From Promethearchaeota archaeon (GTDB lineage Archaea > Asgardarchaeota > Lokiarchaeia > Sigyniarchaeales > SOKP01), in NCBI GenBank assembly GCA_048938445.1, contig JBHLME010000005.1:654-64653 (forward strand): a stretch of 64,000 nt of DNA, in the 5' to 3' direction. Positions 1 to 64,000 of this stretch are shown here, one piece after another. Both the position numbers and the translations under genes were made by a program. Below the pieces are notes generated by a model that did not search any database, was not told the DNA's origin, and saw only the letters and a list, made by a program, of their open reading frames with translations. Numbering within the stretch: position 1 is the first letter of the stretch; each line of letters begins with the position of its first letter.

Positions 1-4
1 TTTA

Positions 5-553
5 ATGGCAAACATACTTACAGGTGTCTATTTTAATAGAAAAGTAGCTGTTATAAATGATTTAGATTTCTTAAATGAAAGTTTTTTAAAATTCTTTAAA
101 TATGTGCTTCAAGATTCGTTCAAATATGATTTAAATTTCATTCTATCACCAGAATACAATAGAAATAAAAAACAATATAAGAATCATCTAGTTTTAAAAG
201 GAAATGAAGTTGTTTATGATAAGAAAAATATGATTGAGAATAAGAAAGCAAAAATACAGAATACAATAATACAGAGATTTTTCTCTGAGTATGATTCTCA
301 ATCAGGGCTCATTATATTTAAAAATGAGATCACTAAACTCTTTAAATTATCACAAGAACTCATAGAGTTAGATAAAAATCTTAAAAAAAATGAGGATTTC
401 ACTTCTAAAAAAGCAATAATGCATATTAATAAAAAATACAATACTAACGTTACATATCCTTATGTTAGTTTATTGATGGATATCATCAAGCATTATTTCA
501 TGGTGGAATTGAAAAAGGCTTCAGATAGTGGAGATTTACTTGGATTAATTTAA
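5..553 (+). CDS. hypothetical protein
   Basis: 182-aa ORF from track. Lys/Asn-rich with no motif I recognise. The codon upstream of the ATG is open, so the gene may continue past the window edge. Confidence 0.35.
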   Translation: MANILTGVYFNRKVAVINDLDFLNESFLKFFKYVLQDSFKYDLNFILSPEYNRNKKQYKNHLVLKGNEVVYDKKNMIENKKAKIQNTIIQRFFSEYDSQSGLIIFKNEITKLFKLSQELIELDKNLKKNEDFTSKKAIMHINKKYNTNVTYPYVSLLMDIIKHYFMVELKKASDSGDLLGLI

Positions 554-710
554 ATATAAGCCCCAGTTTTCTATATACGTATATCTTTTATATGAATTTT
601 TTTTATGAATAAATTTAATTAAAGTTTAAATTATCCTACATTTATAATAAGGTTTAAATAAATAATCTGTCACTAATATTTTTAAATAATTACTAATAAA
701 GGGAAATTCA

Positions 711-1457
711 ATGGTAGAATTATTTCCAGAAGATTATGTAAATGGAATCATGAGTACAATATCTTTGATTATACCGATGATAATTACAATTCTAATTTTT
801 GTAAGGTATTTTAGATTTAAAAATAAACAGATAATTTACATAGGAATTTCAACGTTCGGAATAAATTGGTCATATAGTGGTACTGTTGCTGCATTTTTTT
901 GGTTGTTTTTCACTAAAACTTCTTTACCAGAACCCATATATTTCATTCTTCCAATATGTGTATATCCTATTACCCTTGGATGTTGGATTTACTTGGTTTT
1001 AGATTTAGCTAAGGTAAAAAAGGCCAAGTTACTTGGATTAATGACTTTTATCATCGTATTAATCCTTGATATAACATATATTTATTTGGCGTTCACTCAA
1101 ACATCATTACTTGGTGAAATTGTAGAAGGAAGAAATATTGATGTTAAATTCTATGGGTATGCTGCTCTTTATTCACTTATCTCCCTAGGAATCGTTTGGT
1201 TAGGATTAATTATATTCTTAAGGGATGTTTTCAAATCTGTTTCAAAAGAACTCAAAGTTAGGGGAACTTTACTATTAGTAGCGCTCATCATTTTTTCTCT
1301 TGCCGTTAGTTTTGACTCTTGGGTTGATTTAAACATCCCTCAATTAATTGGAGTAAGAACGTTTGTAATAATATCTGCTATTATATCCTATCTTGGTTGG
1401 TTTTTACCAGAACCAATAAAAAGACGTTTAATGAAAGAAAAAAACACGAAAGAATGA
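711..1457 (+). CDS. 7-TM membrane protein, tandem paralog A
   Basis: 248 aa with seven hydrophobic helices. First helix is followed by RYFRFKNK. Shares IYIGIS, CWIY, FLRDVFKSVSKELK and C-terminal YLGWFLPEP blocks with the next gene. Confidence 0.6.
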   Translation: MVELFPEDYVNGIMSTISLIIPMIITILIFVRYFRFKNKQIIYIGISTFGINWSYSGTVAAFFWLFFTKTSLPEPIYFILPICVYPITLGCWIYLVLDLAKVKKAKLLGLMTFIIVLILDITYIYLAFTQTSLLGEIVEGRNIDVKFYGYAALYSLISLGIVWLGLIIFLRDVFKSVSKELKVRGTLLLVALIIFSLAVSFDSWVDLNIPQLIGVRTFVIISAIISYLGWFLPEPIKRRLMKEKNTKE

Positions 1458-1506
1458 TATTTTTAACAATTTGAAATTAGTATGAGATAAAATTCTAATT
1501 TTTAAA

Positions 1507-1519
1507 TTTTTTTTTTTTT
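1507..1519 (+). terminator. oligo-T tract (13 T) downstream of 711..1457
   Basis: T13 run 50 nt after the stop codon. Archaeal RNA polymerase terminates at oligo-T tracts. Confidence 0.35.
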
Positions 1520-1630
1520 ATTTCAATAACTATAAAATATCAATGTTTTTTTCCTTCTGAACTCGTTAACAATAATATTTATATATTTTAAAATAAATAA
1601 TTATTTTTAAAAAAAAGGGTTTAAGGTTAA

Positions 1631-2359
1631 ATGACTTTAGTACCATTAGATTATCTAAATGGAATTACAGCTTTAATTCATTTTTCTATAGCAGTTGCAT
1701 TCGTAGTTATCATAATTTCAAGATATTTTAAATATAAAAATAAAATGTTAATTTACATCGGAATTTCAATTTTAGGTTTAGTATGGCTTTACAGTTCTAC
1801 AGTCATCTCTTTTTTATGGCAAGCTATTACGGGATATCCATTTTTACAAGAAATATACTTAATCCTTGGAATTTGTATCGCGCCAATTACAATGCCATGC
1901 TGGATATACGTTGTTCTATCACTTGCACACGCTAAAGATGTAAAATTTTATGTTTTACTAGTATTTATTTTAATCTTAACTCTTTATATCCTATTTATCC
2001 TCTTGACTTTTACTCGACCTGAAATAGTTGGAGAAAAGTTAGGAAATATTGATATTCAATTTAAGGGCTATGGAGTCTTCTATTTCTTGGTAAATATGAC
2101 CATAGTTTATGCAGGATTCATAATATTTATGAGAGATACCTTTAAATCTGTTTCCCCAGAACTTAAACTTAAAGGATTATTTATTTCTCTTGGGCTGATA
2201 ACTTTTACAGTTGCAGCTACATTAGATGGTTGGTTTGATTTACCTGAAATTCCATTAATTATAACAAGGATTAGCGAAATAATCTCAAGTATTTTAGCGT
2301 ATATCGGATGGATTATGCCAGAATCAGTAAAAAAGGTCCTACTGAGAAAAGAAACTTAA
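1631..2359 (+). CDS. 7-TM membrane protein, tandem paralog B
   Basis: 242 aa, collinear with 711..1457 (RYFKYKNKMLIYIGIS, CWIY, FMRDTFKSVSPELK, YIGWIMPES). Its 3' end overlaps convergent pncB by 21 nt. Confidence 0.6.
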   Translation: MTLVPLDYLNGITALIHFSIAVAFVVIIISRYFKYKNKMLIYIGISILGLVWLYSSTVISFLWQAITGYPFLQEIYLILGICIAPITMPCWIYVVLSLAHAKDVKFYVLLVFILILTLYILFILLTFTRPEIVGEKLGNIDIQFKGYGVFYFLVNMTIVYAGFIIFMRDTFKSVSPELKLKGLFISLGLITFTVAATLDGWFDLPEIPLIITRISEIISSILAYIGWIMPESVKKVLLRKET

Positions 2360-3781
2360 CTTATTAGTTTTTTTTTTCCATATTTTTCTATCAACATGAG
2401 ATTGGATTAATCGTGTTCTAAGTTCATACAAAGACTTACTAATGCTTACTTTGTATTTTTTAGGATCCAGAAGTCTTTTTGAATCTTCGGAGAGGTGATT
2501 AATGTCAATTTCCATCGTTTGCCTTGCTTCACGCCAGTTTCCTAACTTTCCTTGTATTTTTCCTTTATCAACTTTCATTTTTAACAATGTTTCTATCCTA
2601 GATGGACCGGAAAGCTTGTAATACCTCATTGGATTTAGCGGATCATAAACAATGTCTTCCTCAAGAGTATCTTTTTCTACAAGTTCCATTACATCCCCAG
2701 TCATTAAATCATCATCATCATAAAGACGATATACTTGCTTTTTAGAAGGAATGGTAATTTTTTCAACTTCATTTGCAACTTTAATCTTTGGTTGTTTATC
2801 CAGGGATACAAGTTTATACACGCCCCCAAGCGCAGGATCATCATAACAAGTAGCTAATTTTGTTCCTATACCCCAAATATCCACTGATCCACCATGTGTC
2901 TTTATCTCTCTGATGAGGTGTTCATCAATATCACTAGAAACAACAATCTTAGTATCTTTGAGACCTGCTTCGTCAAGTAATTTCCTTACTTCTTTACTAA
3001 AATATGTAAGATCACCTGAATCGATTCTCACACCAAATAATTGTTTTCCCTTAGCTTCAAGTTCTTTTCCTACTATGATTGCATTTTTACACCCTTCAAC
3101 AATGTCATATGTATCAATTAATAAGATACAAGCATCAGGATATACATTCGCGTATGCTCTGAATGATTCTAACTCGGAATCAAATGCCATCACCCAAGAA
3201 TGGGCTTGAGTACCTTGAATGTCCATGCCATATATTTTACCGGCTAAAACGTTTGAGGTCCCTGAGCATCCACCCACCAAGGAAGCTTCACTTGCAGCCA
3301 ATCCACCATTTGGACCTTGAGCTCTTCGCAATCCAAATTCTAATATTGGTTGTTTTTCAGAGGCTAACCACATTCTATTAGCTTTGGTAGCACATAACGT
3401 GGAAAAATTGAAACTATTTAATAAAAAAGTTTCTATTAATTGGCATTGTATAAGTGGACCTTCAACTTCCATTATAGGCTCATGTGGAAAAATGATTCTA
3501 CCATCATCCATTGCACGAATGGTTAATTCGCATTTCCATTTCGCTAAATACTCTAAAAATTCATCTGAAAATATTTTTTGTTGTTTGAGAAAGAGAATAT
3601 CTTCTTCAGAAAAATGCATCTCACATATATTTTTTATAGCTTTGTTTATCCCATAACAAATTGCGTATGCACCTTTAAATGGAGCAGTCCTGAAAAACAA
3701 GTCAAATACTGCTTGTTTATGGGCAATTCCTCTTGCAAGATATCCATTAGCCATTGTAAGTTGATAATAATCCGTTAGCAA
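2339..3781 (-). CDS. pncB: nicotinate phosphoribosyltransferase
   Basis: 480 aa. Has N-terminal LTDYYQLTMANGY, GTQAHSW and VRIDSGD blocks typical of NAPRTase. TTG start in track. Confidence 0.85.
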   Translation of the reverse strand: MLTDYYQLTMANGYLARGIAHKQAVFDLFFRTAPFKGAYAICYGINKAIKNICEMHFSEEDILFLKQQKIFSDEFLEYLAKWKCELTIRAMDDGRIIFPHEPIMEVEGPLIQCQLIETFLLNSFNFSTLCATKANRMWLASEKQPILEFGLRRAQGPNGGLAASEASLVGGCSGTSNVLAGKIYGMDIQGTQAHSWVMAFDSELESFRAYANVYPDACILLIDTYDIVEGCKNAIIVGKELEAKGKQLFGVRIDSGDLTYFSKEVRKLLDEAGLKDTKIVVSSDIDEHLIREIKTHGGSVDIWGIGTKLATCYDDPALGGVYKLVSLDKQPKIKVANEVEKITIPSKKQVYRLYDDDDLMTGDVMELVEKDTLEEDIVYDPLNPMRYYKLSGPSRIETLLKMKVDKGKIQGKLGNWREARQTMEIDINHLSEDSKRLLDPKKYKVSISKSLYELRTRLIQSHVDRKIWKKKTNKLSFFSQ

Positions 3782-3861
3782 CTCATATCCATCTATAATT
3801 TTAATTCACCCAAGACTATCTTAAAATAAAATAAAGGATAAAGATATAAAATAATTTTTGC

Positions 3862-4950
3862 TTATTTTTTATTTTTCTTTTTAATTATGATTTTTTTATA
3901 TAGATCATCTATGGTTTCAACAGGTATTTCTTTAGTTTGTTTACTTCTAAGCTGAATAGCTCCTTCAGGGCAAATAACCACGCAATTTCCACAACCTATG
4001 CATCTATTGAGATTTATATTTGCTTTTTCATTAATTAGAGTTATAGCAGTTATCTGACAGCGATCTATACAGTTTCCACATCCTATACACGATTCTGGAT
4101 CAATTTCAGAAAAATAATTAGAAGTGAAGAATTTCACTGGGATAGGTAATCTTTTAAAAGAAGATAAAGCGCCACAACAACAATTACAACAACAACAAAT
4201 CACGTGTGGTTGCACGGTATTACTTACTTGAATTACTAATCCATCATCTTGAGCTTTTTTGACAATATCAAGAACATCATTTTTGTCTATAGATCGACCC
4301 CAACCATTATTTATAAAAAAATCAGCATGCCAACCAAAAGGGAAGCAGGTCTCCCTAAGAGAAGTTTGTTTACATGGTTTTCCAAGGAGTTCCTTTCCAT
4401 TACGACATATGCAGTCGACGACTGCTATTGGTCCATCAAAATTCTCTATTATTTCTCTTATATTTTCATAGTTGGCAACACCTAATTCATGTGTAATGCT
4501 TTCCTCTACAGGAATTGTCCTTAATTGTGTAATTCCAGTCCTATTTAATTCTTTTCCAAAAGCTTCGACTGTATATTTAAAAACATCCTTAAGAAATTCT
4601 TTTGTCAGATTTTTTACTTGATATTCAAACATACCAATTACAAGAACGGCATTAGCATATAATTTTTCTCCATTTTCCATTTTAAAATTGATACATCCTT
4701 TTTTAACCATGACATTTAAAATCTTTTCAAACTCTTCCAGCGAAATCCCTTTATCTATTATTCTACCTTGAATGCTTTCAATAGTCTCAAATGAGAAATT
4801 TAAAAACCGTGCAATTTCTGCTTCTTCTGGAGTAAATAGGTGTTTCAGAATGCGTAATTCGACACCGGATTTTGTAGCAGGAAAACCTATCGCAAATGTA
4901 TAAAGATGCTTTTGTAACTCTCGATAAATATTCGTGTTAGTTGCAGTCAT
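3862..4950 (-). CDS. Fe-S protein with poly-Cys motif and C-terminal 2x[4Fe-4S] ferredoxin domain (paralog 1 of 3)
   Basis: 362 aa. Contains CICRNGKELLGKPC, the run ICCCCNCCCG (nt 4171-4200), then CIGCGNCIDRC and CIGCGNCVVICP ferredoxin motifs. Collinear with 33722..34837. Confidence 0.7.
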   Translation of the reverse strand: MTATNTNIYRELQKHLYTFAIGFPATKSGVELRILKHLFTPEEAEIARFLNFSFETIESIQGRIIDKGISLEEFEKILNVMVKKGCINFKMENGEKLYANAVLVIGMFEYQVKNLTKEFLKDVFKYTVEAFGKELNRTGITQLRTIPVEESITHELGVANYENIREIIENFDGPIAVVDCICRNGKELLGKPCKQTSLRETCFPFGWHADFFINNGWGRSIDKNDVLDIVKKAQDDGLVIQVSNTVQPHVICCCCNCCCGALSSFKRLPIPVKFFTSNYFSEIDPESCIGCGNCIDRCQITAITLINEKANINLNRCIGCGNCVVICPEGAIQLRSKQTKEIPVETIDDLYKKIIIKKKNKK

Positions 4951-5000
4951 TATAATATCAATAAAACTAATTTTTCTTAAAATGATCCATTTAGAATTAA

Positions 5001-5939
5001 TTATAATTTTTCGATTTTTCGAATATTTTTAACTATAAGCATTTGTAAAAAGTTATCTCTTGTTAATTTCCCATTAACTTTTACTTTATCTCCAGGTTTT
5101 ATGTTATTATCATCCTGTAATTTTTCGCTTATTCTCAGATTTAATTTTTCAGTATTGATAATATCATCCTCTCGAAAATCACTCTTTCTATTTATCCTTG
5201 GTCCAAATTTCACACTACTTAAATAAATCACGTAATATACTGTAGAAATCTCTTGAAACACTTGAGTTTTTTGTTCAAGTTTTACAACTTCTCCTTCATA
5301 TATAGTGATACTTTTTTCAATCAGGTCCATTAAAGGAAAATCTTCAGAACTTTCATCGACAAGACTAATTATATTCTCCTCTTCTTTAAAAGATCCTGCT
5401 GAAATTTTTATTGAACTAAGAGATGCTTCAAAATCTTCAGGCAATCTCGTTAAACTCCAATCATCAAGGGAAAACCATCCTTGTTTAAAACTAAAAATAA
5501 ATCCAACCCAAAAGTGATTACATAAGCCCATGTTTGAACCAATTCTACAATCACAGTCACGTTCGGGATTTCCAATATTTTCGGAAGTAATTGATAAATA
5601 GGAAGTGGATTCCCAATTCATTCCTTTAAAACTTATTTCTATTTCATGCTCATCTTGATTAACAATTTTAATATTATCTATTCTTTCCCTGTCCTTTCCA
5701 TTTATTTTTTTAAAAGCTACTTGAATGCCATCCTTGACAATATCTAATTCTTTTTGCTGTATGAGATCATTCATTTCTTCTTCAGAAATTGAATCTAAGA
5801 GAAATTCAATTAGTTCTGATTTTTTAAGTCTAGAAAATCCTTTTATTTTAAAATCCCTACAAATACTTTTTAATCCTTCCACGCTTAAATAGGGTAAGAG
5901 ATAGGTTAATATGGTTCTATCATCAATAGTTCTCTTCAT
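5001..5939 (-). CDS. SWIM zinc-finger protein with Rho_N/SAP-like N-terminus and OB-like C-terminus
   Basis: 312 aa. N-terminal LSVEGLKSICRDFKIKGFSRLKKSELIEFLL (Rho-N/SAP-like helix pair). CDCRIGSNMGLCNH matches the CxCxnCxH SWIM signature. The beta-rich C-terminus (GDKVKVNGKL) is OB-like. Confidence 0.55.
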   Translation of the reverse strand: MKRTIDDRTILTYLLPYLSVEGLKSICRDFKIKGFSRLKKSELIEFLLDSISEEEMNDLIQQKELDIVKDGIQVAFKKINGKDRERIDNIKIVNQDEHEIEISFKGMNWESTSYLSITSENIGNPERDCDCRIGSNMGLCNHFWVGFIFSFKQGWFSLDDWSLTRLPEDFEASLSSIKISAGSFKEEENIISLVDESSEDFPLMDLIEKSITIYEGEVVKLEQKTQVFQEISTVYYVIYLSSVKFGPRINRKSDFREDDIINTEKLNLRISEKLQDDNNIKPGDKVKVNGKLTRDNFLQMLIVKNIRKIEKL

Positions 5940-6140
5940 TTTACTCCTCTTTAAATCATAATATTATTTATTCGAGAATCCTTAAAATAATATTTGCATT
6001 GCGAAAATTAAACTAATAAAATTGATCTTATTAATGTTAAAATTTTAAAATTAAATAAAAGAAAATCTTCATAATTTACTACCGTATTTTTGTTATTTTC
6101 TTTTTTAACAGTTGTTTTTATTTAACATAGGTGTTTAAAT

Positions 6141-6159
6141 ATATAATCTGAGAGGATAG
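6141..6159 (+). repeat. intergenic motif ATATAATCTGAGAGGATAG (copy 1)
   Basis: Near-identical to 6324-6342. A related inverted copy lies at 7483-7497. Confidence 0.35.
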
Positions 6160-6323
6160 AATAAACATAAAATGTAATGAAAAGATTTAAATACAACTTA
6201 AACAATCTTTAATACATTCAAATATGTATTTGAATAAATGGTTTACTCGATACCAAAGAAGCCGAGATAAAGAACATTGACGATTTAGCTCAATGCATTG
6301 AAAAAACGGGGTTTTTTAAGGAA

Positions 6324-6342
6324 TATAATCTGTGAGGATTGC
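6324..6342 (+). repeat. intergenic motif ATATAATCTGTGAGGATTG (copy 2)
   Basis: 16 of 19 positions identical to 6141-6159, same orientation, 183 nt apart. Confidence 0.35.
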
Positions 6343-6419
6343 ATGGATATTAACAATAACCGTAAAATTTAAATAATCAGTGTTCTTTTATTTATTAAAC
6401 TAACGGTGTTAGCTAAGAA

Positions 6420-6635
6420 ATGTCGAAAATTAAAGATGATTATATAAAAGAAAAATTCGGAATGATCAAGTTTGGTGAAGAATCTTCAATTCCTTACATT
6501 GATTTCGAGCGATCCCTGAACTCCTATTTAAAAGATAAGGGTACTCCGCGCTATTCACATTACATGACACAAAAAAATTCTAAAGGAAAATTTATTGATG
6601 ACTTTGAAGAAGGTTTTGAAGAATTCTTCAAATAA
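6420..6635 (+). CDS. small hypothetical protein
   Basis: 71-aa ORF in an otherwise empty intergenic region. Acidic C-terminus, no recognisable motif. Confidence 0.3.
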   Translation: MSKIKDDYIKEKFGMIKFGEESSIPYIDFERSLNSYLKDKGTPRYSHYMTQKNSKGKFIDDFEEGFEEFFK

Positions 6636-6755
6636 TACAAAAATTGTTTAATATATTTTTTATTTCTTTTTATTTTACTTGTTATTTGACTGTTTTATAG
6701 AGAATAAATTTTTTTTTATATGACCTAAACAAGTTCATAAATTCATGAACCTGTT

Positions 6756-7224
6756 TCATTTAAAATTATGGAAATCTATAAATAATGTAAAGGAGAGCAT
6801 TATTATTTTTGGAACTATGTTATGAATGTTAGTATTTCCTTCTATTCTAAATTCATGTAATTTTTTAATAACATCTTGTGTAAGGGTAAAATAATATTTA
6901 CTTGTAATGAATTTATCTTTTAAAATGTCAAGAACCACGATTAATTTAAAAAAAATCTTTCGCTCTCCTTTTATCACTATAATATTTTCTATGTTTTTCT
7001 GAAATGCATTTCGTTAGAATATCTATTAGTAAATTTTCAAGCAATGCTCTTATTAAAATTGGTACGAACTTATATAATTCATTTTCACTATCAGTTGAGT
7101 ATGTATTAAGCGAGTGTATAAATTTATCATAATCAGGTAAATTATAATCATAGAAATTTATATCTACTATTTTTTCCACATTCTTAAGAGATTCATTGAG
7201 GGTAATATTTTTTGATGATTTCAT
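6756..7224 (-). pseudogene. DUF4145/HEPN-like protein split by a frameshift in a T8 run
   Basis: ORFs 6946..7224 and 6756..6977 overlap in different frames at an A8 run (6948-6955, T8 on the coding strand). Removing one T joins ...RRAKDFF to KLIVVLDILKDK..., giving about 155 aa. The distal part carries FRIEGNTNIH (R-x2-GN-x3-H), the DUF4145/HEPN-type motif. Confidence 0.45.
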
Positions 7225-7389
7225 TTTCTTGCGTTTTATTGTTCTATCATTCTTTTTTTATTCATTATATATTTCAAACGTCTAATTCTAAAAGATTAAG
7301 ACATTAAGTATTAAAATTTAATAGATATAAAGTAATAGAAAAAATTCTCTCACATATCACTATCATGCATATAAAAATGATAAACCATG

Positions 7390-7513
7390 AATCCCCCCTG
7401 AGTTTTAAATAATGCATTCTAATTCATCGTGAATTTTTAGATCAGGTCTTTCTCATCGTGATGAATTAAATTCAAAACATTATCCCTCACAATTATGAGA
7501 ATATTTTAAACAT
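7390..7513 (+). repeat. diverged direct repeat, copy A (orphan promoter/5' leader-like segment)
   Basis: AATCCCCCCTGAGTTTTAAATAA (7390-7412) matches 9968-9990 at 21 of 23 positions. Further shared blocks are GAATTTTTAGATC, GGTCTTTCTCATCG and ATCCCTCACAAT. Confidence 0.5.
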
Positions 7514-7543
7514 GTAGTAAACTTCCTAATATTAACAATAAAT

Positions 7544-7554
7544 AAAAAAAAAAA
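7544..7554 (-). terminator. oligo-T tract (T11 on minus strand) after 7569..9683
   Basis: A11 run on the plus strand, 15 nt beyond the stop of the minus-strand gene. Confidence 0.35.
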
Positions 7555-7568
7555 GGAAAAGATTAAGT

Positions 7569-9683
7569 TTAATCTGCAAAGAAAATATAGGAGGAATAAT
7601 CTGCTAATTGTGGATTTTGTGGATTATCACTTGCATCGACGATCCCTTTCGCATAATAAAATGAGTCAATTGCATCATACCCCACTGCCACATGATCAAA
7701 GAAATGAGCGGAAAAAGCACCTTCATATGGAACATCATGACCGTCCAATGTATAAGAAGAATGTTCTGTATCTGAACTAGACATAGCAAAATATGGTTCT
7801 GACCGAAAACGGTTGACCCAATCTCCCGAATAACAGGAATCTACAAGATGAGCTTTTCTAGATGTTTCCAGGCCATCCATTAATACACGGAACCTACTTG
7901 AAGTTACTATTTCACCTCCAGGGTTGAAATAGGCAGCTGAGACACCATATATAGGATCAATACCTCCATGCCCCATTAGATAAAGAAAAATCGTATCACC
8001 TTCCTTTTCATAGTTATCAATAAATTTAAACATCTCCTCGAAATTCTCTGGATTCTTGAATTCATATATCACGGTAAACCCTTCTCCACGTAAAATATTA
8101 GCATATCGATCAATTCCTTCTTGAATTCCAGCGTCACTTGCCCATATAAAGACCGCAATTTTTTCAGGATCACGGTCATAAATATTTCCACCCTCATATG
8201 GAATGAATTCTACGCTATCAATACTTATATAATAGCTATCATCACCACCTCTCATTATAATGTAAGCTATCTGGAAATCATCAACTATTTTATTGGGATC
8301 TACACTGATCTCCACAGAATCTATACCGAAATAGAAACCCTCATGATCTTGGCTTCCATCCATGTAATTGATATCAAAGTAAATCATTGACCAACCTGTC
8401 ATCCAGTCTCCGGCCCAATACTCATAATGATCCATTTCTGCATTTATTTTAATTCCTCCTAGTCGTACATCTGGAATATCATAATTAATAATCACCCCAG
8501 ATGTTCCTGCATATCCATATGTTTCATATATTGGCGCTCGATTATCTTTGAGTCTAAAAGACGTCGAATCGAAATGATAAGTATCGTCAATATCTCCTGA
8601 AATTACAGTACCTACAAGAATTTCGTAATTGGTAATCCAAATAGGTTCATCTACGACTAAAATGAGCACTTTTTGAGAATAATAGGAATTATTAGACGAA
8701 TCATGTCCTAATAGCTGAACTTCATGATAACCAGGCTCAGGTGTTGGAATCACGTGGTCAAGCGGAATTTTAATTGCAGTGCCCCCCTCTAAAGGATCAA
8801 TAATGTAAAATAAGTCTTCCAAATCGATCTCCCTGCAAATTTCATAGTCAAGCTCTAATCCAATCATTCCATTTATATTATATGAACCTCTTTGAACCGG
8901 ATTCGTTACTTTAATGGGATGATCATATTCATAAAATAGCTGAATCGTGGCCAAGTCCATCTCTACAGTTACTCCTGGACTCGTATAAAAAATAAAGTCC
9001 CATTTACCTTTATTGCGCGTATGAATTTGAATCTCTACTCTTCCATCATTATTTATATAATTAGTAAAGTCTGGGTCATTTAATTGATGATGATTACCGC
9101 TACTTGGAGTTGTAGTATCAATCGTGTAAATTTTCCAATTGTTTTTAAAATCGGTATCTAAGACATGTTCCCACGATTTTGAGCCATCACTATTTTCATG
9201 TCTTATATATATTCTATTGAATCCCCCTCCTTTTGTTCTAGGAACGGCTCTAATCTTAAGGGTAATCAAAAAATCTTTAAGTGTAATATCTTCGTATCCA
9301 GGTTCGGTACTTACATCGAAATACATCGTATCATATACATTTATCACCGATTCTGTTGCTAAGGAGATATAACGATAACGATATGTATTTCCTCCTTCAG
9401 CTTCAGCCCAATCTGTATTAGGATTAGGCCATATAGCATCGGGGGTATAATAATACCCTTTTTCTACGTGGTCATGAGGACTTCTCAGTGCAGGTCTTGG
9501 AGCATTCGGAAATGAGTAGAGTATATCGCTTGAATTTTGTCCTAATGCTTGATCATTATTAAGATTAATATCACTTGTATTGATGTCCGGAAAAAACATA
9601 ATTGCTACCATGACCGTAATAAAAAAGAATGGAAATATAAGATTTTTATTACTCTTTTTTCTCTTATGGATTTTATCTTTCAT
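7569..9683 (-). CDS. secreted/anchored protein with C-terminal caspase-fold (C13/legumain- or metacaspase-like) cysteine peptidase domain
   Basis: 704 aa. N-terminal signal anchor (KRKKSNKNLIFPFFFITVMVAIMFF) and a long beta-rich middle. The C-terminus has KIAVFIWASD, then FLYLMGHGG (His), then KAHLVDSCYSGDW (Cys), the His-Cys dyad spacing of clan CD peptidases. Confidence 0.6.
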   Translation of the reverse strand: MKDKIHKRKKSNKNLIFPFFFITVMVAIMFFPDINTSDINLNNDQALGQNSSDILYSFPNAPRPALRSPHDHVEKGYYYTPDAIWPNPNTDWAEAEGGNTYRYRYISLATESVINVYDTMYFDVSTEPGYEDITLKDFLITLKIRAVPRTKGGGFNRIYIRHENSDGSKSWEHVLDTDFKNNWKIYTIDTTTPSSGNHHQLNDPDFTNYINNDGRVEIQIHTRNKGKWDFIFYTSPGVTVEMDLATIQLFYEYDHPIKVTNPVQRGSYNINGMIGLELDYEICREIDLEDLFYIIDPLEGGTAIKIPLDHVIPTPEPGYHEVQLLGHDSSNNSYYSQKVLILVVDEPIWITNYEILVGTVISGDIDDTYHFDSTSFRLKDNRAPIYETYGYAGTSGVIINYDIPDVRLGGIKINAEMDHYEYWAGDWMTGWSMIYFDINYMDGSQDHEGFYFGIDSVEISVDPNKIVDDFQIAYIIMRGGDDSYYISIDSVEFIPYEGGNIYDRDPEKIAVFIWASDAGIQEGIDRYANILRGEGFTVIYEFKNPENFEEMFKFIDNYEKEGDTIFLYLMGHGGIDPIYGVSAAYFNPGGEIVTSSRFRVLMDGLETSRKAHLVDSCYSGDWVNRFRSEPYFAMSSSDTEHSSYTLDGHDVPYEGAFSAHFFDHVAVGYDAIDSFYYAKGIVDASDNPQNPQLADYSSYIFFAD

Positions 9684-9967
9684 TTTTATTCATACTTCTT
9701 TTTTTGATTTTTATCTTAAATTTGATCCTTAGATCAGACTTTATTATGTAATTATTTATTTAAACGTTATGAATATATAACTATACCTATCATCGTTGTA
9801 AGTATATATCTGATATTAACCTTTGATGAAATATCTCATCTTTTAAATGTTTCGGATTAATCTATCTTTAGAATTTCTTTAACTAAGACATTTTTTTGGC
9901 AGTAATTTTCAATATAGTCTGAAATTATATATTTAATCACTTACATGACATTTGAATCTAAACTTAC

Positions 9968-10095
9968 AATCCCTCCCGAGTTTTAAATAAATAAAGATTT
10001 TTAGATCCTGAATGTTTCGCTCGGGTCTATCACATCGGTAAACATTAAGTAACCTTCCGATCATCCCTTCTAATAACAAGACAATTGATGAATTG
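9968..10095 (+). repeat. diverged direct repeat, copy B (leader of the RecA-fold gene)
   Basis: Contains AATCCCTCCCGAGTTTTAAATAA, GATTTTTAGATC, GGTCTATCACATCGG and ATCCCTTCTAAT in the same order as copy A. Runs into the start of 10093..10665. Confidence 0.5.
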
Positions 10096-10665
10096 TTTGA
10101 CGGAGGCTTTCGCTGGAATTTGGTCCATCTCTTATATGGTTCGAATAAATTTATTTCTAATATCCTTCATGAGGTTGTTGTAAATTTCCAGACTATCAAA
10201 GAAGGGAAGATAGCATGGATTTCAGGAGATAACAGGTTCAGACCGTATGAAATCAGCAAGATTGCGGTAAGCAAGAAGCCATCACCCTCCAAAATTCTTG
10301 ATAACATCCTCATATCCAGGGCATTCTCGTGGGAAAGACTTGTCGAGCTGGTTCAAGCAAGACTGCCTGAAGTAAACAATATCAAGGTGATAGTGGTGGC
10401 GGGATTCACGAACCTGCAACCAGATCACGAGAAAAAGACCATCGGAGACCTCTTGGGAGCAATCGAGGGAATGAAAAAAACCATTTTCAAGTCAAATCCC
10501 CTGTTCATTCTCACGGCACCATTGAATGAATATTCTGACTTCAAACCGAAAGGAGGACACGCGCTATATCATTTTGGAAGCGTGTTATTGGTCATTGAAG
10601 AGACCGAGCGTTCCATCAGTATAGACTCGTCCAACATCCATTCCTTCTCGAAAAGGAAATCGTGA
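10093..10665 (+). CDS. RecA-superfamily (RadB/KaiC/Elp4-like) fold protein with degenerate P-loop; possibly decaying
   Basis: 190 aa from a TTG. (TIDEL)FDGGF..NLVHLLYGSNKFIS resembles the LDxLLGGG..G..xxxxGxxGxGKT start of RecA-like ATPases but lacks GKT. Frame is open from 10042 with no canonical start. A second frame continues HPFLEKEIVKYKPKK...TLDAWL to 10740, suggesting a 3' frameshift. G+C is clearly above neighbours. Confidence 0.45.
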   Translation: MFDGGFRWNLVHLLYGSNKFISNILHEVVVNFQTIKEGKIAWISGDNRFRPYEISKIAVSKKPSPSKILDNILISRAFSWERLVELVQARLPEVNNIKVIVVAGFTNLQPDHEKKTIGDLLGAIEGMKKTIFKSNPLFILTAPLNEYSDFKPKGGHALYHFGSVLLVIEETERSISIDSSNIHSFSKRKS

Positions 10666-10745
10666 AATACAAGCCCAAGAAATTAAAAAGAACGTTATCC
10701 GTTCCCGATAAAAATAAGACTTTGGATGCGTGGTTATGATGAAGT

Positions 10746-11153
10746 TCATGCAATAGACATCAATCTAATACTTCCTAAATGAGGAGAAAGATAAGAATGA
10801 ACCTGAATAAATTTATAAATTTCTCTTTTATATTCCATTAATGCATTTAACTTTCCAATTTCCCAATCTAAAACCTCAAAACTTTTATATATGCGGAAAT
10901 ACTCATTAATTATGGGAAAGAGAATCTCTCTACTGCTCTTTTCAATCCTACAATTCCACTTTGAAAGAGAATTAATGATAAACTTGTAGTATAGGGTATT
11001 ATCATAAATTCTAATATTATAAAGTAATTCAGCAGAATCTATTTTAAATTGATCCAAATCTAATTTAAAATCAGGAATATGGCTTAGTTTTTGACTTGTT
11101 TTGATCCTAATTTTTCCTTTTTTTATTTTAAAAATTTGAAGGTAATATTGCAA
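10746..11153 (-). CDS. hypothetical protein
   Basis: 135-aa ORF with no recognisable motif. Confidence 0.35.
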   Translation of the reverse strand: MQYYLQIFKIKKGKIRIKTSQKLSHIPDFKLDLDQFKIDSAELLYNIRIYDNTLYYKFIINSLSKWNCRIEKSSREILFPIINEYFRIYKSFEVLDWEIGKLNALMEYKREIYKFIQVHSYLSPHLGSIRLMSIA

Positions 11154-11209
11154 TGATGATTTTTATTTTAAATTGTAATTAGCATTTTTATATAAGAAAA
11201 ACATTATTA

Positions 11210-11800
11210 TTGGATATGGAAGGACCAAATGATCTCCCATCATCAATAGAAATTGAAGAGCAACAAGAAAAAAATGAATTCATGAGGGGGATTACTATTT
11301 TTATATCAGAATTAAAGGATGGAGCTCTACAATTTTCAATAAAATCAGAAGATTTTTTCAAGAATTTAAAAAAAGGAATTCAAATAAATCTCAGTAAATT
11401 AAAATCAAAATGGAATAAACTTATTTTTGGAGAAAAGGAAGAAAAAAATGTCAAACTCACAAAGAAACTAATGAAAAAATATCAAACATTAGAAAGGAAA
11501 CTCGCAAAAATTGAATCTACTACTACAACTACACATGAACTTGCAAAACAGATCAAGGAAGATACCTCTCAAATCATGCTGGATATCAACGATGTATCAT
11601 TAATCTTGGAAATGGTCATGGACAGAGTTGATAATGTTGAGGATTACATGAAAAGGAATTTAGGAAGTGATTGGAATAAGATAAAAAATCACTGGTTAAA
11701 ATATAAGAATGATGAGATTACTAAGGGAGAATTCATCAAGTTTGGTTTGAAAAGTATTGGAAAAAAATTCTTGAGTATCTTTATTAATATATCAGGTTAA
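11210..11800 (+). CDS. hypothetical helical/coiled-coil protein
   Basis: 196 aa with an acidic N-terminus and a Lys-rich helical body. An ATG at 11216 is an alternative start. Confidence 0.4.
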   Translation: MDMEGPNDLPSSIEIEEQQEKNEFMRGITIFISELKDGALQFSIKSEDFFKNLKKGIQINLSKLKSKWNKLIFGEKEEKNVKLTKKLMKKYQTLERKLAKIESTTTTTHELAKQIKEDTSQIMLDINDVSLILEMVMDRVDNVEDYMKRNLGSDWNKIKNHWLKYKNDEITKGEFIKFGLKSIGKKFLSIFINISG

Positions 11801-12081
11801 AGTGATAGAAATAATTGAATTGAAATTAATTTCTCTTATGAAGAAAAACAGATCGACTCGTCTCTAAATCTGATATAAATTATATATGAAGTAGTTATAA
11901 AGAATGAAAAAAAATAAGTATTGAGGAGGAATTTTTAATAAAATAAAGTTGAAATATATAAAAGTCTGAATTATTATATTATAATTAGAATAATTCTAAA
12001 ATGAATAATTTTAACTTGAATCCAAAATTATACAATTTGAGAATAATATAAAAAACTATTAAAAATTTCGATAAAAAAAAG

Positions 12082-12540
12082 ATGTCTGATAAAGAAATTT
12101 GGACGATAAAACTGGATTGGCTTAATATCGTAAATCTTTTAGGATTAGATAAGATTGAACAAATCTCAGAAATAAAAAAAGAAAAAGCAATAAAAAAGAT
12201 TAGTAAATCATTTGATACTGATGTTCTATTAGAAAAAGATCCTGATGAATTGGATAAAATTGTAGCCGATGAATTGAGAGAAATAATGAAAAAAGAATTA
12301 ACTCAAAAGGCTAAAGACCAAGAAAGAAGGGAGAGAGAATTTCAGAGTAATTTTATTCCATTTAAGAATGGTGGAATAATAAATATAGATCCGAGAGACC
12401 TTAAAGACCTCGATATTGATATTGATGGAGATCCTTATGATCTTCTAAAGAAGTTAGCTAAAAAGTTTTTTAGAGGAGATAACGATTCAGACGACGATAA
12501 AGATAAAACTAAAGAAGATAACACGGGATATTACATCTAA
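12082..12540 (+). CDS. hypothetical acidic protein
   Basis: 152 aa, charged, with an Asp-rich C-terminus (DNDSDDDKDK). Confidence 0.4.
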   Translation: MSDKEIWTIKLDWLNIVNLLGLDKIEQISEIKKEKAIKKISKSFDTDVLLEKDPDELDKIVADELREIMKKELTQKAKDQERREREFQSNFIPFKNGGIINIDPRDLKDLDIDIDGDPYDLLKKLAKKFFRGDNDSDDDKDKTKEDNTGYYI

Positions 12541-12609
12541 ATCATTCTTTAGGAATTATTTTTAAAAAATTTAACTAATTTTTAACCTTATTTACTTCAT
12601 ATAATATTT

Positions 12610-13248
12610 TTATGAGTTCTCTTTTTCTTTAACTTTTTTCGAGATTTCTTCTTTTAGTTTTAAAGCTTCAGCGTGATCTGGTTCTATTTCTAATGCTTTC
12701 TCACAACAAATTAGTGCTCTATCAGGCATTTTTAAGTTTATATATGCTATTGTTTTAGAATACCATGCATGAGAGATATTCGGATCTTTATCTAAAGCAC
12801 TATTAAAACATAAAATTGCTTCCTTATATTTTTTTAAATTAATGAGAGAATTACCTTTATTTAATAAAACTAATTCAGGTACCTGGGGATTTAATTCTAA
12901 AGCCTTATCAAAACAGTTAATAGCTTCTTTATATTTTCCAAGCAGACTCAGCACAAAACCTTTATTTTCCCAAGCTTCACAATTATCTGGATGAAACGAT
13001 AAAAACATGCTATAGTAAGTGATAGCATTCTCATAGTCCCCATTCTTTTTATATTCATTAGCCTTTTCAAGATCACTTTGAATTTCCTTCTTCTCTTCAA
13101 CGAGAGTAATATCATTTTCTTTTGAATCTTTCTCTGTTTCTTTTACACTTCCGGATTGATCACCTTTTTTTCTCAAGGGTTTACCACAATATTTACAATA
13201 AAAAAATTCGTTTCCAACTCTTCCTCCGCAATTTGTGCAAAAATTCAT
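12610..13248 (-). CDS. zinc-ribbon plus TPR repeat protein
   Basis: N-terminal CTNCGG..x..CKYCGKPL zinc ribbon, then TPR units (AWENKGFVLSLLGKYKEAINCFDKALELNP, AWYSKTIAYINLKMPDRALICCEKALEIEP). Confidence 0.7.
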   Translation of the reverse strand: MNFCTNCGGRVGNEFFYCKYCGKPLRKKGDQSGSVKETEKDSKENDITLVEEKKEIQSDLEKANEYKKNGDYENAITYYSMFLSFHPDNCEAWENKGFVLSLLGKYKEAINCFDKALELNPQVPELVLLNKGNSLINLKKYKEAILCFNSALDKDPNISHAWYSKTIAYINLKMPDRALICCEKALEIEPDHAEALKLKEEISKKVKEKENS

Positions 13249-13432
13249 GCTTATTCACACCTATAACTTTTTGACAAAAATATAATAATTTATCTCTATT
13301 AGAAAAATTTCTATCAATATGATATTCATTTAGGGATTAATGCTTATAAACTTTTAATTTATTGCTTTTTACATTAAGGAATTACTTGTCATTATTGTTA
13401 ATTTTTACAATCATTTAAAATATTAAAATATT

Positions 13433-14368
13433 TCACATCTCTTGAGATAAGATTTCGTTCAAAAGAGAAATTAAAATATTGAACTCTTCAGGATCGAATG
13501 AAGATTCTGCTTTACTAAATAATAAATAATAAGGGGATGCTCCTTTTGTCAGTTTAAAACGCTTGAAAATAAAAAATTTACCCATTCTTTCTATTTGAGT
13601 GTAATTATCTTCTTGGTCTTTATGTTCCGTTCTTTCGAAACCATCATTTAATCGCAAAAAGTAAGGTGAAAGGGAATTTAATATTTTTTTAATAGAATCA
13701 TTTTCATAATATGAGCCTATGATAAGCGAGTTATTATCCAAGAGTTCAATTCCTTCAATATTGCATTTTTGAGCAAATTCTTTAATTGAATTATCAATTA
13801 CTTTACCCTTAGGATATAAATTGATTAAAAGTTTAGACATGGCATTTACAATTGATGGTAAATTAAAAATTGTAGTTTTATAGAATGAAAAATTCTTATA
13901 ATTTTTAAAACTTTCAATTTTCTTTTTTAAAAACTGATATGTATCTTCCATTTTAGTATCAGTGTCAACCATTAATTCAGGATCAAATTTATGAAAAAAA
14001 ACATGGATGGAAGGGGTGATTCCAAGTTCAGTGAATTTATCTACTACATCATATAAATACGAACAAGAATCCACGATACGTTCACGGTCCTGTACATCAA
14101 CGACATATATCATTATATCCGTTCCCCTAAAGATCATCTGAGCTTTTTCTAAATAGGTTTTACGAAATCGTTCTTGCCCTCCAAGATCCCATTCAGAAAT
14201 AGTCATGCCCAAAAATTCAAAATTCCGTCTCTCAGCATTTCTAGTGGGTTTAATAGTTGCAATTTTTGAAATTTCTCTCAATAAAGAAAAGATTATGGAT
14301 GTTTTTCCGGCATTATCTAGACCAGTAAAAATAATCTTTCGAATATTGGAACCATCTTCTGACGTCAT
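13433..14368 (-). CDS. Rag/Gtr-like small GTPase with C-terminal roadblock-like domain
   Basis: 311 aa. G1 GLDNAGKTS, G3 WDLGGQERF, G4 HKFD. TTIFNLPSIVNAMSKLLINL and IKEFAQKCNIEGIELLDNNSLIIGSYY parallel human RagA [20 protein letters not shown] and [27 protein letters not shown] (from memory). The C-terminal ~130 aa has a roadblock-like strand/helix pattern. Confidence 0.8.
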   Translation of the reverse strand: MTSEDGSNIRKIIFTGLDNAGKTSIIFSLLREISKIATIKPTRNAERRNFEFLGMTISEWDLGGQERFRKTYLEKAQMIFRGTDIMIYVVDVQDRERIVDSCSYLYDVVDKFTELGITPSIHVFFHKFDPELMVDTDTKMEDTYQFLKKKIESFKNYKNFSFYKTTIFNLPSIVNAMSKLLINLYPKGKVIDNSIKEFAQKCNIEGIELLDNNSLIIGSYYENDSIKKILNSLSPYFLRLNDGFERTEHKDQEDNYTQIERMGKFFIFKRFKLTKGASPYYLLFSKAESSFDPEEFNILISLLNEILSQEM

Positions 14369-14481
14369 GATGTATGGTTTATTTTTTTTGCTTTTTAATA
14401 TAACAAGAATTTTCCTTATAAATAATTATTTCAAAAATTGAATTTAGTTTGGTTGAATAAAGTGTATTAAAATCTAGTTTC

Positions 14482-14814
14482 CTACAAGCTAATAAATAAT
14501 AAATTATCTTTAGATTCTAAAAAAATAGATTTCCTTGAATTTAACAAAGTTTTATACTGTTTTTTGTTAAGTAGAGAAAGATTTTCTTTATTAACATTAG
14601 AACAGTGGATATGGACTAATTTCTTTTCAATTAAATTTACTAATATTTCATAAAAATCATTATTTTTATTTTTTGAGTAGTTTTTCATGTTTGAATTCAA
14701 GAATGAAATTATTAACCTCCTATCGAATCGTTTGTTAAGTTCTCTTAAACTTGAGTCCTCTTGAGGATGATTAATAATTAAATTTCCTTCCATGATAAAG
14801 ATAATTCTACCCAT
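14482..14814 (-). CDS. small hypothetical protein (possible longin/roadblock-size partner)
   Basis: 110 aa, co-oriented and just upstream of the GTPase gene. Starts with a beta-hairpin-like GRIIFIMEGNLIINH. No firm motif. Confidence 0.35.
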   Translation of the reverse strand: MGRIIFIMEGNLIINHPQEDSSLRELNKRFDRRLIISFLNSNMKNYSKNKNNDFYEILVNLIEKKLVHIHCSNVNKENLSLLNKKQYKTLLNSRKSIFLESKDNLLFISL

Positions 14815-14966
14815 ATTTATTTAATATTTTAATATGTGTGTAATACTTTGCTTTTATGATCAGGTTTCGTCTTATATATTCTTGATATTGTTTCAATCAA
14901 AGATATTTAAGGATCTATGAAAAGATATCAGTTAAATAAAATTTCCTTACTATTTTAAATGATATT

Positions 14967-15683
14967 TTATAGACTAAAAAGCTCTAAATAAATTTGCCTT
15001 TCATATTTCTTTAATGCTTTTAATTTACTATTCCATTTAATTAGATGATACCATTCATAAAGTATGTATATTATTAATATTGCTTGTGAACCAATTGTTA
15101 AGATTATTATTACATCTAATAAAAAAGGTCGTTGGGGGGGTAATCCTTGGAAATAGCTTGTATAATACCATACGATATAAAATAAACAAAATAAATTCAG
15201 AACTATAAAAAAATTTCTGATAATTCTCATATTCTTAATAATTCCGTAGAAAAAATCTGTTAAAGTTAATTGGTTTTTAAGATTTTCGATTTCTTTATCA
15301 TAATTTTTTATGTTTAGCTCTGATAATTGTTGTATCTTATAATTCTTTAACTTATTTTTCCAGCGGAGCAAAAATAGATAATTTATAAGGGCAAATATCC
15401 CAATTATCAACAATAAAATTATTGGTAACAAGACTTCAAAAAGGGGTGGAGATGGACGGGGTTTAGGAGGTGCTGAATAACTCTCTAGATTAAGAATCAA
15501 TTGAAAAACAAGACTAATAAACTGAGCAGAAACGATAAAAATTGGGACTACCGCACTAATAAGGAGAAACATTTTTTCATGATTTATATAATTAAGTCCC
15601 ACATTCTCTAATCTGTTGAATATCGATTTATAAGCTGAATTTTCTTCCTTCATTTTGTTATTATTCTCAACCATTAGTATCAC
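14967..15683 (-). CDS. 4-TM membrane protein with internal duplication
   Basis: 238 aa. Two TM hairpins, each followed by a basic amphipathic segment (LFLLRWKNKLKNYKIQQL and LYEWYHLIKWNSKLKALKKYERQI). GTG start at 15683 or ATG at 15674, 3-12 nt after the upstream stop. Confidence 0.5.
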   Translation of the reverse strand: MILMVENNNKMKEENSAYKSIFNRLENVGLNYINHEKMFLLISAVVPIFIVSAQFISLVFQLILNLESYSAPPKPRPSPPLFEVLLPIILLLIIGIFALINYLFLLRWKNKLKNYKIQQLSELNIKNYDKEIENLKNQLTLTDFFYGIIKNMRIIRNFFIVLNLFCLFYIVWYYTSYFQGLPPQRPFLLDVIIILTIGSQAILIIYILYEWYHLIKWNSKLKALKKYERQIYLELFSL

Positions 15684-15686
15684 CTT

Positions 15687-16481
15687 TTAATTAAATGCCT
15701 CCATATCTGTGTTAATCTGAACGAACCATTGATAACGTTCTCTTCCTTTTTCAGTGGTATTATAAATGATCCTCATTCTTTGACCCCAAGATTCTTCATT
15801 TGATGTAATATAACCAGCATTTTCTAATTTATTAAAATATTTTTCTGCTGTAGTTGATTTCAAACTACAATAATCAATTAAATGTGATTTAATTATTCCT
15901 TTCCTAGGATTAGCCTTATTTCTTTCTGCACGTAATATATTCTCTAATATTCTTTGAATTATTATGTTCATTGTGCGATAATTAGTTTTTGGAGCCTCTT
16001 CTTTTAATGTAAATTTTTTAATTTCTTGTGCAAAAATCTCGTGAATTTCCTTTAACTTATTATAATCCTGTTCCCTTTCACCATGTCTTTTCTTTAATTG
16101 AATCATTTGCTTAGATGCATCTTTAAATATTGGTTCCAAATCTTTAATATGACGATGATAAATATAATCATCTGATTCTCGAAAAACCAATGAAAAAGAG
16201 CCTACACCAGAACCACCTCGTCGATATTCATCATCCCATTCAAATAATAAAGAAATTATTTTTTTTCTTCCTGATGAAAATGGAAGAAATGCCAAAGATC
16301 TGGTTGAGGTTGAGGCCTCATCGAATAAAAAATCAATAGTTTTTTGAGCGATTTGATTTGCAAATTTAGTTTTAATTTCTGGGTATGATGCTATTGGTAT
16401 AGGACCTATATGATCATCAAATTCACAAATAATTAAACTAAATTCTAATTCATCAACCATTGGAATAGCTAATGATTTCAT
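15687..16481 (-). CDS. longin-like (folliculin/Lst7-type) domain fused to a C-terminal winged helix-turn-helix
   Basis: 264 aa. N-terminal EFSLIICEFDDHIGPIPIASYP ... SLAFLPFSSGRKKIISLLFEWDDEYRRGGSGVGSFSLVF has a longin-like strand/helix order and recalls folliculin HFCELHGP ... ARG..R.YS. C-terminal SLKSTTAEKYFNKLENAGYITS...RIIYNTTEKGRERY is a wHTH. Confidence 0.5.
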   Translation of the reverse strand: MKSLAIPMVDELEFSLIICEFDDHIGPIPIASYPEIKTKFANQIAQKTIDFLFDEASTSTRSLAFLPFSSGRKKIISLLFEWDDEYRRGGSGVGSFSLVFRESDDYIYHRHIKDLEPIFKDASKQMIQLKKRHGEREQDYNKLKEIHEIFAQEIKKFTLKEEAPKTNYRTMNIIIQRILENILRAERNKANPRKGIIKSHLIDYCSLKSTTAEKYFNKLENAGYITSNEESWGQRMRIIYNTTEKGRERYQWFVQINTDMEAFN

Positions 16482-16657
16482 TATGAATAGGATTGATTTA
16501 TTTAATGTTTTGGGATTTAAAAATTTAGACTCAATAATACCTTGAAAATAATTATATTGTTTTATAAATGGTTCTGTACCATTGGTTCATAAGAATTTAA
16601 ATATACTTTTTTTGATTATTTTTATAAAATTTTTTAAAAAAACATTGAAGTATTTAC

Positions 16658-17584
16658 ATGAAAATTAAAGAAATATTCAAATTTAATAAAAAACATGCTT
16701 TTATATATCTGGGATTCATTCTTACAGTAATCTTATTTTTGTATATATTTATTGGTAATAGACAGGCCTTTCCTTCGATATATACCGAGTCCTTCATAAA
16801 TATTATTCCTGGTCCATTAATCACGGATATTCTTATTTTATATTTTCTTCCTATTGTAATTGTTTTTATCATCCTCAAGTTTGCACCATCTATTAGTAGT
16901 GTTTACTTGAAAGTACATAAAACTGTATATCTTGGAAGAAAAACATTAAATTATGGAATAGTTGAATTAAAACAGGAAAGGAAAATATGGACTTTACTAA
17001 GAAGAGCTTTTCTTATCGGATTTCTTGCTTTTTCATTCAGCTCAAATCTTGTTTTTGCACAATTGGGAGGTTTATTTCGAGCACACATGATACCAATGAA
17101 ACCTGGAGATGAGGCATTACTAGGAGCTGAAGCGATGTTTCTTGGAACATTTTTGTTTACTTCCTTATCATTTCTTATTGTCCTGCCAATTTGGATCATC
17201 GAAGACACTGGTATAATGGTATATCGTACATTTCCCGAAGAATTAAGGACACCTTCAGTAAAAGGAGCATATCGATTATTCGAACAATTAATAGAAGGAT
17301 ATACAGGTATAAATACTGTTATTACCCTTGTAGTGATTATCAGTAACGTCATACCTGCAGTTCTAGGGACACACGGTATGATTGTACCAATAATATTAAT
17401 AATTCTTCCGCTACTTGTTATTGGTCTATTTGCTTTTGCACTGATAATTTATGAAAATTCAGTTCATTCGACAATACAAAAGATGCATGATAAATTATCT
17501 AAAAAAGGATACCAGTTCATATCTATTCCAAATTTTAATGAAATTACATATCAAAAAGAAATTAAGAAGGATTTGAAGGAGTAA
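16658..17584 (+). CDS. polytopic membrane protein
   Basis: 308 aa with about 7 hydrophobic segments. Ends 6 nt before the DUF1566 gene. Confidence 0.5.
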   Translation: MKIKEIFKFNKKHAFIYLGFILTVILFLYIFIGNRQAFPSIYTESFINIIPGPLITDILILYFLPIVIVFIILKFAPSISSVYLKVHKTVYLGRKTLNYGIVELKQERKIWTLLRRAFLIGFLAFSFSSNLVFAQLGGLFRAHMIPMKPGDEALLGAEAMFLGTFLFTSLSFLIVLPIWIIEDTGIMVYRTFPEELRTPSVKGAYRLFEQLIEGYTGINTVITLVVIISNVIPAVLGTHGMIVPIILIILPLLVIGLFAFALIIYENSVHSTIQKMHDKLSKKGYQFISIPNFNEITYQKEIKKDLKE

Positions 17585-17590
17585 TCAGTC

Positions 17591-18784
17591 ATGAGAAAAA
17601 AGGTTAAAATTTCCATAATCATCGCTGTTATTGGCACAGCTGTTATAATTTCAGGAGTAATCATATTTCAATTCTTTATTTCTCCACCATATAATCCTTT
17701 AGAAAGATATGTTCTCTGTGTAAGAGGATCAACAGATTATGGAATTAATAATCTTACAGCTAATCCTGATTTCACAGTTACAGATCATGCGACTGGTCTC
17801 ATGTGGATGATGAATGACAGTGGCACGACCATGAACTGGAGTGAGGCACTGAGTTATGCTGAGAATCTCAATTTTGCGGGATATAATGACTGGAGATTAC
17901 CAAACGCAAAGGAACTTCAAAGCATAGTTAATTACACCCGTGCTCCAGATGCAATTAACGCATCCTTACGTGGACCGGCCATTGATACGAATTTTTTTAA
18001 CATCACTGAAGAAGAATCTTGGTTTTGGACAAGTACAACTCATATTGAGAATGGATATGGTGTTTATGTCTGTTTTGGTATCGCTTCAGCTTACAATACC
18101 TCTGCTGGAGATTTCTCAATGAATGCTCACGGTGCTGGTGCTCAACGAAGTGATCCAAAAAGTGGAGATCCTGCTGATTATCCGCAAGGTCATGGACCAC
18201 AAGGTGATCAAATCCGAATATATAACTATGTGAGAGCCGTTCGCAACGATACTATTGGTTCCGTGAATTACAAGGTTGTAGACACGGGTCAAACAGGTTT
18301 TTTTGGAGAAGGCAACAATTTGATTTCTGAACCAATTGTTGGACAACCTTATTATGGACAAGATGCACATTATGATGGATTTCAATTTTCTTATCAAGAT
18401 AACGGTGATGGAACTATTAACGATTGCAATACGGGATTAATGTGGCAGAAGGCTCCTGCTTCGGAAAAATATAATTGGAATGATGTTTTATCCTATGCTG
18501 AAAATCTATTTTTTGCGGGATATTCAGATTGGCGTTTACCAACCATTAAAGAATTATACTCATTGATAAATTTTAATGGTGATATCAATACACGCACACC
18601 CTATATCAATACGGATTATTTTGATTTTGAATATCCTGATACGAGTACAGGTGCCCGGATTATCGATGCTCAATATTGGTCGTCAACGAAATATGTAGGA
18701 AAAATCATGTACGGTCAAGAAGGAGCTTTTGGAGTAAATTTTGCTGATGGACGAATTAAATGTTATCCTCTTTCACTAATTTAA
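17591..18784 (+). CDS. membrane-anchored protein with two DUF1566 (Lcl C-terminal-like) domains
   Basis: 397 aa with an N-terminal TM anchor. The signature is duplicated: WSEALSYAENLNFAGYNDWRLPNAKELQSIV and WNDVLSYAENLFFAGYSDWRLPTIKELYSLI. Confidence 0.7.
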   Translation: MRKKVKISIIIAVIGTAVIISGVIIFQFFISPPYNPLERYVLCVRGSTDYGINNLTANPDFTVTDHATGLMWMMNDSGTTMNWSEALSYAENLNFAGYNDWRLPNAKELQSIVNYTRAPDAINASLRGPAIDTNFFNITEEESWFWTSTTHIENGYGVYVCFGIASAYNTSAGDFSMNAHGAGAQRSDPKSGDPADYPQGHGPQGDQIRIYNYVRAVRNDTIGSVNYKVVDTGQTGFFGEGNNLISEPIVGQPYYGQDAHYDGFQFSYQDNGDGTINDCNTGLMWQKAPASEKYNWNDVLSYAENLFFAGYSDWRLPTIKELYSLINFNGDINTRTPYINTDYFDFEYPDTSTGARIIDAQYWSSTKYVGKIMYGQEGAFGVNFADGRIKCYPLSLI

Positions 18785-18796
18785 AGAATAAATTTC

Positions 18797-18808
18797 TTTT
18801 TTTTTTTT
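18797..18808 (+). terminator. oligo-T tract (12 T) after 17591..18784
   Basis: T12 run 13 nt after the stop codon. Confidence 0.4.
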
Positions 18809-19021
18809 AATTTTATAAACTCTAGAATAATTCCCCTATAATATTAGGATATTCCTACTAACATCTATGATTCTACGTGAAACTACAGTTTCACGAAAAT
18901 AATTATAATAAAATAAAAAAAATGGAAATAATATGGGGAAATCAATATACCAGTATTTGATCAAAATTAACCAAAGAATATTTTGTTTTTTCAATAATAT
19001 TTGGGAAAAAGACAACAAAAC

Positions 19022-19112
19022 TTTTTATGTTTAAATGATTATTAATCCTAGCAAGCGGCTTGTAAAAATCGTTAAAGAACAAAATACCGCTTGCGTGAAT
19101 AAGGTTTTTAAT
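19022..19112 (+). promoter_or_regulatory. csp promoter/5' leader with 8-bp stem
   Basis: TATA-like TTTTTATGTTTAAA at 19022-19036. GCAAGCGG (19051-19058) pairs perfectly with CCGCTTGC (19087-19094) just upstream of the ATG at 19113. Confidence 0.35.
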
Positions 19113-19355
19113 ATGGTAAATGGAACTGTAAAATGGTTTAATAGCCGAAAAGGTTATGGTTTTATCGCCTCAGAAGAAGGGGCGGACGTTTTTGTTCATT
19201 ATTCTGCCATTAAAGCAGACAACGATGAATACCGTTCATTAAATGAAGGAGATAAGGTTGAATTTGAAATAACTGAAGGTCAGAAAGGCCCACAAGCTAC
19301 TGATGTTGTTGTCACGGAACATGCTCCACGACAACAGAGATCATTTCGTTATTAA
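19113..19355 (+). CDS. csp: cold-shock domain protein
   Basis: [18 protein letters not shown] (RNP1 KGYGFI) and DVFVHYSAI (RNP2). I prefer the internal ATG at 19113 to the track start at 19035, because CSD proteins begin at this motif. Confidence 0.85.
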
Positions 19356-19531
19356 TTAAACAAATTAAACTAATCTTATACCTGAACAAATATATTAACA
19401 AATAATAAGTATGAATTAATATGGAATAAGCTTTAGGGTTTTTCGGATATTATGGATTCTTATTAATTTTTTTTTAATTTTTTACCATATCCATTTAAAT
19501 AGTAGATTATATGAAATTTAATTAGTATTTT

Positions 19532-19960
19532 ATGATTAAGTCATGGGTAGAAATAATGGAAACAAAACAATCAGTTAAATTAAAAAGAGCTAAGGGTATT
19601 GGGGGAGTATTACAAAAGCAGCTCGCACCCCTCGAAACAAACGAAAAATTTCTGGAAAGGTATTCAAATCTAAAATTAACACTTTTATTGAATGCAAAAG
19701 ATTCAAAATATGCCGCTGTTGTAAGATTTAATGATGGCAATATAATGGTTGAATCAGTGAGTAATGCTGACGAAAAAGCATTATCTAAAAAGGTTTTATT
19801 TTGGGATGGAATGCTTAAAACTACCACGCCAATTTTCTTGAAAATTGCTATGGGTGAACTTGGCTTAGGAGCAATGGCAAAAAAAATGATTTCCAGAAAA
19901 ATAAAAGCAAAAGGAATAAAAAATTTACTTAAATTACAAAAAATATTTGCTCTCTTATAG
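19532..19960 (+). CDS. SCP2 sterol/lipid-carrier-like domain protein
   Basis: 142 aa. LTLLLNAKDSKYAAVVRFNDGNIMVE...TTPIFLKIAMGELGLGAMAKKMISRKIKAKGIKNLLKL fits the SCP2 pattern (alkyl-carrier fold ending in G.l...kA...gKlkikG....l.kl). Confidence 0.5.
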   Translation: MIKSWVEIMETKQSVKLKRAKGIGGVLQKQLAPLETNEKFLERYSNLKLTLLLNAKDSKYAAVVRFNDGNIMVESVSNADEKALSKKVLFWDGMLKTTTPIFLKIAMGELGLGAMAKKMISRKIKAKGIKNLLKLQKIFALL

Positions 19961-20086
19961 AAGCTTACCTCTTATTATAAGATTTAATGATTAAAAAATT
20001 ATCATAAAATTATAAAGTATTTAAGAAATTTAATAAATAGATTAATTCTTGAAATAAAAAAATTAAAAATAAAAAGGAAAATTTGT

Positions 20087-21496
20087 TTATTTTTTACGTT
20101 TTCCATCAATCTTTTTGATGATGACAGCTTCGGCGTGGATCTTGCAATTCTTGAGTATTATCTTGAAGCCTCCCATACCGCCTGCTCCAGGAACTGTAAA
20201 TGTTTGAGTACCCATTGGAACCATGGCACCAGCAGCTTCATATCCTTCTTCTTCTTCCTCTTCCTCTTCACCAATAGCCATCTTATAAGCATCAGTTTCG
20301 ATGATTGGATGTTTCTTCTCCTCTAACCATGCTTGTAATGCATTGATCTCATTCACATCTTCTTCAGTAGCAATCTTATCGACTAAATCAGCTGGGAGAA
20401 ATTCCGCAACTCTATCCTTAAGTGCTTTGCCCATCCATACAACCGTTTCGATTCCACCATCATATTGTTGATATTTTGGACTGGCGATGTATTGAATACT
20501 GATACCATTGAATCCAGGCATTTGCTTACCGCCACCTGTTTGGTTTGCCATTGCACTGAAAGGAAGTCCGTTAATCGCTGGACCATCATGACTTCTATCA
20601 ATGATTCCATGTCCACCAATTTCAGGAATTAAAAAGTCAATAGCTTCAAAACATCCACAACTCGTATGTGGAAATTCCATTCCCGAATACAAATAGATTG
20701 TCTCGATTTCACCAAGCGATCTTTTCTTTATCATGTCATTAATTCCTTGGTAGTGCCCAGCAAAATTGTCATAGCATTCTCCGGGAGGAACTTCAAAGAT
20801 AGGTCCCTTTGGGTCAACCTTTGCTGCCGCACGCGCGTCAAACCAATTGATGCTGCCACAAAGTGAGGTTCTGTCAGGTGTAATGCAGCAGGCATGAGTT
20901 GGGGCAAAAGATTGACAGAGAACACATCCATAGAACATGTCTACATCCTCATCATGTAGTCCTCTCGCTCTTTCGTCTCGTGCATTATAAACTTCCATAG
21001 CCATTTTATGTGGTTTCTCAATACTTTTCTTGTCCGTATAGAAAGTTACCTGTGCTTTTTCAATGATAGGTAATTCTGCTTTAAAAAGCCTAATTAAAAT
21101 TGTTCCTAACATTTCTAAGGTATTAAAACCCTTCTCAAAAGCTTGAATGCTAATCCTCATCCAGTTTGTATATCGCTGGTTCAGATGCATTATCCCGTTA
21201 ACAAAGTTGCAGAATTCATGAATCCTCCTTTCAAAAACGGCTTCTAAATCTTCTTCTAACTGCTTTCCTGCTACTTCTACAAAAATACCAATTGGTTGAG
21301 AAGAACCTTTCTCCATGTCTTTCAGATCTGGGCCATTAATCGTTACCTTTCCATCCGTCACGTTTTGATTGACCCTTACAAGCTCAAATTTCTTTTCTAC
21401 CTTCGGACCGCCGAGTTCAACGTACATTTGATTACCTCTTATACGTTCACCCTCATAGACCGGTCCCACGTCTACAGGCATATCAGAAAAACTCAT
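20087..21496 (-). CDS. cdhC: acetyl-CoA decarbonylase/synthase complex beta subunit (acetyl-CoA synthase, A-cluster)
   Basis: 469 aa. CQSFAPTHACCITPDRTSLCG and HTSCGCFEAI are the A-cluster Cys motifs. Archaeal-type C-terminal extension with a poly-Glu run. Confidence 0.9.
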   Translation of the reverse strand: MSFSDMPVDVGPVYEGERIRGNQMYVELGGPKVEKKFELVRVNQNVTDGKVTINGPDLKDMEKGSSQPIGIFVEVAGKQLEEDLEAVFERRIHEFCNFVNGIMHLNQRYTNWMRISIQAFEKGFNTLEMLGTILIRLFKAELPIIEKAQVTFYTDKKSIEKPHKMAMEVYNARDERARGLHDEDVDMFYGCVLCQSFAPTHACCITPDRTSLCGSINWFDARAAAKVDPKGPIFEVPPGECYDNFAGHYQGINDMIKKRSLGEIETIYLYSGMEFPHTSCGCFEAIDFLIPEIGGHGIIDRSHDGPAINGLPFSAMANQTGGGKQMPGFNGISIQYIASPKYQQYDGGIETVVWMGKALKDRVAEFLPADLVDKIATEEDVNEINALQAWLEEKKHPIIETDAYKMAIGEEEEEEEEGYEAAGAMVPMGTQTFTVPGAGGMGGFKIILKNCKIHAEAVIIKKIDGKRKK

Positions 21497-21550
21497 ATTA
21501 TTAACTCACTCTTTAATTATTTCTCTTATTTTAATTTTAATAAAACAAAA

Positions 21551-22081
21551 TTATAATTTTTCGATTAATTTCTCCAAAAAATCCTTCCATTCTGCATCGC
21601 TTAGATTAGGCAAGCTAAACCTTGCATTTGGATGGGCGTATTTATCTAAATTGATGGTTTTAAGCCAATCGGTAAAATTTTTCAATTTACTTAAAGCTTG
21701 ACTTGAATAGAACACCAAATGTCCGCTAAAGATTGCCATCTTATACTGACCTTTCCCATCCAAACCTTTCCAATCTCTATCTCCTAATCGAGTTGTGATA
21801 TTTATCAAAGACTCATCATATATCTTATTTTTCGTGATTTTACCATTAACATAACCAAACGCGTGTCCTGTGGTAACGACATCACAATCAATTTTATTAG
21901 CAATCTCAATTAGGTAATCAGCAAGTTTTTTTTCACCCAACTGCCAATTTAAAGACTCTGCTCCAATGACTAAAACTTTTTTCTTAGGATCCTTTAAAAG
22001 ATTCGCCATGACCTGAGGGTCATTTACAGATATTCCCATTTCTGGTCCAGGTATGTTCGCTTTTTGATATGGTCTTGCCAT
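21551..22081 (-). CDS. cdhB: acetyl-CoA decarbonylase/synthase complex epsilon subunit
   Basis: 176 aa. DWKGLDGKGQYKMAIFSG and ARFSLPNLSDAEWKDFLEKLI parallel Methanosarcina CdhB (WPGLDGNGNYDMVI, MSFGNLSKADYYAALDELI, from memory). Lies directly upstream of cdhC. Confidence 0.8.
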   Translation of the reverse strand: MARPYQKANIPGPEMGISVNDPQVMANLLKDPKKKVLVIGAESLNWQLGEKKLADYLIEIANKIDCDVVTTGHAFGYVNGKITKNKIYDESLINITTRLGDRDWKGLDGKGQYKMAIFSGHLVFYSSQALSKLKNFTDWLKTINLDKYAHPNARFSLPNLSDAEWKDFLEKLIEKL

Positions 22082-22217
22082 TATTTATCAAATATCTCTA
22101 TTAGTTTTATTTAAAATTATTAATATACTTAGAATTATTAAGCGTAATATAAAAAAATTGTTTTTATCATGTGAAATAAACGCTTAAAAATAAGAGAACC
22201 ATTTAGGTAGAATTATA

Positions 22218-22517
22218 ATGTGTGAATTTAAAATCATCAAGCAAAATGACAATAATCAAATAGCTGAAGATATTTTAGTGTTATCCTATAATGATAATAA
22301 TGAGTTATTAATTAAAGACATATTAGGAATGGGAATTAAAATAGATTCTGCTTTAATCCTCGATGTTAACACTCTAACACAGAAATGCATGATACTTGAG
22401 CATCCGCTAGTTAACGATTTCATTAGACTAATAAAAGATTTAACGAGTAATTCAGCAAATACAGCTATAATTCAAAAAATGATAAATAATCTCGAAGATT
22501 TGAAAAGCTCTCTTTAA
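22218..22517 (+). CDS. CooT-like nickel-binding protein with C-terminal extension
   Basis: 99 aa. Starts MCEFKII... with Cys2, followed by a beta-rich ~60 aa (EDILVLSYNDNNELLIKDILGMGIKIDSALILDVN...CMILEH) like CooT CODH-maturation proteins. Divergent from cdhB. Confidence 0.5.
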   Translation: MCEFKIIKQNDNNQIAEDILVLSYNDNNELLIKDILGMGIKIDSALILDVNTLTQKCMILEHPLVNDFIRLIKDLTSNSANTAIIQKMINNLEDLKSSL

Positions 22518-22658
22518 ATTTGATTTAAGAGAAGAGAGAATATTGAATTTTTAAGAAATGACATGTCTGGAATTATAATATTATTAGATATTCAATAATA
22601 GAGAAATAAAATAAAATACACATAAGAAATGATTAAATTTTGTTTATTTCACTAAATA

Positions 22659-22961
22659 TTATTTTTTTCCTTTTTTGGTAGGTCTTTTAGCGGGTTTAAT
22701 TTCAATTTCCATGGAAGATACATTAGTTTTTGAACCATCTTCATTTACGAGTTCTTCTGTTGTTATTTTTATATCTCCATATGAAGCTCCAATAGCAAAT
22801 TTATTTTTTAATATTTCGGCAACATCAACAGCTCGAGAGATTGACTTACCCCGAGCCATTAAAATACAAGGATTTCCTGATTCTAAATTCATTATTGCTG
22901 CCATTACATAGTTCATAGTCTTTTTTCTGCCAATAAAAACCTTCATTTCGTCATCAACCAT
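22659..22961 (-). CDS. albA: Alba DNA/RNA-binding protein
   Basis: 100 aa. VFIGRKKTMNYVMAAIMNL...ILMARGKSISRAVDVAEILKNKF...TEEL is the Alba fold signature. Basic tail KRPTKKGKK. Confidence 0.85.
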   Translation of the reverse strand: MVDDEMKVFIGRKKTMNYVMAAIMNLESGNPCILMARGKSISRAVDVAEILKNKFAIGASYGDIKITTEELVNEDGSKTNVSSMEIEIKPAKRPTKKGKK

Positions 22962-23215
22962 TTATTACCACCTTTTTTTCTGTATCTGGTCTTTTTTTTA
23001 GCTTTAATGCCTTTAAAATCTTTAATTTACATACTTTTTTTTATGGATTAATAATCAAGATCAATTATACTTTGTATTTTATATATATGTTGATTTAAAG
23101 GTTGTGTATTAACATGGATGAATATTTTTAATTTTCTTATAAAGAGAGATGATATTTAGTTTAGTTTTAATTTAATAACAAAGAATAATAATTCTAATGG
23201 TATTGTTAAATTAAG

Positions 23216-25276
23216 ATGGGAAAAGTATTGCTAAAAAAGGATCTTATTAAAGCTACCAATTTGAAAAACATTTTTACAATTATCAATCAGCATTTATATG
23301 CTAAATTAAAATATGTTGATACGGACACTAGAGCACGATCTAGGGAAATTATTAACCTGTTGTTGATCAAATTAGTAGATGAGATAAATAAATCTCCTGA
23401 TGAAGAACTCGATTTTTATATCCGGGATAATGAAACGGATCAAGAATTATTAGAACGTCTCCAAATTTCATTCAGAAATAATGTTCGGAATAAATATCCT
23501 GAAATAATCGCTGAAAATGAACTTATTGGTTTGAATGCTGAGCTTCTAAGTTTGATTGTAAAAGAATTGCAGCATATTTCATTACTAAAATCATCTAAAG
23601 ACATTTTTGCCGATGCATTTGAAATTTTTGTAAGTAAAATATTAAAAGAAGAAGGAGGTCAATTTTTTACCCCAATGAATATAATAAAATTTATGATAAA
23701 TTATTTAGATCCTGAAATTGACTCAAAAATTTTAGATCCTGCATGTGGTCATGGAGGTTTTCTTTTAGAAGCTAAAGATTTTCTTTGGAAAAAAATTGAT
23801 AAACAAGCTCAAGGTTCGGATCAAAAAAAGAGAGATTTAATTTCAAATCTCCATGGTATTGAAAAAGATCTATTTTTGGTTAAAATATGTAAATTATATT
23901 TGGAGATCTTAAGTGGTGGTGTTTCAAACATTGTATGTGAAAATTCGCTAGATCCAGAATCTTACCGTTCTGAGGCTCAAAAATTGATTAAAAACAATCA
24001 TTTTGATTATATTTTTACTAATCCCCCATTTGGTTCTAAGATTCCTATAGATGATAAAAAAGTTTTGGAATTATATAATTTAGGACATGTATGGAAAAGT
24101 ATAGGAGAATCAAAATGGAAAATGCATTCTAATATAACCTCAAAAAAAGCACCACAAATACTTTTCATAGAACGTTGTGTTCAATTATTAAATAAAGGAG
24201 GAAAATTAGGAATTATCCTTCCCGAAGGTTTATTTGGAAATCCATCTGATAGAAATATTTGGGAATATTTAAAATCAAAAGGAAAGATTTTAGGTATAAT
24301 TTCCTTAAATCAGAATACATTTCAACCATATACATGTAATAAAACTAGTATCTTATTTTTCCAAAAATTAAATCAAATTCCTCAGGATTATAACATTAAT
24401 TTTGCTATTGTAAATAATGTCGGACATGATAAAGATGGTAAAATCCTTTTCAAATTAAATAAAGATGGGACTAAAAAATTAGACTCAGAAGGAAATCCAA
24501 TCATTAATGATGATTTAATAGACCTTTATAAACATATAAAGAACAGTGAGGATTTTGATTACCATAAGGAGCAACTCGTTTTCAATATTAATTTAAACCA
24601 AATAAAAAATAATATATTCATCCCTTATTATTATACTGGAGTTGAGAAAAATCTTAAAAATCTTGCTGAAAATAAAAATTATGTATTATTTTCAATCAAG
24701 GATTTAATAGAAAAAAAAATTCTTTATACTAAAAATAGTGGATATCTCCCAAGAGGAGATGAAATTGGTTCTCATGTTTATGGATTAGGCGAAGTACCAT
24801 TTATTCGTACAAGTGATATTAATAATTGGGAAATAAATCTTGAATCTCATAAGAAAACTTCTGAGGAAATTTACGAGTTATATAAGCAAAAACAAAATCT
24901 TGAAAAAGGAGATATTTTATTGGTTAAAGATGGTGGTCCAAATTTGATAGGAAAAACGGGATACATAACTGAATTGGATACAAAAATCATCATTCAAAGC
25001 CATATTTACCAGTTAAAAATTTTAAAAAATGATGAAGACATCGATTCTTACTTGCTATTGTACTTATTAAATCTTGATATAGTCCAAAAACAAATCCAAG
25101 CCATCACCTTCATTCAAGGAACAATCGCTACGATAGGGAATAGAATAATGGATGTTATTTTACCTATTCCAAAAAATAAAAGTAAAAGACAGGAAATTTC
25201 ACAATATATAAAGGATATTATAGAAAATAAAATTGAAATTAGAAAAAAGATAAATAAATTATCTATCGACTTTTAA
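23216..25276 (+). CDS. N6-adenine DNA methyltransferase fused to an HsdS-like target-recognition domain
   Basis: 686 aa. Motif I ILDPACGHGGFL and motif IV FTNPPFGSKIP. The C-terminal ~190 aa (GEVPFIRTSDI...GDILLVKDGGPNLIGKTGYI...YLLLYLLNLDIVQKQI...ILPIPKNKSKRQEISQYI) is a type I S-subunit-like TRD. Confidence 0.8.
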   Translation: MGKVLLKKDLIKATNLKNIFTIINQHLYAKLKYVDTDTRARSREIINLLLIKLVDEINKSPDEELDFYIRDNETDQELLERLQISFRNNVRNKYPEIIAENELIGLNAELLSLIVKELQHISLLKSSKDIFADAFEIFVSKILKEEGGQFFTPMNIIKFMINYLDPEIDSKILDPACGHGGFLLEAKDFLWKKIDKQAQGSDQKKRDLISNLHGIEKDLFLVKICKLYLEILSGGVSNIVCENSLDPESYRSEAQKLIKNNHFDYIFTNPPFGSKIPIDDKKVLELYNLGHVWKSIGESKWKMHSNITSKKAPQILFIERCVQLLNKGGKLGIILPEGLFGNPSDRNIWEYLKSKGKILGIISLNQNTFQPYTCNKTSILFFQKLNQIPQDYNINFAIVNNVGHDKDGKILFKLNKDGTKKLDSEGNPIINDDLIDLYKHIKNSEDFDYHKEQLVFNINLNQIKNNIFIPYYYTGVEKNLKNLAENKNYVLFSIKDLIEKKILYTKNSGYLPRGDEIGSHVYGLGEVPFIRTSDINNWEINLESHKKTSEEIYELYKQKQNLEKGDILLVKDGGPNLIGKTGYITELDTKIIIQSHIYQLKILKNDEDIDSYLLLYLLNLDIVQKQIQAITFIQGTIATIGNRIMDVILPIPKNKSKRQEISQYIKDIIENKIEIRKKINKLSIDF

Positions 25277-25330
25277 TAGAAAAATCAACTCTTTAAAATG
25301 GTTAAAATTATGATTTTTTTTATAGTTTTC

Positions 25331-26140
25331 TTAATCAAGAAATTTATCAAGAGCTTGCATGTATTTTTCGGGTTGTTCTCGACGTATATTATGTCCTGCT
25401 TTATCAATTTTTATCCATTCTAAATATTTAGCAAGTTGCATTGCTTCTTTTACTTTTTTATCTGATAATATTCCATTGCTAGATGAGATTAATAATACTG
25501 GGCATTTTATATCTTGCATAATGGTTCTCCAATAATATTGCATGTGAATCAATCCAAAGAGATAATATTTATCCTTTTTTTTATATTGTAATTTTGATTC
25601 AGTCCAAGGTTTAAAAACTTCCTCTGGCCAAGTAGGATTTTGTTTTTTAACTCTTTTATAAATCTTAGCATAGGAACCTCTTATTAACATATTTCCTAAA
25701 ATTCCTAATATAAGGAATAAAAAGGGTTTACTATAACCCGGGAATTTTTCTGCAATAAATGCAGGATCTTCTAAAACAACTTTTTGAACTAAATCCGGAT
25801 ATTTTGATGTAAATAAAGCCGCTACATTTGCTCCCATGGAATGTCCAATAATTTGAAATTTATTTAATTTTAGTTCTTTAACTAGAAAAGCAACATCATT
25901 AACCATTAAATCAAAAGAAAAAGGAATTTTCTTTGGAATTTCTGTAAGACCATGACCTCTCGCATCTGGCATAATGACCCAATACTTTTCTGCCAATTTA
26001 TTAGCAGTAGGGATCCAACACATGCCATTATCCATCGCACCATGTAATAATAATAAAGGAGGTTTATTATTTTCACTATAATAATAATGAATTTTTTTAT
26101 CAGAACCTATTATAAAGCTAGATTTCCATTCCATGATCAT
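25331..26140 (-). CDS. alpha/beta-fold hydrolase
   Basis: 269 aa. Has PPLLLLHGAMDNG (oxyanion region), the GHSMGA nucleophile elbow and a C-terminal GHNI histidine. Confidence 0.75.
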   Translation of the reverse strand: MIMEWKSSFIIGSDKKIHYYYSENNKPPLLLLHGAMDNGMCWIPTANKLAEKYWVIMPDARGHGLTEIPKKIPFSFDLMVNDVAFLVKELKLNKFQIIGHSMGANVAALFTSKYPDLVQKVVLEDPAFIAEKFPGYSKPFLFLILGILGNMLIRGSYAKIYKRVKKQNPTWPEEVFKPWTESKLQYKKKDKYYLFGLIHMQYYWRTIMQDIKCPVLLISSSNGILSDKKVKEAMQLAKYLEWIKIDKAGHNIRREQPEKYMQALDKFLD

Positions 26141-26281
26141 TCATTTTATAATATATTTTTTTTAAATTATGTAAAAGTATTATATGTTAAAATTTATTTA
26201 TTAAATGCTTATAGAAATAAAATAGCTTAAAATTAGTCGATTAAACTATAAATAAAAGAAAATTAAAAAAAAAGTAAGCTA

Positions 26282-28078
26282 TTAATATAGAGCGTTCAAT
26301 TTTTCTCCATATTTCTGGAGAACATTTCGCCGCTTTAATTTTAAAGTCTGGGTTAACATTCCATTCTCGAGAGTAAATTCCTCAGCAGTAATTAAATATT
26401 TTTTTGGAATCTCATAACCTCCATAAGTCCCTTTTAATTGATTTGTAGCTTGAGCACTTAAAAATTCCTGAACCTTCGGATTTTTTACCAATTCTTGAGG
26501 ATCAGTTTCTGTGATACCTGCCTGTTTAGTAAACATAGGAAGTACTTGGAAATCGGGAATCAATATGGCAACCGTATGCACCTTTCCGTCACCATAAACC
26601 ATTGCATTAGCAATAAACGAATTTAATTTGAGATCTTCTTCTAATGAAGCAGGGTGCACGTATTTTCCATTTTCTAACTTGAATTCTTCTTTAAATCGGC
26701 CAGTAATAAATAAAAAACCCTCTTCATCAAGTTTCCCACGATCTCCCGTTCTTACCCCTCTTCCCAATTTAGGATCTTCAACAATCACTTCTTTAGTTTT
26801 TTCAGGTTTTTTATGATATCCTTGCATGACATTTGGTCCAAAGCACAGGATTTCTCCATCTTCACTGTCTTCTCCTACTAATGATTTATCAATTACCACA
26901 GTAACATTTTCAATTGGTTTTCCTACAGAACCTAATTTATTTGCGGTAGGACAATTACTTGTAATAACAGGGCTGGTCTCGGTTAGTCCATAACCATCAA
27001 ATGTAGGGATACCTATATCAATGAAAAATTGTGCAATTTCCGGATTCATTACGGCACTACCAGTTACAGCATATCTTAGCTTACCTCCAAATAAAGCGCG
27101 AACTTTTTTAAATACAATCTTCATTAATAATTTATCTTTAAATCCGACTTTGCCACCTTCTCTCAATGTAGCTGCAGCCTTTTTAGCATTATTAAACAAA
27201 GCCTCCTTTTTTGGACCTTCTTGTTTCATTTTAAAATGAATTCCCTGATAAATTCTATTAAAGATTCTAGGGACGGCAATTAAAATAGTAGGTTTTACTT
27301 TTGGTAGATCGATAGTAAGCGTATCAGTAGTGTCCATTAAACCACATGCTTCTCCTATATGGATATTATGATATATTTCACATGTTTGACCAAAACTATG
27401 TGCCCATGGCAAAATTGAAAATGTTATATCTTTTTCGGACACATCAGGAAAATTTACATCTGCTGCTAGTATGTTTGAAGTAAAATTTCCATGGCTTAAA
27501 AGGACACCTTTAGGGTCACCTGTAGTTCCAGAAGTATAGATTAAACCTGCAATGTCGCTCCAATGTGGCTTAACTGATTTTATAGGATTTTTAGAACCTA
27601 GTAATTCAAGGGACTTCAAGCTATTTTCAGCATCACTTCGAATAATATAGATCTTTTCTAGTTTATCAATTTCATCTTTATATCCTTTTACTTTCTCATG
27701 CACATCATCATTAACAACAAATAAAACTTTTACATCACCATCTTCTACGATATATCTCCAAACCTTTTCTAACTCTTTTTCATACATAGGCACTAGTCGT
27801 GCGTTAAGTCCATAAGTAGCAAATGCTATAATTGCCCATTCAACACCATTATTTATTATCAAACCCACTGCATCATCTTTTCCAATTCCAATCTGGGCCA
27901 AACCCGCTCTAAGATTATCTACGCGAGCACCTAGTTCTCCATAGGTTATCCATTCATATTCTCCTTCCGAATTTTTAGTTCCCAAACAGTTTCTTTTAGG
28001 AAATTTCTTAATCGTATCTTCAAATAAGTCAACTAAATTTGTTGGATGTTTGTACCATTCTTCTTTCATTTTGTTCAT
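26282..28078 (-). CDS. long-chain acyl-CoA synthetase (AMP-forming)
   Basis: 598 aa. Has the YTSGTTGDPKG AMP-binding motif, GYGLTETS and TGDRGKLDEEGFLFITGR. Confidence 0.85.
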   Translation of the reverse strand: MNKMKEEWYKHPTNLVDLFEDTIKKFPKRNCLGTKNSEGEYEWITYGELGARVDNLRAGLAQIGIGKDDAVGLIINNGVEWAIIAFATYGLNARLVPMYEKELEKVWRYIVEDGDVKVLFVVNDDVHEKVKGYKDEIDKLEKIYIIRSDAENSLKSLELLGSKNPIKSVKPHWSDIAGLIYTSGTTGDPKGVLLSHGNFTSNILAADVNFPDVSEKDITFSILPWAHSFGQTCEIYHNIHIGEACGLMDTTDTLTIDLPKVKPTILIAVPRIFNRIYQGIHFKMKQEGPKKEALFNNAKKAAATLREGGKVGFKDKLLMKIVFKKVRALFGGKLRYAVTGSAVMNPEIAQFFIDIGIPTFDGYGLTETSPVITSNCPTANKLGSVGKPIENVTVVIDKSLVGEDSEDGEILCFGPNVMQGYHKKPEKTKEVIVEDPKLGRGVRTGDRGKLDEEGFLFITGRFKEEFKLENGKYVHPASLEEDLKLNSFIANAMVYGDGKVHTVAILIPDFQVLPMFTKQAGITETDPQELVKNPKVQEFLSAQATNQLKGTYGGYEIPKKYLITAEEFTLENGMLTQTLKLKRRNVLQKYGEKLNALY

Positions 28079-28264
28079 ATTCCTCGTTGTTATATATCTC
28101 TTCTAATTTAGTAATTATTTTTTTGTTACAAAAAAAATTATTATTTATGTGTTTATTAAAAGCATGCTTTATATTAATACCCTATATACTTTATAAGGAT
28201 TTTAACAAAAAAATAAAAGAAACACACAAATTAAAAGATTATGGAAAAATACTCCGTTACAAAT

Positions 28265-29299
28265 TTAGTATACTCTCGAGGAAATGGCTTTTAATAGCTC
28301 TTCGGCTTTTTTTGTATAACTTGAGATTATATCTTCTACGTAGATTATAGAATCTATTAATCCACATGATTGACCTGCGGGAATGGCTCCATTTTCAACA
28401 TCTCCTTCGGTATACACTATTTCATATCTTCTTAAATCTTCTTTTAAAAGTTCAATATCCTGATATTTTTTTTCTTGGAGGAGTTTTTCTTCTTTTGATA
28501 AAATTCTTCCATGTTCTAAGCAATATTTATTCTTCAACAATCTGATTGGACCAAACCCTCCTGTTGTAAGCATCGTGTCCTTATCTGTTGCGGGTGGTAA
28601 TAAGGCTTTATAATTAGGATGGAACTCACTCTCCTTAGATGCAATAAACCTTGTTCCCATTGCCACGGCATCAGCACCCATAGTTAATGCTGCAGCTATT
28701 CCTCGTGGATTAGCAATACCACCACAAGCTATAATTAATTTTTCGGGATATTTTTCGCATGCTTCTTGTAATAGAACCATTGTCGTGATTTCTTCATAAC
28801 TTTGATGACCTCCACCTTCAATACCGGTTGTTACGATACCATGACATCCGATATCAACTACTTTATCTACTAACCACATAGCGGGAGCAACGTGAAAATG
28901 AAACAATTCTGTATCGTTTTCCCATTTTTTCCGTGCAAATCGAGCACCTCCCGCACTTGTAAGTCCATATATCATTTGTTCTCTTATTTTAGGATCTGAT
29001 TTTCTCCATTCAAGAACTTTTCTTATTAATAACTTATGATCAGTTTGCATTCGAGCTGTTCGGATATTAAATCCAAATGGTTTATCAGTATATTCAATCA
29101 CATGATCTATTTGTTCTTTAAAATCTTTAATTGAATTCTTCCCCATTAATGTTGTATGGCTCAGAACACCTAAACCTCCTGCCTCAGAAGTAGCAATCGT
29201 CAGTTCAGTAGTGTAAAAAGGACCCATGGGCGCACTGAAAATTGGATATTTTATTCCAAATTTTTCTGTTATCCTAGTTTTAATCATAATAAATTCCAA
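28265..29299 (-). CDS. nitronate monooxygenase / FabK-like FMN oxidoreductase
   Basis: 344 aa. Has IKYPIFSAPMG and GGIANPRGIAAALTMGADAVAMGTRFIASKES, typical of the NMO/enoyl-ACP reductase II family. Confidence 0.75.
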   Translation of the reverse strand: MEFIMIKTRITEKFGIKYPIFSAPMGPFYTTELTIATSEAGGLGVLSHTTLMGKNSIKDFKEQIDHVIEYTDKPFGFNIRTARMQTDHKLLIRKVLEWRKSDPKIREQMIYGLTSAGGARFARKKWENDTELFHFHVAPAMWLVDKVVDIGCHGIVTTGIEGGGHQSYEEITTMVLLQEACEKYPEKLIIACGGIANPRGIAAALTMGADAVAMGTRFIASKESEFHPNYKALLPPATDKDTMLTTGGFGPIRLLKNKYCLEHGRILSKEEKLLQEKKYQDIELLKEDLRRYEIVYTEGDVENGAIPAGQSCGLIDSIIYVEDIISSYTKKAEELLKAISSRVY

Positions 29300-29426
29300 T
29301 TAATCTATATTATGTGATATTTAATAACACTTAATTTTTACAATGAAAGTTACAATAAAATAATTTTTTAATATAATCTCTCATGTAAGAACTTATTCAA
29401 AAATAGATGGAATATTTAATTTTTTA

Positions 29427-30545
29427 ATGAAGAGAATAAAAAGTATTGACATACTTCGTGGTCTTGCCATAATTTGCATGTTTCTATACCACATTCAGAT
29501 TTGGTGGATAAATAAAAATGATCTATTTATGATTCATGCATTTTATTCTACTTATGCGATCTTGGGGACGACGGGATTCTTATTTATAAGTGGAGTAAGT
29601 ACAATGATCTCTTTTAGGGATAGAGCACAAAAAATTAGTAAAGGATATACATTTAGAGTTATTAGAAAGGAATATTTAATCCGAGCACTCCTTATCTTGA
29701 TAATAGCATTACTATACAACCTTTTTGTTGCTTTAACTATTGGAGAGATCACTGATATTTGGAAATGGTTCATTTTATTAACAATCGCATTTTCATTATT
29801 TATGGCTTGGCCATTATTAAAAACCTCAAAAGCATTAAGAGCTCTAATTGCGATTATTTTCTTTATTTTTGATAAATTTTTAGTAATTTTTTTAGCTAAT
29901 TTTCAAGGTCAATTAAACTTTTTTGGAATACTGTTTTATCTCTTATATAACACTTTAGACCAAGATCCAGTCGTATCCTTTTTTAGCTTCTTTTTAGTTG
30001 GTACTATAATTGGAGATCTGATATATGAAACACATCAAATAGAAGATATTGGTATAAAAAAAAACTTCTTAAAAAAGAAAATCCTGATCCCTTGCTTGAT
30101 TATTGGAAGTATTATGATTATTATAAGCATTTTAATTCCAATTCCTGACATTTTAAGAGTAGAAAAGGCGGGATTTGACACGACAGTTAATTATCCAATT
30201 TTTATGAGTAGAGGCACGTTATCATGGATGATATTTGCCATGGGGATTGAAATAGCATTAATAGCTCTACTTTTCAGTATTGAAGAATTTGAAATTATTA
30301 AAGTGAAGAAAAGCTATAAATTCTTGTTTTATTTTTCTTATTATTCATTTACCACCTATATCACTCATAACTTATTGTTTTTCATCTTTCTTGAAGTTCT
30401 AAACATATATAACATCTTTTTTATTACGATCATCACAGTCATTCTATATGGATTATTGTTAAAAATCTTATTTAAAAAATTTGGGTCAATAGTTTCAATT
30501 AAGGCCAATATAGGAAGAATTAGTATTCATCTAGCAAGAAAATAA
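29427..30545 (+). CDS. DUF1624/HGSNAT-like membrane acyltransferase family protein
   Basis: 372 aa, polytopic. The N-terminal RIKSIDILRGLAIICMFLYH is the characteristic start of this family. Confidence 0.5.
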   Translation: MKRIKSIDILRGLAIICMFLYHIQIWWINKNDLFMIHAFYSTYAILGTTGFLFISGVSTMISFRDRAQKISKGYTFRVIRKEYLIRALLILIIALLYNLFVALTIGEITDIWKWFILLTIAFSLFMAWPLLKTSKALRALIAIIFFIFDKFLVIFLANFQGQLNFFGILFYLLYNTLDQDPVVSFFSFFLVGTIIGDLIYETHQIEDIGIKKNFLKKKILIPCLIIGSIMIIISILIPIPDILRVEKAGFDTTVNYPIFMSRGTLSWMIFAMGIEIALIALLFSIEEFEIIKVKKSYKFLFYFSYYSFTTYITHNLLFFIFLEVLNIYNIFFITIITVILYGLLLKILFKKFGSIVSIKANIGRISIHLARK

Positions 30546-30706
30546 TATTACATGACATAGATGGATAGAATTGAGAATAATGTAATATAAAGTATATAAA
30601 ATACCTAAATATCTTCTCTAATTTTTAAATCAAGTGTAATTTAATTAATTTAAATAGTATGAGTGATAATTTAATATTACAATATCAAGAAAAACAATGA
30701 TTTGAA

Positions 30707-31603
30707 ATGTCAGATGATGTATCAAAAAAAGTAATCATTACCGCAGCTTTAGCGGGAGCAGCTACAGTTAAAGGTCAAAATTCTAATGTTCCTTATACAG
30801 CTGAAGAATTTGGTGATGAAGCAAAAAAATGTTATGATGCTGGAGCTTCAATCGTACATCTTCATTTTAGAAATCCTGAAACAGGTGTTCCAACTCCTGA
30901 TTTAGAAATAATTCGGGAAGGATTAGAAAATATAAAATCAAAATGTCCACAAATTATAATCAATTTAACCTCTGCCATTAGTCCAGTCGTAGAAGAATCG
31001 GATAGAATAAAACCAATCAAAACATTCAAGCCTCCACTCGCTTCTTTAAACAGTAATTCAATGAACTTCAGTGTTGGGGACCACAAGACTGGAAAGGTAA
31101 CTGCAAATCATTCGGGTATTTTTGCAAATCATTTTCAAATGATTCAAAAGTTTGCTAGAACTATGAAGAAAGTCGGAACGAAACCCGAAATAGAAATATA
31201 CGATATAGGAGGACTTTATAATATCTTATTTCTTAATAAACAAGAAAATCTTTTCGACCGACCATTACATTTCCAGTTCGTATTTGGAGTGCTAGGGGGA
31301 ATTCCATTTTCACCAATGAATTTAGGACAATTACTTACTTTAATGCCTATGAATTCAACGTGGAGCGTATGTGGAGTTGCAAAGCAACAATTCCAAGCAG
31401 CGATGTCTGCTGTAGCATTGGGAGGACATGTACGAGTGGGTTTAGAAGATAATATCCGATTAGTTTCAGGAGAATTAGCAAAAGGTAGTTGGGAGCAGGT
31501 TAAATGGGCAGTAGAGCTTGTTAAACTATCTGGACTTGAGATTGCTACTCCTGATGATACAAGGGAGATTTTAAACTTGAAGAATAGAGATATTACTCTT
31601 TAA
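30707..31603 (+). CDS. kce: 3-keto-5-aminohexanoate cleavage enzyme family (BKACE/DUF849)
   Basis: 298 aa. KVIITAALAGAATVKGQNSNVPYTAEEFGDEAKKCYDAGASIVHLHFRNPETGVPT and GGHVRVGLEDN are family signatures. Confidence 0.8.
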   Translation: MSDDVSKKVIITAALAGAATVKGQNSNVPYTAEEFGDEAKKCYDAGASIVHLHFRNPETGVPTPDLEIIREGLENIKSKCPQIIINLTSAISPVVEESDRIKPIKTFKPPLASLNSNSMNFSVGDHKTGKVTANHSGIFANHFQMIQKFARTMKKVGTKPEIEIYDIGGLYNILFLNKQENLFDRPLHFQFVFGVLGGIPFSPMNLGQLLTLMPMNSTWSVCGVAKQQFQAAMSAVALGGHVRVGLEDNIRLVSGELAKGSWEQVKWAVELVKLSGLEIATPDDTREILNLKNRDITL

Positions 31604-31697
31604 ATCTAATTTTTTTTAATCTTTAAACTTAAATATTCCATGTCTTATTATATGTTTTAATTAAAAATGAATATAATTTATTGATGATTTAACATTA

Positions 31698-32690
31698 ATG
31701 GTTTCTAATTGGTTTATTATCGCCCCTATATTACCTGCAATAGTTATCTTTCTTTCTCCAATACTCATTGAAAGAAAGAAAAGAATTATGCTAATTTTAT
31801 CTGGAACGCTTGTTGTATTTAATCTCAGTATAGTCATTTTTATGATAAACTCTTTTCGACGAGATTATGCAATTAATCCATATTTTTTCCCATTAAATAA
31901 TTTCGTTTTATATTTAGTAATTTTTAATGTAATATTTTTACTCTATTCCTTATTTTTCTTAATAAAATTCAATAAATTGAAAGATACACGTTTTACAAGA
32001 AAAATAAGTTCTTTTATTTATATTATAAGGGATAATCTCTTTAAGTTAGATAAAAGAATTGATAGAATTATTTCACTTATTATGATATTTGTTTTATTTT
32101 ATATTGTAGGATTTTTAAGTCTATTTACTCATGAATTTGGCCATGCAATGGTAAATATAATTTTTAATAAATATTTTGAAAGAATCGAACTTACTATAAA
32201 TTTACAAGGACTTACTTATGGAGCGGGATCAGTAATACTAAACACTACTCAAAAAACAATAGCTTACCTTGCAGGAATGATTTCCGAAACCTTATTTGCA
32301 TTGACTGTTCTAATCATTCTATTGATAAAGAAAGAAAAAAATAAATTTACCTGGTTTTTATCGATTACTATTTCAATGCTTTTTTTAAATCGCGTTGCTT
32401 TATATTTCACCTTTTCACAATTGTTAGGGATCCCTAGTGACACCTTTGATATGGTTATAAATCTAGGATATGATCCTTGGATATTATTCCTAATATTTTT
32501 ACCATATTTAATGATAACGTTCGAAATAACATTTCAAATGATGAAAAAGTTTTCTAAAAACGCGTTAAGAGGAGAAAAAGATTTTTTAAGTGTTTTTGTT
32601 TTAGGATTGATATCATATATAGTATTTTTAATTATATTTACACCAGCAGATCCATTTTCTACTCAAAATTTCATATATATTTTCTATTAA
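31698..32690 (+). CDS. polytopic membrane protein with HExxH motif (putative intramembrane metalloprotease)
   Basis: 330 aa with about 8 TM segments. THEFGHAMV sits at the end of a TM helix. Confidence 0.4.
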   Translation: MVSNWFIIAPILPAIVIFLSPILIERKKRIMLILSGTLVVFNLSIVIFMINSFRRDYAINPYFFPLNNFVLYLVIFNVIFLLYSLFFLIKFNKLKDTRFTRKISSFIYIIRDNLFKLDKRIDRIISLIMIFVLFYIVGFLSLFTHEFGHAMVNIIFNKYFERIELTINLQGLTYGAGSVILNTTQKTIAYLAGMISETLFALTVLIILLIKKEKNKFTWFLSITISMLFLNRVALYFTFSQLLGIPSDTFDMVINLGYDPWILFLIFLPYLMITFEITFQMMKKFSKNALRGEKDFLSVFVLGLISYIVFLIIFTPADPFSTQNFIYIFY

Positions 32691-32716
32691 AACCATATAA
32701 AGATAATATGAAAGAG

Positions 32717-33568
32717 TTATTCCTCTTTCCAAGAAATAATATAATCAAAATCCTCAGATCCAGGAATATTTGGATGATTAATTTCCCATTTACCCTTAAC
32801 TCCCAATTCTTGGCTTGTCAAGTCCCAATGACAGATAGCTATTCCTATATCTAAAGGTTGAAATCTTTTATAAACTCCTTTAGTTTTTATTGTAAAAAAA
32901 TGGAACTCATTTTTATCTGGCGCTTTTATTATTCTCCATGGTTGGTTGTTTCCAGCAGAGGGGCCGAGTTGCACCATCTTTAACATTGTATTATAATTAT
33001 CATCGATTTCTGAAGACATTGGTTTAGAGAAATCTCCCTCGTAAAAAAGACGATCCCAAGGATGTCGATGATTAGCATTCACAGCTTGCCTGATAAGTAC
33101 TTCTCTAATCCGTCTTTTTTCGGGATAACCAATAGGTGAAATGGCAGGTATAAATTCATTTGCCATGATGCCAAATTTTTCAGAAAATAAACTTCTATTG
33201 AAAAATCCCCCTAACCAGCAAGTACCCAATCCTAAATCTGTTGCTGCCAAAACAATATATTCCATTAGATAACCAAAATGTTCCTTCATGTAATCCGATT
33301 TCTCAACGGCTCCTACTATGAATTCTTGAGCACCCTTGATTAAACCATAAGTTCCCAACTTTTTTCTCTCATTTGGATCAAATTCGGGAACAGCAATTAA
33401 TTTAAATCGACATTTTCCAGCCATTTCGCTATAGGGACTTTTAACTTCTTCAACCTTTAATATGTCACGGATATGCTCTCTCAAATCTTCATCAAGCAGT
33501 TTCGGAACGTATGTACGTCGGGAAGTTCTCTCTTTTATTATTTCAATTATTGACTTATTGAATCTCAT
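32717..33568 (-). CDS. nitroreductase family protein
   Basis: 283 aa. Has IKERTSRRTY near the N-terminus, GLGTCWLGGF and PSAGNNQPWRI blocks. Confidence 0.7.
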   Translation of the reverse strand: MRFNKSIIEIIKERTSRRTYVPKLLDEDLREHIRDILKVEEVKSPYSEMAGKCRFKLIAVPEFDPNERKKLGTYGLIKGAQEFIVGAVEKSDYMKEHFGYLMEYIVLAATDLGLGTCWLGGFFNRSLFSEKFGIMANEFIPAISPIGYPEKRRIREVLIRQAVNANHRHPWDRLFYEGDFSKPMSSEIDDNYNTMLKMVQLGPSAGNNQPWRIIKAPDKNEFHFFTIKTKGVYKRFQPLDIGIAICHWDLTSQELGVKGKWEINHPNIPGSEDFDYIISWKEE

Positions 33569-33721
33569 TTTGCTAATTAATGATTAGTATGTTAATTAAT
33601 AAAAATTTATACAATTTAAAATGAACATATATTTAGAAATGGTTAATGAAATTAGCAAATCAAATAGGATTTTAATCAAAATTATTAAATAATTAAGATT
33701 TAAGGAAAAATACAAAAAAAA

Positions 33722-34837
33722 TTAAGATTTCTTAGCTCTAGCTAATTCCGCTTTTTTTTCCATGATTGCTAAGTAAGTATCAGCTGTATTTTTAGGAGGT
33801 ATAATTTCATTATCTTTTTTCTGCAGTTTAATTGCCTCATTTGGACATGTTGGTATGCACACTCCGCATCCAATACATCGATTGAGATCCACTACAGAAA
33901 TGTTATCAATAATAGAAATTGCATTCATATTGCATCGATCTTTACAAATAGCACAGCCGACACATATGTCTGAATCAACTTCTGCAAAAAAATTTGTTGC
34001 AAAAAACTGAGCAGGTTTTTCCAGTTTATTTTGGTTGTGTAAGACATGACAACAACAATCACAGCAACAACAAATACACATTGGTCGCAATGAGTTTCCT
34101 GGTTGAATAACCAATCCAGCATCTTCAACTTTTCTTAATGTATTAAGAGCATCTTCTTTAGATATAAATTCTGCTAAACCTCTTCCCACATAAGCCTCCG
34201 CAGCTCTTCTGAAAGAGAAACAAACTTTTCGCAAATCTGTTTTTTTACAAGGATCTCCAAGAATATCTGTTGATTTTTTACAAATACACTCAGCTACGGC
34301 TATAGAATCACCAGAATTTTCGATAATCTCTCTTAATACATCATAACTTGCTACATTTAGCTCATGATCTATACTCTGCTCAATTGGAATTGTTCGTAAT
34401 TGTGGTATACCAGACTGATTGCACTCTTCCATAAAAGATTCTTCAATATATTGATTTATTTCTTCAATGAAATCTTTATTTAGCCGATTTAATTGATATT
34501 CAAACATTCCAATAATGAGCATGGCATTTGCATAATATTTTACATATTGATCTCCTTCCTTAGTTTCACTATAGTTTATAAGTCCTTTCTCATACATTTT
34601 ATCCAATTTAGATTCAAGGTTCTCTATACTCCAACCTTTTTGCTTAAATCCTCGATATATTTTCTTTAAGGGTTTTGGTATAAAGCTTAATTTTAATGCA
34701 ATTTCTGCATTCTCCGGAGTAAATAACCTCTTTAATATCCGAAGTTCAACACCAGAATCAGTAGTTGGATATCCAATTGGCATTTTATCTAAATGACATG
34801 CCAGTTCCTTATAAATTTCTCGAGTTTTTTCTTCCAT
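33722..34837 (-). CDS. Fe-S protein with poly-Cys motif and C-terminal 2x[4Fe-4S] ferredoxin domain (paralog 2 of 3)
   Basis: 371 aa. Contains CICKKSTDILGDPC, MCICCCCDCCCH (nt 34046-34081), CVGCAICKDRC and CIGCGVCIPTCP. N-terminal helical LRILKRLFTPENAEIA region is shared with 3862..4950. Confidence 0.7.
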   Translation of the reverse strand: MEEKTREIYKELACHLDKMPIGYPTTDSGVELRILKRLFTPENAEIALKLSFIPKPLKKIYRGFKQKGWSIENLESKLDKMYEKGLINYSETKEGDQYVKYYANAMLIIGMFEYQLNRLNKDFIEEINQYIEESFMEECNQSGIPQLRTIPIEQSIDHELNVASYDVLREIIENSGDSIAVAECICKKSTDILGDPCKKTDLRKVCFSFRRAAEAYVGRGLAEFISKEDALNTLRKVEDAGLVIQPGNSLRPMCICCCCDCCCHVLHNQNKLEKPAQFFATNFFAEVDSDICVGCAICKDRCNMNAISIIDNISVVDLNRCIGCGVCIPTCPNEAIKLQKKDNEIIPPKNTADTYLAIMEKKAELARAKKS

Positions 34838-34850
34838 TTCTCAAAACCAC

Positions 34851-36005
34851 TTAATTTCTTCCCGCAATGGTTTTTGTCATTGCTTCATTTGTTCCAACAG
34901 CAGGAATTTTATCAAACTTTTTTACCATGGTCAACGCCTCTTCAGGACAATTATAAGCGCATACTCCGCAACCGATACATCTATCATAGTCTAAAGTGAT
35001 CTTATTTTCTTCTTCTAATTCGCTAATAACGTACATTGGACAAAGATTTATGCATTTTTTACAAAAGATGCATTTATTTGGCTCATATTCTGGTATGAAG
35101 TTTGAATTTGCCACGAGACCTGGATCATTAAATTGACTAAGACCACGGAGCATGATACAGCAGTCCCTATCACAGTTACACATGAAGGTAGATTTCTCTT
35201 GTATGTTTTGAGTTGTATGTACTAATCCCGCTTTAGCAGCTTCACTTAATGTTTTAAGCACTTCTTCTTTTGTGAGTTCCCTCCCAAATCCATTTTCAAT
35301 AGTATAATCCGCCCATGAATTAAATGTAACGCAAACATTAATCGGATATTTATTCACTGGCTCTCCTTTATTATATATCTTCATGTGGGTTCGGCATGCA
35401 CAATCCATTACAGCAACTCTGCGAGCTTTTTCTACGAGATTTTTAGCTTGCTCGAACGGAAAAATGTCATTTTTAACAACTTCGATGTCTTGTTCAATTT
35501 CAATGAGTTTACCCTTTCCTCTACTAACTGTTTCTTCAATTGCCTTCTGATCTACCAAAACTCTCATGAATGGGTATTTTGAACTAAACACTTTTGTAAG
35601 ATTGCCCTGATCATAGTATTTCTCATATTCATTTGTAAAGACCATTAATGTCTCATTTTCTTCAGCAGCAGCCCTCTCATGATTTGAAAAATATAATTCA
35701 AATAAACCTGGTACTAATGGAAACATGGAATATGTCGTATTTTCACCTTTACCTGCTGAGAATAATCGTTGAGTCCGAGCCATTTCCTCTATAATTGGCT
35801 TTATTTCATCAACTGGACGCTTGAGTTTACGTGCTATTTTCTCAGGCTTGAAACGATCTAGATATGGTCCATTAAATGTTAATAATATATCAGCCTCTTC
35901 TGAGTTATATAAAGTTTCAAGGATTTTTCTCATTTCTTCTGTCCATATGACTCCCATTTTTTGTGCTATTTTTTCATATTTATCAACCATTTTGTAATTA
36001 ACCAC
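34851..36005 (-). CDS. related Fe-S protein (paralog 3, reduced Cys motif) with 2x[4Fe-4S] domain
   Basis: 384 aa. Contains CACRTH...C, MCNCDRDCC (nt ~35154-35180), CIFCKKCINLCP and CIGCGVCAYNCP. Lies 13 nt upstream of paralog 2. Confidence 0.65.
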   Translation of the reverse strand: MVNYKMVDKYEKIAQKMGVIWTEEMRKILETLYNSEEADILLTFNGPYLDRFKPEKIARKLKRPVDEIKPIIEEMARTQRLFSAGKGENTTYSMFPLVPGLFELYFSNHERAAAEENETLMVFTNEYEKYYDQGNLTKVFSSKYPFMRVLVDQKAIEETVSRGKGKLIEIEQDIEVVKNDIFPFEQAKNLVEKARRVAVMDCACRTHMKIYNKGEPVNKYPINVCVTFNSWADYTIENGFGRELTKEEVLKTLSEAAKAGLVHTTQNIQEKSTFMCNCDRDCCIMLRGLSQFNDPGLVANSNFIPEYEPNKCIFCKKCINLCPMYVISELEEENKITLDYDRCIGCGVCAYNCPEEALTMVKKFDKIPAVGTNEAMTKTIAGRN

Positions 36006-36113
36006 CTTTAAATACTTATAATTATTAGATATTATTGAACCTTATAAAACTTATCAAACTACTACACTTTAATGTAGTAGCATATAAAAATAGAGTATTG
36101 AGTTGAGTTAAAG

Positions 36114-36890
36114 TTGGCTAAAAATGAAGATTTTATTTCAAAAATTGATGAAAAATTTGAATTTCTTAACAATCGAATAACATTCCTTCAAGATCTAATC
36201 TTAAATATGAAAAATGAATTTGATCTAATTAATAGAACCAAGATTGATAATCAATGTATAACCGAACTTACGGATTTATCAGAGAATAATCTAGATCACT
36301 TTTTAGCTGAACGACCATCAGATTGTAAATTATTAGAAAAATGTACAACCTTCGTAGAGAAAACTACAATGAAAGTATTAAATATATATTTGAAAAAAGG
36401 AATAAATCCTGCTCAAGAACTATTGAACTCTTATATTAATTTCAGTGAAAATTATTTAGAAACAGGTAAGTGCAGTGATAAAACCTGTATGGAAAATGTA
36501 ATAAATGGGTATAAATCTCTACAAGACATTTTAAATTCAAAAAAATTAATCACCGATGAGATGACAGCTAATTTATTTAGTAAAAAACACCTATACAACA
36601 TCATTGATGGAAATGAAAAAGAAGATTCTAAACTGCTAACGCCTTTATCAAACGAAATAAGAATAAAAATTTTAAAAGTTGTAAGCAAGGGAGGCACATA
36701 TTATTCACAATTAGAAAGAGAAGTAGGTATTAAGGGAGGAAGTTTTCATTTTCATTTAGATAAATTAGTTGAGGGAGGCTATATAATTCAAGAGGGTGAA
36801 AAGGGTCCATATATTGCTACTATTAATGGTTTAAAAGCTTTGCAATTCCTTTTTGAGTTAAAGAAGCACTTTTTACTTTATCAAAATTGA
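36114..36890 (+). CDS. ArsR-type winged-helix regulator with long N-terminal Cys-containing extension
   Basis: 258 aa. The C-terminal LSNEIRIKILKVVSKGGTYYSQLEREVGIKGGSFHFHLDKLVEGGYIIQ is an ArsR/SmtB-like HTH. Divergent from the Fe-S gene pair. Confidence 0.65.
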   Translation: MAKNEDFISKIDEKFEFLNNRITFLQDLILNMKNEFDLINRTKIDNQCITELTDLSENNLDHFLAERPSDCKLLEKCTTFVEKTTMKVLNIYLKKGINPAQELLNSYINFSENYLETGKCSDKTCMENVINGYKSLQDILNSKKLITDEMTANLFSKKHLYNIIDGNEKEDSKLLTPLSNEIRIKILKVVSKGGTYYSQLEREVGIKGGSFHFHLDKLVEGGYIIQEGEKGPYIATINGLKALQFLFELKKHFLLYQN

Positions 36891-37035
36891 TTTGAGATGT
36901 GTCATTTCAAATAATATTTAAAATTCAATTAAATTAGAATGTTAAATATTTCGAGAGTTTTTTAATTATTGGCTAACTTTATTATAATTCTTCACAGTTC
37001 AAGTTATTAAATAACATGCATTAATTAATACTGTA

Positions 37036-38001
37036 ATGAATTATTTTTTAAAACCTCATAGTCTTGATATCACAAAACTAATTGAAAATCATCGTGGAAA
37101 AAAAATAGAAGAATTATTTCCCGACTATAAAATTATTTCAAATACAATGGGCCAATTTATTAAACTTCTATGGGATCTCGATGATTTTCCTCTAGATTAT
37201 GATTTATTAAATACCAAAAAAAATTTACTATATAATTTGAAAACCGTGTTTAATATAGGGGGATCAATTGAAAATAGGTTAAGAAATAGAGGTATAAGGA
37301 CAATTAATGATTTAAAACATAGTTTAAGATATAGAACCTCTGCAACTGAAGTTTTACAAGCAATTAAGAAGAAAAACTTTAAAAATCTTATGGAAAATCG
37401 ATATATCTGTGATTTAGATGTTGTATTTTGTTTTAACTTAGAAGATTTTTTATTTATCGATATTGAAACCCTTGGAATATATAATAGTCCAATGTTTATG
37501 GTAGGGATTGGATATTTCAGTAATCAAAAATATAAGATTCACATTCTTTTTGCCAGAAATTTAGAAGAGGAAATAGCTATATGTGAACACTTGAAGAATA
37601 AAGTCTTGCCAAGATTCAAATGTTTTGTTAGTTATAATGGAAAAAGTTTTGATATTCCTTTTATTGCTAACAGATTTTTATATTTTTTTGATGAAAATCC
37701 TATGATTTCTTCCGACCAAATACCATATAAAAAAAGTAATACAATATATCATCATGTAGATTTGTATCATAACTGTCGCCGAAAGTTTAAAAATGAATTT
37801 GAAAATTTCTCATTAACAAATATGGAAGAAAAACTCTTAGGATTCTTAAGAATCAATGATATACCAAGTGAATTAATGGGCGTATGTTATCGTAAGTATC
37901 TGAATGATCCAAATAGATATGCAGGATTAATAAAGGAATGTATTGAACATAATTATTATGACGTGTATTCTCTCCCACTCATTCTTAAAAAGCTACTTTA
38001 G
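37036..38001 (+). CDS. RNase H-fold 3'-5' exonuclease-like protein (YprB-like)
   Basis: 321 aa. Has an HhH-like LRNRGIRTINDL, then FIDIETLG (ExoI DxE), YNGKSFDIPF (ExoII) and HNYYDVYSL (ExoIII). Confidence 0.6.
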   Translation: MNYFLKPHSLDITKLIENHRGKKIEELFPDYKIISNTMGQFIKLLWDLDDFPLDYDLLNTKKNLLYNLKTVFNIGGSIENRLRNRGIRTINDLKHSLRYRTSATEVLQAIKKKNFKNLMENRYICDLDVVFCFNLEDFLFIDIETLGIYNSPMFMVGIGYFSNQKYKIHILFARNLEEEIAICEHLKNKVLPRFKCFVSYNGKSFDIPFIANRFLYFFDENPMISSDQIPYKKSNTIYHHVDLYHNCRRKFKNEFENFSLTNMEEKLLGFLRINDIPSELMGVCYRKYLNDPNRYAGLIKECIEHNYYDVYSLPLILKKLL

Positions 38002-38108
38002 ACTTTATAGATGAAAAATAAGCGAAAATCTTAAGTAAACGAATTAGTATATCATAATAAAAAAAAATTAATCATCTTCATCTATTTAAAAATTACATTT
38101 AATTTAAC

Positions 38109-39284
38109 ATGCAATTAGGCGGGCTTATAAAAAAAGAATTTGGCAGGATAAGAAGTGACACTCGAACATTAATGCTGTTGTTTGTAATTCCCTTGCTTTT
38201 AATAGTGATTTTTGGTTTAACGACTGGAGGGGGTCCCACCAAGTTTTTCACGGCAGTAATCATAACTAAGGACAGCATGCCATGTGAAGGAAGCATGTCT
38301 ACAAATGCTACTTATGATGCAACATTTATATCCGTAGTAAGGGATAATTGTTCTCAGTTTGGTTTTTATAATGCTTATAACAGCACTTCAGACGAAGAAT
38401 TTAAAATGCATTATAATATTGGATTAGCCCTTCTAAGAAGTGATATTATTGATGCAGTAATTATTTTACCTGAAAACTTCACTGAAATTATTGAAAACAT
38501 AACATCTGGTGATCCATCTATTAAATCAGTAAATCCTTATATCCTATATATTATTGATGGAACAGACTCACAAGCTTCTAAGGCTATAGATTTAGCAATT
38601 CAAGAACCTATAATGTTATTCAGATTACAAATTGGATTAACAGAAAATCTTACAACGATGATACCTTCTTTAGAATATTCAGTTCCATCTTGGGAAAGCC
38701 AAATGTTAAATTTTGCTCTTGGAATGATGTTGCCTATAATTATTATTGGCACGACAATGAATTTAACATCTTTAAGTATAGTTTCTGAGGGCCCTCTTCC
38801 AAGAATGATGCTAACTCCAACTGCTAAAAATGAAATCATGGTTAGTAAATTAATTGCAAATGTTGTAATTATGGTTCTTCAATCTACAGAAATATTTGTA
38901 ATGACTTCTTTTTTTGGATTATATTCTTTGGGTTCGTTATTTGATTTGTATTTCACAATGCTTTTAACAGGATTGTGTGGTGTTTGTATAGGATTATTTA
39001 TTTCTTCACTAGCAACAACAGAACAAGTTGCTAATCAAATGTACTTGATATTTTTTATAGTCCTCATGGTGTTTTCGGGATCCTTCTATGATAGTGGGAG
39101 CTCTTCAGCAATGTATAATATTTCTAAGCTTTTCCCTCTAATACATTCAAGTGGATTAATGGTGGATGTGACTTTAAAAGGATTACCCCTTGATATTACT
39201 GCTGTGTTAAGCCTTATAGTAATAAGCGCTTTCTATCTTTTCGCAGCATATTTCATTTATCGATTTAAAAAAGTGGAGGTTTAA
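38109..39284 (+). CDS. ABC-2 type permease (1 TM + large extracytoplasmic loop + 5 TM)
   Basis: 391 aa. LIKKEFGRIRSDTRTLMLLFVIPLLLIVIFG start, a sequon-rich loop of about 160 aa, then five C-terminal helices. Confidence 0.75.
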   Translation: MQLGGLIKKEFGRIRSDTRTLMLLFVIPLLLIVIFGLTTGGGPTKFFTAVIITKDSMPCEGSMSTNATYDATFISVVRDNCSQFGFYNAYNSTSDEEFKMHYNIGLALLRSDIIDAVIILPENFTEIIENITSGDPSIKSVNPYILYIIDGTDSQASKAIDLAIQEPIMLFRLQIGLTENLTTMIPSLEYSVPSWESQMLNFALGMMLPIIIIGTTMNLTSLSIVSEGPLPRMMLTPTAKNEIMVSKLIANVVIMVLQSTEIFVMTSFFGLYSLGSLFDLYFTMLLTGLCGVCIGLFISSLATTEQVANQMYLIFFIVLMVFSGSFYDSGSSSAMYNISKLFPLIHSSGLMVDVTLKGLPLDITAVLSLIVISAFYLFAAYFIYRFKKVEV

Positions 39285-39288
39285 ATTA

Positions 39289-40515
39289 ATTATTTCAAAA
39301 CAAAAAAAGAAAGGACAAAGATTTTCTTTCAAAAACCAAAAAGCGAGTATTCATAGGCTGATAAATCAAATTAAAAAAGAATTTAGACTACTTTGGACTG
39401 ACAAGTTTAATATTTTCCTTGCTTTAGTATTACCTCCTTTAATAATTTTATTGATTTCATTCATATCTACATCTCAAGCGGGAATTACAACAGTAGATTG
39501 TGTTATTGTATCTTATGATTCAAACACATTTATTAATCCTAATAATTTAACTGAATCTGCTAATGCAAATTATACATTACCATATGTGCAAGCAGTAAAT
39601 CTTTCTGAATATTTAAATCCAATCGAACCTGAAACACTTTTCTTTAATGCTAGTGAGGATATATATGCTCTAGAAAGGGCAAGGGATTATTTGAAAGCAG
39701 GTATAATTAGCATTATTATTGTAATTCCCATAGATTTTTCTGAAATGATATCATGGGGTTTGCCCGGAATTATTTCAGGTATAGTTGATGCTTCAGATAT
39801 TATGTCTATACAAGAGAATATGAATGCAGTTCAAGATTCTGTAAAAATATTTACAAGGGAAAATAATCTAACTCCTCAATTCATACTTAAAGGTATTGAT
39901 GAAATAGCAATACCCTCAACTTTCAGTCCTGGATTTAATACTTTAGTTGTTTTTATTTTACCTTTGTTTTCATTCGGTCTTGCAATGGTTCTTAGTATTC
40001 TTGTTGTGGTTAAAGAAAAACCAATTGCTAGGTTATTGTTGACACCTGTGAAGAGATTTGAGATACTCTTGTCTAAATACGTTACTTATGCAACAATATT
40101 AACAATACAATCACTATTATTGATATACATGTCAATTACCCAAGGCCTTTATTGTGCAGGGAGTGTAATTGATTTATTTATTGCATTATTTATACTTGGT
40201 TTTACAGGATTAGGATTAGGTTTATTTGTTTCTAGTCTTTCTAAAACGAAAACTGAAGCAAATCAATATTTCTTCATGCTTTTCATTCTAATAATCCTTT
40301 TAAGTGGTTTATTTATCCCAATAGATTCAATGCCAATATATCTACAATTCATTGCTTGGTTACTACCACTGAGTCATGCAAATCCCATGATTAATGGAAT
40401 TTTAACCAAAGGTAACTCTGTATTTGGATTTCATTTTTATTGGTTATTAGGTATAGGTATCTTTCTTTTCATACTAAGTTTTATAATATTTCAAAGAAAA
40501 CAATATGAGGCCTAA
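39289..40515 (+). CDS. ABC-2 type permease, second copy; start uncertain
   Basis: The track starts at TTG 39451, but the frame is open from 39226. It encodes HRLINQIKKEFRLLWTDKFNIFLALVLPPLIIL, which parallels the N-terminus and TM1 of the first permease. There is no ATG/GTG/TTG there. ATT 39289 sits 8 nt after GGAGGT (39275-39280). Confidence 0.65.
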   Translation: MISKQKKKGQRFSFKNQKASIHRLINQIKKEFRLLWTDKFNIFLALVLPPLIILLISFISTSQAGITTVDCVIVSYDSNTFINPNNLTESANANYTLPYVQAVNLSEYLNPIEPETLFFNASEDIYALERARDYLKAGIISIIIVIPIDFSEMISWGLPGIISGIVDASDIMSIQENMNAVQDSVKIFTRENNLTPQFILKGIDEIAIPSTFSPGFNTLVVFILPLFSFGLAMVLSILVVVKEKPIARLLLTPVKRFEILLSKYVTYATILTIQSLLLIYMSITQGLYCAGSVIDLFIALFILGFTGLGLGLFVSSLSKTKTEANQYFFMLFILIILLSGLFIPIDSMPIYLQFIAWLLPLSHANPMINGILTKGNSVFGFHFYWLLGIGIFLFILSFIIFQRKQYEA

Positions 40516-40523
40516 TATCAAAA

Positions 40524-41525
40524 ATGACTGTGAAATCTAATAAAGTAGTCGTTGAAATAAACAATTTAAATGTAAAATTTGGAAAGAAAAGAGTCGTTAA
40601 AAATGTTTCATTATCAGTAAGGTCAGGGGAAATAATTGGAGTGTTTGGAATTTCAGGTGCTGGTAAAACCACTATGATTAGAGTATTAACTTGTCAAATC
40701 AAGAAAAAAAATTGGTTTGGAGATGTAAAGGTTACGGGAAGATCTCCAGCAAGAAAAAAAAATCACTCAAAGATCTTGAGTAAAATTGGATACGTTCCAC
40801 AATTAGAAGAATTAAATTTATATTATGATTTTAAGCCAATCGCTAATATTGACACGTTTGCTTCTATATATGGAATGGATGTCAAGGAGGCTAAAAAGAT
40901 TGCAGAGAATCTCTTTACAATATTAGACATACCTGAGGATACATGGAAAAAAAAGCTTAGAAAAATGAGTGGTGGGGAAAAAAAAAGAGTTTCAATGGCA
41001 TTAGGACTAATTCATCAACCAGAAATCTTATTTTTAGATGAACCTACTACGGGTGTGGATGCATATAAGAGATACTCAATACTAAGTTATTTAAAAAAAT
41101 TGAACAGAGAATTAGGAACCACAATGTTCATTATAAGCCATGATATGGAATGTTCTCTTGTTTGTGATAAAGCAGCAATAATGCGTGATGGGTCATTACT
41201 CGAGTTTGGAAAACCCGCAGATTTAATAGCTTCACTTCCCAGTAATGGGATAATTGCAACTTTTGCAATTGAAGGTATTAACGAGCAAAAAATTGACCTT
41301 ATAAGAAAGTTTGAACCTGTTATTAATATCATTAGAGCAGGAAATGACGTTATTGAAGTTTTATTAGAAGATTATGAAAAAAATATTTCAAAATTAATTG
41401 AATTCATGATTAAGGAGGATTTAAAAATAAATTCCATGTCTAGAGAAACAGCTACATTTAGGAGATATTTTCAAATCCGAGTTCAAGAAGAAGAAGAAAA
41501 AGAACGAGCATTGCTAGATGAATAA
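40524..41525 (+). CDS. ABC transporter ATP-binding protein
   Basis: 333 aa. Walker A GISGAGKTT, signature MSGGEKKRVS, Walker B ILFLDEPTTGVD, H-loop IISHD. Extra C-terminal domain of about 100 aa. Confidence 0.9.
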   Translation: MTVKSNKVVVEINNLNVKFGKKRVVKNVSLSVRSGEIIGVFGISGAGKTTMIRVLTCQIKKKNWFGDVKVTGRSPARKKNHSKILSKIGYVPQLEELNLYYDFKPIANIDTFASIYGMDVKEAKKIAENLFTILDIPEDTWKKKLRKMSGGEKKRVSMALGLIHQPEILFLDEPTTGVDAYKRYSILSYLKKLNRELGTTMFIISHDMECSLVCDKAAIMRDGSLLEFGKPADLIASLPSNGIIATFAIEGINEQKIDLIRKFEPVINIIRAGNDVIEVLLEDYEKNISKLIEFMIKEDLKINSMSRETATFRRYFQIRVQEEEEKERALLDE

Positions 41526-41599
41526 ATAAAATAATAAAAAATAAATATAAGAGGTAAAATGATAAAAAAAAAGAAAAGCATCTAAATAGGTGAGATTTT

Positions 41600-44500
41600 A
41601 TAAAACTTAAATCAAATATAAAAAAAGTAAACTCCCGTATTAAGGAAATTTTTAAAGTAAGTCCAAAGTTTAAGAAAAAAGTTAAGCTTTCAGTAATTAT
41701 CTTAATTCTTTTTTTAATTCCTTTAATTGGAATGATACTAGTTAATATTCCATATATTTCATATTTTTCACCTGAGGAAGTTCATAATTATAAAGATAAC
41801 ATGTATATTTTTTCAAATTCTCATAAAAATCCCATTTCAGGGCTATTTATTGAACCAGAAATAGATATCAATTTCCACATTATAGACGCTATAAATTGGA
41901 CTGATTTTAATCCTACTTTATTCAATTTGATAGATCCCAGAAATAATCCTTATATGGAAAATAAGCCATTTTTCTTCTTAGATTATCTTTTTGGTAAACA
42001 AAATAACGATGGGTCATTCTCAGATATTGGATATTTAGGTAACATGTTCTCAACCTATGAAGTCGTTCAAACAATAAATCTCCTTAATGATACTTTTATA
42101 AATCCTACTCAGAAACAAGATGAAATTGATAAGATGATTCAATTTGTTAATAATTCACTGGATAATGATCCTGTTTATGAAAATAGCTCAGGATTTAAGT
42201 TAAATTCATTTTCAATGAGCCCAGATATTATTTCAACGAGTAATGCTATAGCATTGATAAATAATTTTTCGGTACCTGGAATTTTAAATAATGAGAACAT
42301 ATCTACTTATATTAATAGTTCAAGAGTAGCTGGTGGATACAGCTTAGACTCTCTGACATTCACTCCAGATCCAGAAAGTACATATTATGGTATCGAAGCG
42401 TTTTTAAACATGAATATGACATATAATTCAGGAGATTTAATTACATCTTGGGGATATTTCAGTTCATTGTATAATAATGAAACAGGTGGATTTTCAAGCT
42501 TACCGTTTAATGCTTCAGATGTTCAATCAACGTTTTATGTTATTTCTTCAGTTGAACGTCTAGGATTACCACCTCTTTTATACTATAATGAGAACAAAAC
42601 ATTAGAATTCATTCTAAATTGTTCAAATTCTGATGGTGGATTTGGTTTATTCATAAATGATACTACTTCAGATTTTAAGTCTGGATGGGCAGCGATGAAA
42701 TCACTAACACTTCTTGAAAAAATATCTGATTTTAATTCATCTCAAATAGATTCAATAAACCAAGTGCGGGAAAAATACTATTATTGGCTTTCAGAGTACC
42801 AAGCTTCTAATGGATTATTTGGACATATTACAATTGAATCAAATTATTATGGAGTGTTATCAGCAATTCAATATTATCCTTCAAGTTTTTTAAAATATAT
42901 CGATGTTCAGAATATCTTTAACTATATTAATAGTTGTTATTCTTTAGAAGATGGTGGATATGCCAACAGGCCTGGACTGAATTCTAGTCTATACGCAACA
43001 TATTTAGCAATAGAGATGTACGATATTTTTTCTCACTATTTTGATGATTTGGTGCTTCATAACAAAACCGCAACAAGAATTTACTTAGCATCATTACAAA
43101 ATAGCGATGGAGGTTTTAAAATAGGTATTGACATAGATGATTTATATAAACAACTAGGTTCATTTGCATTTATCATTACTTCATTAATTAATTCAAATAT
43201 TTCTACGGTTGAAAGTACTTATTGGGCAATTGTTTCTTTAGAAAAATTAGATGCTCTCTCTATGATCGATGAAAAAAATTTTACTCATTGGATTAGATCA
43301 TGTCAAAATTCAGATGGTGGATTTGGACTCTTCCTAGGATTTACTTATAGCGATATAGTCTCAACTTATTATGCTTTACATCTTTTTAAATATTTTAACA
43401 GTGAACCTATATCTAAAATTCAATCTATTTCTTTTTTAAAAAATGCTCAACAGTCTGATGGAAGTTTCTCACCATTACCCACGCTTTCAATACTTGGCCT
43501 AGAAATAAGTTTATTTACAACAACATATATGGCTGCTAAGGCTTTGTATGATTTTGCTTATCAAGCAGAAGATATTCAGGGATTTTTAGGGTGGTATGAA
43601 CTTTGTATTGATAATAATACAGGTGGTGTCGGAGATTATCAAGGATTTGGTGGTGATTTAAGAAATACTCCATATGGTATGATTATAATTGATGATTTGA
43701 GATATGATAGGGCTTTTGATCCTGAACCTTGGACAACTTTATTTATGAGAATTATAATTTTAGAATTTTTAATAATAGCATTTTTTATAGCATATAACAC
43801 TGTAAATAAAGTAAATACGATATTATATAAAAGAATTAAAAAGGCTTTTCGAATTACTGATAAATTAGATATAACCTACCTCAAAAGATATCCTGCGATA
43901 CACTGTGAAGATTTGAGTATATATGCTGGTAGAAAATTAATTGTTAATTCAATGTCTTTAACTTTAGAGCATGGTGAAATTTTAGGCGTTTTAGGGGAGA
44001 GCGGTGCGGGAAAATCTACCTTTGTGAAAAGTTTACTTGGAATGCGTAAATTTTCTGGAATAAACCAAGTATATGGCATGGATGTAAAGAAAAAATCAAA
44101 AAAGATGAGACCAATATATGGGTATGTACCTCAAGATTTAAGTAAGATTTATCAAGACTTTACTACCTACCAAAATATCTTATATTTTGCTAAACAATAT
44201 GGTCTAAGTGAACGAGATATAAGAAGAAAAGCTAAAAGAATTTTACGCAGTTTAGAAATTGAGGATAAAATGCATCAGCAAGTAAAAAATTTGTCTGGTG
44301 GTCAAAAAAGGAGAGTAAGCATTGCAATTGGATTAATTCATGACCCCGTAATTGTTTGGATGGATGAGCCGACTTCTGGATTAGACCCAGTAGTTCGTGA
44401 AAATTTATGGCACGCATTAACGAAAATAAATGAAGAATTTAACACTACTTTGATAGTAATCACACATTACCCTGAAGAATCACGTTTTTGCAATAAAGTA

Positions 44501-44836
44501 GCAATTTTTGGGAGAGGGAGAGGTATGATTGATTTTGGTACCCCTCAAGATCTATTATCTCAATTACCTGGAGGTGGAAGAACCATTGATTTAAGCTTTA
44601 GTGAAGTACAAATAAATGCTATAAAAAGGCTCGAAGCTATTGAAGGGATAGATAAAGCTTTAGAAAATAAAGCTAGTTTAGAATATTCAATTCTTTCCAA
44701 TTTAAGATTACGTGAATTAATTAGTAAAATTGAGCTTGAATTTGGTTTGAGTTCAATTCTAGAAATAAAGCAATCAGAATCAAAGATGGAACAATATTTC
44801 CGTTATAAAGCAATGGAAGTTCCAAAAGAAGAATAA
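41600..44836 (+). CDS. extracytoplasmic prenyltransferase/terpene-cyclase-type alpha/alpha toroid - single TM - ABC ATPase fusion
   Basis: First ATG is at 41732, but the upstream in-frame KFKKKVKLSVIILILFLIPLIG signal anchor has no canonical start (ATA 41600 lies after AGGTGA). About ten DGGF-type repeats (NSDGGFGLF twice, EDGGYA, QSDGSFS ...). TM WTTLFMRIIILEFLIIAFFIAY. Walker A GESGAGKST, LSGGQKRRVS, VWMDEPTSGLD. Confidence 0.8.
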   Translation: MKLKSNIKKVNSRIKEIFKVSPKFKKKVKLSVIILILFLIPLIGMILVNIPYISYFSPEEVHNYKDNMYIFSNSHKNPISGLFIEPEIDINFHIIDAINWTDFNPTLFNLIDPRNNPYMENKPFFFLDYLFGKQNNDGSFSDIGYLGNMFSTYEVVQTINLLNDTFINPTQKQDEIDKMIQFVNNSLDNDPVYENSSGFKLNSFSMSPDIISTSNAIALINNFSVPGILNNENISTYINSSRVAGGYSLDSLTFTPDPESTYYGIEAFLNMNMTYNSGDLITSWGYFSSLYNNETGGFSSLPFNASDVQSTFYVISSVERLGLPPLLYYNENKTLEFILNCSNSDGGFGLFINDTTSDFKSGWAAMKSLTLLEKISDFNSSQIDSINQVREKYYYWLSEYQASNGLFGHITIESNYYGVLSAIQYYPSSFLKYIDVQNIFNYINSCYSLEDGGYANRPGLNSSLYATYLAIEMYDIFSHYFDDLVLHNKTATRIYLASLQNSDGGFKIGIDIDDLYKQLGSFAFIITSLINSNISTVESTYWAIVSLEKLDALSMIDEKNFTHWIRSCQNSDGGFGLFLGFTYSDIVSTYYALHLFKYFNSEPISKIQSISFLKNAQQSDGSFSPLPTLSILGLEISLFTTTYMAAKALYDFAYQAEDIQGFLGWYELCIDNNTGGVGDYQGFGGDLRNTPYGMIIIDDLRYDRAFDPEPWTTLFMRIIILEFLIIAFFIAYNTVNKVNTILYKRIKKAFRITDKLDITYLKRYPAIHCEDLSIYAGRKLIVNSMSLTLEHGEILGVLGESGAGKSTFVKSLLGMRKFSGINQVYGMDVKKKSKKMRPIYGYVPQDLSKIYQDFTTYQNILYFAKQYGLSERDIRRKAKRILRSLEIEDKMHQQVKNLSGGQKRRVSIAIGLIHDPVIVWMDEPTSGLDPVVRENLWHALTKINEEFNTTLIVITHYPEESRFCNKVAIFGRGRGMIDFGTPQDLLSQLPGGGRTIDLSFSEVQINAIKRLEAIEGIDKALENKASLEYSILSNLRLRELISKIELEFGLSSILEIKQSESKMEQYFRYKAMEVPKEE

Positions 44837-44860
44837 TAAATTCCGTAAAGAGGTTATGTT

Positions 44861-46576
44861 TTGACAGAAATTTCAAGAGAAAAGGAACTGGAGATGCTTC
44901 GTTTGAAAATAATTGAAGCTATTCGATTCTCTACACGATATTGGATGATATTCAAAGAGAAAACATTCGGTATTGCCACAATCTTGGATTTAATATATAA
45001 AAAATCATATATTGAAGTTTTATTTTTTACAAATTATGATGTTATGGAATTAGGAGTACCACTTTTAAAAATATATACCCCAATTGAAACTGAGGTAAAC
45101 TTAAATGAGATTCTCCTTGAACCTGATTTTGATAAGGATGGCCTCATAAGCCCCGTAAAAATTATTAAAAAAGTAAATCAATTAATAAAGAAAGAATTTG
45201 AGCATCATATCGCTGTATTGGATGAAGAAGTTAGATTACTTAACGAAAAATATGAAAATTATGAATTAAATGATATTCCCTACAATAGAGAAATAATTAT
45301 TTTTTTCCCCACGTTTACTTTAGATTTAAAAATAAACTTTGAAAAATATCCTCTCATTCCCAATATTTCATTTTCAGATGAATTATCTAAAATTATCACG
45401 ATAAATGAATTTCTTGAAACTGAAATGTTTATAAATTGGAATCCCGAGTACCCTATTCATGTTATTCATATTATAGAGGAATTAATTAATATTATTACGA
45501 AACGTTTAAAAATAAAAAATTTACCTGAGGATTCTCAACATCTTTTAATTAAAAAAGTATCAGTTGGAAATAATATTAAAAACCTTTCATTTAAAATGCT
45601 AAGAGGAACGACAATTGGAATTCATTATGAGGAAGATCAATTTAAATCCAATATTGGTGAAATTTCAAGTATTTTAGACTTTTTTGAAGCAATTATGGGA
45701 ATTAACTCTTCTTTTTCTGGAGTAATCAAGGTTTTTGGCAAAAATATTCAATTAGCCTTAAAAAGTGAATTGGATAAAATCACAATGATTAGCACAAATA
45801 TCGATTCGAATATAAAAAATGTAACAGTAAAAAAAATTCTCAGCAAGGAATTTGACTTAAAATCTGATTGGAAAGATTTTAAAGAGCAAATGGGAAGTAT
45901 AAATAAAAAAATAGGCATAAATTTCATTAAAGGGGAATTAGGATTCAAGACTCTAAATCGAAATTATAAAAAAAATATTATAAATCAAATTTTAAAAGTT
46001 TCTGGATTATTGGATAGAAAAAATGATAAAATTAGAGATTTAACTCTGATAGAAACATTATTATTTTCTATTTCACGAGCGATAATAAGTTTACCACATA
46101 TAATTTTATTATCAGCTCCTAATATTAATTTTGGAAGATCTGAAATTGAAAAGTTTAATAAATGCATAAAAAAATTTAAAAAAGATTATAATGTCTCTTT
46201 TATAATTCATGGAACTAAAGATATTCTTTCTATATGTGATCAAATCATTAATATTACTCCGGAAATGACTGAAATTGGATCAATCGATGATTATTTACAA
46301 AAATTACCACAATCTGGAGAAATTCTTACGATTGAATTAAGCCGTCCAAATTTAACAGCTATAAAGCAAATGTTAAAAATGGATTCTGTTATTTTTATTG
46401 AAGAACGAAGGAATGAGAAATATAAACTGTTTATTCAAGAAAATCCTGAAAAGATTATCATATTTTTATTAGAATTATTTGGTTCTAAACTATATAATTT
46501 TCGACGTTTTAGAGCAACTTTGGGAGAATATTTAGAATTTTTAGAATATAAAAAATATGGAAGGATATATAAATGA
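44861..46576 (+). CDS. degenerate (catalytically dead) ABC ATPase-like protein with unique N-terminal domain
   Basis: 571 aa. The C-terminal half is collinear with an NBD, but Walker A is replaced by GIHYEEDQFKSNIG, the signature by LTLIETLLFSISRA and Walker B by IILLSAPN. H-loop-like IIHGT is retained. Confidence 0.55.
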   Translation: MTEISREKELEMLRLKIIEAIRFSTRYWMIFKEKTFGIATILDLIYKKSYIEVLFFTNYDVMELGVPLLKIYTPIETEVNLNEILLEPDFDKDGLISPVKIIKKVNQLIKKEFEHHIAVLDEEVRLLNEKYENYELNDIPYNREIIIFFPTFTLDLKINFEKYPLIPNISFSDELSKIITINEFLETEMFINWNPEYPIHVIHIIEELINIITKRLKIKNLPEDSQHLLIKKVSVGNNIKNLSFKMLRGTTIGIHYEEDQFKSNIGEISSILDFFEAIMGINSSFSGVIKVFGKNIQLALKSELDKITMISTNIDSNIKNVTVKKILSKEFDLKSDWKDFKEQMGSINKKIGINFIKGELGFKTLNRNYKKNIINQILKVSGLLDRKNDKIRDLTLIETLLFSISRAIISLPHIILLSAPNINFGRSEIEKFNKCIKKFKKDYNVSFIIHGTKDILSICDQIINITPEMTEIGSIDDYLQKLPQSGEILTIELSRPNLTAIKQMLKMDSVIFIEERRNEKYKLFIQENPEKIIIFLLELFGSKLYNFRRFRATLGEYLEFLEYKKYGRIYK

Positions 46577-46587
46577 GTTGAATAATA

Positions 46588-47355
46588 ATGATAAAAAGTA
46601 TATATATAATGCTTGATAACGGAATTTTACTATTTTCAAAAAATTTCGTGGAAATTAAATATGATAATAATTTACTTATTGGTTTCTTTGCCTCAATAGC
46701 TAATTTTAGCAGGGAAGCTTTAAAGAGTGTTGTAAAAACCGTAGATCTTGGCGAAGAGAATAAGTTAGTTCTTCATCCTCGAACTAAAGAAAAGTTATTA
46801 AGTGCTGCTATTGTAAGTACGACAGATAATAATTCTCTTATAATAGATATTTTAAATAACCTAATGTTAGATTTTACGCATGAATTTACTTCATATGATA
46901 ATCCTGATAATATAGATAAAATGACGGCAGAAAAATTAGTTTCAGATAATTTACGAAGGAAAATCTTTCCATCGATTCCAAAACTTATACTGGTTTCAAT
47001 CGCATTATTAACTCCTCTCTTATCAATATTAATTGTTTTAAGCATTTATATAACGAATACATTTCAAAATTTATTCGAACACGTTCAACCTGCTTTAATT
47101 TTATACACGTCCATAACACTTTTGTTATTAACATTAGTTCCCAATTTAATATCTGGGTTTTTAGCGCCGGATAGACGTTATGCATTATTCAATACATTTG
47201 TGATCATCATTATTGAAGTAGCTGTTTATATTGCTTTTGTGGAAAGACTTTTTATACAAATAACATTGGCAAATCTTCCTATAAATTTCATTCTTTCTCT
47301 AGCTTCTGCATATTTTGGATTGAGATTATCTTCACGCAAATACTTAAAAAAATAA
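46588..47355 (+). CDS. longin-like domain protein with four C-terminal TM helices
   Basis: 255 aa. MIKSIYIMLDNGILLFSKNF...LLIGFFASIANFSREAL...KLVLHPRTKEKLLSAAIVSTTD...LIIDILNNLMLDFTHEF has the beta-beta-alpha-beta-beta-beta-alpha order and an AP-sigma/longin-like N-terminus. Four hydrophobic helices follow. Starts 11 nt after the previous stop. Confidence 0.5.
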   Translation: MIKSIYIMLDNGILLFSKNFVEIKYDNNLLIGFFASIANFSREALKSVVKTVDLGEENKLVLHPRTKEKLLSAAIVSTTDNNSLIIDILNNLMLDFTHEFTSYDNPDNIDKMTAEKLVSDNLRRKIFPSIPKLILVSIALLTPLLSILIVLSIYITNTFQNLFEHVQPALILYTSITLLLLTLVPNLISGFLAPDRRYALFNTFVIIIIEVAVYIAFVERLFIQITLANLPINFILSLASAYFGLRLSSRKYLKK

Positions 47356-47392
47356 TGAAAAATCTTTATATATTCTCTATAATTTCTGAAAT

Positions 47393-49084
47393 GTGATTAT
47401 AATGGAAGAAGAATTAATCGCAAAATTATTTGACCAAGGTTGGAATTATAAAAATAGAAATAATATTCTTGAACGATTAAAAAGTAATACCTATAATATT
47501 ATAGTAATTGGAGGAGGTATAACTGGAGCCGGAGTTGCAAGAGAAGCGTCATTAAGAGGCCTTAGTGTAGCTTTAGTTGACATGCAAGATTTTGCTGCAG
47601 GGACATCCTCCCGTAGTTCAAAATTAGCTCATGGTGGAATCCGGTATCTTGATCAAGGAGAAACAGAATTAGTTGAAGAAGCTACCACTGAAAGAAATTG
47701 GCTTTTAGCACATTTGTCTCATTTAATAAGACCTATTCCATTTCTCTTTGGTTCATGGAAAGGAGGTTGGAGAAAAACTGTGATTAAAGGTGCAATTAAA
47801 ATTTATGATTTCCTTAGTGATACTAACCAAATATTTAAAAATTCAAATAAAGGAAAATGGTATGACGCTGAAGAAATAATTGAACTTGAACCTGAAATTA
47901 ATACAGAAGGCTTTTTGGGTGGGGGTATTTACTATGATAATAATGTTGATGATGCTAGATTAACACTTGAAACCATTAAAGAAGCTGTAATTCGAGGCGC
48001 AGATGCTTTAAATTATTGTAAAGTAATTGATTTTTTAAAAAAGGATGGAAAGATCGTAGGAGTAAAATGTAAAGATTTAGAACAAAATAATGAGTTTAAT
48101 ATAAATGGAAAATTGGTTATTAATGCTACAGGGATTTGGACTGATGAGTTAGTAGAACTATATCCTGTAAACGTGCCTGATCCTGTTATTCGTCCAACAA
48201 AAGGCGTTCATATAACATATAGACGTGAACATGTAGGAAATAAATTAGCTACTATTATTAAATCGATCACGGATGGTCGAGCGTTTTTTGTACTCCCAAG
48301 GGGGGATTTTACTGTTATTGGAACGACTGATACCGACTATACAGGTGATTTAACAAATCCATTCTGTGATAAAGAGGATGCAGATTATTTAATTACCTCA
48401 GTAAAACACTATTTTCCAAAAGCACGATTAGAATATGACAACATCATATCAACTTGGGCGGGAATTAGACCCTTAGTTATGCAAAAAGGCAAATCTGAAA
48501 GTGAAATTTCAAGGAAACACCTCATATTTTTCTCTGATGATAATTTATTAACTATTACCGGTGGAAAATTAACAACTTTCAGGAAAATGGCTGAAGATTT
48601 ATTTAAAGAAATAGAAATTAAGAAAATTTTTCCGATTATAGATAGAGAAGAAAATTTTTCTAAGCAAAAATATATCATTAGCCTTGATAAAGAAATGTGG
48701 TTAGATGAAGTCAAAAAGAGTGGGATTAATTTAGAAGATAACATTATTAAATTGTTGTACCAACAATATGGGCGGGGTTCCATTGAAATATTAACCATGA
48801 TTAAAAACGACCAGAGTTTAAAAGAGAGAATCATTGAAGATAATGACTTTATAAAAGCAGAAATATTATATATTTTGAGAAATGAATTAACTCCTCATTT
48901 AATTGATATTTTCTGCCGCCGTACTGAAATGGCTCTCTTTATTCATCATAAAATGCAAGTACAAGCAGCAAATATAGTAGCAGAGTTAATGGCTTCTGAA
49001 TATAATTGGAATGATGAAACCAAAGAAAAAGAAATAGAAATATATTCAGATTATGTTAAGAAAACTATTTCTTTCTTGAAATAA
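47393..49084 (+). CDS. FAD-dependent glycerol-3-phosphate dehydrogenase (GlpA/GlpD family)
   Basis: 563 aa. VIGGGITGAGVAREASLRGLSVALVDMQDFAAGTSSRSSKLAHGGIRYL is the family N-terminus. The C-terminal alpha-helical domain is present. Confidence 0.8.
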   Translation: MIIMEEELIAKLFDQGWNYKNRNNILERLKSNTYNIIVIGGGITGAGVAREASLRGLSVALVDMQDFAAGTSSRSSKLAHGGIRYLDQGETELVEEATTERNWLLAHLSHLIRPIPFLFGSWKGGWRKTVIKGAIKIYDFLSDTNQIFKNSNKGKWYDAEEIIELEPEINTEGFLGGGIYYDNNVDDARLTLETIKEAVIRGADALNYCKVIDFLKKDGKIVGVKCKDLEQNNEFNINGKLVINATGIWTDELVELYPVNVPDPVIRPTKGVHITYRREHVGNKLATIIKSITDGRAFFVLPRGDFTVIGTTDTDYTGDLTNPFCDKEDADYLITSVKHYFPKARLEYDNIISTWAGIRPLVMQKGKSESEISRKHLIFFSDDNLLTITGGKLTTFRKMAEDLFKEIEIKKIFPIIDREENFSKQKYIISLDKEMWLDEVKKSGINLEDNIIKLLYQQYGRGSIEILTMIKNDQSLKERIIEDNDFIKAEILYILRNELTPHLIDIFCRRTEMALFIHHKMQVQAANIVAELMASEYNWNDETKEKEIEIYSDYVKKTISFLK

Positions 49085-49194
49085 TACTTGCTAAACATAA
49101 TTATAAATAAAAATTGGACTCCATCAGAATTATATTTATAAGAAATAATAATATAAATAATATTAAACAAAAATTACATATAGTGTGAAATTAA

Positions 49195-49851
49195 TTGATT
49201 TTGCAAATAGGTGCTGTTTTAGGACCATTAGCAGGATATGGGGCTTTATTTGTAATAATTCTTGGTATAATTTGGTTAATTTATGGAATCTATGAAGCAA
49301 AGAGACGAGGCTCATTTAAAGAGAGAAAGGTTAAAGATTGGGACTATAAAATAACCGTGTTTTTAAAAATATTAACATTTTTAGGATTCTTTGTAGGACT
49401 TATATGTATTGTTATCGGGATTTCAGGATTATACTATAAAGTACCACCTAGTATTGCTTATTACATAACAACAGGTAATGATGTCTCCTATTTTACGTCC
49501 ATACTATTGATTGTATTAGGAATATTAGCGTTTTTAAAGCCTATGAATGATTTACCCATTGCTTCAATGATTGCTCTAGGAGCAGCTGCGATAGTTACAT
49601 TTATAGTATATCTCATCATTCCATTGGAAGTAATCCAAACAGCTGAAATATGGGGTGTTGAAATAATTATTATAATAATTTTTATAATAATTTTCTGTTT
49701 AACAGCAGTAATAGTAAAATTTTATGCGGGAGCATTAATGGGCATTTCAAAAGTAATTTCATGGCCTCCACTCGCTATTATTGTTTCAGTTTTGTGCTTT
49801 ATCCAAGGATTCCTGCTATTAGTAAGTGGAATATCAATAATTCCATTTTAA
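49195..49851 (+). CDS. polytopic membrane protein
   Basis: 218 aa with about 6 TM helices. TTG start in track, no motif. Confidence 0.45.
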   Translation: MILQIGAVLGPLAGYGALFVIILGIIWLIYGIYEAKRRGSFKERKVKDWDYKITVFLKILTFLGFFVGLICIVIGISGLYYKVPPSIAYYITTGNDVSYFTSILLIVLGILAFLKPMNDLPIASMIALGAAAIVTFIVYLIIPLEVIQTAEIWGVEIIIIIIFIIIFCLTAVIVKFYAGALMGISKVISWPPLAIIVSVLCFIQGFLLLVSGISIIPF

Positions 49852-49868
49852 TTTTTTTTCTTTTTTTT

Positions 49869-50981
49869 TTAAATATAACTAAATCGGTGTGAAGGAGTTT
49901 TATTTATTTTTCCTTTGATATCATTATTTAACTCATATTTACAGTTTGGGCATTGATTATTATCTGCTATATCTATTTTTTTAAAACTATAACCTGCTCT
50001 ACTTATGAGCAAATGATTACAATTAGGGCAGTAGGTATTGCTTCCATCCTTATGTCTTATATTACCAATATAAGGAAAATATAATCCCGTCTTCTTAGCA
50101 ATATCATATGCCATGTCTAGAGTTGTAGCAGATGTTCTTTCCTTTGATGGCATTTTAAAGTCTGGATGATATGCCGAAAAGTGGGTGGGAGTATTTTTAC
50201 CCAAGTTTTCCACTATCCACACACAGAGCTTTTTAATATCCTCATGACTATCATTCAAACCAGGTATTACCAAGTTTGTTATTTCGACGTGAATTCCATT
50301 TGACTTAAATCTTTTCGCAGTGTCTAAAACAGGTTGGACGGATTTTACACCACAAATTTTTTTGTAAAAATCATCTGACATGGCTTTAATATCGATATTT
50401 GCCGCATCTATCCCCACTTCAATTAACTCTTGAGACGCTTCTGGTGTGGAATATCCATTTGTCACGAGTATGGTTTTAATATCTTCTTCCTTTAATTTCT
50501 TGGTCACATCTATGACCCATTCATGCCAAATTAATGGTTCATTGTAAGTAAAAGCTAAAGTTTTTGCCTTGCTATTTAATACTTTTTTAACTAATTGGTC
50601 TACCGTCATTTCCGTTAATGACATGTGCCGATTTTCATAACCTTCAAAATCATAAGATCCATTCCTTCCGTCATCTGATGGATTTGCTTGACTTATTGAC
50701 CAATTTTGACAATTAGAACAGCGAAAAGAACATCCAATCGAAGCAATAGAGTAAGCTGTTGCACCAGGCCAGAAATTATAAAGTGGTTTCTTTTCAATAG
50801 GATCCAAACTTCCTGATGAGATCATTGAACCATAAATTAATGAAAAAAGCTCTCCTTGTATGTTCTTCCTTGTTCTACATGTTCCCACATTTCCCTCCGT
50901 AATTATACACTCATTTGCACAGACCCTACATTTTACTTTTTTATTTTCAAGAGCATTCCATAATCTTGCTTTAATTTTCAA
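49869..50981 (-). CDS. amrS: AmmeMemoRadiSam system radical SAM enzyme
   Basis: 370 aa. Has KVKCRVCANECIITEGNVGTCRTRKN, DPIEKKPLYNFWPG and the CSFRCSNCQNW (CxxxCxxC) cluster. C-terminal CPNC...CPNC zinc ribbon. Confidence 0.75.
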   Translation of the reverse strand: MKIKARLWNALENKKVKCRVCANECIITEGNVGTCRTRKNIQGELFSLIYGSMISSGSLDPIEKKPLYNFWPGATAYSIASIGCSFRCSNCQNWSISQANPSDDGRNGSYDFEGYENRHMSLTEMTVDQLVKKVLNSKAKTLAFTYNEPLIWHEWVIDVTKKLKEEDIKTILVTNGYSTPEASQELIEVGIDAANIDIKAMSDDFYKKICGVKSVQPVLDTAKRFKSNGIHVEITNLVIPGLNDSHEDIKKLCVWIVENLGKNTPTHFSAYHPDFKMPSKERTSATTLDMAYDIAKKTGLYFPYIGNIRHKDGSNTYCPNCNHLLISRAGYSFKKIDIADNNQCPNCKYELNNDIKGKINKTPSHRFSYI

Positions 50982-51099
50982 ATTGAAATGTCCTCTTCTT
51001 TTATATTTTCATGAGACTTAAATATTAAATAGATAAATTTTTTTATATTCTTTTTAGTTCATTACTAAAAGAAATTATTGATTGAAAATACAAAATTAA

Positions 51100-52035
51100 G
51101 TGAATTGGAATATTCAAATTAGAAAAGACCTAGAATTAACAAGAGAAGAGATTGAAAGTTTAATTGAAGAAAAGAAGAATTTGCTAAATGAAATCGAGTC
51201 CCAATTAGGAAAAGGATCAAATTACTTTAGTGAATTAAGCGAAATGGCTTTATTACAACTAGAAATAGAACAATATAATGAATCAGAAAATAATTTTTTA
51301 ACATGTTTAAGCTTTTTTAAAAAGCAAAATGACAGATTAGGTCAAGCAGCAGTTTTGGGCGTTATGGGTACTTTATATTTAAAAAAAGGAGCTTATTCTA
51401 GCTCAATTGATTCTTACGAGAATGCGAGAAGAATTTATGAGGAATTAAAACAAATTAAAGAACAAATTACCTGTTTAATGGGTATCGGAAATGCCCTAAT
51501 GAAATTAAACCGTTTACAAGAAGCGTGTGATAGTTATTTAGAATGTGCTGCGATTTGTTCCGATAATAATGACATGTATGGTTTGTTAGATTGTCTTGGA
51601 AATTTAATATACATCCATGAAACTCAGGACAAGTGGGATGTTGTTTATGAATTATATAAAAAAACACTAAAAGCATTTAAGGAATTACATGATATCCAAG
51701 GGATCATTACTTCTTATTTTAATTTAGGACTTTTGCAAAAAAATAAAAATAGAGAAGAAGCTTTAAGATATTTTAAGAAAGGAACAAATTATGCAATTGA
51801 TGCTAACTATTCAGACCTGATAATAAAAGGTTTAAGTTATGTTGCAGAGACCTTATTTTATTTGGGTAATATACGAAAAGCGAAAGATCAATTAATAAAA
51901 GCATTATTTTTAGCAGAAAATGTTAATGCAAAAAATGCTACATTACAAATTAAAATCCTGTTAAAATCTTTTGGTTTGAACGATGAAGATATAGATAATG
52001 AATTAGATTTATATAAAAATAGCAAGAAAAACTGA
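51100..52035 (+). CDS. TPR repeat protein
   Basis: 311 aa, with repeated 34-residue helical units (AAVLGVMGTLYLKKGAYSSSIDSYENARRIYEEL etc). GTG start. Confidence 0.6.
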   Translation: MNWNIQIRKDLELTREEIESLIEEKKNLLNEIESQLGKGSNYFSELSEMALLQLEIEQYNESENNFLTCLSFFKKQNDRLGQAAVLGVMGTLYLKKGAYSSSIDSYENARRIYEELKQIKEQITCLMGIGNALMKLNRLQEACDSYLECAAICSDNNDMYGLLDCLGNLIYIHETQDKWDVVYELYKKTLKAFKELHDIQGIITSYFNLGLLQKNKNREEALRYFKKGTNYAIDANYSDLIIKGLSYVAETLFYLGNIRKAKDQLIKALFLAENVNAKNATLQIKILLKSFGLNDEDIDNELDLYKNSKKN

Positions 52036-52097
52036 AGAAATAAATATCATCATTTTTATAAATAAATTAGATAATAAAAAATTCAAATTCAGTAAAA

Positions 52098-53510
52098 ATG
52101 ATAAAATATTGTCCTTATTGTGATAAACCAATCGAAGAAACTGATAAATATTGTAATTATTGTAAAAAACCATTAGTTTCCTCTATTCCACGTAAAGATC
52201 CTCCTATTGATAAGAGCTTGCATCCTTATACTTATATGCAGAATGATGAGGTTACGTATGAATACAATGATATTATTGATGATGAAAGGATAGAACAACA
52301 AATTAAGGAAGTTAATAAAAAAATTGAAAAAGGACAAGATCTTGGTGAATCAATAGGTAATTTGCTTTTAATAAAAGCCTCTCTTTATTATCAAAAAAGG
52401 GACTTGAATACCGCATCGAAAATATTAGAAATTGCTTTAAACAGCTTTAAAAATGAAAATAATTTGGTAAATGTTGCGATTTGTCACAATGAACTTGGCT
52501 TAATTCAGGAAGATTTAGGATATTTTGACAATGCAATATTTCAATTTGATAGAGCTATTGAATTACTCAAACAAATTAATGATACCAATCGATTATTAAA
52601 AGTATATAATAATATTGCTAATATTTATTTTTTAATTGAAGATTTAGAAAATTCATATGAATTTTATCAAAAAGCGATAACTCTAGCAAGAGAAGAAAAT
52701 TTAATATTAGAAGAGGTTAAATCATCAAGCAATCTTGTTGATGTTTTATTTCTCTTGAATGATTATGAATTCATTGGTAAAATTTTAGATAGGAATGCGT
52801 TCATATTTAATCAAACGGGTAATATTAATGGAACAATTAATACTCTGATTAAATATGGAAAATTAAACTTCAATTTAGGGGAAAAATTTTACGATAAAGC
52901 TATAAAACTATTAAATGAGGCTCTTGATCTAATTCATAAAATAAGTACTAATTTGAATCCATATAATAGAGCACGCATGATGTGGGAAGGTCAATATCTC
53001 CTTGGTAAAATATATTTGAAATTAGATGATTATAAAATTAGCGAAAATTATTTCCAACAAAGTCTTGAATCCCTAAGAACATTTGAACTTGGTGACAGTA
53101 TTGATCAAGCAGCGGTTTTAGAAGAATTAGGTAATTTATTTTATCTCAAAATGGAATATTCAAAAGCAATTGAATATTTGGATTTATCTGTCGAGATTTA
53201 TCATAAATTTGGTAAAGATCAAAAAATAGGGTTAATTAAAGATCAAATAGGGCAAATAATAATCGATTCAAATGGAGATCAATTGGAAGCAATTCGATTT
53301 TTTGAAGAATCTTTAGAAATGTTTGAAAAGTTAAATTATGAAAAAAAAGTAGCAGACATGTTACAGAAATTAGGGGATGTATATATTAATAGCGGAATGA
53401 TTGAACTTGCCATTGATAATTTTAAAAGGGCAAAAATTGTATATCAAGAATTGAAAGATGATTATAACGTGAATCTTATAGCTGAAAAAATTTATTCTTT
53501 AGAAAATTAA
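52098..53510 (+). CDS. zinc-ribbon plus TPR repeat protein
   Basis: 470 aa. N-terminal CPYCDKPIEETDKYCNYCKKPL, then many TPR-like units. Confidence 0.65.
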   Translation: MIKYCPYCDKPIEETDKYCNYCKKPLVSSIPRKDPPIDKSLHPYTYMQNDEVTYEYNDIIDDERIEQQIKEVNKKIEKGQDLGESIGNLLLIKASLYYQKRDLNTASKILEIALNSFKNENNLVNVAICHNELGLIQEDLGYFDNAIFQFDRAIELLKQINDTNRLLKVYNNIANIYFLIEDLENSYEFYQKAITLAREENLILEEVKSSSNLVDVLFLLNDYEFIGKILDRNAFIFNQTGNINGTINTLIKYGKLNFNLGEKFYDKAIKLLNEALDLIHKISTNLNPYNRARMMWEGQYLLGKIYLKLDDYKISENYFQQSLESLRTFELGDSIDQAAVLEELGNLFYLKMEYSKAIEYLDLSVEIYHKFGKDQKIGLIKDQIGQIIIDSNGDQLEAIRFFEESLEMFEKLNYEKKVADMLQKLGDVYINSGMIELAIDNFKRAKIVYQELKDDYNVNLIAEKIYSLEN

Positions 53511-53512
53511 AT

Positions 53513-54385
53513 TTAAGAAATAAACGTTTCTATACCGAATGCGATAATTGGGAGAAAAACCAAACATAAAATAATTTCAAAAACGCAGAATATAATCCAA
53601 AATATCTTGACGTGTTTAATTGGATATTTTTTATATTCAATGAAGGCTAATATTGAAATAGACCACCATATATAATGTGGAACTTGAAGTAATAATAATA
53701 CCATTTCAGAACCCAATGTATTATTAGCATTTATTCCGGTGCTAGTCAAATAAGAAATACCCATAATCATTACTACTCCTATAAGGGCCGGAACTTGATT
53801 CCATCTTATTTTTTTTTCAAAAATTAGATTGACTAAATATAAAAGACCAAATGCAATAATTGATGTTATTTTATAAAAAGCAAGAAATAGGAATAAAGGG
53901 CTATACCATTTATCTCTATATTTTTGATACATGAATAAAGCAAATGCAATCCAAATATTCGTGTTAAAAAGCATCGACCACCAGAATACCATTATAATAT
54001 TACCATATATCCACCATTCTTGATAGATTCCTCTAATGTTTTTTAGAATTAAATAGAACATAAGGAATGTAATGATTAAATGAATTGAAAAGCTAATTGG
54101 AAATGGTAATAGCATCCAAAAACATATGATACAGAAATAATTGAGATAAAAATACCCCTCAATCTGAAATAAATTGATAATATTATCTTCATATAGATTT
54201 TCTCCAGTTAACCAAAATTTTTGGACTGCATTATAGAAATAGTAAAAATCATGTCCAGGATTATATCCATTAAAATATCTAAAAAAACTTGTAATGATTC
54301 CAATTATAAACACTAAAACCATTATTGCTAAAAAAATCACAATGATCTTCTTATTCAAACCATCTTTAGTGTCGATTTCTGTCAT
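53513..54385 (-). CDS. polytopic membrane protein, possibly GT-C/DUF2029-like glycosyltransferase
   Basis: 290 aa with about 9 TM. The first loop HDFYYFYNAVQKFWLTGENLYE resembles the D-x-x-x-Y...G..lY loop of DUF2029/GT87 enzymes. Shorter than typical members. Confidence 0.35.
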   Translation of the reverse strand: MTEIDTKDGLNKKIIVIFLAIMVLVFIIGIITSFFRYFNGYNPGHDFYYFYNAVQKFWLTGENLYEDNIINLFQIEGYFYLNYFCIICFWMLLPFPISFSIHLIITFLMFYLILKNIRGIYQEWWIYGNIIMVFWWSMLFNTNIWIAFALFMYQKYRDKWYSPLFLFLAFYKITSIIAFGLLYLVNLIFEKKIRWNQVPALIGVVMIMGISYLTSTGINANNTLGSEMVLLLLQVPHYIWWSISILAFIEYKKYPIKHVKIFWIIFCVFEIILCLVFLPIIAFGIETFIS

Positions 54386-54447
54386 ATATTGTCAATATTC
54401 CGCTTTAATTTTGTCATTTTGGGGGAATTATCTTAAATTAATAAATA

Positions 54448-55095
54448 CTAATCATCAAAATCGAAATCCTCAGCTCTATAAACTTTTGGTTCTCCAAATT
54501 CTTTAAAACCTAATCCTTTTATAAACGCTTCTGATACTTTGTTATCTTTATAAACTTCACATCGAAGCTCTTTAACACCTTTCTCTTTAAAATAATTCCA
54601 ACTGGCCATGCCAAGAACAGTTCCTAAACCCTTCCTTTGGAATCGTGGTAAAATACCAAGTCCTGCGATGATACCAATTTCGTTATTATTACCTTCAAAA
54701 TCTAATATTATAAATCCTCCATCAATTCCATATACCTTACCAATCAGAATAATACAGTTTGGATCTTCAAAAATTTCAATAAAATCATCTATAGACATTG
54801 CCCGAAAAGGAGTCTGGCTCGTTAACCATGAGCGGTTGTATATCCCAACAACAATCTCCAGGTCTTCTTTTTGTGCTTCGCGAATATTTGCTCTTATGAT
54901 ATTATGCTCGATCTTTTGTTTTAATGAATCTTCAAATTCTTTGGAGATATCTTCAACGGGTAAGCGCATTTGAATGTAAACCATTCCTTCTTCGAGAAGT
55001 TCATCTTTATCTTCTTTAGCTTCATCATATTCTGCTTGAAGTGCTAAAAGGAATGCTTTAACTCTTTTTCTTTTAAGTGATTTTGAAGTTCTCAT
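54448..55095 (-). CDS. GNAT family N-acetyltransferase
   Basis: 215 aa. LPRFQRKGLGTVLG is acetyl-CoA-binding motif A. Charged N-terminal extension. Confidence 0.75.
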   Translation of the reverse strand: MRTSKSLKRKRVKAFLLALQAEYDEAKEDKDELLEEGMVYIQMRLPVEDISKEFEDSLKQKIEHNIIRANIREAQKEDLEIVVGIYNRSWLTSQTPFRAMSIDDFIEIFEDPNCIILIGKVYGIDGGFIILDFEGNNNEIGIIAGLGILPRFQRKGLGTVLGMASWNYFKEKGVKELRCEVYKDNKVSEAFIKGLGFKEFGEPKVYRAEDFDFDD

Positions 55096-55119
55096 TATGA
55101 TGATTATTATCTTATTTCT

Positions 55120-56751
55120 TTAAATTAAAGATTTTAGATTTTCTCGCATTTCGCTTTCAACTTCATCAGTTAATAAGTTTTTATATCTTAATGCAGAAAT
55201 TCCCATCATAATTTTTTTTTGCAGGTTAACATCATTAAGTAAGTTTTTATTTTCACTTGAAAACTCAAAAATCGATCTCAATTTCATGTCCTCCTCAATT
55301 TTTTCAAGTAGATTCTCTCGCAATTGTTTAAAATCTTCAGATATCTCTTCATATAAAACATTTTTATCACCAAGGAACCCTGGAAAGATTACGGACATTC
55401 TTTCTTCCATCATTTCTTCATCTTCAAAGAACATTGCATAGACAGGCATGTAAATCCATTTTATTGGCATGGAAAAGAATTCTGATTTGCTATCATCAAC
55501 CGACCATTTTTTTAATTCTTCAGATTCTTTATAACATTGCTGTTGCTTATTTTGAACTATTTGTATGATTTGAGCCTTTAAATCCTCAATTTGGATTTTT
55601 AAATTTTCCAGACCAGAGATTTCATCAAGTTTTTCCTTTTCAAATTTTATTCTTTGTTTTTCATTATCATCTAATTGAGATTGTATCGAATCCTCATAAT
55701 TTTTGAGATCTTTCTCTGCTTGAGCATCTATTTCGATAGCTTTCTTTTCAAATTCATTATATTTTATTTCAAATGAATCTAATGAATCCAAAAATATTTG
55801 TCCTTGTTCTCTTAAATAATTAAAATGAGCTTTGAATTTTGGTAAGAGTTCCTCAAAAATCTTAGATTTTAAAGATTCTTCTCGAACATAGAATTTATTT
55901 GTTTTTAAAATGTCTTCTAAACTTCTTTCTATAGTTTTAAAAAGTGTTGAGATATTTTCAATTACTTTTTTTTTTTCATTAATTCTCCATTGATCACTCT
56001 TATCAAATTCATCATACTTTTTCTTTTTCGCTTGAGTATTTTCAATACTTGATTCTACTTTTTTGATTTGTGAATTATATCTGTCCTTAATATCCGATAA
56101 TTTAACGTTTACATTAGTTAATAGTTTTTCAATTGTATCATCAATCAAGTCATAAATAGTTTTCCATCTATATCCATTAGATTTCATAGTTTCAATAGTC
56201 GTTCTAAAGTGTTCTGAGATATCTAATGCTTGATCTGTGTTTAAAGTAGCATTTAAAGGCATGTATTCTTTAATTGGTTTATATCTAATACCTCGCATTA
56301 GTAATAACAAGGATTGTAAAAATTCGGGATTAATTATTCCTTCTATCTTAAGATCTTGATATTCTGATTCTTCACCCGTGCTTAATTCTTTTGCTTCGGC
56401 ATCTTTATATGTAAGAATTTCAATTATTTTGTTTAATTGCTCAATTTCAGTTTTATTATCTATATTTCTCAAAACATGACCGATCAATGGTTGCCGTGGC
56501 CAATTAGAAAATCTACCTATTTTTTGAAATAGTAACAATCCATCAATTATAATGTGTGTGGAAATTACTCCAGGTACAGTCAAGAAAGGCCATAATAGCC
56601 GGGAAAAAGAGATTAATTTCTCACTACTTTTTTTATTGCGGTTTAATAAAAAATAAGCTAAGCACAACTCCTCATTTTCTCCTAATTCTGGTAAGGAACC
56701 ATCTTTTCTTATTAAAAACGGTAAAAGGTTTTGTTCTCCATGTATTGACAA
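55120..56751 (-). CDS. large coiled-coil protein with globular N- and C-terminal regions
   Basis: 543 aa. N-terminal ~110 aa (SFSRLLWPFLTVPGVISTHIIIDGLLLF), a charged heptad-like middle of about 300 aa, and C-terminal KWIYMPVYAMFFEDEE. No family recognised. Confidence 0.45.
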   Translation of the reverse strand: MSIHGEQNLLPFLIRKDGSLPELGENEELCLAYFLLNRNKKSSEKLISFSRLLWPFLTVPGVISTHIIIDGLLLFQKIGRFSNWPRQPLIGHVLRNIDNKTEIEQLNKIIEILTYKDAEAKELSTGEESEYQDLKIEGIINPEFLQSLLLLMRGIRYKPIKEYMPLNATLNTDQALDISEHFRTTIETMKSNGYRWKTIYDLIDDTIEKLLTNVNVKLSDIKDRYNSQIKKVESSIENTQAKKKKYDEFDKSDQWRINEKKKVIENISTLFKTIERSLEDILKTNKFYVREESLKSKIFEELLPKFKAHFNYLREQGQIFLDSLDSFEIKYNEFEKKAIEIDAQAEKDLKNYEDSIQSQLDDNEKQRIKFEKEKLDEISGLENLKIQIEDLKAQIIQIVQNKQQQCYKESEELKKWSVDDSKSEFFSMPIKWIYMPVYAMFFEDEEMMEERMSVIFPGFLGDKNVLYEEISEDFKQLRENLLEKIEEDMKLRSIFEFSSENKNLLNDVNLQKKIMMGISALRYKNLLTDEVESEMRENLKSLI

Positions 56752-56844
56752 TATTAGTCACCAAATTAAGGTGTATCTTTAATTAAACATAAAAATGTAA
56801 TAAAAAAATCTTTTCTATCAATATAAATCTATAAAAATAAAATC

Positions 56845-57693
56845 TTACTTTAATTCTGAAACGCTATTAGCAAGTACAAATAGTATCAATGAGACTATTA
56901 TGAACAATGGTGGGATATACGATTTTATGTGAGGCCAATTTAGAGAGTTAAAAACTCCGTCTAATATTCTACCCGCAAAATACATTAGAAATGCTACACC
57001 ATTTAATAAATATGATTTTCTAAGAACTCCAAAGGTTTTATAAGCTAAAAGCAGAAACATGAAAGGTATTAGAAATACAAGTAAAGGAAGTAATATCCAA
57101 TTCAACCATAATCTACCTATTGGATAACCAAAAATGGTAATTAATTCAATAGGTGGGTAAAAATATGTAACATTAGTCTCAACATCCATTAGTAGATTAT
57201 CTGGTAAAATTAATGCTAGGATTCCTACTATTACAGGTATAATCATTAGGATGATTCTTATGGCTAACCTTCTTTTATCATTGTTCAAAAATTTAATTAT
57301 TGCTTTTTTAATTTGATTTTTCTCTGTTATTTCTCTATTTTTATCTACAATTGTTGGAAGTAGAAGAATTCCTAACACTCCAACAGCAAAAGAAATCCCA
57401 ATCCATGTGAAGAAGGTTGCTAATCGGTAACAATACATTAATGCTTCACCTGTTTCGGGACTCACACCCTGTGCTGGCACAAAGAAGTATAACATTTGAA
57501 AAAAGTATCTACCTATTGCCAAACTAATAAATATATTCCCAAAGAATAACCAGTACGTCTTTTTTGAATTTCTATACTTGAGAAAAATGAAATAAAAGGA
57601 AATAAGCACGTAATATCCAAGAATAATGCCATAAAGCATCAATTCAATACCTTCCCAATTTGATAAATCCAGGTTAATGTCTTGTCCTAACAT
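56845..57693 (-). CDS. 7-TM membrane protein, distant relative of 711..1457 and 1631..2359
   Basis: 282 aa. First helix is followed by KYRNSKKTYWLFFG (compare RYFRFKNKQIIYIG). Later FGVLRKSYLLNGVAFLMYFAGRILDG compares with FMRDTFKSVS...ATLDGW. Confidence 0.5.
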   Translation of the reverse strand: MLGQDINLDLSNWEGIELMLYGIILGYYVLISFYFIFLKYRNSKKTYWLFFGNIFISLAIGRYFFQMLYFFVPAQGVSPETGEALMYCYRLATFFTWIGISFAVGVLGILLLPTIVDKNREITEKNQIKKAIIKFLNNDKRRLAIRIILMIIPVIVGILALILPDNLLMDVETNVTYFYPPIELITIFGYPIGRLWLNWILLPLLVFLIPFMFLLLAYKTFGVLRKSYLLNGVAFLMYFAGRILDGVFNSLNWPHIKSYIPPLFIIVSLILFVLANSVSELK

Positions 57694-57834
57694 TATATTT
57701 ACAACAAATTATTTTTTTTTTCAATTATAAATTATATTATATTATTATTATTTAATATTTTAGATATTGGTAGGTCAAACTACTAATATTATCTTTAATT
57801 TTTTTATATATTAAAAATATGTTTTGATGCCTTT

Positions 57835-59337
57835 ATGATAATTGAAGACAATATTGAAACATTTAATTCACTTTTAAAACGGCGTGGATTCATTTGGGGT
57901 CCTTCACCGGAAATATATGGTGGACTAGCAGGATTTTATTCATATGGACCAGCCGGAATGGCTTTAAAGAATAATATTCTATCTCTTTTTAGACGAGAAC
58001 TTCGAGCGTTTGGATTTGGAGAAGTTGAATGTCCTACCATAATGCCAGAAATAGTATGGAAAGCATCGGGGCACCTAGAGCGTTTTATCGATCCTGTATT
58101 GAAATGTAATAAATGTGAAACATTACACAGGGCGGATAAATTTCTCCAAGAATTTTTTCCAGATCTCATGATAGATGGTATGTCATATGATAAAATGCAG
58201 GATTTAATCTATAAGAACGAAATAAAATGTCCCAAATGTGATACTCCCTTTGGTAAAATTGAAGAATATAATCTAATGTTGAAGACCCAAGTGGGCGCGG
58301 GTACTATTGCCTATCTACGGCCTGAAACAGCAACAACAACATATTTACTTTTTAATCGTTTGGATCAAGATGCTCGAAGGCAATATCCTGTAAAAGTTTT
58401 TCAATACGGAAAAGCTTATAGAAATGAAATATCACCAAGACAGCAAGTTCTACGAATGAGGGCATTTGACCAATTTGAACTTCAATTATTTATCGGTAAG
58501 GATCAAGAAATGAATTATGAGGATTATGATGAGATAAAAACCTATAAAATGCCTTTATTAGATTGGAAACTTCAAGACAAAAATATTGATACTCCAAACA
58601 TGATTTCTTCAGAAGAAGCACTAAAATCAAAAATTCTTAAAAAACCAGCTTATGCCTACTGTCTCTATCTTGGATATCATTTAACTAAAATATTGGGGTA
58701 CCCTGATGATGTAATAAGATTTCGTCAACACTCCCCTAATGAAAGAGCACATTATGCAGATGATGCATGGGATTTAGAAATTAAAACAACTCAGTTTGGT
58801 TGGGTTGAAATATGTGGTATACATGATCGAACGGATTATGATCTGAGGAGACATGGGGAATATTCCAATCAAAATTTTGAGATCCCTATGGGACAAGATC
58901 CAAAAGAAAAAGAAATCCCTCAAATTTTAGAAATTGCTTTTGGTCCCGATAGAATAATTTATACTCTTCTTGAGTGCACCTTTAATGTTGAGGAAGTTGC
59001 AAAAGGATCCCGGATAGTTTTAAAACTAATCCCAGAGCTTGCACCAAATTCTGTCGCCATATTTCCACTGAAAAGAAATGATGAGCAATTAAGAAATCTT
59101 GCAAAAAATATTCATAAAAACCTAACAAAAGAACGAATTATTTCTTTTTATGATGAAAAAGGAGCTATTGGAAAACTTTATAGAAGACAGGATGAATTAG
59201 GAACTCCTTTTTGTATTACAGTTGATTATGAATCATTTAAAGATAATACTGTAACAGTAAGAGATAGAGATACAATGGAGCAAATAAGAGTTGATATAGC
59301 TAATTTATCAAATCATATAAAAAAAAAAATCAAATAA
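57835..59337 (+). CDS. glyS: glycine--tRNA ligase (archaeal/eukaryotic alpha2 type)
   Basis: 500 aa. Has RRGFIWGPSPEIYGG..GFYSYGPAG, YLRPETAT, class II motif 2 YRNEISPRQQVLRMRAFDQFELQLF, and a C-terminal anticodon-binding domain (GTPFCITVDY). Confidence 0.9.
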   Translation: MIIEDNIETFNSLLKRRGFIWGPSPEIYGGLAGFYSYGPAGMALKNNILSLFRRELRAFGFGEVECPTIMPEIVWKASGHLERFIDPVLKCNKCETLHRADKFLQEFFPDLMIDGMSYDKMQDLIYKNEIKCPKCDTPFGKIEEYNLMLKTQVGAGTIAYLRPETATTTYLLFNRLDQDARRQYPVKVFQYGKAYRNEISPRQQVLRMRAFDQFELQLFIGKDQEMNYEDYDEIKTYKMPLLDWKLQDKNIDTPNMISSEEALKSKILKKPAYAYCLYLGYHLTKILGYPDDVIRFRQHSPNERAHYADDAWDLEIKTTQFGWVEICGIHDRTDYDLRRHGEYSNQNFEIPMGQDPKEKEIPQILEIAFGPDRIIYTLLECTFNVEEVAKGSRIVLKLIPELAPNSVAIFPLKRNDEQLRNLAKNIHKNLTKERIISFYDEKGAIGKLYRRQDELGTPFCITVDYESFKDNTVTVRDRDTMEQIRVDIANLSNHIKKKIK

Positions 59338-59411
59338 AAAAAAAAATTATTTAATCAAGAAATCTTTTTATAATAAATCGAAATTATAGATACATAAATA
59401 GAGAATTATTA

Positions 59412-62177
59412 ATGTTGACTCATCGCGTTCTAAAGGCAAAACGCAATAAATTTAAATTAAGATTTCACTTAAAACATGTATTATCTCTATTTCTAATTTT
59501 TATATTTATTATTAGCATTTTCTTAGTTAATTGTCCTTTAAATCAAAATTTAGTAGAAAGTAATAGGCCTATTATTAAAGATGACCCCAAATCACCCTTA
59601 ATTGCAGGAGTAGACCCAGAAATTCTCATTCCTCCTTATTTGAAAAACATAACTGATATATGTAATTTTTTTAAAAATAATTATGAATCGAGTTACTCTG
59701 ACATTCTTTATTATAGAAGAGGTGATACCAATGGAAATATCATCGATGATACTGTGTATTCAATCGATAATATACTATTTTATAAAACTATTGAAAAACA
59801 ACTAGAAACCCTAAGTGGTAGTGAAACCTATATCAATTATACTCAGTTAAAATCAACAAATTTATACTATTACTATAACTCAAGTGTTTATGGATTTGTT
59901 AATTCTATCAATGGTACGACAGGTGATATTATAGATGCTAATCGCTATTTAATAGATAACTTAATGCCTATATTCCTGCTTCTCGACAATTATGCTTCTT
60001 CATCCTATCAAGAAGTACTAGACATATATAATCTCATAAGAAGACCTGAGTTCTGGGATTCAACTAACATCGGTTTCTTAAATTCAAATTCATCATATAC
60101 AGATCATAAATATGCTAAAGATAATTTATATGCAATATTGGCTTATATGTTAATAGCCCGATCACCTCAATTTGATTCTACCACTCGAAATGTAGCACTT
60201 TATATTGCTAATCAAACAATGATAAAATTACTTGAAAATATATGGGATTATAGTAATCCTGGTTTCAAAGTTGAGACATATTTTGATTGGTCACCAATCC
60301 TTAGCCCTGCTACACCCGCACTTGAAGCTAGAAAGAAACATTTAGAAATTAATGCTTTAGGAATAATGGCCTTATTAGATTTTTTCGTTCAAACTAATGA
60401 ATCCATTTATTTAGAAAATGCAACTTTGCTTTATAATAAGATGAATGGAAGTCTCTGGGTCCCTTCATTAGAGCTTTATTATTATTCTACGGAAGATGAA
60501 GATTGGGATACAACAATCTCAAATGATGATAATAAAAGAGTTATTTTAGAAGATAATGCTATAATGATGAAAGCTTGTTTAAAGCTATTTGAAATCACGG
60601 GAAACATAACTTATTATGAAAGAGCTTATCAACTTTTTGAAAGTATTGAAAGAAGATTTTATGACACTGCTAATAAAGCCTATAAATATATAATATTCCC
60701 TCCTTCTAAAGTAAATCCTTATAAAAACATTACCTCTAATTTATTTTTAATAGATGCTTATATGGAAGCGGCAGAAATCTATAATTCCCCTCGATTGATT
60801 GCATCATATAACGTAACAGAAGCTATTCCAGATTACATCTTCAATCAAGATTTATTAAACATTACTACAAGTTTCATTTATAACTCATTTATGAGCACGA
60901 CCTATATATCTGATATTAATATAACTTATGTTTTTAATTATCCTAATGGCACGATGTTTGATGAAGTAGCAGGATATATCAATAAAGGAAATACATCACA
61001 TGAATTGATATATAACATTACAGATTCTCTACCCTATGGAGATGGTTATACTATCCTTATATGGGTCAATTCGAGTTATTTCTGTTATAATGAAACCATT
61101 TTGACATTTAATGTTATTTCAGGATTAGTTGATAAGCTAATTGAAGGATTAGGCATCACGCTATACCAAGGACCGACGCTTAATATCTCAATTCCAATCA
61201 ATAATACTCGAAATGGCAATGTCACTTTAGATGTTTCAATGGAAAGCGACAATATAATTAACCAATATCTCAATGGTGTGAATTTTACTTCCTACTTGTA
61301 TGCTAATGACACAATTGTCTCTTTTAATCTTACAACTATTACAAATGCAGAGTTAGGACCTGATAATATCATATTTAAATTTACCAAAGGAAATGTATTA
61401 TATCTGCTAATCAATGCTTCAATAATAATAGGTGATTCTTTTGATCATACTGCTATTATTCATGATAGTGAAGTTGTTGATGAGGATCTTGTTGAGATTA
61501 AATTTAATTTAATAAATTTCTTACCAAATGATCCTCAATCTGTTAATATAAGTTTCTCAAGCATTAAAGGAAATATTCTTAATGATTCAGTTGATTTAAG
61601 AGAACAAATAAATTTAAATCGTAGTGAATCCCGTCAATTAATCTATAATTTAAATGTATCCGGTACTGGTAGCATTATAATAGTAATGTCTTTATCTAAA
61701 GGAAGCATAACTTATTACAATGAAACGATGTCTATTACGATTGTTCCAGCATTAGAAATTATTAGAACGACCTATCCTAGAACTGTTACTCAATGGGATT
61801 ATTCGAATTTGATAATAAAGATAGAAAATAATAGAAAACAAGTTGAAGATTATACTTTAACAATAGTTGAGCAAAATCCTTTATTCGGCGTGCCAAACAG
61901 TATAACAATTGAGGGTCAATTAGCCCCAGGAATTAACCGTATTCAAGCTCAAATCTTCTCAACCTTAAATCCATATGATTTTGGAGTAAAAAATTATTTA
62001 TTTGAATTGAGAGATAGCAATGGGGAATTAATAGAATCCGATTTTTTCGAAGTGAGTATAGAATTATCTACATCCGCTTTGTTTTTCTGTTATATAATAC
62101 CTATTACCATTCCATTTATTATTATTTTAATATATTTAAGTAAAAATTTAAAAAATAAACAATTAAGAAGACGTTAA
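59412..62177 (+). CDS. large sequon-rich surface protein: N-terminal anchor, (alpha/alpha)6-barrel-like region, beta-rich stalk, C-terminal TM
   Basis: 921 aa. Helical-hairpin blocks (NLYAILAYMLIAR, INALGIMALLDFF, EDNAIMMKACLKLFEITGNITYYERAYQLFE) resemble six-hairpin glycosidase/epimerase folds. Many N-x-S/T sites. C-terminal TM plus KNKQLRRR. Confidence 0.55.
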   Translation: MLTHRVLKAKRNKFKLRFHLKHVLSLFLIFIFIISIFLVNCPLNQNLVESNRPIIKDDPKSPLIAGVDPEILIPPYLKNITDICNFFKNNYESSYSDILYYRRGDTNGNIIDDTVYSIDNILFYKTIEKQLETLSGSETYINYTQLKSTNLYYYYNSSVYGFVNSINGTTGDIIDANRYLIDNLMPIFLLLDNYASSSYQEVLDIYNLIRRPEFWDSTNIGFLNSNSSYTDHKYAKDNLYAILAYMLIARSPQFDSTTRNVALYIANQTMIKLLENIWDYSNPGFKVETYFDWSPILSPATPALEARKKHLEINALGIMALLDFFVQTNESIYLENATLLYNKMNGSLWVPSLELYYYSTEDEDWDTTISNDDNKRVILEDNAIMMKACLKLFEITGNITYYERAYQLFESIERRFYDTANKAYKYIIFPPSKVNPYKNITSNLFLIDAYMEAAEIYNSPRLIASYNVTEAIPDYIFNQDLLNITTSFIYNSFMSTTYISDINITYVFNYPNGTMFDEVAGYINKGNTSHELIYNITDSLPYGDGYTILIWVNSSYFCYNETILTFNVISGLVDKLIEGLGITLYQGPTLNISIPINNTRNGNVTLDVSMESDNIINQYLNGVNFTSYLYANDTIVSFNLTTITNAELGPDNIIFKFTKGNVLYLLINASIIIGDSFDHTAIIHDSEVVDEDLVEIKFNLINFLPNDPQSVNISFSSIKGNILNDSVDLREQINLNRSESRQLIYNLNVSGTGSIIIVMSLSKGSITYYNETMSITIVPALEIIRTTYPRTVTQWDYSNLIIKIENNRKQVEDYTLTIVEQNPLFGVPNSITIEGQLAPGINRIQAQIFSTLNPYDFGVKNYLFELRDSNGELIESDFFEVSIELSTSALFFCYIIPITIPFIIILIYLSKNLKNKQLRRR

Positions 62178-62180
62178 AAA

Positions 62181-63908
62181 ATGATAAGAAAAAAAAAATT
62201 AGCTCACTTTCTCTTAGTTATATTATTAATATCTAATATACTCTTTATATTTTCACTCAATTTTATACAATTAAACCAGATGAATTTTGATTCTCAGGCT
62301 AAATTTATTCCCAAATCTTCATTTATTTACGAAGCATTATCCTATAATGAGATTAACATTAGTAAAACTAGTATATATCAGCATTTTGAGACTATTAATA
62401 TCAAAGTTGATGTTTCAAAATATGATCCCGTCGAAAATCATACTGAAGTACAACTCTCTGATCTTTATGGACATACGGAACGATATAATATGACAAGGAT
62501 TAATGACCAAGTTTTTTCTTTTAATTATACTACAAACATTCAATCTCAATTATTAGATTTTATCAATGTGAGTTTCTTAGTATATAATGAGAGTAGAGAT
62601 TTGCTAAATGCACATACAAGAAGTAAGAATTTTACCATCAATCCAAATTGTAGGATTACTTTTGTTCCGGATTCAAATTATCATAAAGAAGAATTTCTAT
62701 ATGCTGATGTAATGCCCGATTTGTACAGTGCATCTCAATATGGTTGGGACACATGGAATATATCTATTGATGAAGATTTGGATGGAACTAATGGTAATGA
62801 TTTGTTCAGCATTCCAGGTTATAATCAAAGTTCTATATTATTTGAAATAAATAGCACCTTCAATAAAGTCAATAAAGACTATTGTGTTCGAGTAAATTTA
62901 ATTAATAGCACTAATCAAATAATAACATCATCATGCTATACCTTCACAGTTGAAAATTCAAATCCAACTATTGCGGCTTCCACTGTGACCTTAAATTCTA
63001 GTTCTATATTCAGGTCAAATGTAGATAATTGTTTAATTGAATTAAATGCTAGCGATTTAGAAAGAGAACCAAAATTTCTTAATGTATCACTGCTTCTTAA
63101 ACATCTTAATTTTGAAACTTATGATTGTGGTTATCTAAACAATAAACAAGATGGATCATTTCAATTAGCATTTAACGCTCCCCATTATCTCACTCCAGGA
63201 AATTGGGAAATAAAACTCACGGTAATTGATAATCAAGGTGGTTCATATGAGTACACTCATGGAACGCAATTAACAATAAAAAATAATGCCCCTAAAATCT
63301 ATGGCTATGAAATAAATGGAATACCCATGACACAGGGTATTAGTATATATTATGGTCAAACCATATCATTTACTTTTAATGTTTCAGATGAAGAAGATGG
63401 AAACGTTCTAAACATTACAGTGATACTAATTAGCTCCAATAACGATATTATTGAACGAACAGCTGGTCCAGATTTAACTATTACATTCAGTTCATATGAA
63501 TTGGTGTCAGGGATTTGGTATGTGTATGTTTACATTGAAGATTCGGATGGTGCTATAGTAGGTTTTGAAGATGATATTGATAAAGCTCCTTTAGCTATAA
63601 GGATTATATCAGATCTTATCGGACCTGTCTTGCCATGGATTGCATTGGTAATAGGGTTAATTATCGGCGTGTTAATAGGTGCGGGAATTGGATATTATCG
63701 AATTAGATCTAAAATCTTAGAAGGTCAAGATATTAAATTTAAAAAAAAAATTAAAACGGAAAAAATAGCCACTCCCGATAAAAAATTGGGAAAAGAACCA
63801 ACAAAACCTTCTGATGCTGATGTAAAAAAGAAAAAAATTGATGAAAAGGAAGAAAAGGCTGAACCTAGTAAAACAAGGCCTCAGAGAAAAATAAAAAGAA
63901 AATTATAA
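62181..63908 (+). CDS. sequon-rich surface protein with Ig-like repeats, C-terminal TM and long Lys-rich cytoplasmic tail
   Basis: 575 aa. Starts 4 nt after the previous stop. Has a signal/anchor, a beta-rich body, the TM VLPWIALVIGLIIGVLIGAGIGYY, then a Lys-rich tail of about 85 aa. Confidence 0.55.
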   Translation: MIRKKKLAHFLLVILLISNILFIFSLNFIQLNQMNFDSQAKFIPKSSFIYEALSYNEINISKTSIYQHFETINIKVDVSKYDPVENHTEVQLSDLYGHTERYNMTRINDQVFSFNYTTNIQSQLLDFINVSFLVYNESRDLLNAHTRSKNFTINPNCRITFVPDSNYHKEEFLYADVMPDLYSASQYGWDTWNISIDEDLDGTNGNDLFSIPGYNQSSILFEINSTFNKVNKDYCVRVNLINSTNQIITSSCYTFTVENSNPTIAASTVTLNSSSIFRSNVDNCLIELNASDLEREPKFLNVSLLLKHLNFETYDCGYLNNKQDGSFQLAFNAPHYLTPGNWEIKLTVIDNQGGSYEYTHGTQLTIKNNAPKIYGYEINGIPMTQGISIYYGQTISFTFNVSDEEDGNVLNITVILISSNNDIIERTAGPDLTITFSSYELVSGIWYVYVYIEDSDGAIVGFEDDIDKAPLAIRIISDLIGPVLPWIALVIGLIIGVLIGAGIGYYRIRSKILEGQDIKFKKKIKTEKIATPDKKLGKEPTKPSDADVKKKKIDEKEEKAEPSKTRPQRKIKRKL

Positions 63909-64000
63909 GAAAATAAAAAATTTTATTCTTAATTTTTTAATATTTGCTATTGTAAACCAAGTTCATGTAGCTTATAAAGAAATTTACCTAATTTTCCCTC

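Follow-up and report, generated by a model that had tools for sequence, protein, structure and literature searches.

A GAP-class longin fused to a predicted winged helix, its membrane-protein partner and a neighbouring RagA-like GTPase gene in an Asgard archaeon: a four-gene cluster that is not conserved

Four minus-strand genes, one of them a RagA-like GTPase

Four genes lie on the minus strand between positions 13433 and 16481 of the window, by which we mean the whole 64,000-nucleotide stretch of Promethearchaeota archaeon DNA that was analysed, and all are present at the coordinates given in a first-pass annotation of this DNA. They encode a longin–winged-helix (wHTH) protein of 264 amino acids (15687..16481), a four-transmembrane (4-TM) protein (14967..15683; 238 amino acids from a GTG, or 235 from the ATG at 15674), a small ORF listed at 110 amino acids (14482..14814) and a RagA-like GTPase of 311 amino acids (13433..14368). 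The 4-TM gene starts 3–12 nt past the stop of the longin–wHTH gene, as had been noted; 152 nt separate the 4-TM gene from the small ORF, and 113 nt the small ORF from the GTPase gene. Judging from homologues, the start codon is probably the eighth codon, a methionine, in both the 264-residue ORF (position 16460) and the 110-residue ORF (position 14793). The first-pass annotation had assigned a Rag architecture to the GTPase, a folliculin-class longin and a winged helix to the 264-residue protein, and a repeat structure to the 4-TM protein, and all of these domain calls proved correct.

The top Pfam match of the GTPase is Gtr1_RagA (PF04670; E 5.7e-30, 104.9 bits against a cut-off of 22, residues 11–224), which covers 216 of 232 profile positions, with Arf as the runner-up at 69.3 bits, confined to the N-terminal half, and a sequence search of the PDB matches it to 8yl2 with E 8.4e-70. 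The P-loop, the DxxG motif and H126-K127-x-D129 are invariant (across 60 homologues for H126, K127 and D129), and HKxD replacing NKxD in the G4 motif is a feature of Rag/Gtr proteins. In the AlphaFold2 model (pLDDT 80) a G domain is followed by a roadblock domain, residues 188–308, with the order alpha-beta-beta-alpha-beta-beta-beta-alpha; Foldseek aligns this model over its full length, in 303–320 columns, to 8yl2 (TM 0.81–0.87) and to RagA and Gtr1 (TM about 0.73). For the G domain, phmmer ranks Arl3 (2e-13) and Gtr1/RagA (3e-13) as equals by E-value, and the Foldseek ranking of the fold favours Rag. The protein is an orthologue of the Lokiarchaeota ‘LokiRagO’ (8yl2), and its family is spread across Asgard phyla, for over 1100 homologues score E ≤ 1e-20 and bear names from several of them; on the GTPase itself, whose family has a solved structure, the analysis adds nothing to what is known. 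No second Rag-like gene was found in the 64-kb window. A gene for a TPR protein follows the GTPase gene.

The small ORF is, on comparative grounds, a genuine gene, because an orthologue of 103 amino acids and 60% identity stands in the equivalent place at locus L006, directly upstream of the GTPase orthologue there, and because identity between the two genes by codon position is 0.78/0.80/0.41. It is restricted to this lineage, being missing upstream of the more distant GTPase orthologues (L007, L008/L009 and L010/L011). Searches with its product gave nothing above threshold in Pfam, where DUF4836 reached 20.3 bits and the cut-off is 27; NCBIfam had no match, and the PDB no significant sequence match.

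The longin–winged-helix protein and its membrane partner

The first part of the 264-residue protein (about residues 8–165; 15987..16460, minus strand) is a longin domain of the GAP-longin class. In a model with a pLDDT of 89.8 it shows the longin topology beta-beta-alpha-beta-beta-beta-alpha-alpha (strands 14–22, 26–33, 64–68, 73–83 and 91–101; helices 38–55, 102–131 and 136–160), followed by a winged helix and a C-terminal helix, and Foldseek matches it first to the Loki longin 8yqg (E 3e-7) and then to NPRL2/3, Lst4, Npr2/3 and FLCN/FNIP2. A GP motif, G26-P27 (16401–16406, minus strand), lies at the start of beta2, and R88-G89 (16215–16220, minus strand) in the beta4–beta5 loop; across 24 homologues G26, R88, G89 and D105 are invariant and P27 is conserved in at least 90%. 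The longin fold and the GP motif are those of the FLCN/NPRL2/SMCR8 GAP class, which the invariant Arg-Gly also recalls, and a class of Asgard longins with the GP motif and the arginine has already been described (PMC12290439). By hhalign the beta1–GP–beta2 segment falls on NPRL2 residues 7–41, with the GP on NPRL2 G20-P21; the global alignment to NPRL2 has a probability of 4%, with no significant sequence similarity past the first hairpin, and alignment to FLCN gave no detectable sequence similarity. By sequence order, R88 would lie in the loop that holds NPRL2 R78 and FLCN R164, which makes it a candidate counterpart of their catalytic arginine.

The nearest sequence relatives of this longin are Asgard proteins of about 350 amino acids in which a longin is fused to a Ras/Rab-like GTPase, with up to 41% identity and E-values down to 7e-39. 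Among 97 representative matches to the N-terminal domain, 66 have at least 140 residues after it, and 58 of these 66 carry the G1, G3 and G4 motifs, with G4 being NKxD in 57 of the 58; on the full-length fusions scanned, the Pfam Ras profile scores E of about 1e-46 to 1e-49. One such fusion also bears a TIR domain. The longin–wHTH fusion itself was found in one other independent lineage only (L001/L005/L012).

Residues 166–264 (15687..15986 with the stop codon, minus strand) form a PadR/Sso10a/MarR-like winged helix with a C-terminal helix (helices 167–187, 198–204 and 209–221, wing 225–242, C-terminal helix 244–263 in the model), which Foldseek matches to MarR, PadR (5zi8, TMt 0.75) and Sso10a-2. 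Its Pfam scores are all below cut-off (HTH_34 22.6 bits against 27, PadR 18.5 against 27, HTH_45 18.2 against 25.5), as is that of NCBIfam Sso10a_fam (E 7.8e-6, 25.8 bits against 60), and by sequence it matches SlyA in the PDB with E 0.003. It is 50–66% identical to standalone proteins of 101–105 amino acids, whose genes (L014, L015/L016 and L017) overlap a 4-TM homologue or end 8 nt before it; at L014 the short form is genuine, since in-frame stops lie upstream.

The 4-TM protein has four transmembrane segments in a hydropathy scan, and its first half aligns to its second (E 2e-6), making it a 2x2-TM repeat; the juxtamembrane motif is W-(K/N)-x-K-L. The protein matches no Pfam or NCBIfam family. 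A homologue lies directly 3' of every wHTH homologue examined, with identities of 51–55% at L001/L005, 38% at L014, 31% at L017 (E 3e-32) and 24% at L015/L016 (E 5e-15), and by gene order it is the wHTH with which the 4-TM protein is consistently paired, whether or not a longin precedes it. The proposal that it serves as a Ragulator-type anchor was not upheld, for it is an integral 2x2-TM protein in which Pfam and NCBIfam find no LAMTOR or roadblock similarity.

In the divergent intergenic region upstream of the longin–wHTH gene, a palindromic element, GAACCAATGGTACAGAAC (16571..16588, minus strand), lies just 5' of a TTTATAAA box and is a candidate operator. It occurs once in the window against 0 copies expected by chance, a figure to be read with the element's post hoc choice and the AT-richness of the DNA. 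The element is kept upstream of the orthologous longin–wHTH genes in L005 and L001, with proteins that share only about 63% identity, and a half-site, CGAACAA, is also present ahead of the standalone wHTH genes at loci L014, L015 and L017.

Neighbourhood conservation and the reading of the region

The first-pass annotation had proposed the four genes as a candidate Rag-type signalling module and had named a neighbourhood that does not recur in related genomes as a ground for rejecting it; in related genomes the cluster is indeed not conserved, from either side, and the single-module proposal is therefore not supported. GTPase orthologues from four lineages (L006, 78% identical; L007, 63%; L008/L009, 60%; L010/L011, 56%) have no longin–wHTH or 4-TM homologue within about 2.8–6 kb upstream, and around the longin–wHTH and 4-TM pair of L005/L012 neither a GTPase gene nor the small ORF occurs for about 9 kb upstream and 4.6 kb downstream, an absence that rests on n = 1 because only that locus has enough flank. 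By blastn, positions 3224–4661 of L006 align to 14838–13432 of the window and the alignment then stops, with no match upstream of 14838, which puts a synteny breakpoint at 14839..14966, between the stop of the 4-TM gene and the small ORF and hence between the two gene pairs. In Loki, 37 Rab-like and 41 longin proteins are predicted, and GTPase genes are generally not in operons with longin or roadblock genes (PMC10933270); with dozens of small GTPases and longins in Asgard genomes (PMC10933270), chance adjacency is therefore plausible.

We consider it probable that the region holds two independent units, a longin–wHTH/4-TM operon and a RagA-like GTPase locus, that are neighbours in this lineage only, and we extend this assessment to the following model of the regulator. 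One unit would be a tightly coupled two-gene operon of the longin–wHTH regulator (15687–16481) and its 4-TM partner (14967–15683), in which a regulator that stands alone at about 100 amino acids in most lineages would have recently gained an N-terminal FLCN/NPRL2/SMCR8-class longin here and in one related lineage. A wHTH dimer may bind the conserved element GAACCAATGGTAC... beside the TATA box, over its own promoter, and so regulate its own gene, while its availability or activity could be controlled at the membrane by the 4-TM protein. The longin would act as a second input to the regulator: it would bind a small GTPase and might stimulate its GTP hydrolysis, with a Ras/Rab-like paralogue a likelier partner than the adjacent Rag-like protein. 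The other unit would comprise the small lineage-specific gene (14482–14814) and the Asgard RagA-like GTPase (13433–14368). It is conceivable that, in this lineage alone, the longin protein is functionally linked to the adjacent RagA-like GTPase.

The idea of a single Rag-type module, in which the longin–wHTH protein is the GAP or effector of the adjacent GTPase, the 4-TM protein a Ragulator-like anchor and the winged helix the transcriptional output, draws on the facts that every part shows its predicted fold and that the four genes share a strand within 3 kb. The longin is of the class, marked by the GP motif and invariant arginine, whose eukaryotic members NPRL2 and FLCN are Rag GAPs (PMC12290439), NPRL2/3 also have a longin followed by a wHTH (PMC3521125), and an NPRL2-class longin beside a RagA-like GTPase is how a GATOR1-like pair of GAP and substrate would be expected to look. 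Against this stand the unconserved cluster, with its synteny break between the pairs, the co-occurrence of the 4-TM protein with longin-less wHTH proteins where no GTPase is nearby, the fusion of the longin's relatives to NKxD Ras/Rab-like and not HKxD Rag-like GTPases, the lack of LAMTOR/roadblock similarity in the 4-TM protein, and the plausibility of chance adjacency where GTPase and longin genes rarely share operons (PMC10933270). We hold a single module to be very unlikely. A related proposal would make the protein a small-GTPase-controlled transcription factor, with the longin reading or switching off a GTPase (perhaps its RagA-like neighbour), the winged helix passing the signal to the promoter and the 4-TM protein tying the system to the membrane; this we regard as unlikely, and, if true, it would condense into one prokaryotic protein the route from GATOR1/FLCN and Rag to transcription and be a present-day instance of the NPRL2/3 architecture of longin plus wHTH.

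Sensor domains get added to PadR/MarR regulators, and longin domains form dimers. The longin here might have nothing to do with GTPases and serve the wHTH regulator only as an added module for dimerisation or scaffolding, or as a sensor of a small molecule or protein, as the rarity and recency of the fusion, the existence of the core wHTH and 4-TM pair without a longin, and the top structural match would suggest, 8yqg being a dimeric Asgard longin with the GP motif and without the RG motif. However, G26-P27 and R88-G89 are as strictly kept in the wHTH fusions as in the GTPase-fused relatives, which argues that a GTPase-facing surface is still under selection, and we find this explanation unlikely, though it deserves to be kept in mind. 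It might also be the winged helix that is misread: as a protein-interaction domain docking the longin on the 4-TM protein, it would belong to a membrane-recruited GAP/GEF platform and not to a DNA-binding regulator. The wHTH domains of NPRL2/3 are not known as DNA binders (PMC3521125), Foldseek aligns 243 columns of the protein to the GATOR1 chain 9v0j_A, and the wHTH and 4-TM proteins are strictly coupled; but the close identity of the wHTH to standalone proteins, its nearest profile and fold matches in the DNA-binding families PadR, MarR/SlyA and Sso10a, and the conserved palindromic element beside the TATA box upstream of the genes stand against a docking role, which we consider very unlikely.

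Comparison with known systems

Taken as two units, the region can be set beside several known systems. Asgard archaea possess many eukaryote-like GTPases and longin and roadblock proteins, and gene order rarely tells which regulator pairs with which (PMC10933270); the present genes show that such caution is justified, for a Rag-like GTPase, an NPRL2-class longin and a membrane protein make a very suggestive cluster and yet are a lineage-specific juxtaposition. The GTPase shares sequence and fold with LokiRagO (8yl2), at about 41% identity in the structural alignment, and resembles RagA/Gtr1 in its G domain with a roadblock C-terminal domain and in its HKxD G4 motif. The title of 8yl2, ‘homo-tetrameric RagA-like small GTPase from Asgard Lokiarchaeota’, describes a homo-oligomer, in contrast to the RagA/C-type heterodimer of eukaryotes; eukaryotic Rags heterodimerise through their roadblock domains, whereas no second Rag-like gene adjoins the GTPase here.

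NPRL2/Npr2, the catalytic subunit of GATOR1/SEACIT and a GAP for RagA/B, has, like the protein described here (Foldseek E 2.6e-4), an N-terminal longin with a GP before beta2, by sequence order an arginine in the loop of the following beta-hairpin, and then one or more winged-helix domains (PMC3521125, PMC12290439). NPRL2 differs in carrying a triad of wHTH domains, where there is a single one here, and in acting as a subunit alongside NPRL3 and DEPDC5 and not as a DNA-binding regulator; because the wHTH here has clear homologues among the small PadR/Sso10a-like proteins of archaea, the shared domain order is most likely convergent. Among the Folliculin/Lst7, FNIP/Lst4 and SMCR8/C9orf72 proteins, the fold matches Lst4 (4zy8, TMt 0.66) and FLCN/FNIP2 (8dhb, 6ulg), and the GP motif and Arg-Gly recall the FLCN ‘LARG’ (R164, its sequence checked against the PDB). 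Unlike the FLCN/FNIP/SMCR8 complexes, the protein here has no DENN domain, and a family profile search found no paired second longin gene of the same family in the 64-kb window.

The winged helix is of the kind seen in PadR-family (e.g., Rv3488), MarR/SlyA and Sso10a proteins, which have a wHTH with a C-terminal dimerisation helix and are often co-encoded with membrane proteins, as this gene is coupled to the 4-TM gene; it departs from them in its sub-cut-off scores and in having a 4-TM partner that falls outside the families described so far. Small wHTH and 4-TM protein together form a conserved two-gene system that was previously undescribed, and a literature search found no report of an N-terminal longin on a PadR/MarR/Sso10a regulator. 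The joining of a GAP-class longin to a predicted DNA-binding domain is a natural fusion of a rare kind. Should the longin have kept its ability to bind a GTPase, the protein would offer a simple handle on that partner and on whether Asgard GTPase switches feed into transcription. Its closest counterparts in this respect are the Asgard fusions of a longin to a Ras/Rab-like GTPase, which share its invariant G26, R88, G89 and D105 and carry a Ras-family G domain (NKxD) after the longin, in the place that the winged helix occupies here.

Four genes in two neighbourhoods

The first-pass annotation had proposed that four minus-strand genes form one Rag-type signalling module, and all four ORFs were found exactly where it placed them: a longin-winged-helix (longin-wHTH) gene (15687-16481, 264 aa), a gene for a four-transmembrane (4-TM) protein (14967-15683, 238 aa from a GTG start or 235 aa from an ATG at 15674), a small ORF (14482-14814, 110 aa as listed) and a RagA-like GTPase gene (13433-14368, 311 aa). 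Each of its domain assignments also held up; the single four-gene module did not, as the neighbours are kept from neither side and similarity to the closest related locus ends between the two pairs. Comparison of related loci instead argues that the four genes are two units joined only in this lineage. The longin-wHTH and 4-TM genes are 3-12 nt apart, the 4-TM gene and the small ORF 152 nt, and the small ORF and the GTPase gene 113 nt; G+C content is ~26-37% throughout the window. Homologues of the 264-aa and 110-aa ORFs begin at the position of Met8 in each (16460, MVDELEF..., and 14793, MEGNLII...), residues 1-9 of the 264-aa protein model have a pLDDT below 50, and the proteins made are probably 257 and 103 aa long. 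Gene calls for a contig identical to the window place a cold-shock-domain protein (19035-19355, plus strand) and CODH/ACS subunits (CdhC, CO_dh; 20087-22081, minus strand) within a few kb of the four genes, the latter indicating a Wood-Ljungdahl-type metabolism of the organism.

Seen from the longin-wHTH side, the fusion occurs in only one other lineage (L001/L005/L012/L013, 62-64% identity), where the 4-TM gene again lies directly downstream. On a long contig of this lineage the pair is followed by a PIN/RHH toxin-antitoxin pair, a serpin and a nitroreductase, with neither the GTPase nor the small ORF beside it, and a metagenome scan with the longin-wHTH alignment returned just the L005 and L001 sequences again (as L012 and L013). 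VapB-like, Fic, PIN and RHH toxin-antitoxin-type genes surround the pair in L005 (915-3468 and 10861-14219), which suggests a variable genomic region.

Seen from the GTPase side, a scan of genome contigs yielded one locus, and the closest orthologue (L006, 78% identity) keeps the small ORF (103 aa, 60%) and two further genes: a 212-aa protein (12610-13248, minus strand; 56%) that has four TPR repeats and, at its N-terminus, a zinc-ribbon-like CxxC...CxxC, and a 152-aa acidic protein (12082-12540, plus strand; 76%), both being part of the block on the GTPase side. The window and L006 are similar at the nucleotide level from 13432 up to 14838, a point that falls in the spacer separating the 4-TM gene from the small ORF, and there the similarity ends; upstream of its small ORF, L006 carries unrelated genes over 3.2 kb. 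Further orthologues (L007, 63%; L008/L009, 60%; L010/L011, 56%) have other neighbours, and no longin-wHTH or 4-TM homologue was found at the L006, L007, L008/L009 or L010/L011 loci. The more distant orthologues are preceded by 84-aa genes, encoding a ubiquitin-like protein in L007 (2413-2667) and acidic proteins in L008-L011 (L008 3562-3816 and 4644-4898; L010 5534-5788); these are unrelated to the small ORF. Family and structure searches with the small ORF itself gave no match. An Arf/Ras/Roc protein with multiple PAS domains (944-951 aa) lies downstream of the GTPase in L008 (7100-9955) and in L010 and L011 (7057-9891), L009 ending ahead of the full gene; in the MAGs with these acidic and Arf/Ras/Roc-PAS neighbours the GTPase is named as from Promethearchaeota or Hodarchaeota, and the Arf/Ras/Roc-PAS neighbour may say more about what this GTPase family does.

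The RagA-like GTPase

The Rag architecture claimed for the GTPase, a G domain followed by a roadblock domain, is borne out by family, motif and structural evidence alike. Its top Pfam match is Gtr1_RagA (E 5.7e-30, residues 11-224), the Arf profile scoring lower and covering the N-terminal half only. Among PDB sequences 8yl2 matches best (E 8.4e-70) and 8zla/9m28 come next (4e-27), with Arl3, Gtr1 and RagA all at about 1e-13. Homologues number >1100 at E<=1e-20, nearly all of 311-326 aa, usually named 'ADP-ribosylation factor-like protein' and drawn from Promethearchaeota, Lokiarchaeia and Hermod-, Thor-, Hod- and Heimdallarchaeota. All 60 aligned homologues retain the P-loop, DxxG and an H-K-x-D G4 motif without variation, HKxD being the Rag/Gtr version of G4. 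In the AlphaFold2 model (pLDDT 80, pTM 0.82) the G domain is followed by an alpha-beta-beta-alpha-beta-beta-beta-alpha roadblock domain, and Foldseek ranks 8yl2 first (TM 0.81-0.87; titled 'Homo tetrameric RagA-like small GTPase from Asgard Lokiarchaeota (LokiRagO)'), with RagA and Gtr1 next, aligned over their full length (TM ~0.73), above every Arf-like protein. The GTPase is thus a member of a known Asgard family with a solved structure; a literature search on 8yl2, 8yqg, 8zla, 9m28 and 'LokiRag' found no paper. Searches of the window for Rag-like paralogues, and for additional longin or wHTH paralogues, found none.

The longin-winged-helix protein and its membrane partner

When the 264-aa and 4-TM proteins were used as queries, word-index searches reached one other lineage each (for the former, apart from the query, a single relative at 62% identity), and an exhaustive profile search was needed for the two domain families. 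For the 264-aa protein this search recovered 119 cluster representatives that split cleanly into two sets, residues ~8-165 matching the N-terminal domain of ~350-aa proteins and residues ~166-264 matching ~100-aa proteins. The ~350-aa relatives are fusions of the N-domain to a Ras-family GTPase (Pfam Ras E ~1e-46 to 1e-49); among the 66 representatives that continue for 140 aa or more past the N-domain, 58 contain G1, G3 and G4 motifs, G4 reading NKxD in 57 of them. In one 525-aa homologue (P0040) the same longin domain is combined with a Ras-like G domain and with a TIR domain, an arrangement of defence-like or signalling type. The fusion of longin and wHTH is intact in independent assemblies, ruling out an assembly or frameshift artefact.

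The model of the 264-aa protein (pLDDT 89.8, 46-row alignment) has a beta-beta-alpha-beta-beta-beta-alpha-alpha N-domain, which is the longin topology, and a winged-helix C-domain with a long C-terminal helix. Foldseek matched the N-domain to a Lokiarchaeota longin domain (8yqg; E 3e-7, TMt 0.72-0.74), then to GATOR1 chains (9o5d_D, 9v0j_A, 9o5a_H; E ~3e-4), and thereafter to the Lst4 longin (4zy8), the yeast SEA complex and FLCN/FNIP2 complexes (8dhb, 6ulg); the C-domain matched MarR/SlyA, PadR (5zi8) and Sso10a-2. By sequence profile, the longin family found 8yqg only in the PDB (E 0.011), with no FLCN, NPRL2 or SMCR8.

A repeated 4-TM protein just past the longin-wHTH stop had also been predicted, and hydropathy, internal repeat and gap all agree with it: there are four hydropathy peaks, and the two halves can be aligned to one another (E 2e-6), each with a W-(K/N)-x-K-L juxtamembrane motif. 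Pfam and NCBIfam searches assigned the protein to no family. Standalone wHTH homologues (101-105 aa, 50-66% identity to the C-domain) occur in L014, L015/L016 and L017, each followed by a 4-TM homologue (38%, 24% and 31% identity, respectively; E 3e-36 to 5e-15) that starts 8 nt later or overlaps. In-frame stops upstream show the short L014 gene to be genuine, and likewise exclude the standalone protein P0006 as a truncated fusion. This pairing without a longin domain argues that the conserved unit is wHTH plus 4-TM and that the longin domain is a later N-terminal addition.

The 176-nt divergent intergenic region upstream of the pair (16482-16657) contains a candidate operator, GAACCAATGGTACAGAAC (16571-16588, minus strand; in short form GAACCAATGGTAC), with a TTTATAAA box directly 3' of it. 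The element occurs once in the window and is kept ahead of the L005 and L001 orthologues; the half-site CGAACAA also lies upstream of the three standalone wHTH genes (L014, L015, L017), against a background of ~0.47 per kb per strand. Noticed post hoc, the conserved element is a candidate autoregulatory operator. The region is common to a divergent, unannotated gene for a 308-aa multi-TM protein (16658-17584, plus strand), which is followed by a gene for a protein with two Lcl_C domains (17591-18784, plus strand; E 3.5e-52). An Lcl_C protein is also divergent from the pair in L005 (7477-8985, ~50% identity), not in L001, and is a possible regulatory target of the pair.

A possible GTPase partner and the likeness to NPRL2

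As far as fold and motif go, the claim of a folliculin-like longin joined to a wHTH is supported. In a 24-sequence N-domain alignment G26, R88, G89 and D105 are invariant and P27 nearly so; in the model, G26-P27 lies in the loop directly ahead of beta2 and R88-G89 in the beta4-beta5 loop. The GAP-type longins FLCN, NPRL2, SMCR8 and C9orf72 are set apart by a GP motif before beta2 combined with an arginine finger, a combination that they share with a class of Asgard longins (PMC12290439, 2025). Using human NPRL2 and FLCN sequences checked against PDB chains, hhalign placed beta1-GP-beta2 of the longin family on NPRL2 residues 7-41 (E 1.2e-4, probability 55%) and gave no alignment with FLCN. By sequence order, NPRL2 R78 ('KKYSRNALLF') and FLCN R164 ('DSLARGFQRW') lie in the loop that would match that of R88; the global NPRL2 alignment that illustrates this putative equivalence is of low confidence (probability 4%).

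Most likely, the longin-wHTH/4-TM pair would act as a wHTH regulator linked to the membrane, to which a longin domain facing a GTPase has been added. Because the relatives of that domain are Ras-type fusions, a GTPase of the Ras/Rab type would be a more probable partner for it than the Rag-like protein next door. Chance could plausibly have put the two units side by side: small GTPases number in the dozens in Asgard genomes and longin proteins about 40, and a GTPase gene does not, as a rule, share an operon with its regulators (PMC10933270). A lineage-specific functional link between the longin-wHTH protein and the RagA-like GTPase appears improbable to us, and would be of interest if true because eukaryotic NPRL2 is a GAP for RagA. 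Since NPRL2/3 are themselves longin plus wHTH proteins (PMC3521125), the closer eukaryotic analogue of the 264-aa protein is NPRL2 rather than folliculin.

Follow-up and report, generated by a model that had tools for sequence, protein, structure and literature searches.

The window, i.e., the whole 64,000-nucleotide stretch of Promethearchaeota archaeon DNA that was analysed, carries a six-gene ABC operon that is confined to Asgard (Loki-type) archaea. Its ORFs encode, in this order, two permeases (perm1 and perm2), the ATPase NBD1, a fusion of an alpha/alpha toroid with a second ATPase (toroid-NBD2), the pseudo-ATPase P5 and the longin-type protein P6, and all six were confirmed on the plus strand, to which all of the coordinates given here refer, as had been claimed in the first-pass annotation of this DNA. 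Together, they appear to make up an undescribed Asgard ABC machine that has a toroid on the cell surface and includes a dead ATPase as well as a membrane protein of the longin type. No paper on the six-gene system was found in a literature search, and every NCBIfam match was far under its cut-off, in line with the earlier view that no characterised family covers the system. The PADLOC anti-phage defence models matched NBD1 and NBD2 through generic ATPase similarity, and gave no hits for the remaining four proteins.

Homologous loci were scanned in 77 species-level Asgard genomes. All six genes were found in identical order in 47 of the 50 loci with sufficient upstream sequence, all complete loci (47/47) were co-linear, and P6 comes after P5 in 67 of 67 loci. 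The cassette is kept in the most distant relatives, at 34–44% identity, and the gene calls of NBD1 and toroid-NBD2, as well as those of toroid-NBD2 and P5, overlap or abut in most homologous loci. The neighbourhood comparison thus bears out the claim of a tight, co-conserved operon. In three related genomes (loci L024, L030 and L062), the two permease genes were not found beside the other four genes; toroid-NBD2, P5 and P6 might be functional without these permeases, or the three contigs might be rearranged. A candidate bulge-helix-bulge intron in the mRNA, 31–34 nt long, interrupts NBD1 in 10 related genomes.

The spacers between the six genes are 4, 8, 74, 24 and 11 nt, provided that perm2 and the toroid gene use non-canonical start codons. 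The earlier figure of 0–75 nt therefore holds if these codons, probably ATT at 39289 and ATA at 41600, are the true starts, and fails otherwise. The ATT codon of perm2 lies 9 nt downstream of GGAGG, and the canonical ORF begins only at TTG 39451; the ATA codon of the fusion lies 6 nt past AGGTGA, and the first canonical ATG is found at 41732. With the canonical starts, the N-terminal TM helix would be lost from both proteins. The non-canonical starts are probable because this helix is encoded in frame upstream and is present in all of the homologues, in which it stands behind an ATG or TTG. A TATA-like box, TTTAAAAA (38085..38092), was read 24 nt upstream of the perm1 ATG and is a candidate promoter of the operon. 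Judging from the position of this box, perm1, as the first gene, may be leaderless or near-leaderless.

A gene for a GlpA/GlpD-like FAD-dependent glycerol-3-phosphate dehydrogenase (47393..49084; Pfam DAO and DAO_C, NCBIfam) starts 37 nt after P6, and would be the seventh gene of the unit as first proposed. It has a TATA-like box of its own, TTTATATA, 28 nt upstream of its GTG start. Of the 77 scanned loci, 6 have it behind P6 in the same orientation; it is also found there in L005, but L005 and L008 are one and the same contig. The GlpA-like gene is a neighbour specific to the window's subclade, outside the conserved cassette; hence, of the seven-gene unit proposed earlier, the six co-conserved genes stand and the seventh does not.

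The permease perm1 (38109..39284, 391 aa), the first gene product of the conserved cassette, and perm2 (39289..40515, ~408 aa) both match Pfam ABC2_membrane_3 (E-values, 3.7e-19 and 1.8e-22), with scores of 69.5 and 80.4 bits (cut-off, 31.6). Hydropathy analysis of perm1 revealed TM1 at residues 20–38, an extracellular loop of about 150–160 aa containing a sequon cluster, and five further TMs; perm2 shows the same layout, so the 1TM-large-loop-5TM arrangement described previously for both permeases was reproduced. The only PDB sequence matches of perm2 are to ABCH-like ‘ABCG23-like’ transporters (9e-12). By their sequences, the two proteins are ABC-2 (type V) permeases (PF12698/PF01061), and neither FtsX (PF02687) nor MacB_PCD was matched, which speaks against the previously suggested kinship with the MacB/LolCDE/FtsEX class. 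In locus L001, a genuine MacB-type system, with a MacB_PCD/FtsX protein, adjoins the cassette as a separate unit.

NBD1 (40524..41525, 333 aa) is a canonical ABC ATPase (Pfam ABC_tran; 9e-24, 85 bits) with intact Walker A, signature, Walker B and H-loop motifs (GISGAGKT, MSGGE, ILFLDEP and IISHD, respectively), and ends in a regulatory-type domain of ~90 aa. Its top PDB sequence matches are ABCA3, ABCA1 and ABCA4 (5e-43 to 2e-37), and TM_1403 is matched along the full length. NBD2 (43892..44836; Pfam ABC_tran, 8e-26, 92 bits), a canonical ABC ATPase with a C-terminal domain that is fused to the toroid, likewise carries canonical motifs (GESGAGKS, LSGGQ, VIVWMDEP and VITHY) and is the best-conserved portion of the fusion family. 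Since NBD1 and NBD2 are both catalytically canonical, a heterotetramer of perm1, perm2, NBD1 and NBD2 with two competent ATP sites would be the natural core. The core predicted in this way is an ordinary heterodimeric type-V transporter and the third NBD an accessory pseudo-enzyme, so that the stoichiometric puzzle seen in three NBDs for two permeases would disappear.

The fusion protein is predicted to cross the membrane twice. A K/R-rich cytoplasmic tail and TM1 (residues 30–48) are encoded by 41600..41743, as indicated by hydropathy and the starts of the homologues, and are followed by an ectodomain of ~660 aa (41744..43735) with four stretches matching Pfam Prenyltrans (1e-36), by TM2 (residues 713–731; 43736..43792; hydropathy) and by a K/R-rich linker. 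The ectodomain contains 19 N-x-S/T sequons versus 2 in the NBD part, i.e., 2.9 versus 0.6 per 100 aa. The two TMs, the positive-inside flanks and this difference in sequon density support the extracytoplasmic position proposed for the toroid, which would thus be displayed at the cell surface beside the permease loops.

The toroid is built of six or more PFTB-type repeats (QNxDGGF), and its PDB sequence matches include the beta subunits of RabGGTase (5e-12) and FTase (2e-6). In the family alignment, the invariant residues of the toroid are those of the repeats, and there is neither a Zn triad nor, apart from the repeat Cys, a family-wide Cys/His pair. In the HMMER alignment to RabGGTase-beta, the Asp and Cys of ‘DVC’, which we take to be Zn2+ ligands, are paired with Ser and Tyr, and the His position lies outside the aligned part. 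DxDD is found in the window protein alone and is not conserved in the toroid family, and no alpha-subunit-like gene is present within the cassette. Thus, the toroid, as far as its motifs tell, is without the catalytic motifs of prenyltransferases and cyclases.

P5, a cytoplasmic protein, was correctly described as a dead NBD-type protein: its 571 aa contain an NBD fold from which the catalytic motifs are gone. Pfam gave no match for the whole protein, and its NCBIfam and PDB sequence matches are weak. Foldseek searches against the PDB assigned the C-terminal region (residues ~226–571; 45536..46576) as a pseudo-NBD with a regulatory-type domain, the matches of the ATPase domain being TM_1403, MetN, ABCA1/3/4/7, NosF and MacB (E-values, 1e-13 to 1e-11). 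Throughout the family, the columns of Walker A, signature and Walker B read RGQSIGIxY, L[ST]xL[DE] and IIMFS[IM]P, respectively, and the three motifs are degenerate in P5 of the window and in all of the sampled homologues.

The N-terminal region of P5 (residues 1–225; 44861..45535) comprises two alpha-beta(3-4)-alpha modules according to the secondary structure of the AF2 model; this UBC/RWD-like tandem module had been overlooked in the first-pass annotation. Module 1 has an invariant PDxDxDG loop, and module 2 has the invariant residues E161, Y163, P164 and P167. A profile of the N-terminal region, compared with 1.84e9 representative proteins, yielded distant matches to module 2 only (library-wide E-values, 6e-11 to 9e-4). 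Ten of the distant matches were scanned, and most turned out to be UQ_con/RWD/UBC_like proteins with multiple repeats. Eight of the ten gave Pfam hits to UQ_con, RWD, UBC_like or FANCL_d1, several of these hits being weak or under the Pfam cut-offs, and the matched stretch overlaps the UQ_con or RWD region in six. Direct Pfam scans of the N-terminal region were negative, and hhalign comparisons with approximate E2 and UEV sequences were non-significant. The profile matches suggest, through a transitive link that concerns module 2 alone, that this module is a UBC/RWD-superfamily domain. Residues 1–225 contain no invariant Cys and no HPN motif; if the homology holds, the module would be a non-catalytic variant.

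P6 is a protein of 255 aa, with four TMs by hydropathy, for which an AF2 model with a pLDDT of 86 was obtained. Its cytoplasmic longin-type domain (residues 1–125; 46588..46962) shows the element order beta-beta-alpha-beta-beta-beta-alpha-alpha (E4-9, E14-19, H27-47, E51-77 with three strands, H82-99 and H111-123), and is followed by a four-helix membrane domain (46975..47340), whose TM helices carry PN..G and P motifs that are conserved. The top Foldseek matches in the PDB are AP sigma/mu, zeta-COP, TRAPP Bet5/Trs23 and Sec22b (probability, 1.00; E-value, ~1e-4), with target-normalised TM-scores of 0.5–0.72 for the longin domain; Roadblock/LAMTOR chains are matched too, at lower rank. No match was obtained with Pfam (longin-type models included), NCBIfam or PDB sequences. 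The model and its longin-type top matches support the claimed longin plus 4TM architecture.

The reading that we prefer, with a confidence somewhat short of even, is that the cassette works as an ABCA-like extruder, which would deliver a lipid or isoprenoid from the membrane to the toroid at the cell surface under regulation by P5 and P6. ATP binding and hydrolysis at NBD1 and NBD2 would power the ABC-2 permeases, and these would push a hydrophobic membrane molecule from the outer leaflet, in the manner of ABCA/ABCH lipid exporters. The most plausible cargo is an archaeal lipid built from isoprenoids, or else a polyprenyl-phosphate carrier; it would enter the ectodomains of the permeases and also the tethered toroid, the latter serving as a holder or acceptor without catalysis. 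Without hydrolysing ATP themselves, P5 and P6 may form a regulatory or scaffolding module that docks on the transporter and links it to signals in the cytoplasm. In support of an extruder, the solved structures closest in sequence to NBD1 and perm2 are those of type-V transporters that export lipids (ABCA1/3/4/7 and ABCH-like proteins, respectively), and the cavity of prenyltransferase beta subunits binds isoprenoid diphosphates. However, the likeness of the NBD to ABCA proteins tells little about the cargo. ABC-2 systems export drugs, polysaccharides and ions as well, and alpha/alpha toroids also bind peptides, glycans and proteins. A FAD_binding_4 plus CCG pair, two-component genes, a second toroid protein and a C13 peptidase are among the neighbours of the cassette, and no consistent lipid signal emerges from them.

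A broader proposal, that the cassette performs ATP-driven handling of an isoprenoid carrier or membrane lipids at the Asgard surface, gated by the longin and the UBC/RWD-pseudo-ATPase proteins, is one we consider doubtful. Within such a lipid-handling reading, the task of the machine might be to extract or recycle polyprenyl-(pyro)phosphate once the surface has been glycosylated, or to supply lipid for protrusions. Longin and UBC/RWD domains are otherwise typical of eukaryotic trafficking and ubiquitin-like signalling, and, if the proposal is true, the cassette would connect, within archaea, an ABCA-like lipid transporter with regulatory modules of a proto-eukaryotic kind.

Alternatively, nothing may cross the membrane. 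The ABC-2 system NosDFY drives a partner protein in the periplasm, and in a similar NosDFY/FtsEX style, ATP cycles could reshape the toroid via TM2 and the permease loops, so that it works on a target outside the cell; it might, for instance, hold, release or activate a surface protein or a component of a partner cell. The toroid is covalently tied to NBD2 by one TM helix and a short linker, which would be unusual for a mere acceptor, and NosF is among the structural matches of P5. Moreover, about 5–6 kb downstream, a second toroid protein is encoded in 25 related loci and a C13 peptidase in 18, hinting at a surface-protein context. Such transport-free mechanotransmission is nevertheless unlikely, as both permeases, like true exporters, are complete ABC-2 domains of six TMs with large loops, the toroid is without catalytic motifs, and the cassette holds no conserved extracellular partner gene.

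Less likely again is a resistance or target-protection module in the style of DrrAB/BceAB, exporting or dislodging an antimicrobial, with the toroid as a receptor for the compound or its lipid target and with wiring to a two-component system in many lineages. The best NCBIfam matches are indeed DrrA/DrrB, NodI and RbbA-type exporters, but all of the scores are far under the family cut-offs. In the larger clade, a response regulator is found downstream of P6 in 21 loci (median distance, ~1.7 kb) and a PAS-PAS histidine kinase directly after P6 in 15 loci (median, ~118 nt), yet neither the window nor its subclade has these two-component genes. A resistance cassette is typically mobile and patchily distributed, whereas the Asgard cassette is vertically conserved across 77 species, and P5 and P6 would be left unexplained. 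Finally, uptake of a corrinoid or isoprenoid, with the toroid as a tethered substrate-binding protein feeding the permeases, is very improbable: some ABC importers carry tethered binding domains and transcobalamin-type alpha/alpha barrels bind cobalamin, but nearly all ABC-2 (type V) permeases are exporters or flippases, the toroid resembles prenyltransferase beta subunits rather than cobalamin binders, and the window contains no riboswitch and no nearby cobalamin genes, which leaves the corrinoid role suggested at first without support.

Compared with known systems, the Asgard cassette may share with MacB/LolCDE/FtsEX (type VII) the movement of an extracytoplasmic domain by cytoplasmic ATP hydrolysis, but the latter have four-TM FtsX-type permeases with a MacB_PCD-type domain instead of six-TM ABC-2 permeases. 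Membership in that class was ruled out on the basis of the ABC-2 permeases and the lack of an FtsX/MacB_PCD match. BceAB-BceRS resembles the 15–21 related loci that have histidine kinase and response regulator genes behind the cassette; however, BceB is FtsX-type and BceS is intramembrane-sensing, while the Asgard kinase is a cytoplasmic PAS-PAS protein that is absent from the window. NosDFY likewise pairs a permease of the ABC-2 type with an NBD that ends in a regulatory domain, and a large extracytoplasmic protein cooperates with the permease, but NosD is a separate beta-helix protein rather than an NBD-fused alpha/alpha toroid, NosFY is homodimeric, and there is no pseudo-NBD or longin partner.

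The toroid shares PFTB repeats and the predicted fold class with prenyltransferase beta subunits and squalene-hopene cyclase, from which it differs in lying outside the cell between two TM helices. It is also about twice as long as the prenyltransferase beta subunits, has Ser/Tyr in place of the Asp/Cys Zn ligands and is not accompanied by an alpha-subunit gene; unlike class II cyclases, its family has no conserved DxDD. A prenyltransferase or cyclase enzyme is not supported, given the absent catalytic motifs, the outside topology and the missing alpha-subunit gene. Module 2 of P5 is related to UQ_con/RWD repeats at the profile level, but, in contrast to UBC/RWD/UEV domains, the P5 tandem is fused to a pseudo-ABC ATPase and has no catalytic Cys or HPN. 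Similarly, the P6 N-terminus resembles longin proteins (AP sigma/mu N-terminal domains, zeta-COP, TRAPP Bet5/Trs23 and Sec22b) at the fold level, but is fused to a four-TM domain and has no detectable sequence-family membership. The Asgard core differs from the ABCA-type transporters in being made of four separate polypeptides, in the addition of a 660-aa toroid tethered to one NBD, and in its pseudo-NBD with a UBC/RWD module and its longin-4TM protein, which have no ABCA counterpart. At the same time, it shares with ABCA1/3/4/7 and the ABCH-like ‘ABCG23-like’ transporters (type V) a membrane half of one TM, a big ectodomain and five TMs, and with the ABCA type NBDs that are followed by a regulatory-type domain, the P5 model itself matching ABCA NBD-plus-R-domain chains.

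According to the ORF listing and the Pfam and NCBIfam scans, the region 38109–47355 is occupied by six consecutive plus-strand genes. The first two encode ABC2_membrane_3 permeases (perm1, 38109–39284; perm2, ending at 40515), and the third an ABC_tran ATPase (NBD1, 40524–41525). The fourth gene, ending at 44836, encodes a fusion protein of ~1078 aa, in which a toroid matched by Prenyltrans in four stretches (1e-36) precedes a second ABC_tran domain (NBD2). The last two genes encode a 571-aa protein with a dead NBD (P5, 44861–46576), which has no Pfam match, and a 255-aa protein combining a longin-type domain with four transmembrane (TM) segments (P6, 46588–47355), which has no match in Pfam or NCBIfam. 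In PDB sequence searches, P6 yielded K+-channel matches only, all of them insignificant and confined to the TM part.

The window has a G+C content of ~29%. The starts proposed by the ORF tool, TTG at 39451 for perm2 and ATG at 41732 for the fusion gene, leave an in-frame N-terminal TM helix encoded 5' of each. The same helices are present in homologues on other contigs, where they are preceded by an ATG or TTG start codon, while no ATG, GTG or TTG precedes them in the window (39285–39450 for perm2, 41526–41731 for the fusion gene). It is likely that perm2 starts at ATT 39289, 9 nt past a Shine–Dalgarno-like GGAGG, and the fusion gene at ATA 41600, 6 nt past a similar AGGTGA; either these are rare initiation codons through which subunit levels are set, or the sequence contains errors here. 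The spacers then measure 4, 8, 74, 24 and 11 nt, matching the 0–75 nt reported in the first-pass annotation. The public gene call for the window fusion (P0001, 1034 aa) uses the ATG and lacks the first TM helix. A TATA-like box at 38085, 24 nt before the perm1 ATG, is a candidate operon promoter. A sigma-70 promoter and terminator scan, which is unsuited to archaea, gave results at chance level, and an Rfam scan of the whole window found no riboswitch or other match.

Full-length toroid-NBD fusions form more than 120 clusters (42–66% identity), all of them in metagenome bins of Loki-type or other Asgard archaea, and homologues of P5 and P6 show the same distribution. All six genes recur in identical order around the most distant fusion homologues (42–44% identity) and in three further lineages; in most of these loci, the NBD1/fusion and fusion/P5 gene calls overlap or abut. 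When 185,579 species, each represented by a single genome, were scanned with a P5 profile, 77 loci were retrieved, every one from a Promethearchaeati (Asgard) bin. By source label only, the majority belong to Promethearchaeota, as Lokiarchaeota are now called, and a few to Hod-, Hermod-, Odin- or Thorarchaeota. No cultured Asgard strain is among the source titles of the 77 loci in this pattern-based scan. With the six proteins of the window mapped to every locus, perm1, perm2, NBD1 and the fusion were present in 47 of the 50 that extend 7.3 kb or more upstream, and P6 in each of the 67 loci with sufficient downstream sequence; the 47 complete loci are all co-linear. The operon described from the window sequence is thus co-conserved as a six-gene cassette, which apparently occurs in Loki-type Asgard archaea and nowhere else.

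The three exceptions (loci L024, L030 and L062) lack both permease genes upstream of NBD1 and retain the remaining four genes intact; from NBD1 onward, the DNA of L030 and L062 is ~94% identical to that of the complete locus L032. The ~4 kb upstream of NBD1 in L062 is AT-rich (20–35% G+C) and contains almost no ORFs of at least 100 aa. For the cassette, no curated NCBIfam family reaches its cut-off. The source records give the proteins generic names ("ATP-binding cassette domain-containing protein", [quoted passage not shown], "hypothetical protein"). In the literature, no account of the cassette was found, and two papers touching on Asgard transporters or longin domains omit it. A defence system was rejected following a negative PADLOC result.

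The seventh operon member proposed initially, a plus-strand gene for a GlpA/GlpD-like FAD-dependent glycerol-3-phosphate dehydrogenase (47393–49084), starts 37 nt past P6, with a TTTATATA box located 28 nt before its start. This gene was excluded from the unit, since it follows P6 only in the subclade of the window, as does the gene for a 218-aa six-TM protein next to it (together 47393–49851). The subclade also shares a syntenic upstream gene for an RNase_H_2-superfamily protein (37036–38001, plus strand). Further upstream in the window are genes for two Cys-rich Fe-S-type proteins (33722–36005, minus strand) and an ArsR/HTH-type regulator (36114–36890, plus strand). In most other lineages, FAD_binding_4 (GlcD-like) and Fer4/CCG (HdrD/GlpC/TfrB-like) genes are found downstream (L006 17507–20551, L004 12141–14086 and ~45 other loci); this pair was rejected as part of the operon because it lies anywhere between 180 and 6000 nt from P6 (median 1.6 kb). 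A flavoprotein dehydrogenase gene lies 3' of the cassette in both clades, GlpA-like in one and FAD_binding_4 with Fer4/CCG in the other.

Recurrent neighbours in the larger clade encode a 191-aa Zn-ribbon-like protein (37 loci), an ADP-forming acyl-CoA synthetase (27 loci), a second Prenyltrans toroid protein of ~883 aa (25 loci), a response regulator (21 loci), a C13 (legumain-like) peptidase (18 loci) and a PAS-PAS histidine kinase (15 loci); examples are located at L026 12646–14226, L053 12395–12772, L014 19065–21713, L062 19717–21219 and L080 2726–3298, and none occurs in the window. In one lineage (L002/L003), neutral/alkaline ceramidase-like and acyl-CoA synthetase-like genes lie directly upstream of the cassette (2740–6025), and an Arf-like small GTPase gene is found ~4 kb downstream (19227–19715). 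Arf-like matches also occur upstream in L074 and L077, a pattern that is inconsistent across lineages.

In 10 of the 63 related loci in which it is readable, NBD1 is interrupted just past Walker B, between ...DEPTT and GVDA..., by inserts of 31, 32 or 34 nt with in-frame stops (L012 6355–6385, L020 6291–6322, L022 6292–6323, L024 4358–4388, L030 4906–4936, L041 372–402, L051 6286–6316, L062 6279–6309, L072 6375–6408 and L081 5966–5997). Almost all differences among these loci in the codons following the insert (GVDASKRY) are synonymous, which indicates that these codons are translated. A simple split gene was rejected, as an in-frame start upstream of these still-conserved codons is missing from L012, L030 and L062. 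Frameshifting was dismissed on the grounds that the different insert lengths would demand different shifts, and translational bypass because no take-off codon with a matching landing codon is seen. Folded as a consensus, the ten junctions give a textbook bulge-helix-bulge (BHB) motif with strong covariation. Its outer helix pairs RCC of exon 1 with the exon-2 codon GGY, a 3-nt bulge lies on the 3' strand and another (ACA) on the 5' strand, and a 4-bp central helix, formed by NACY of exon 1 and the 3' end of the insert, is accompanied by an inner hairpin. Compensatory changes are present in 9 of the 16 pairs, among them the pair formed by the third positions of the Glu and Gly codons, both synonymous, which is A-U five times, G-C four times and G-U once. 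Overall, 94% of the cells are paired, compared with 17–47% when the partners are slid, and none of 500 shuffles matched the observed covariation score.

Based on the junction sequences, these Loki-type Asgard archaea carry a candidate BHB intron in an mRNA that encodes a protein. Cutting by the archaeal splicing endonuclease at its usual positions in the bulges would restore an in-frame Thr-Thr-Gly for all three insert lengths. The insert was gained or lost recently, as it is present in L030 and L062 and absent from the near-identical L032. The only archaeal mRNA intron of this kind found in the literature is that of crenarchaeal cbf5 (PMC2738675); if spliced, the NBD1 intron would take archaeal mRNA splicing past that case.

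The fusion protein has two TM segments by hydropathy, at residues 30–48 and 713–731, and no others. Its N-terminal tail and the segment after the second TM are rich in Lys and Arg, and N-x-S/T sequons are far denser between the TMs (19; 2.9 per 100 aa) than in the NBD part (2; 0.6 per 100 aa). These features argue for a predicted topology with the toroid outside the cell and NBD2 inside. In the PDB, the toroid matches the beta subunits of RabGGTase (5e-12) and FTase (2e-6) by sequence, but the positions aligned to the "DVC" zinc ligands are occupied by Ser and Tyr, DxDD is not conserved across the family, and the family-invariant residues are those of the repeats, of the QNxDGGF, W and STY type. 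Since the catalytic residues, the location and the partner are all missing, a prenyltransferase or cyclase identity was rejected. Members of the toroid's fold and sequence family bind isoprenoid diphosphates in their cavity; the toroid itself has probably lost catalysis and is most plausibly a binding module without enzymatic activity.

The AF2 model of P5 (48 homologues, pLDDT 84) has an NBD and a C-terminal regulatory-type domain at residues ~226–571, and Foldseek matched the model to TM_1403, MetN, ABCA1/3/4/7, NosF and MacB (E 1e-13 to 1e-11). The motif columns are degenerate throughout the family (Walker A RGQSIGIxY, signature L[ST]xL[DE], Walker B IIMFS[IM]P), showing that the loss of catalysis is ancestral and conserved. 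The best-conserved part of P5 is its first 225 residues, modelled as two alpha-beta(3-4)-alpha modules. A profile of this N-terminus gave 55 matches among 1.84 billion representative proteins. The distant ones match module 2 alone, often two to four times per protein; most of the ten scanned with Pfam have UQ_con, RWD, UBC_like, FANCL_d1 or RING hits, and in six of the ten the aligned stretches overlap a UQ_con or RWD region. The invariant E161, Y163, P164 and P167 of module 2 (NFEKYPLxPxFSF) resemble the YPxxP loop of UBC/RWD domains. Direct comparisons of the P5 N-terminus were negative: each member searched separately against Pfam gave nothing meaningful, and hhalign alignments with E2 (UBE2D2) and TSG101-UEV were not significant. 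Foldseek against viral structures returned mostly ABC proteins, with one giant-virus E2 enzyme at rank 45 (probability 0.77) as a weak hint. Module 1 carries an invariant loop, P88-D-x-D-x-D-G94 (window 45122–45142), which may be a DxDxDG-like Ca2+ or metal site. Calmodulin EF-hand loops appeared among the PDB matches of the P5 N-terminus at an insignificant E of 0.3–2, and the loop also resembles the E2 HPN loop in an insignificant hhalign alignment.

The AF2 model of P6 (52 homologues, pLDDT 86, pTM 0.76) shows a beta-beta-alpha-beta-beta-beta-alpha-alpha domain at residues 1–125 and then four long helices, and hydropathy places four TMs after residue 130. The best Foldseek matches in the PDB are the AP-1/2/3 sigma and mu N-terminal domains, zeta-COP, TRAPP Bet5/Trs23 and Sec22b (E ~1e-4, probability 1.00, target-normalised TM-scores 0.5–0.72), followed by lower-ranked Roadblock/LAMTOR chains. 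These longin-type matches support, at the level of fold, the longin assignment made at first sight of the sequence.

Hydropathy analysis of both permeases revealed a first TM (20–38 in perm1, 42–60 in perm2), a loop of ~160 aa and five further TMs. The motifs of NBD1 (GISGAGKT, MSGGE, ILFLDEP, IISHD) and NBD2 (GESGAGKS, LSGGQ, VIVWMDEP, VITHY) are canonical. Two permeases and two competent NBDs would form an ordinary heterodimeric type-V ABC core, with the third, dead NBD of P5 as an accessory protein; to our knowledge, dedicated pseudo-ATPase regulator subunits of ABC transporters are rare. The likeness to the mechanotransmission systems MacB, LolCDE and FtsEX drawn in the first-pass annotation did not hold, since Pfam detects no FtsX-type permease, and the cassette belongs to the ABC-2 (type V) class. 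The top NCBIfam match of NBD1 is DrrA-like, with a score far under the cut-off. The nearest solved sequence relatives of NBD1 are the lipid exporters ABCA3/1/4/7, and that of perm2 is an insect ABCH-like transporter, also of the lipid exporter class.

The reading tentatively favoured is an ABCA-like extruder, which would take a membrane molecule built on isoprenoids out of the outer leaflet and into the ectodomains and the tethered toroid, with P5 and P6, neither of them catalytic, possibly serving as a regulatory or scaffolding module. Of the alternatives, pure mechanotransmission to the toroid is unlikely, a resistance or target-protection module somewhat less probable again, and an importer for corrinoids or isoprenoids very improbable. 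No known organisms are more closely related to eukaryotes than Asgard archaea, and in eukaryotes longin and UBC/RWD domains organise trafficking and signalling complexes. Should the cargo be a lipid, this strictly conserved machine, with its ABCA-like core, isoprenoid-binding-type surface domain and longin and UBC/RWD accessory proteins, would offer a concrete and testable entry to Asgard membrane biology, including the question of how these archaea form and reshape membranes and protrusions. Three features are new and limited to one lineage, namely the fusion of toroid and NBD, the joining of UBC/RWD modules to a pseudo-NBD, and the longin-4TM protein, while the core is familiar: one TM, an ectodomain and five TMs, together with an NBD carrying a regulatory domain, make up the layout of ABCA transporters, here in split chains.

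Follow-up and report, generated by a model that had tools for sequence, protein, structure and literature searches.

A six-gene ABC-2 module of Asgard archaea in which an ABC ATPase is joined through a two-helix membrane hairpin to an extracellular double toroid

The window analyzed here is a 64,000-nt stretch of DNA from a Promethearchaeota archaeon (GCA_048938445.1 JBHLME010000005.1:654-64653), and positions are counted from its first letter. It contains a module of two ABC2_membrane_3 permeases, a stand-alone ABC ATPase domain (NBD), a fusion gene, a dead-NBD protein and a longin-like membrane protein, in this order.

38109..39284, + strand: permease 1 (391 aa, ABC2_membrane_3), with TM1, a ~160-aa extracellular domain and 5 TM helices (PF12698 3.7e-19; TM scan)
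39289..40515, + strand: permease 2 (~408 aa; PF12698 1.8e-22; ABCH-9C match 8.7e-12)
40524..41525, + strand: NBD1, stand-alone canonical DrrA-like ABC ATPase with a C-terminal domain (ABC_tran 9.4e-24; NCBIfam DrrA subfamily 6.5e-54)
41600..44836, + strand: fusion gene, a single open frame of 1078 codons
44861..46576, + strand: p571, cytoplasmic, with an N-terminal region, a dead NBD fold and a C-terminal domain (profile vs PDB; consensus)
46588..47355, + strand: p255, with a ~110-aa N-terminal longin-like domain and 4 TM helices (TM scan; weak Pfam)

About 20 Asgard loci carry all six genes with this order kept, at identities that go as low as 35-38%. The genes flanking them are not conserved and give no clue to a pathway, and Rfam and tRNA scans of the window returned nothing. 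The start of permease 2 is uncertain, as its conserved TM1 and its homology reach back beyond TTG 39451, the first canonical start; ATT 39289, located 9 nt after GGAGG, is a candidate.

A K/R-rich cytoplasmic tail opens the protein of the fusion gene; TM1, an ectodomain, TM2 and a flexible linker of ~33 residues follow, and a canonical NBD with a C-terminal domain of the ABC-2/ABCA type ends it.

41600..41686, + strand: cytoplasmic K/R-rich N-terminal tail, aa 1-29, conserved with P0002 (EIFKVSPKFK)
41687..41743, + strand: TM1 or signal anchor LSVIILILFLIPLIGMILV, aa 30-48 (hydropathy 3.16; helix 22-48 in the AF2 model; present in homologues too)
41744..42736, + strand: extracellular barrel A, repeats 1-6, aa 49-379 (AF2 alpha-hairpins; homologous to barrel B)
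42737..43735, + strand: extracellular barrel B, repeats 7-12, aa 380-712 (profile matches to prenyltransferase beta subunits)
43622..43666, + strand: most conserved ectodomain motif, (T)GGxGDxxxFGGDLRN, aa 675-689 (44-sequence alignment)
43730..43795, + strand: TM2 WTTLFMRIIILEFLIIAFFIAY, aa 711-732 (hydropathy 2.44; long AF2 helix 708-749; K/R-rich C-terminal flank)
43796..43897, + strand: cytoplasmic linker, aa 733-766 (variable length; low pLDDT at 745-754)
43898..44569, + strand: NBD2, canonical ABC ATPase domain (Pfam ABC_tran 7.7e-26; NCBIfam DrrA 6.4e-52)
44570..44836, + strand: C-terminal regulatory-type domain of ABC-2/ABCA NBDs, with the stop codon (Foldseek; GldA model spans residues 723-1024)

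The TM scan finds only two TM helices in this protein. Because these hydrophobic helices, with positive-inside flanks, enclose the repeat region, the repeats are placed outside the cell and the NBD inside, as the initial annotation of the locus had proposed. A cytoplasmic placement, which had been named beforehand as refuting that proposal, was not obtained. The upstream signal anchor that it invoked is also real and conserved in homologues. Its tether by one helix has to be replaced, however, since the protein is a membrane hairpin, in which the all-helical ectodomain of 664 aa (~660) is a loop between the N-terminal anchor and TM2. The linker between TM2 and the NBD measures 30-35 aa (31, 33 or 35 in 42/44 sequences). 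As its length varies and its pLDDT is low, whereas 23 residues separate the (T)GGxGDxxxFGGDLRN motif from TM2 in 44/44 sequences, this connection is a tether rather than a rigid rod.

At the 5′ end of the gene, the first ATG, GTG or TTG (41732) lies inside TM1, and the frame is closed ahead of ATA 41600 by an in-frame TGA (41591-41593).

41559..41585, + strand: mini-ORF MIKKKKSI, ending in a stop, in another frame than the fusion and preceded by AGAGGT
41588..41602, + strand: Shine-Dalgarno-like AGGTGA, 6-nt spacer and proposed ATA start at 41600-41602, as read from the sequence

Translation probably starts at this ATA (AUA), 6 nt after GGTGA. The arrangement GGTGA-N6-ATA directly after a stop also occurs in loci L084 and L085, and ATA, ATT or ATC is found 6-7 nt downstream of a Shine-Dalgarno-like motif in 15 of 21 loci. 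We found nothing specific in the literature on AUA starts in archaea. The mini-ORF could serve as a leader or be left over from an earlier start. Joining its ATG (41559) to the main frame by a frameshift at the A9 run was tried, and both −1 and +1 shifts reach stops (TGA 41591 and TAG). When 41545-41610 was compared with 41598-41665 for a diverged tandem copy of the 5′ end, no repeat was found and the two segments shared only AT-richness, so that a duplication is not supported. Database gene models lack TM1 because the gene seems to start at AUA. Thus, with this apparent AUA start, many public models of the family are truncated and would mislead predictions of topology and localization.

The absence of a canonical start before TM1, with the ATG-defined ORF beginning inside it, and the upstream stop and out-of-frame mini-ORF could raise the suspicion of a chimeric assembly, a mis-called fusion of two neighbor genes or a pseudogene, but this reading is already effectively refuted by the uninterrupted 1078-codon frame, by the same fusion in >100 clusters from NCBI, JGI, ENA and Logan assemblies, and by the tail and TM1, whose protein sequence is conserved while their codons change synonymously between independent assemblies, ATA being the start there as well.

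In a Pfam scan, set beforehand as the refuting test for a prenyltransferase/terpene-cyclase assignment, the repeats of the ectodomain score strongly as Prenyltrans (PF00432, E=1e-36, in 4 stretches). About ten hairpin repeats in one toroid had been proposed; the repeats are there, but they number 12, six per barrel. For the fold search, the ectodomain was re-predicted alone, as NBD matches swamped the list of the full-length model. The resulting AF2 model has a pLDDT of 92 and alpha-hairpins throughout. By Foldseek, RabGGTase/GGTase3 beta aligns with it at TMt 0.71 and TMq 0.36 (rmsd 3-4 Å, ~320 columns). Because one prenyltransferase beta subunit thus covers half of the ectodomain, and because hhalign aligns barrel A with barrel B at a probability of 99.7% (E=1e-26), the single toroid becomes two homologous alpha/alpha barrels in tandem, each of six hairpins, that belong to the protein-prenyltransferase-beta/terpene-cyclase superfamily. 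Prenyltransferase beta subunits are matched by both halves: for barrel B, profile comparison with the PDB yields RabGGTase beta at 1.6e-26 and FTase beta at 6e-17, and for barrel A, the GGTase-I beta subunit is matched over residues 141-327 of the ectodomain. Conservation is 0.58 in barrel B versus 0.52 in barrel A. Within the (T)GGxGDxxxFGGDLRN motif, G678, D679, F683, G684 and N689 are invariant and D686 and L687 near-invariant (n=44). Incidentally, N-glycosylation sequons are only ~2-fold enriched in the ectodomain, and the cytoplasmic part likewise exceeds its own shuffle expectation.

The catalytic features of the superfamily were searched in the same 44 sequences. No ectodomain His is invariant among them. 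In the HMM alignment to RabGGTase beta, the Zn ligands Cys240 and His290 correspond to Glu and Ser, with a register that is ambiguous owing to the repeats; no alignment register yields a conserved His in the ectodomain for the catalytic Zn site (Asp, Cys, His). D.DD or DDD strings, as sought for the DxDD motif, are present in 5/44 sequences only, at non-equivalent positions. A regex search for a CGEQ-type thioester motif returned none in the 44 ectodomains, so that the earlier exclusion of an alpha2-macroglobulin/TED-like protein stands. Zn ligands, DxDD acid and thioester have thus been lost from the double barrel, or were never there. Without them, the double toroid is probably a binding or docking module.

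The ectodomain can be compared with three relatives. First, the prenyltransferase beta subunits (RabGGTase/GGTase-3, FTase and GGTase-I; profile E 2e-25 to 1.6e-26) share with it the six-hairpin alpha/alpha barrel and the repeat signature h..h.[CS]QN.DGGF ... SD..STYY, whereas the fusion has two tandem barrels that are extracellular, anchored by two TM helices and joined to an ABC ATPase, lacks conserved Zn ligands (Asp/Cys/His) and has no alpha subunit in its module. Second, class II triterpene cyclases (squalene-hopene and oxidosqualene) are likewise double alpha/alpha-barrels, are membrane-associated and handle isoprenoid lipids. Pfam SQHop_cyclase_N/C matches in the fusion are weak, as are the Foldseek matches of the ectodomain to 1sqc and 1w6k (TMq 0.20-0.40, whole double-barrel rmsd 13-24 Å). 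The cyclases are monotopic on the cytoplasmic side, whereas the fusion is extracellular and bitopic with no DxDD. Third, the alpha2-macroglobulin/complement TED belongs to the same alpha/alpha toroid superfamily and is extracellular, and PF07678 is listed for 2 homologues of the fusion, which in contrast is without the CGEQ thioester (44 sequences) and without macroglobulin domains.

The NBD of the fusion is intact. Walker A GESGAGKST (43994-44020), signature LSGGQKRRVS (44291-44320), Walker B/D-loop VWMDEPTSGLD (44354-44386), H-loop ITHY (44459-44470) and the TM2 helix are where the initial annotation had located them, and a Q-loop VPQD lies at 44126-44137. The NBD2 motif residues are invariant across 44 sequences, and ABC_tran (PF00005) scores E=7.7e-26, above its cut-off. 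By Foldseek, NBD2 with the C-terminal domain resembles TM_1403 (4yer, TMt 0.80 over 307 columns), NosF of NosDFY (TMt 0.70-0.75) and ABCA3/4/7/1. The best NCBIfam models for it are DrrA, RbbA, NodI and GldA. Since the DrrA subfamily model scores 176.7 bits against a curated cut-off of 312, and since NCBIfam scores are far below every equivalog cut-off, the fusion is not an equivalog of any named system.

Usually an ABC ATPase domain is either soluble or part of one chain with a complete membrane domain. The fusion had been considered unassignable to an ABC class, as an NBD with no multi-helix membrane domain (TMD) of its own. The latter is true of the fusion polypeptide but not of the system, in which TMDs are supplied in trans. 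Because the genes immediately upstream, in a conserved operon, encode two ABC2_membrane_3 permeases and a second NBD, the module, with its DrrA/ABC-2-like NBD and ABCA-type C-terminal domain, can be assigned as an ABC-2/type V (ABCA/ABCH/DrrAB-like) complex whose TMDs come from the two permeases and whose partner ATPase is NBD1. The sole solved relative of permease 1 is the insect exporter ABCH-9C (residues 4-387, E=5e-12). ABCH-9C is a ceramide/lipid exporter (PMC12578276).

Among known systems, type V/ABC-2 exporters with large extracellular domains (eukaryotic ABCA1/3/4/7, insect ABCH-9C, bacterial DrrAB and YbhFSR-type) provide the best structural match of the NBD with its C-terminal domain, and the permeases of the module, ABC2_membrane_3 with an extracellular domain after TM1, have ABCH-9C as their only solved relative. 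The module differs from them in that its TMDs and NBDs are separate polypeptides, both heterodimeric, that one NBD bears its own TM hairpin with a double toroid, and that two conserved subunits, the dead NBD and the longin-like membrane protein, are added. In LptB2FG-LptC, MlaFEDB and NosDFY the same logic is seen, as an accessory subunit with 1-2 TM helices sets an extracytoplasmic domain over the permeases for cargo receipt or work; theirs is a beta-jellyroll, MCE or beta-helix domain on a separate protein, whereas here it is an alpha/alpha double toroid fused to the ATPase.

The NBD fold of p571 has no Walker A, an LTxLE signature and no Walker B D-E. Its profile matches ABC NBDs in the PDB at 1e-12 over positions 335-500, and Pfam detects ABC_tran in 4 of 19 family members and RWD in 1. 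The p571 N-terminus is faintly UBC/RWD-like, with weak E2/RWD matches (E ~0.005-0.5; E2 at E=0.46). Members of the p255 family match Pfam longin families weakly (Sybindin 0.0069, Intu_longin_1 0.0042, Clat_adaptor_s 0.18). The conserved module has no PPTA-repeat alpha-subunit-like gene. PADLOC gave no full-length defense-system match, only partial NBD-level matches (mad3, mad8 and AriA) to the two NBDs, and none to the other four module proteins.

The same fusion recurs among database sequences. Its full-length relatives form >100 clusters, all Asgard; an architecture found this often is far beyond chance. The module is conserved in every Asgard lineage sampled, labeled by the sources as Loki/Promethearchaeota, Hel-, Hod-, Hermod-, Thor- and Sigynarchaeota. 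Outside the family, single repeats or plain NBDs match only. An exhaustive HMMER search found full-length ectodomain matches in the family alone (24 representatives at E<=1e-30); beyond it, only repeats matched, and these belong to various surface proteins that contain PKD, Ig-like or collagen domains. The best 120 matches of permease 1 contain Asgard orthologues only. An apparently similar fusion in Thermoplasmatota (2.4-kb matches) is really a pair of ordinary NBD genes flanking a permease. As far as we found, the six-gene module exists only in Asgard archaea and has not been described, nor has an ATPase tied through a two-helix hairpin to an extracellular double toroid. Our literature search found neither a fusion of an NBD to an extracellular toroid nor a functional study of one, and nothing specific on Asgard prenyltransferase homologues.

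We conceived that the module exports or extracts a hydrophobic membrane component, and that the tethered non-catalytic double toroid receives or docks the cargo. This is our best explanation, with a probability of roughly 40%. The two permeases and two NBDs would form a heterodimeric exporter or extractor for a component that is probably isoprenoid-based. The double toroid would sit over the extracellular domains of the permeases as a non-catalytic acceptor or docking chamber for the expelled cargo, in a role like that of ABCA extracellular domains or LptC, and fusion to the NBD would guarantee one toroid unit per transporter. The dead-NBD and longin-like membrane proteins may be regulatory or assembly subunits. 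The lead to lipids comes from ABCH-9C as the only solved relative of the permeases and from isoprenoids as known ligands of the toroid fold (FTase/GGTase/SHC). On the other hand, polysaccharides and drugs are also cargo of ABC-2 systems, and some such systems drive periplasmic events instead (NosDFY). The loss of catalytic residues gives no positive indication of ligand binding, and outside the family the toroid has its closest relatives among surface proteins without assigned function; both observations weigh against this explanation.

It is unlikely that the ATPase cycle instead changes the conformation of the external toroids with no substrate crossing the membrane, as in NosDFY, FtsEX, MacB and LolCDE, thereby doing work on or signaling to a surface target (envelope, protrusions or a partner cell, for example). 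The resemblance to NosF, the physical joining of NBD to ectodomain through TM2, the fixed spacing of the DLRN motif from TM2 and the regulatory-looking cytoplasmic partners encoded alongside would fit such movement. Yet a variable linker that is predicted to be disordered would transmit force poorly, and no candidate surface target is found among the module genes. When tested for type VII mechanotransmission (MacB/FtsX/LolCE), the permeases score as ABC2_membrane(_2/_3), not FtsX/MacB_PCD.

Uptake is quite improbable. The toroids would bind an external nutrient or cofactor, like the transcobalamin-type alpha/alpha barrel or fused substrate-binding domains, and feed an importing or flipping ABC-2 transporter. 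Their extracellular location and catalytic-residue loss fit a binding role, and ABCA4, one of the type V transporters that import or flip inward, is among the structural matches of the NBD with its C-terminal domain. Against this, almost all characterized prokaryotic ABC-2 systems are, to our knowledge, exporters, no Pfam Cobalamin_bind or SBP signal was detected at E<=0.01, and no conserved metabolic genes for an imported substrate lie nearby.

Equally doubtful is an extracellular enzyme to which the transporter would deliver a lipid or a lipid-linked molecule for prenyl transfer or cyclization, with a non-canonical site made, for example, of D679, D686, R688 and N689. That enzymes (RabGGTase/FTase beta and squalene-hopene-type cyclases) come closest in both sequence and fold and that the ectodomain has a conserved acidic/basic motif speak for it. 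But the Zn ligand set is not conserved, invariant His and DxDD are missing, the module has no alpha-subunit (PPTA) gene, and activated prenyl diphosphate would have no source outside the cell.

Export or extraction with a tethered acceptor is therefore our preferred reading, and a more specific form of it can be drawn, which we consider unlikely as a whole. It would be an Asgard-specific extractor of isoprenoid lipids or lipid-linked molecules, in which an ABCA/ABCH-like pump hands over to a prenyl-binding double toroid wired to the ATPase, under control, from the cytoplasm, of the longin protein and the UBC/RWD-like pseudo-ATPase, and with its expression set by a conserved AUA start.

The fusion illustrates a further means by which an external domain can be coupled to, or co-assembled with, ATP hydrolysis in the cytoplasm. 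Among solved structures, the module has its nearest relatives in eukaryotes, namely the lipid exporters ABCA and ABCH and prenyltransferase beta subunits. As these relatives are eukaryotic and the partners are longin-like and faintly UBC/RWD-like, the module bears on isoprenoid membrane and cell-surface handling in archaeal relatives of eukaryotes. If it is an isoprenoid-lipid extractor, it would be a forerunner, in prokaryotes, of regulated lipid export in the eukaryotic style, and the prenyltransferase-beta fold may have come from it.

The toroid–NBD fusion is encoded by a single unbroken frame that opens past TGA 41591 and closes at 44836, within a same-strand gene run at 38.1–47.4 kb of the window (G+C ~29%). 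With ATA 41600 as the first codon, the protein is 1078 residues long. The motifs listed in the initial annotation were each found where it had placed them, and the Pfam scan it proposed returned ABC_tran (PF00005, E = 7.7e-26), Prenyltrans over four stretches (PF00432, E = 1e-36) and, below threshold, SQHop_cyclase_N/C.

Features of the fusion gene (read from translation of its frame) and of the two genes 3′ of it
43730–43795, + strand: TM2 helix, WTTLFMRIIILEFLIIAFFIAY
43994–44020, + strand: Walker A, GESGAGKST
44291–44320, + strand: signature, LSGGQKRRVS
44354–44386, + strand: VWMDEPTSGLD
44459–44470, + strand: ITHY
44861–46576, + strand: p571, conserved 571-aa protein 3′ of the fusion gene
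46588–47355, + strand: p255, conserved 255-aa protein 3′ of the fusion gene

The earliest ATG, GTG or TTG of the frame, ATG 41732 (Met-45), lies within a strongly hydrophobic segment. In frame and 5′ of it are a K/R-rich tail and the remainder of that segment (KFKKKVK-LSVIILILFLIPLIGMILV), which homologues encode likewise, as in the database protein P0002 with the N-terminus MKKKTISAVVRSSEIFKVSPKFKRKLKVFIIIAILILIPIIGMALVN. Within the window only ATA 41600, 6 nt past AGGTGA, is plausible as the start codon. In two independent metagenome contigs with 60–65% protein identity to the window, L084 (JGI; 5900–5920) and L085 (ENA; 1–20), the frame opens right past a stop and shows the GGTGA-N6-ATA pattern of 41588–41602, so that three independent assemblies carry this arrangement directly 3′ of an in-frame stop. 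Both contigs keep the tail past ATA but show synonymous differences in it, and in L085 no canonical start precedes the ectodomain. Among 21 Asgard loci, 15 have an in-frame ATA, ATT or ATC 6–7 nt past GGTGA, GGTGG or GGAGG, at the position taken by TTG in L025 and by ATG in L003; three of the 21 loci (L008, L019 and L023) have a canonical start nowhere before the ectodomain. Because the GGTGA-N6-ATA is conserved, the tail varies synonymously and some loci lack any canonical start, the gene appears to start at 41600 by AUA initiation, rather than to be affected by an assembly error. Gene models in databases, P0001 and P0004 (1034 aa) for example, would then be N-terminally truncated and lack TM1. 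A literature search found nothing on AUA starts in Asgard archaea.

Just 5′ of the toroid gene, and out of frame with it, is an eight-codon mini-ORF (41559–41585; ATG ATA AAA AAA AAG AAA AGC ATC TAA, MIKKKKSI) with its own AGAGGT motif ahead. Similar to MKKKTIS, the N-terminus of the homologue from the related locus L001, it may be either a leader peptide or what remains of an earlier start. At 39226–39451, a canonical start is also absent before the conserved TM1 (KKEFRLLWTDKFNIFLALVLPPLIILLI) of permease 2, for which ATT 39289 or 39292, 9–12 nt past a GGAGG within the end of permease 1, are candidates. Among 17 window frames compared with relatives, only permease 2 and the toroid gene show homology 5′ of the first canonical start.

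Counted from 41600, the fusion protein has exactly two hydrophobic helices, aa 30–48 and 711–732. Over flanks of up to 15 residues, family means are 3.6 K/R on the tail side and 2.9 on the NBD side, and the ectodomain-side flanks are acidic, with 0.95 and 1.4 K/R and 3.2–3.3 D/E. This charge distribution predicts that the N-terminus is inside, the ectodomain outside and the NBD inside. N-glycosylation sequons number 19 in this ectodomain against 9.6 expected, and family-wide occur at 2.2 per 100 aa in the ectodomain versus 1.1 in the cytoplasmic part; because the cytoplasmic part also exceeds the shuffle expectation, they lend this topology weak support.

In the ectodomain the repeat h..h.[CS]QN.DGGF ... 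SD..STYY occurs 12 times. Confident AlphaFold2 models built with an alignment of 44 family sequences reached pLDDT 87.5 for the full-length fusion and, for the ectodomain only, pLDDT 92.2 and pTM 0.92 with all alpha-hairpins. Its best Foldseek PDB matches, RabGGTase and GGTase-3 beta (E = 1e-9, TMt 0.71, ~320 columns, rmsd 3–4 Å), span only half of the query (TMq 0.36); the beta subunits of FTase and GGTase-I come next, and then, weakly, squalene-hopene and oxidosqualene cyclases. In a profile search of PDB sequences, RabGGTase beta matched the whole ectodomain at 2e-25 and its C-terminal half at 1.6e-26, and GGTase-I beta aligned to the N-terminal half. The halves are themselves homologous (hhalign probability 99.7%, E = 1e-26). 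Thus, by structure prediction and profile matches, the ectodomain is two tandem six-hairpin barrels, A and B, where the initial annotation had seen a single toroid. Conservation is 0.58 in barrel B versus 0.52 in barrel A, and the top-conserved feature, (T)GGxGDxxxFGGDLRN in the last repeat (aa 675–689), lies exactly 23 residues before TM2 throughout the family.

An NBD without a membrane domain of its own had seemed unassignable to any ABC class. The puzzle is resolved by the neighbouring genes, as directly 5′ of the fusion gene are two ABC2_membrane_3 permeases, each with TM1, a ~160-aa extracellular domain and five further helices, and a stand-alone canonical DrrA-like NBD (NBD1). The only solved relative of the permeases is ABCH-9C, an insect lipid exporter for ceramide and cuticular lipids (PMC12578276), to which permease 1 aligns over its full length (E = 5e-12). 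On the 3′ side, the C-terminal two-thirds of p571 have an NBD fold in which all catalytic motifs are destroyed: Walker A and the Walker B acids are missing and the signature reads LTxLE. p571 is a pseudo-ATPase subunit; its N-terminal region is faintly UBC/RWD-like (faint E2/RWD matches) and has an invariant YP..P-type motif. The order of the six genes, which frequently overlap with their neighbours, is kept in ~20 Asgard loci down to 35–38% fusion-protein identity, and gene content outside the six varies. One Helarchaeota locus (L018) is rearranged.

Flanking the module in the window are an RNase_H_2-superfamily gene (PF13482, 37036–38001) on the 5′ side and, on the 3′ side, a gene (47393–49084) whose L001 orthologue bears the FAD-dependent oxidoreductase domains DAO/DAO_C; both genes keep their place beside the module in the closer relatives L001, L004, L005, L015 and L084, and not in distant ones. 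In the Promethearchaeota genome locus L002, three small GTPase genes (Gtr1/RagA-like and Arf/Ras-like, 1–2845) lie 5′ of the module and a >1470-aa protein with a weak Prenyltrans match (20679–23204) lies 3′ of it, neither being kept in other loci. Scans of the whole window (64 kb, 1–64,000) detected no tRNA, no rRNA and no Rfam family reaching its gathering score.

We propose, with a probability of about 0.4 for the reading as a whole, that the module is an exporter of lipid or isoprenoid type. A heterodimeric permease pair powered by NBD1 and NBD2 would push out a hydrophobic molecule, probably one built on isoprenoids. The double toroid, kept beside the permeases by the TM hairpin and its covalent link to NBD2, would receive or dock the extruded cargo, a role analogous to those of ABCA extracellular domains and LptC. 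p571 and p255 may regulate or assemble the complex.

All catalytic motifs of NBD2 are present and invariant family-wide. Its best NCBIfam models, DrrA, RbbA, NodI and GldA, each score far below their curated cut-offs. TM_1403 (4yer, TMt 0.80), NosF from NosDFY and the units of NBD and R-domain in ABCA3/4/7/1 can all be superposed on NBD2 taken together with its C-terminal domain. The fusion protein is a member of the ABC ATPase superfamily in a system of the ABC-2/type V class, and no named transporter is its equivalog. The TM2–NBD linker varies from 30 to 35 residues across the family and has low pLDDT at 745–754, for which reason we read it as a tether rather than a rigid rod. A mechanotransmission device of the NosDFY/FtsEX kind, which has NosF among the structural matches in its favour and the tether-like linker between helix and NBD against it, is an unlikely alternative to export. 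Less probable still is a tethered capture domain serving uptake.

The ectodomain shares the toroid superfamily with prenyltransferase beta subunits, class II cyclases and thioester TEDs, but their defining catalytic features are absent from it. Across the 44 sequences there is no invariant His; the HMM alignment sets Glu and Ser opposite Cys240 and His290, the Zn ligands of RabGGTase beta; D.DD strings are limited to 5 of the 44, at differing positions; and the conserved Cys is a structural repeat position present in RabGGTase beta too (SCQ). A canonical enzyme is thus unlikely, judging from these alignments. The CGEQ-type thioester motif is missing from this protein and its 43 relatives, as the initial annotation had reported for this one. 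An extracellular enzyme with a non-canonical site is doubtful, and an artefact is very improbable given the unbroken frame and the occurrence of the fusion in >100 clusters.

The Prenyltrans plus ABC_tran architecture is the same in >100 database clusters, and the source-named ones are all Asgard (Lokiarchaeota/Promethearchaeota, Hodarchaeota, Hermodarchaeota, Thorarchaeota and Sigynarchaeum). The full-length matches among species representatives of GTDB all come from MAGs labelled Promethearchaeota, Helarchaeota or 'uncultured archaeon', outside which only plain NBDs with ~30% identity appear; the titles of these matches include neither Prometheoarchaeum syntrophicum nor Lokiarchaeum ossiferum. 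When 1.84 billion representatives were searched exhaustively with HMMER, whole-ectodomain matches were confined to the family (24 at E ≤ 1e-30), and weaker ones were repeat-level only, in heterogeneous surface proteins. Two distant multi-repeat Prenyltrans surface proteins matched by the ectodomain query, P0182 and P0183, also pass the Pfam gathering score of 23.4 bits for the N-terminal domain of Ribophorin_II, reaching 26.4 and 28.5 bits. These scores hint at a relationship between that domain of an OST subunit and extracellular toroids of prokaryotes.

Automatic annotations call family members 'ATP-binding cassette domain-containing protein' or 'putative protein geranylgeranyltransferase type II', and a literature search did not find a paper describing the fusion. 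New here are the covalent arrangement of NBD, TM hairpin and double toroid, the module of six genes, and the confinement of that module to Asgard archaea. The last gene of the module, p255, encodes a longin-like N-terminal domain, linked to longins by weak Sybindin, Intu_longin_1 and Clat_adaptor_s matches in some members, followed by four TM helices. A eukaryote-flavoured regulatory fold is thereby placed within an ABC transporter operon.
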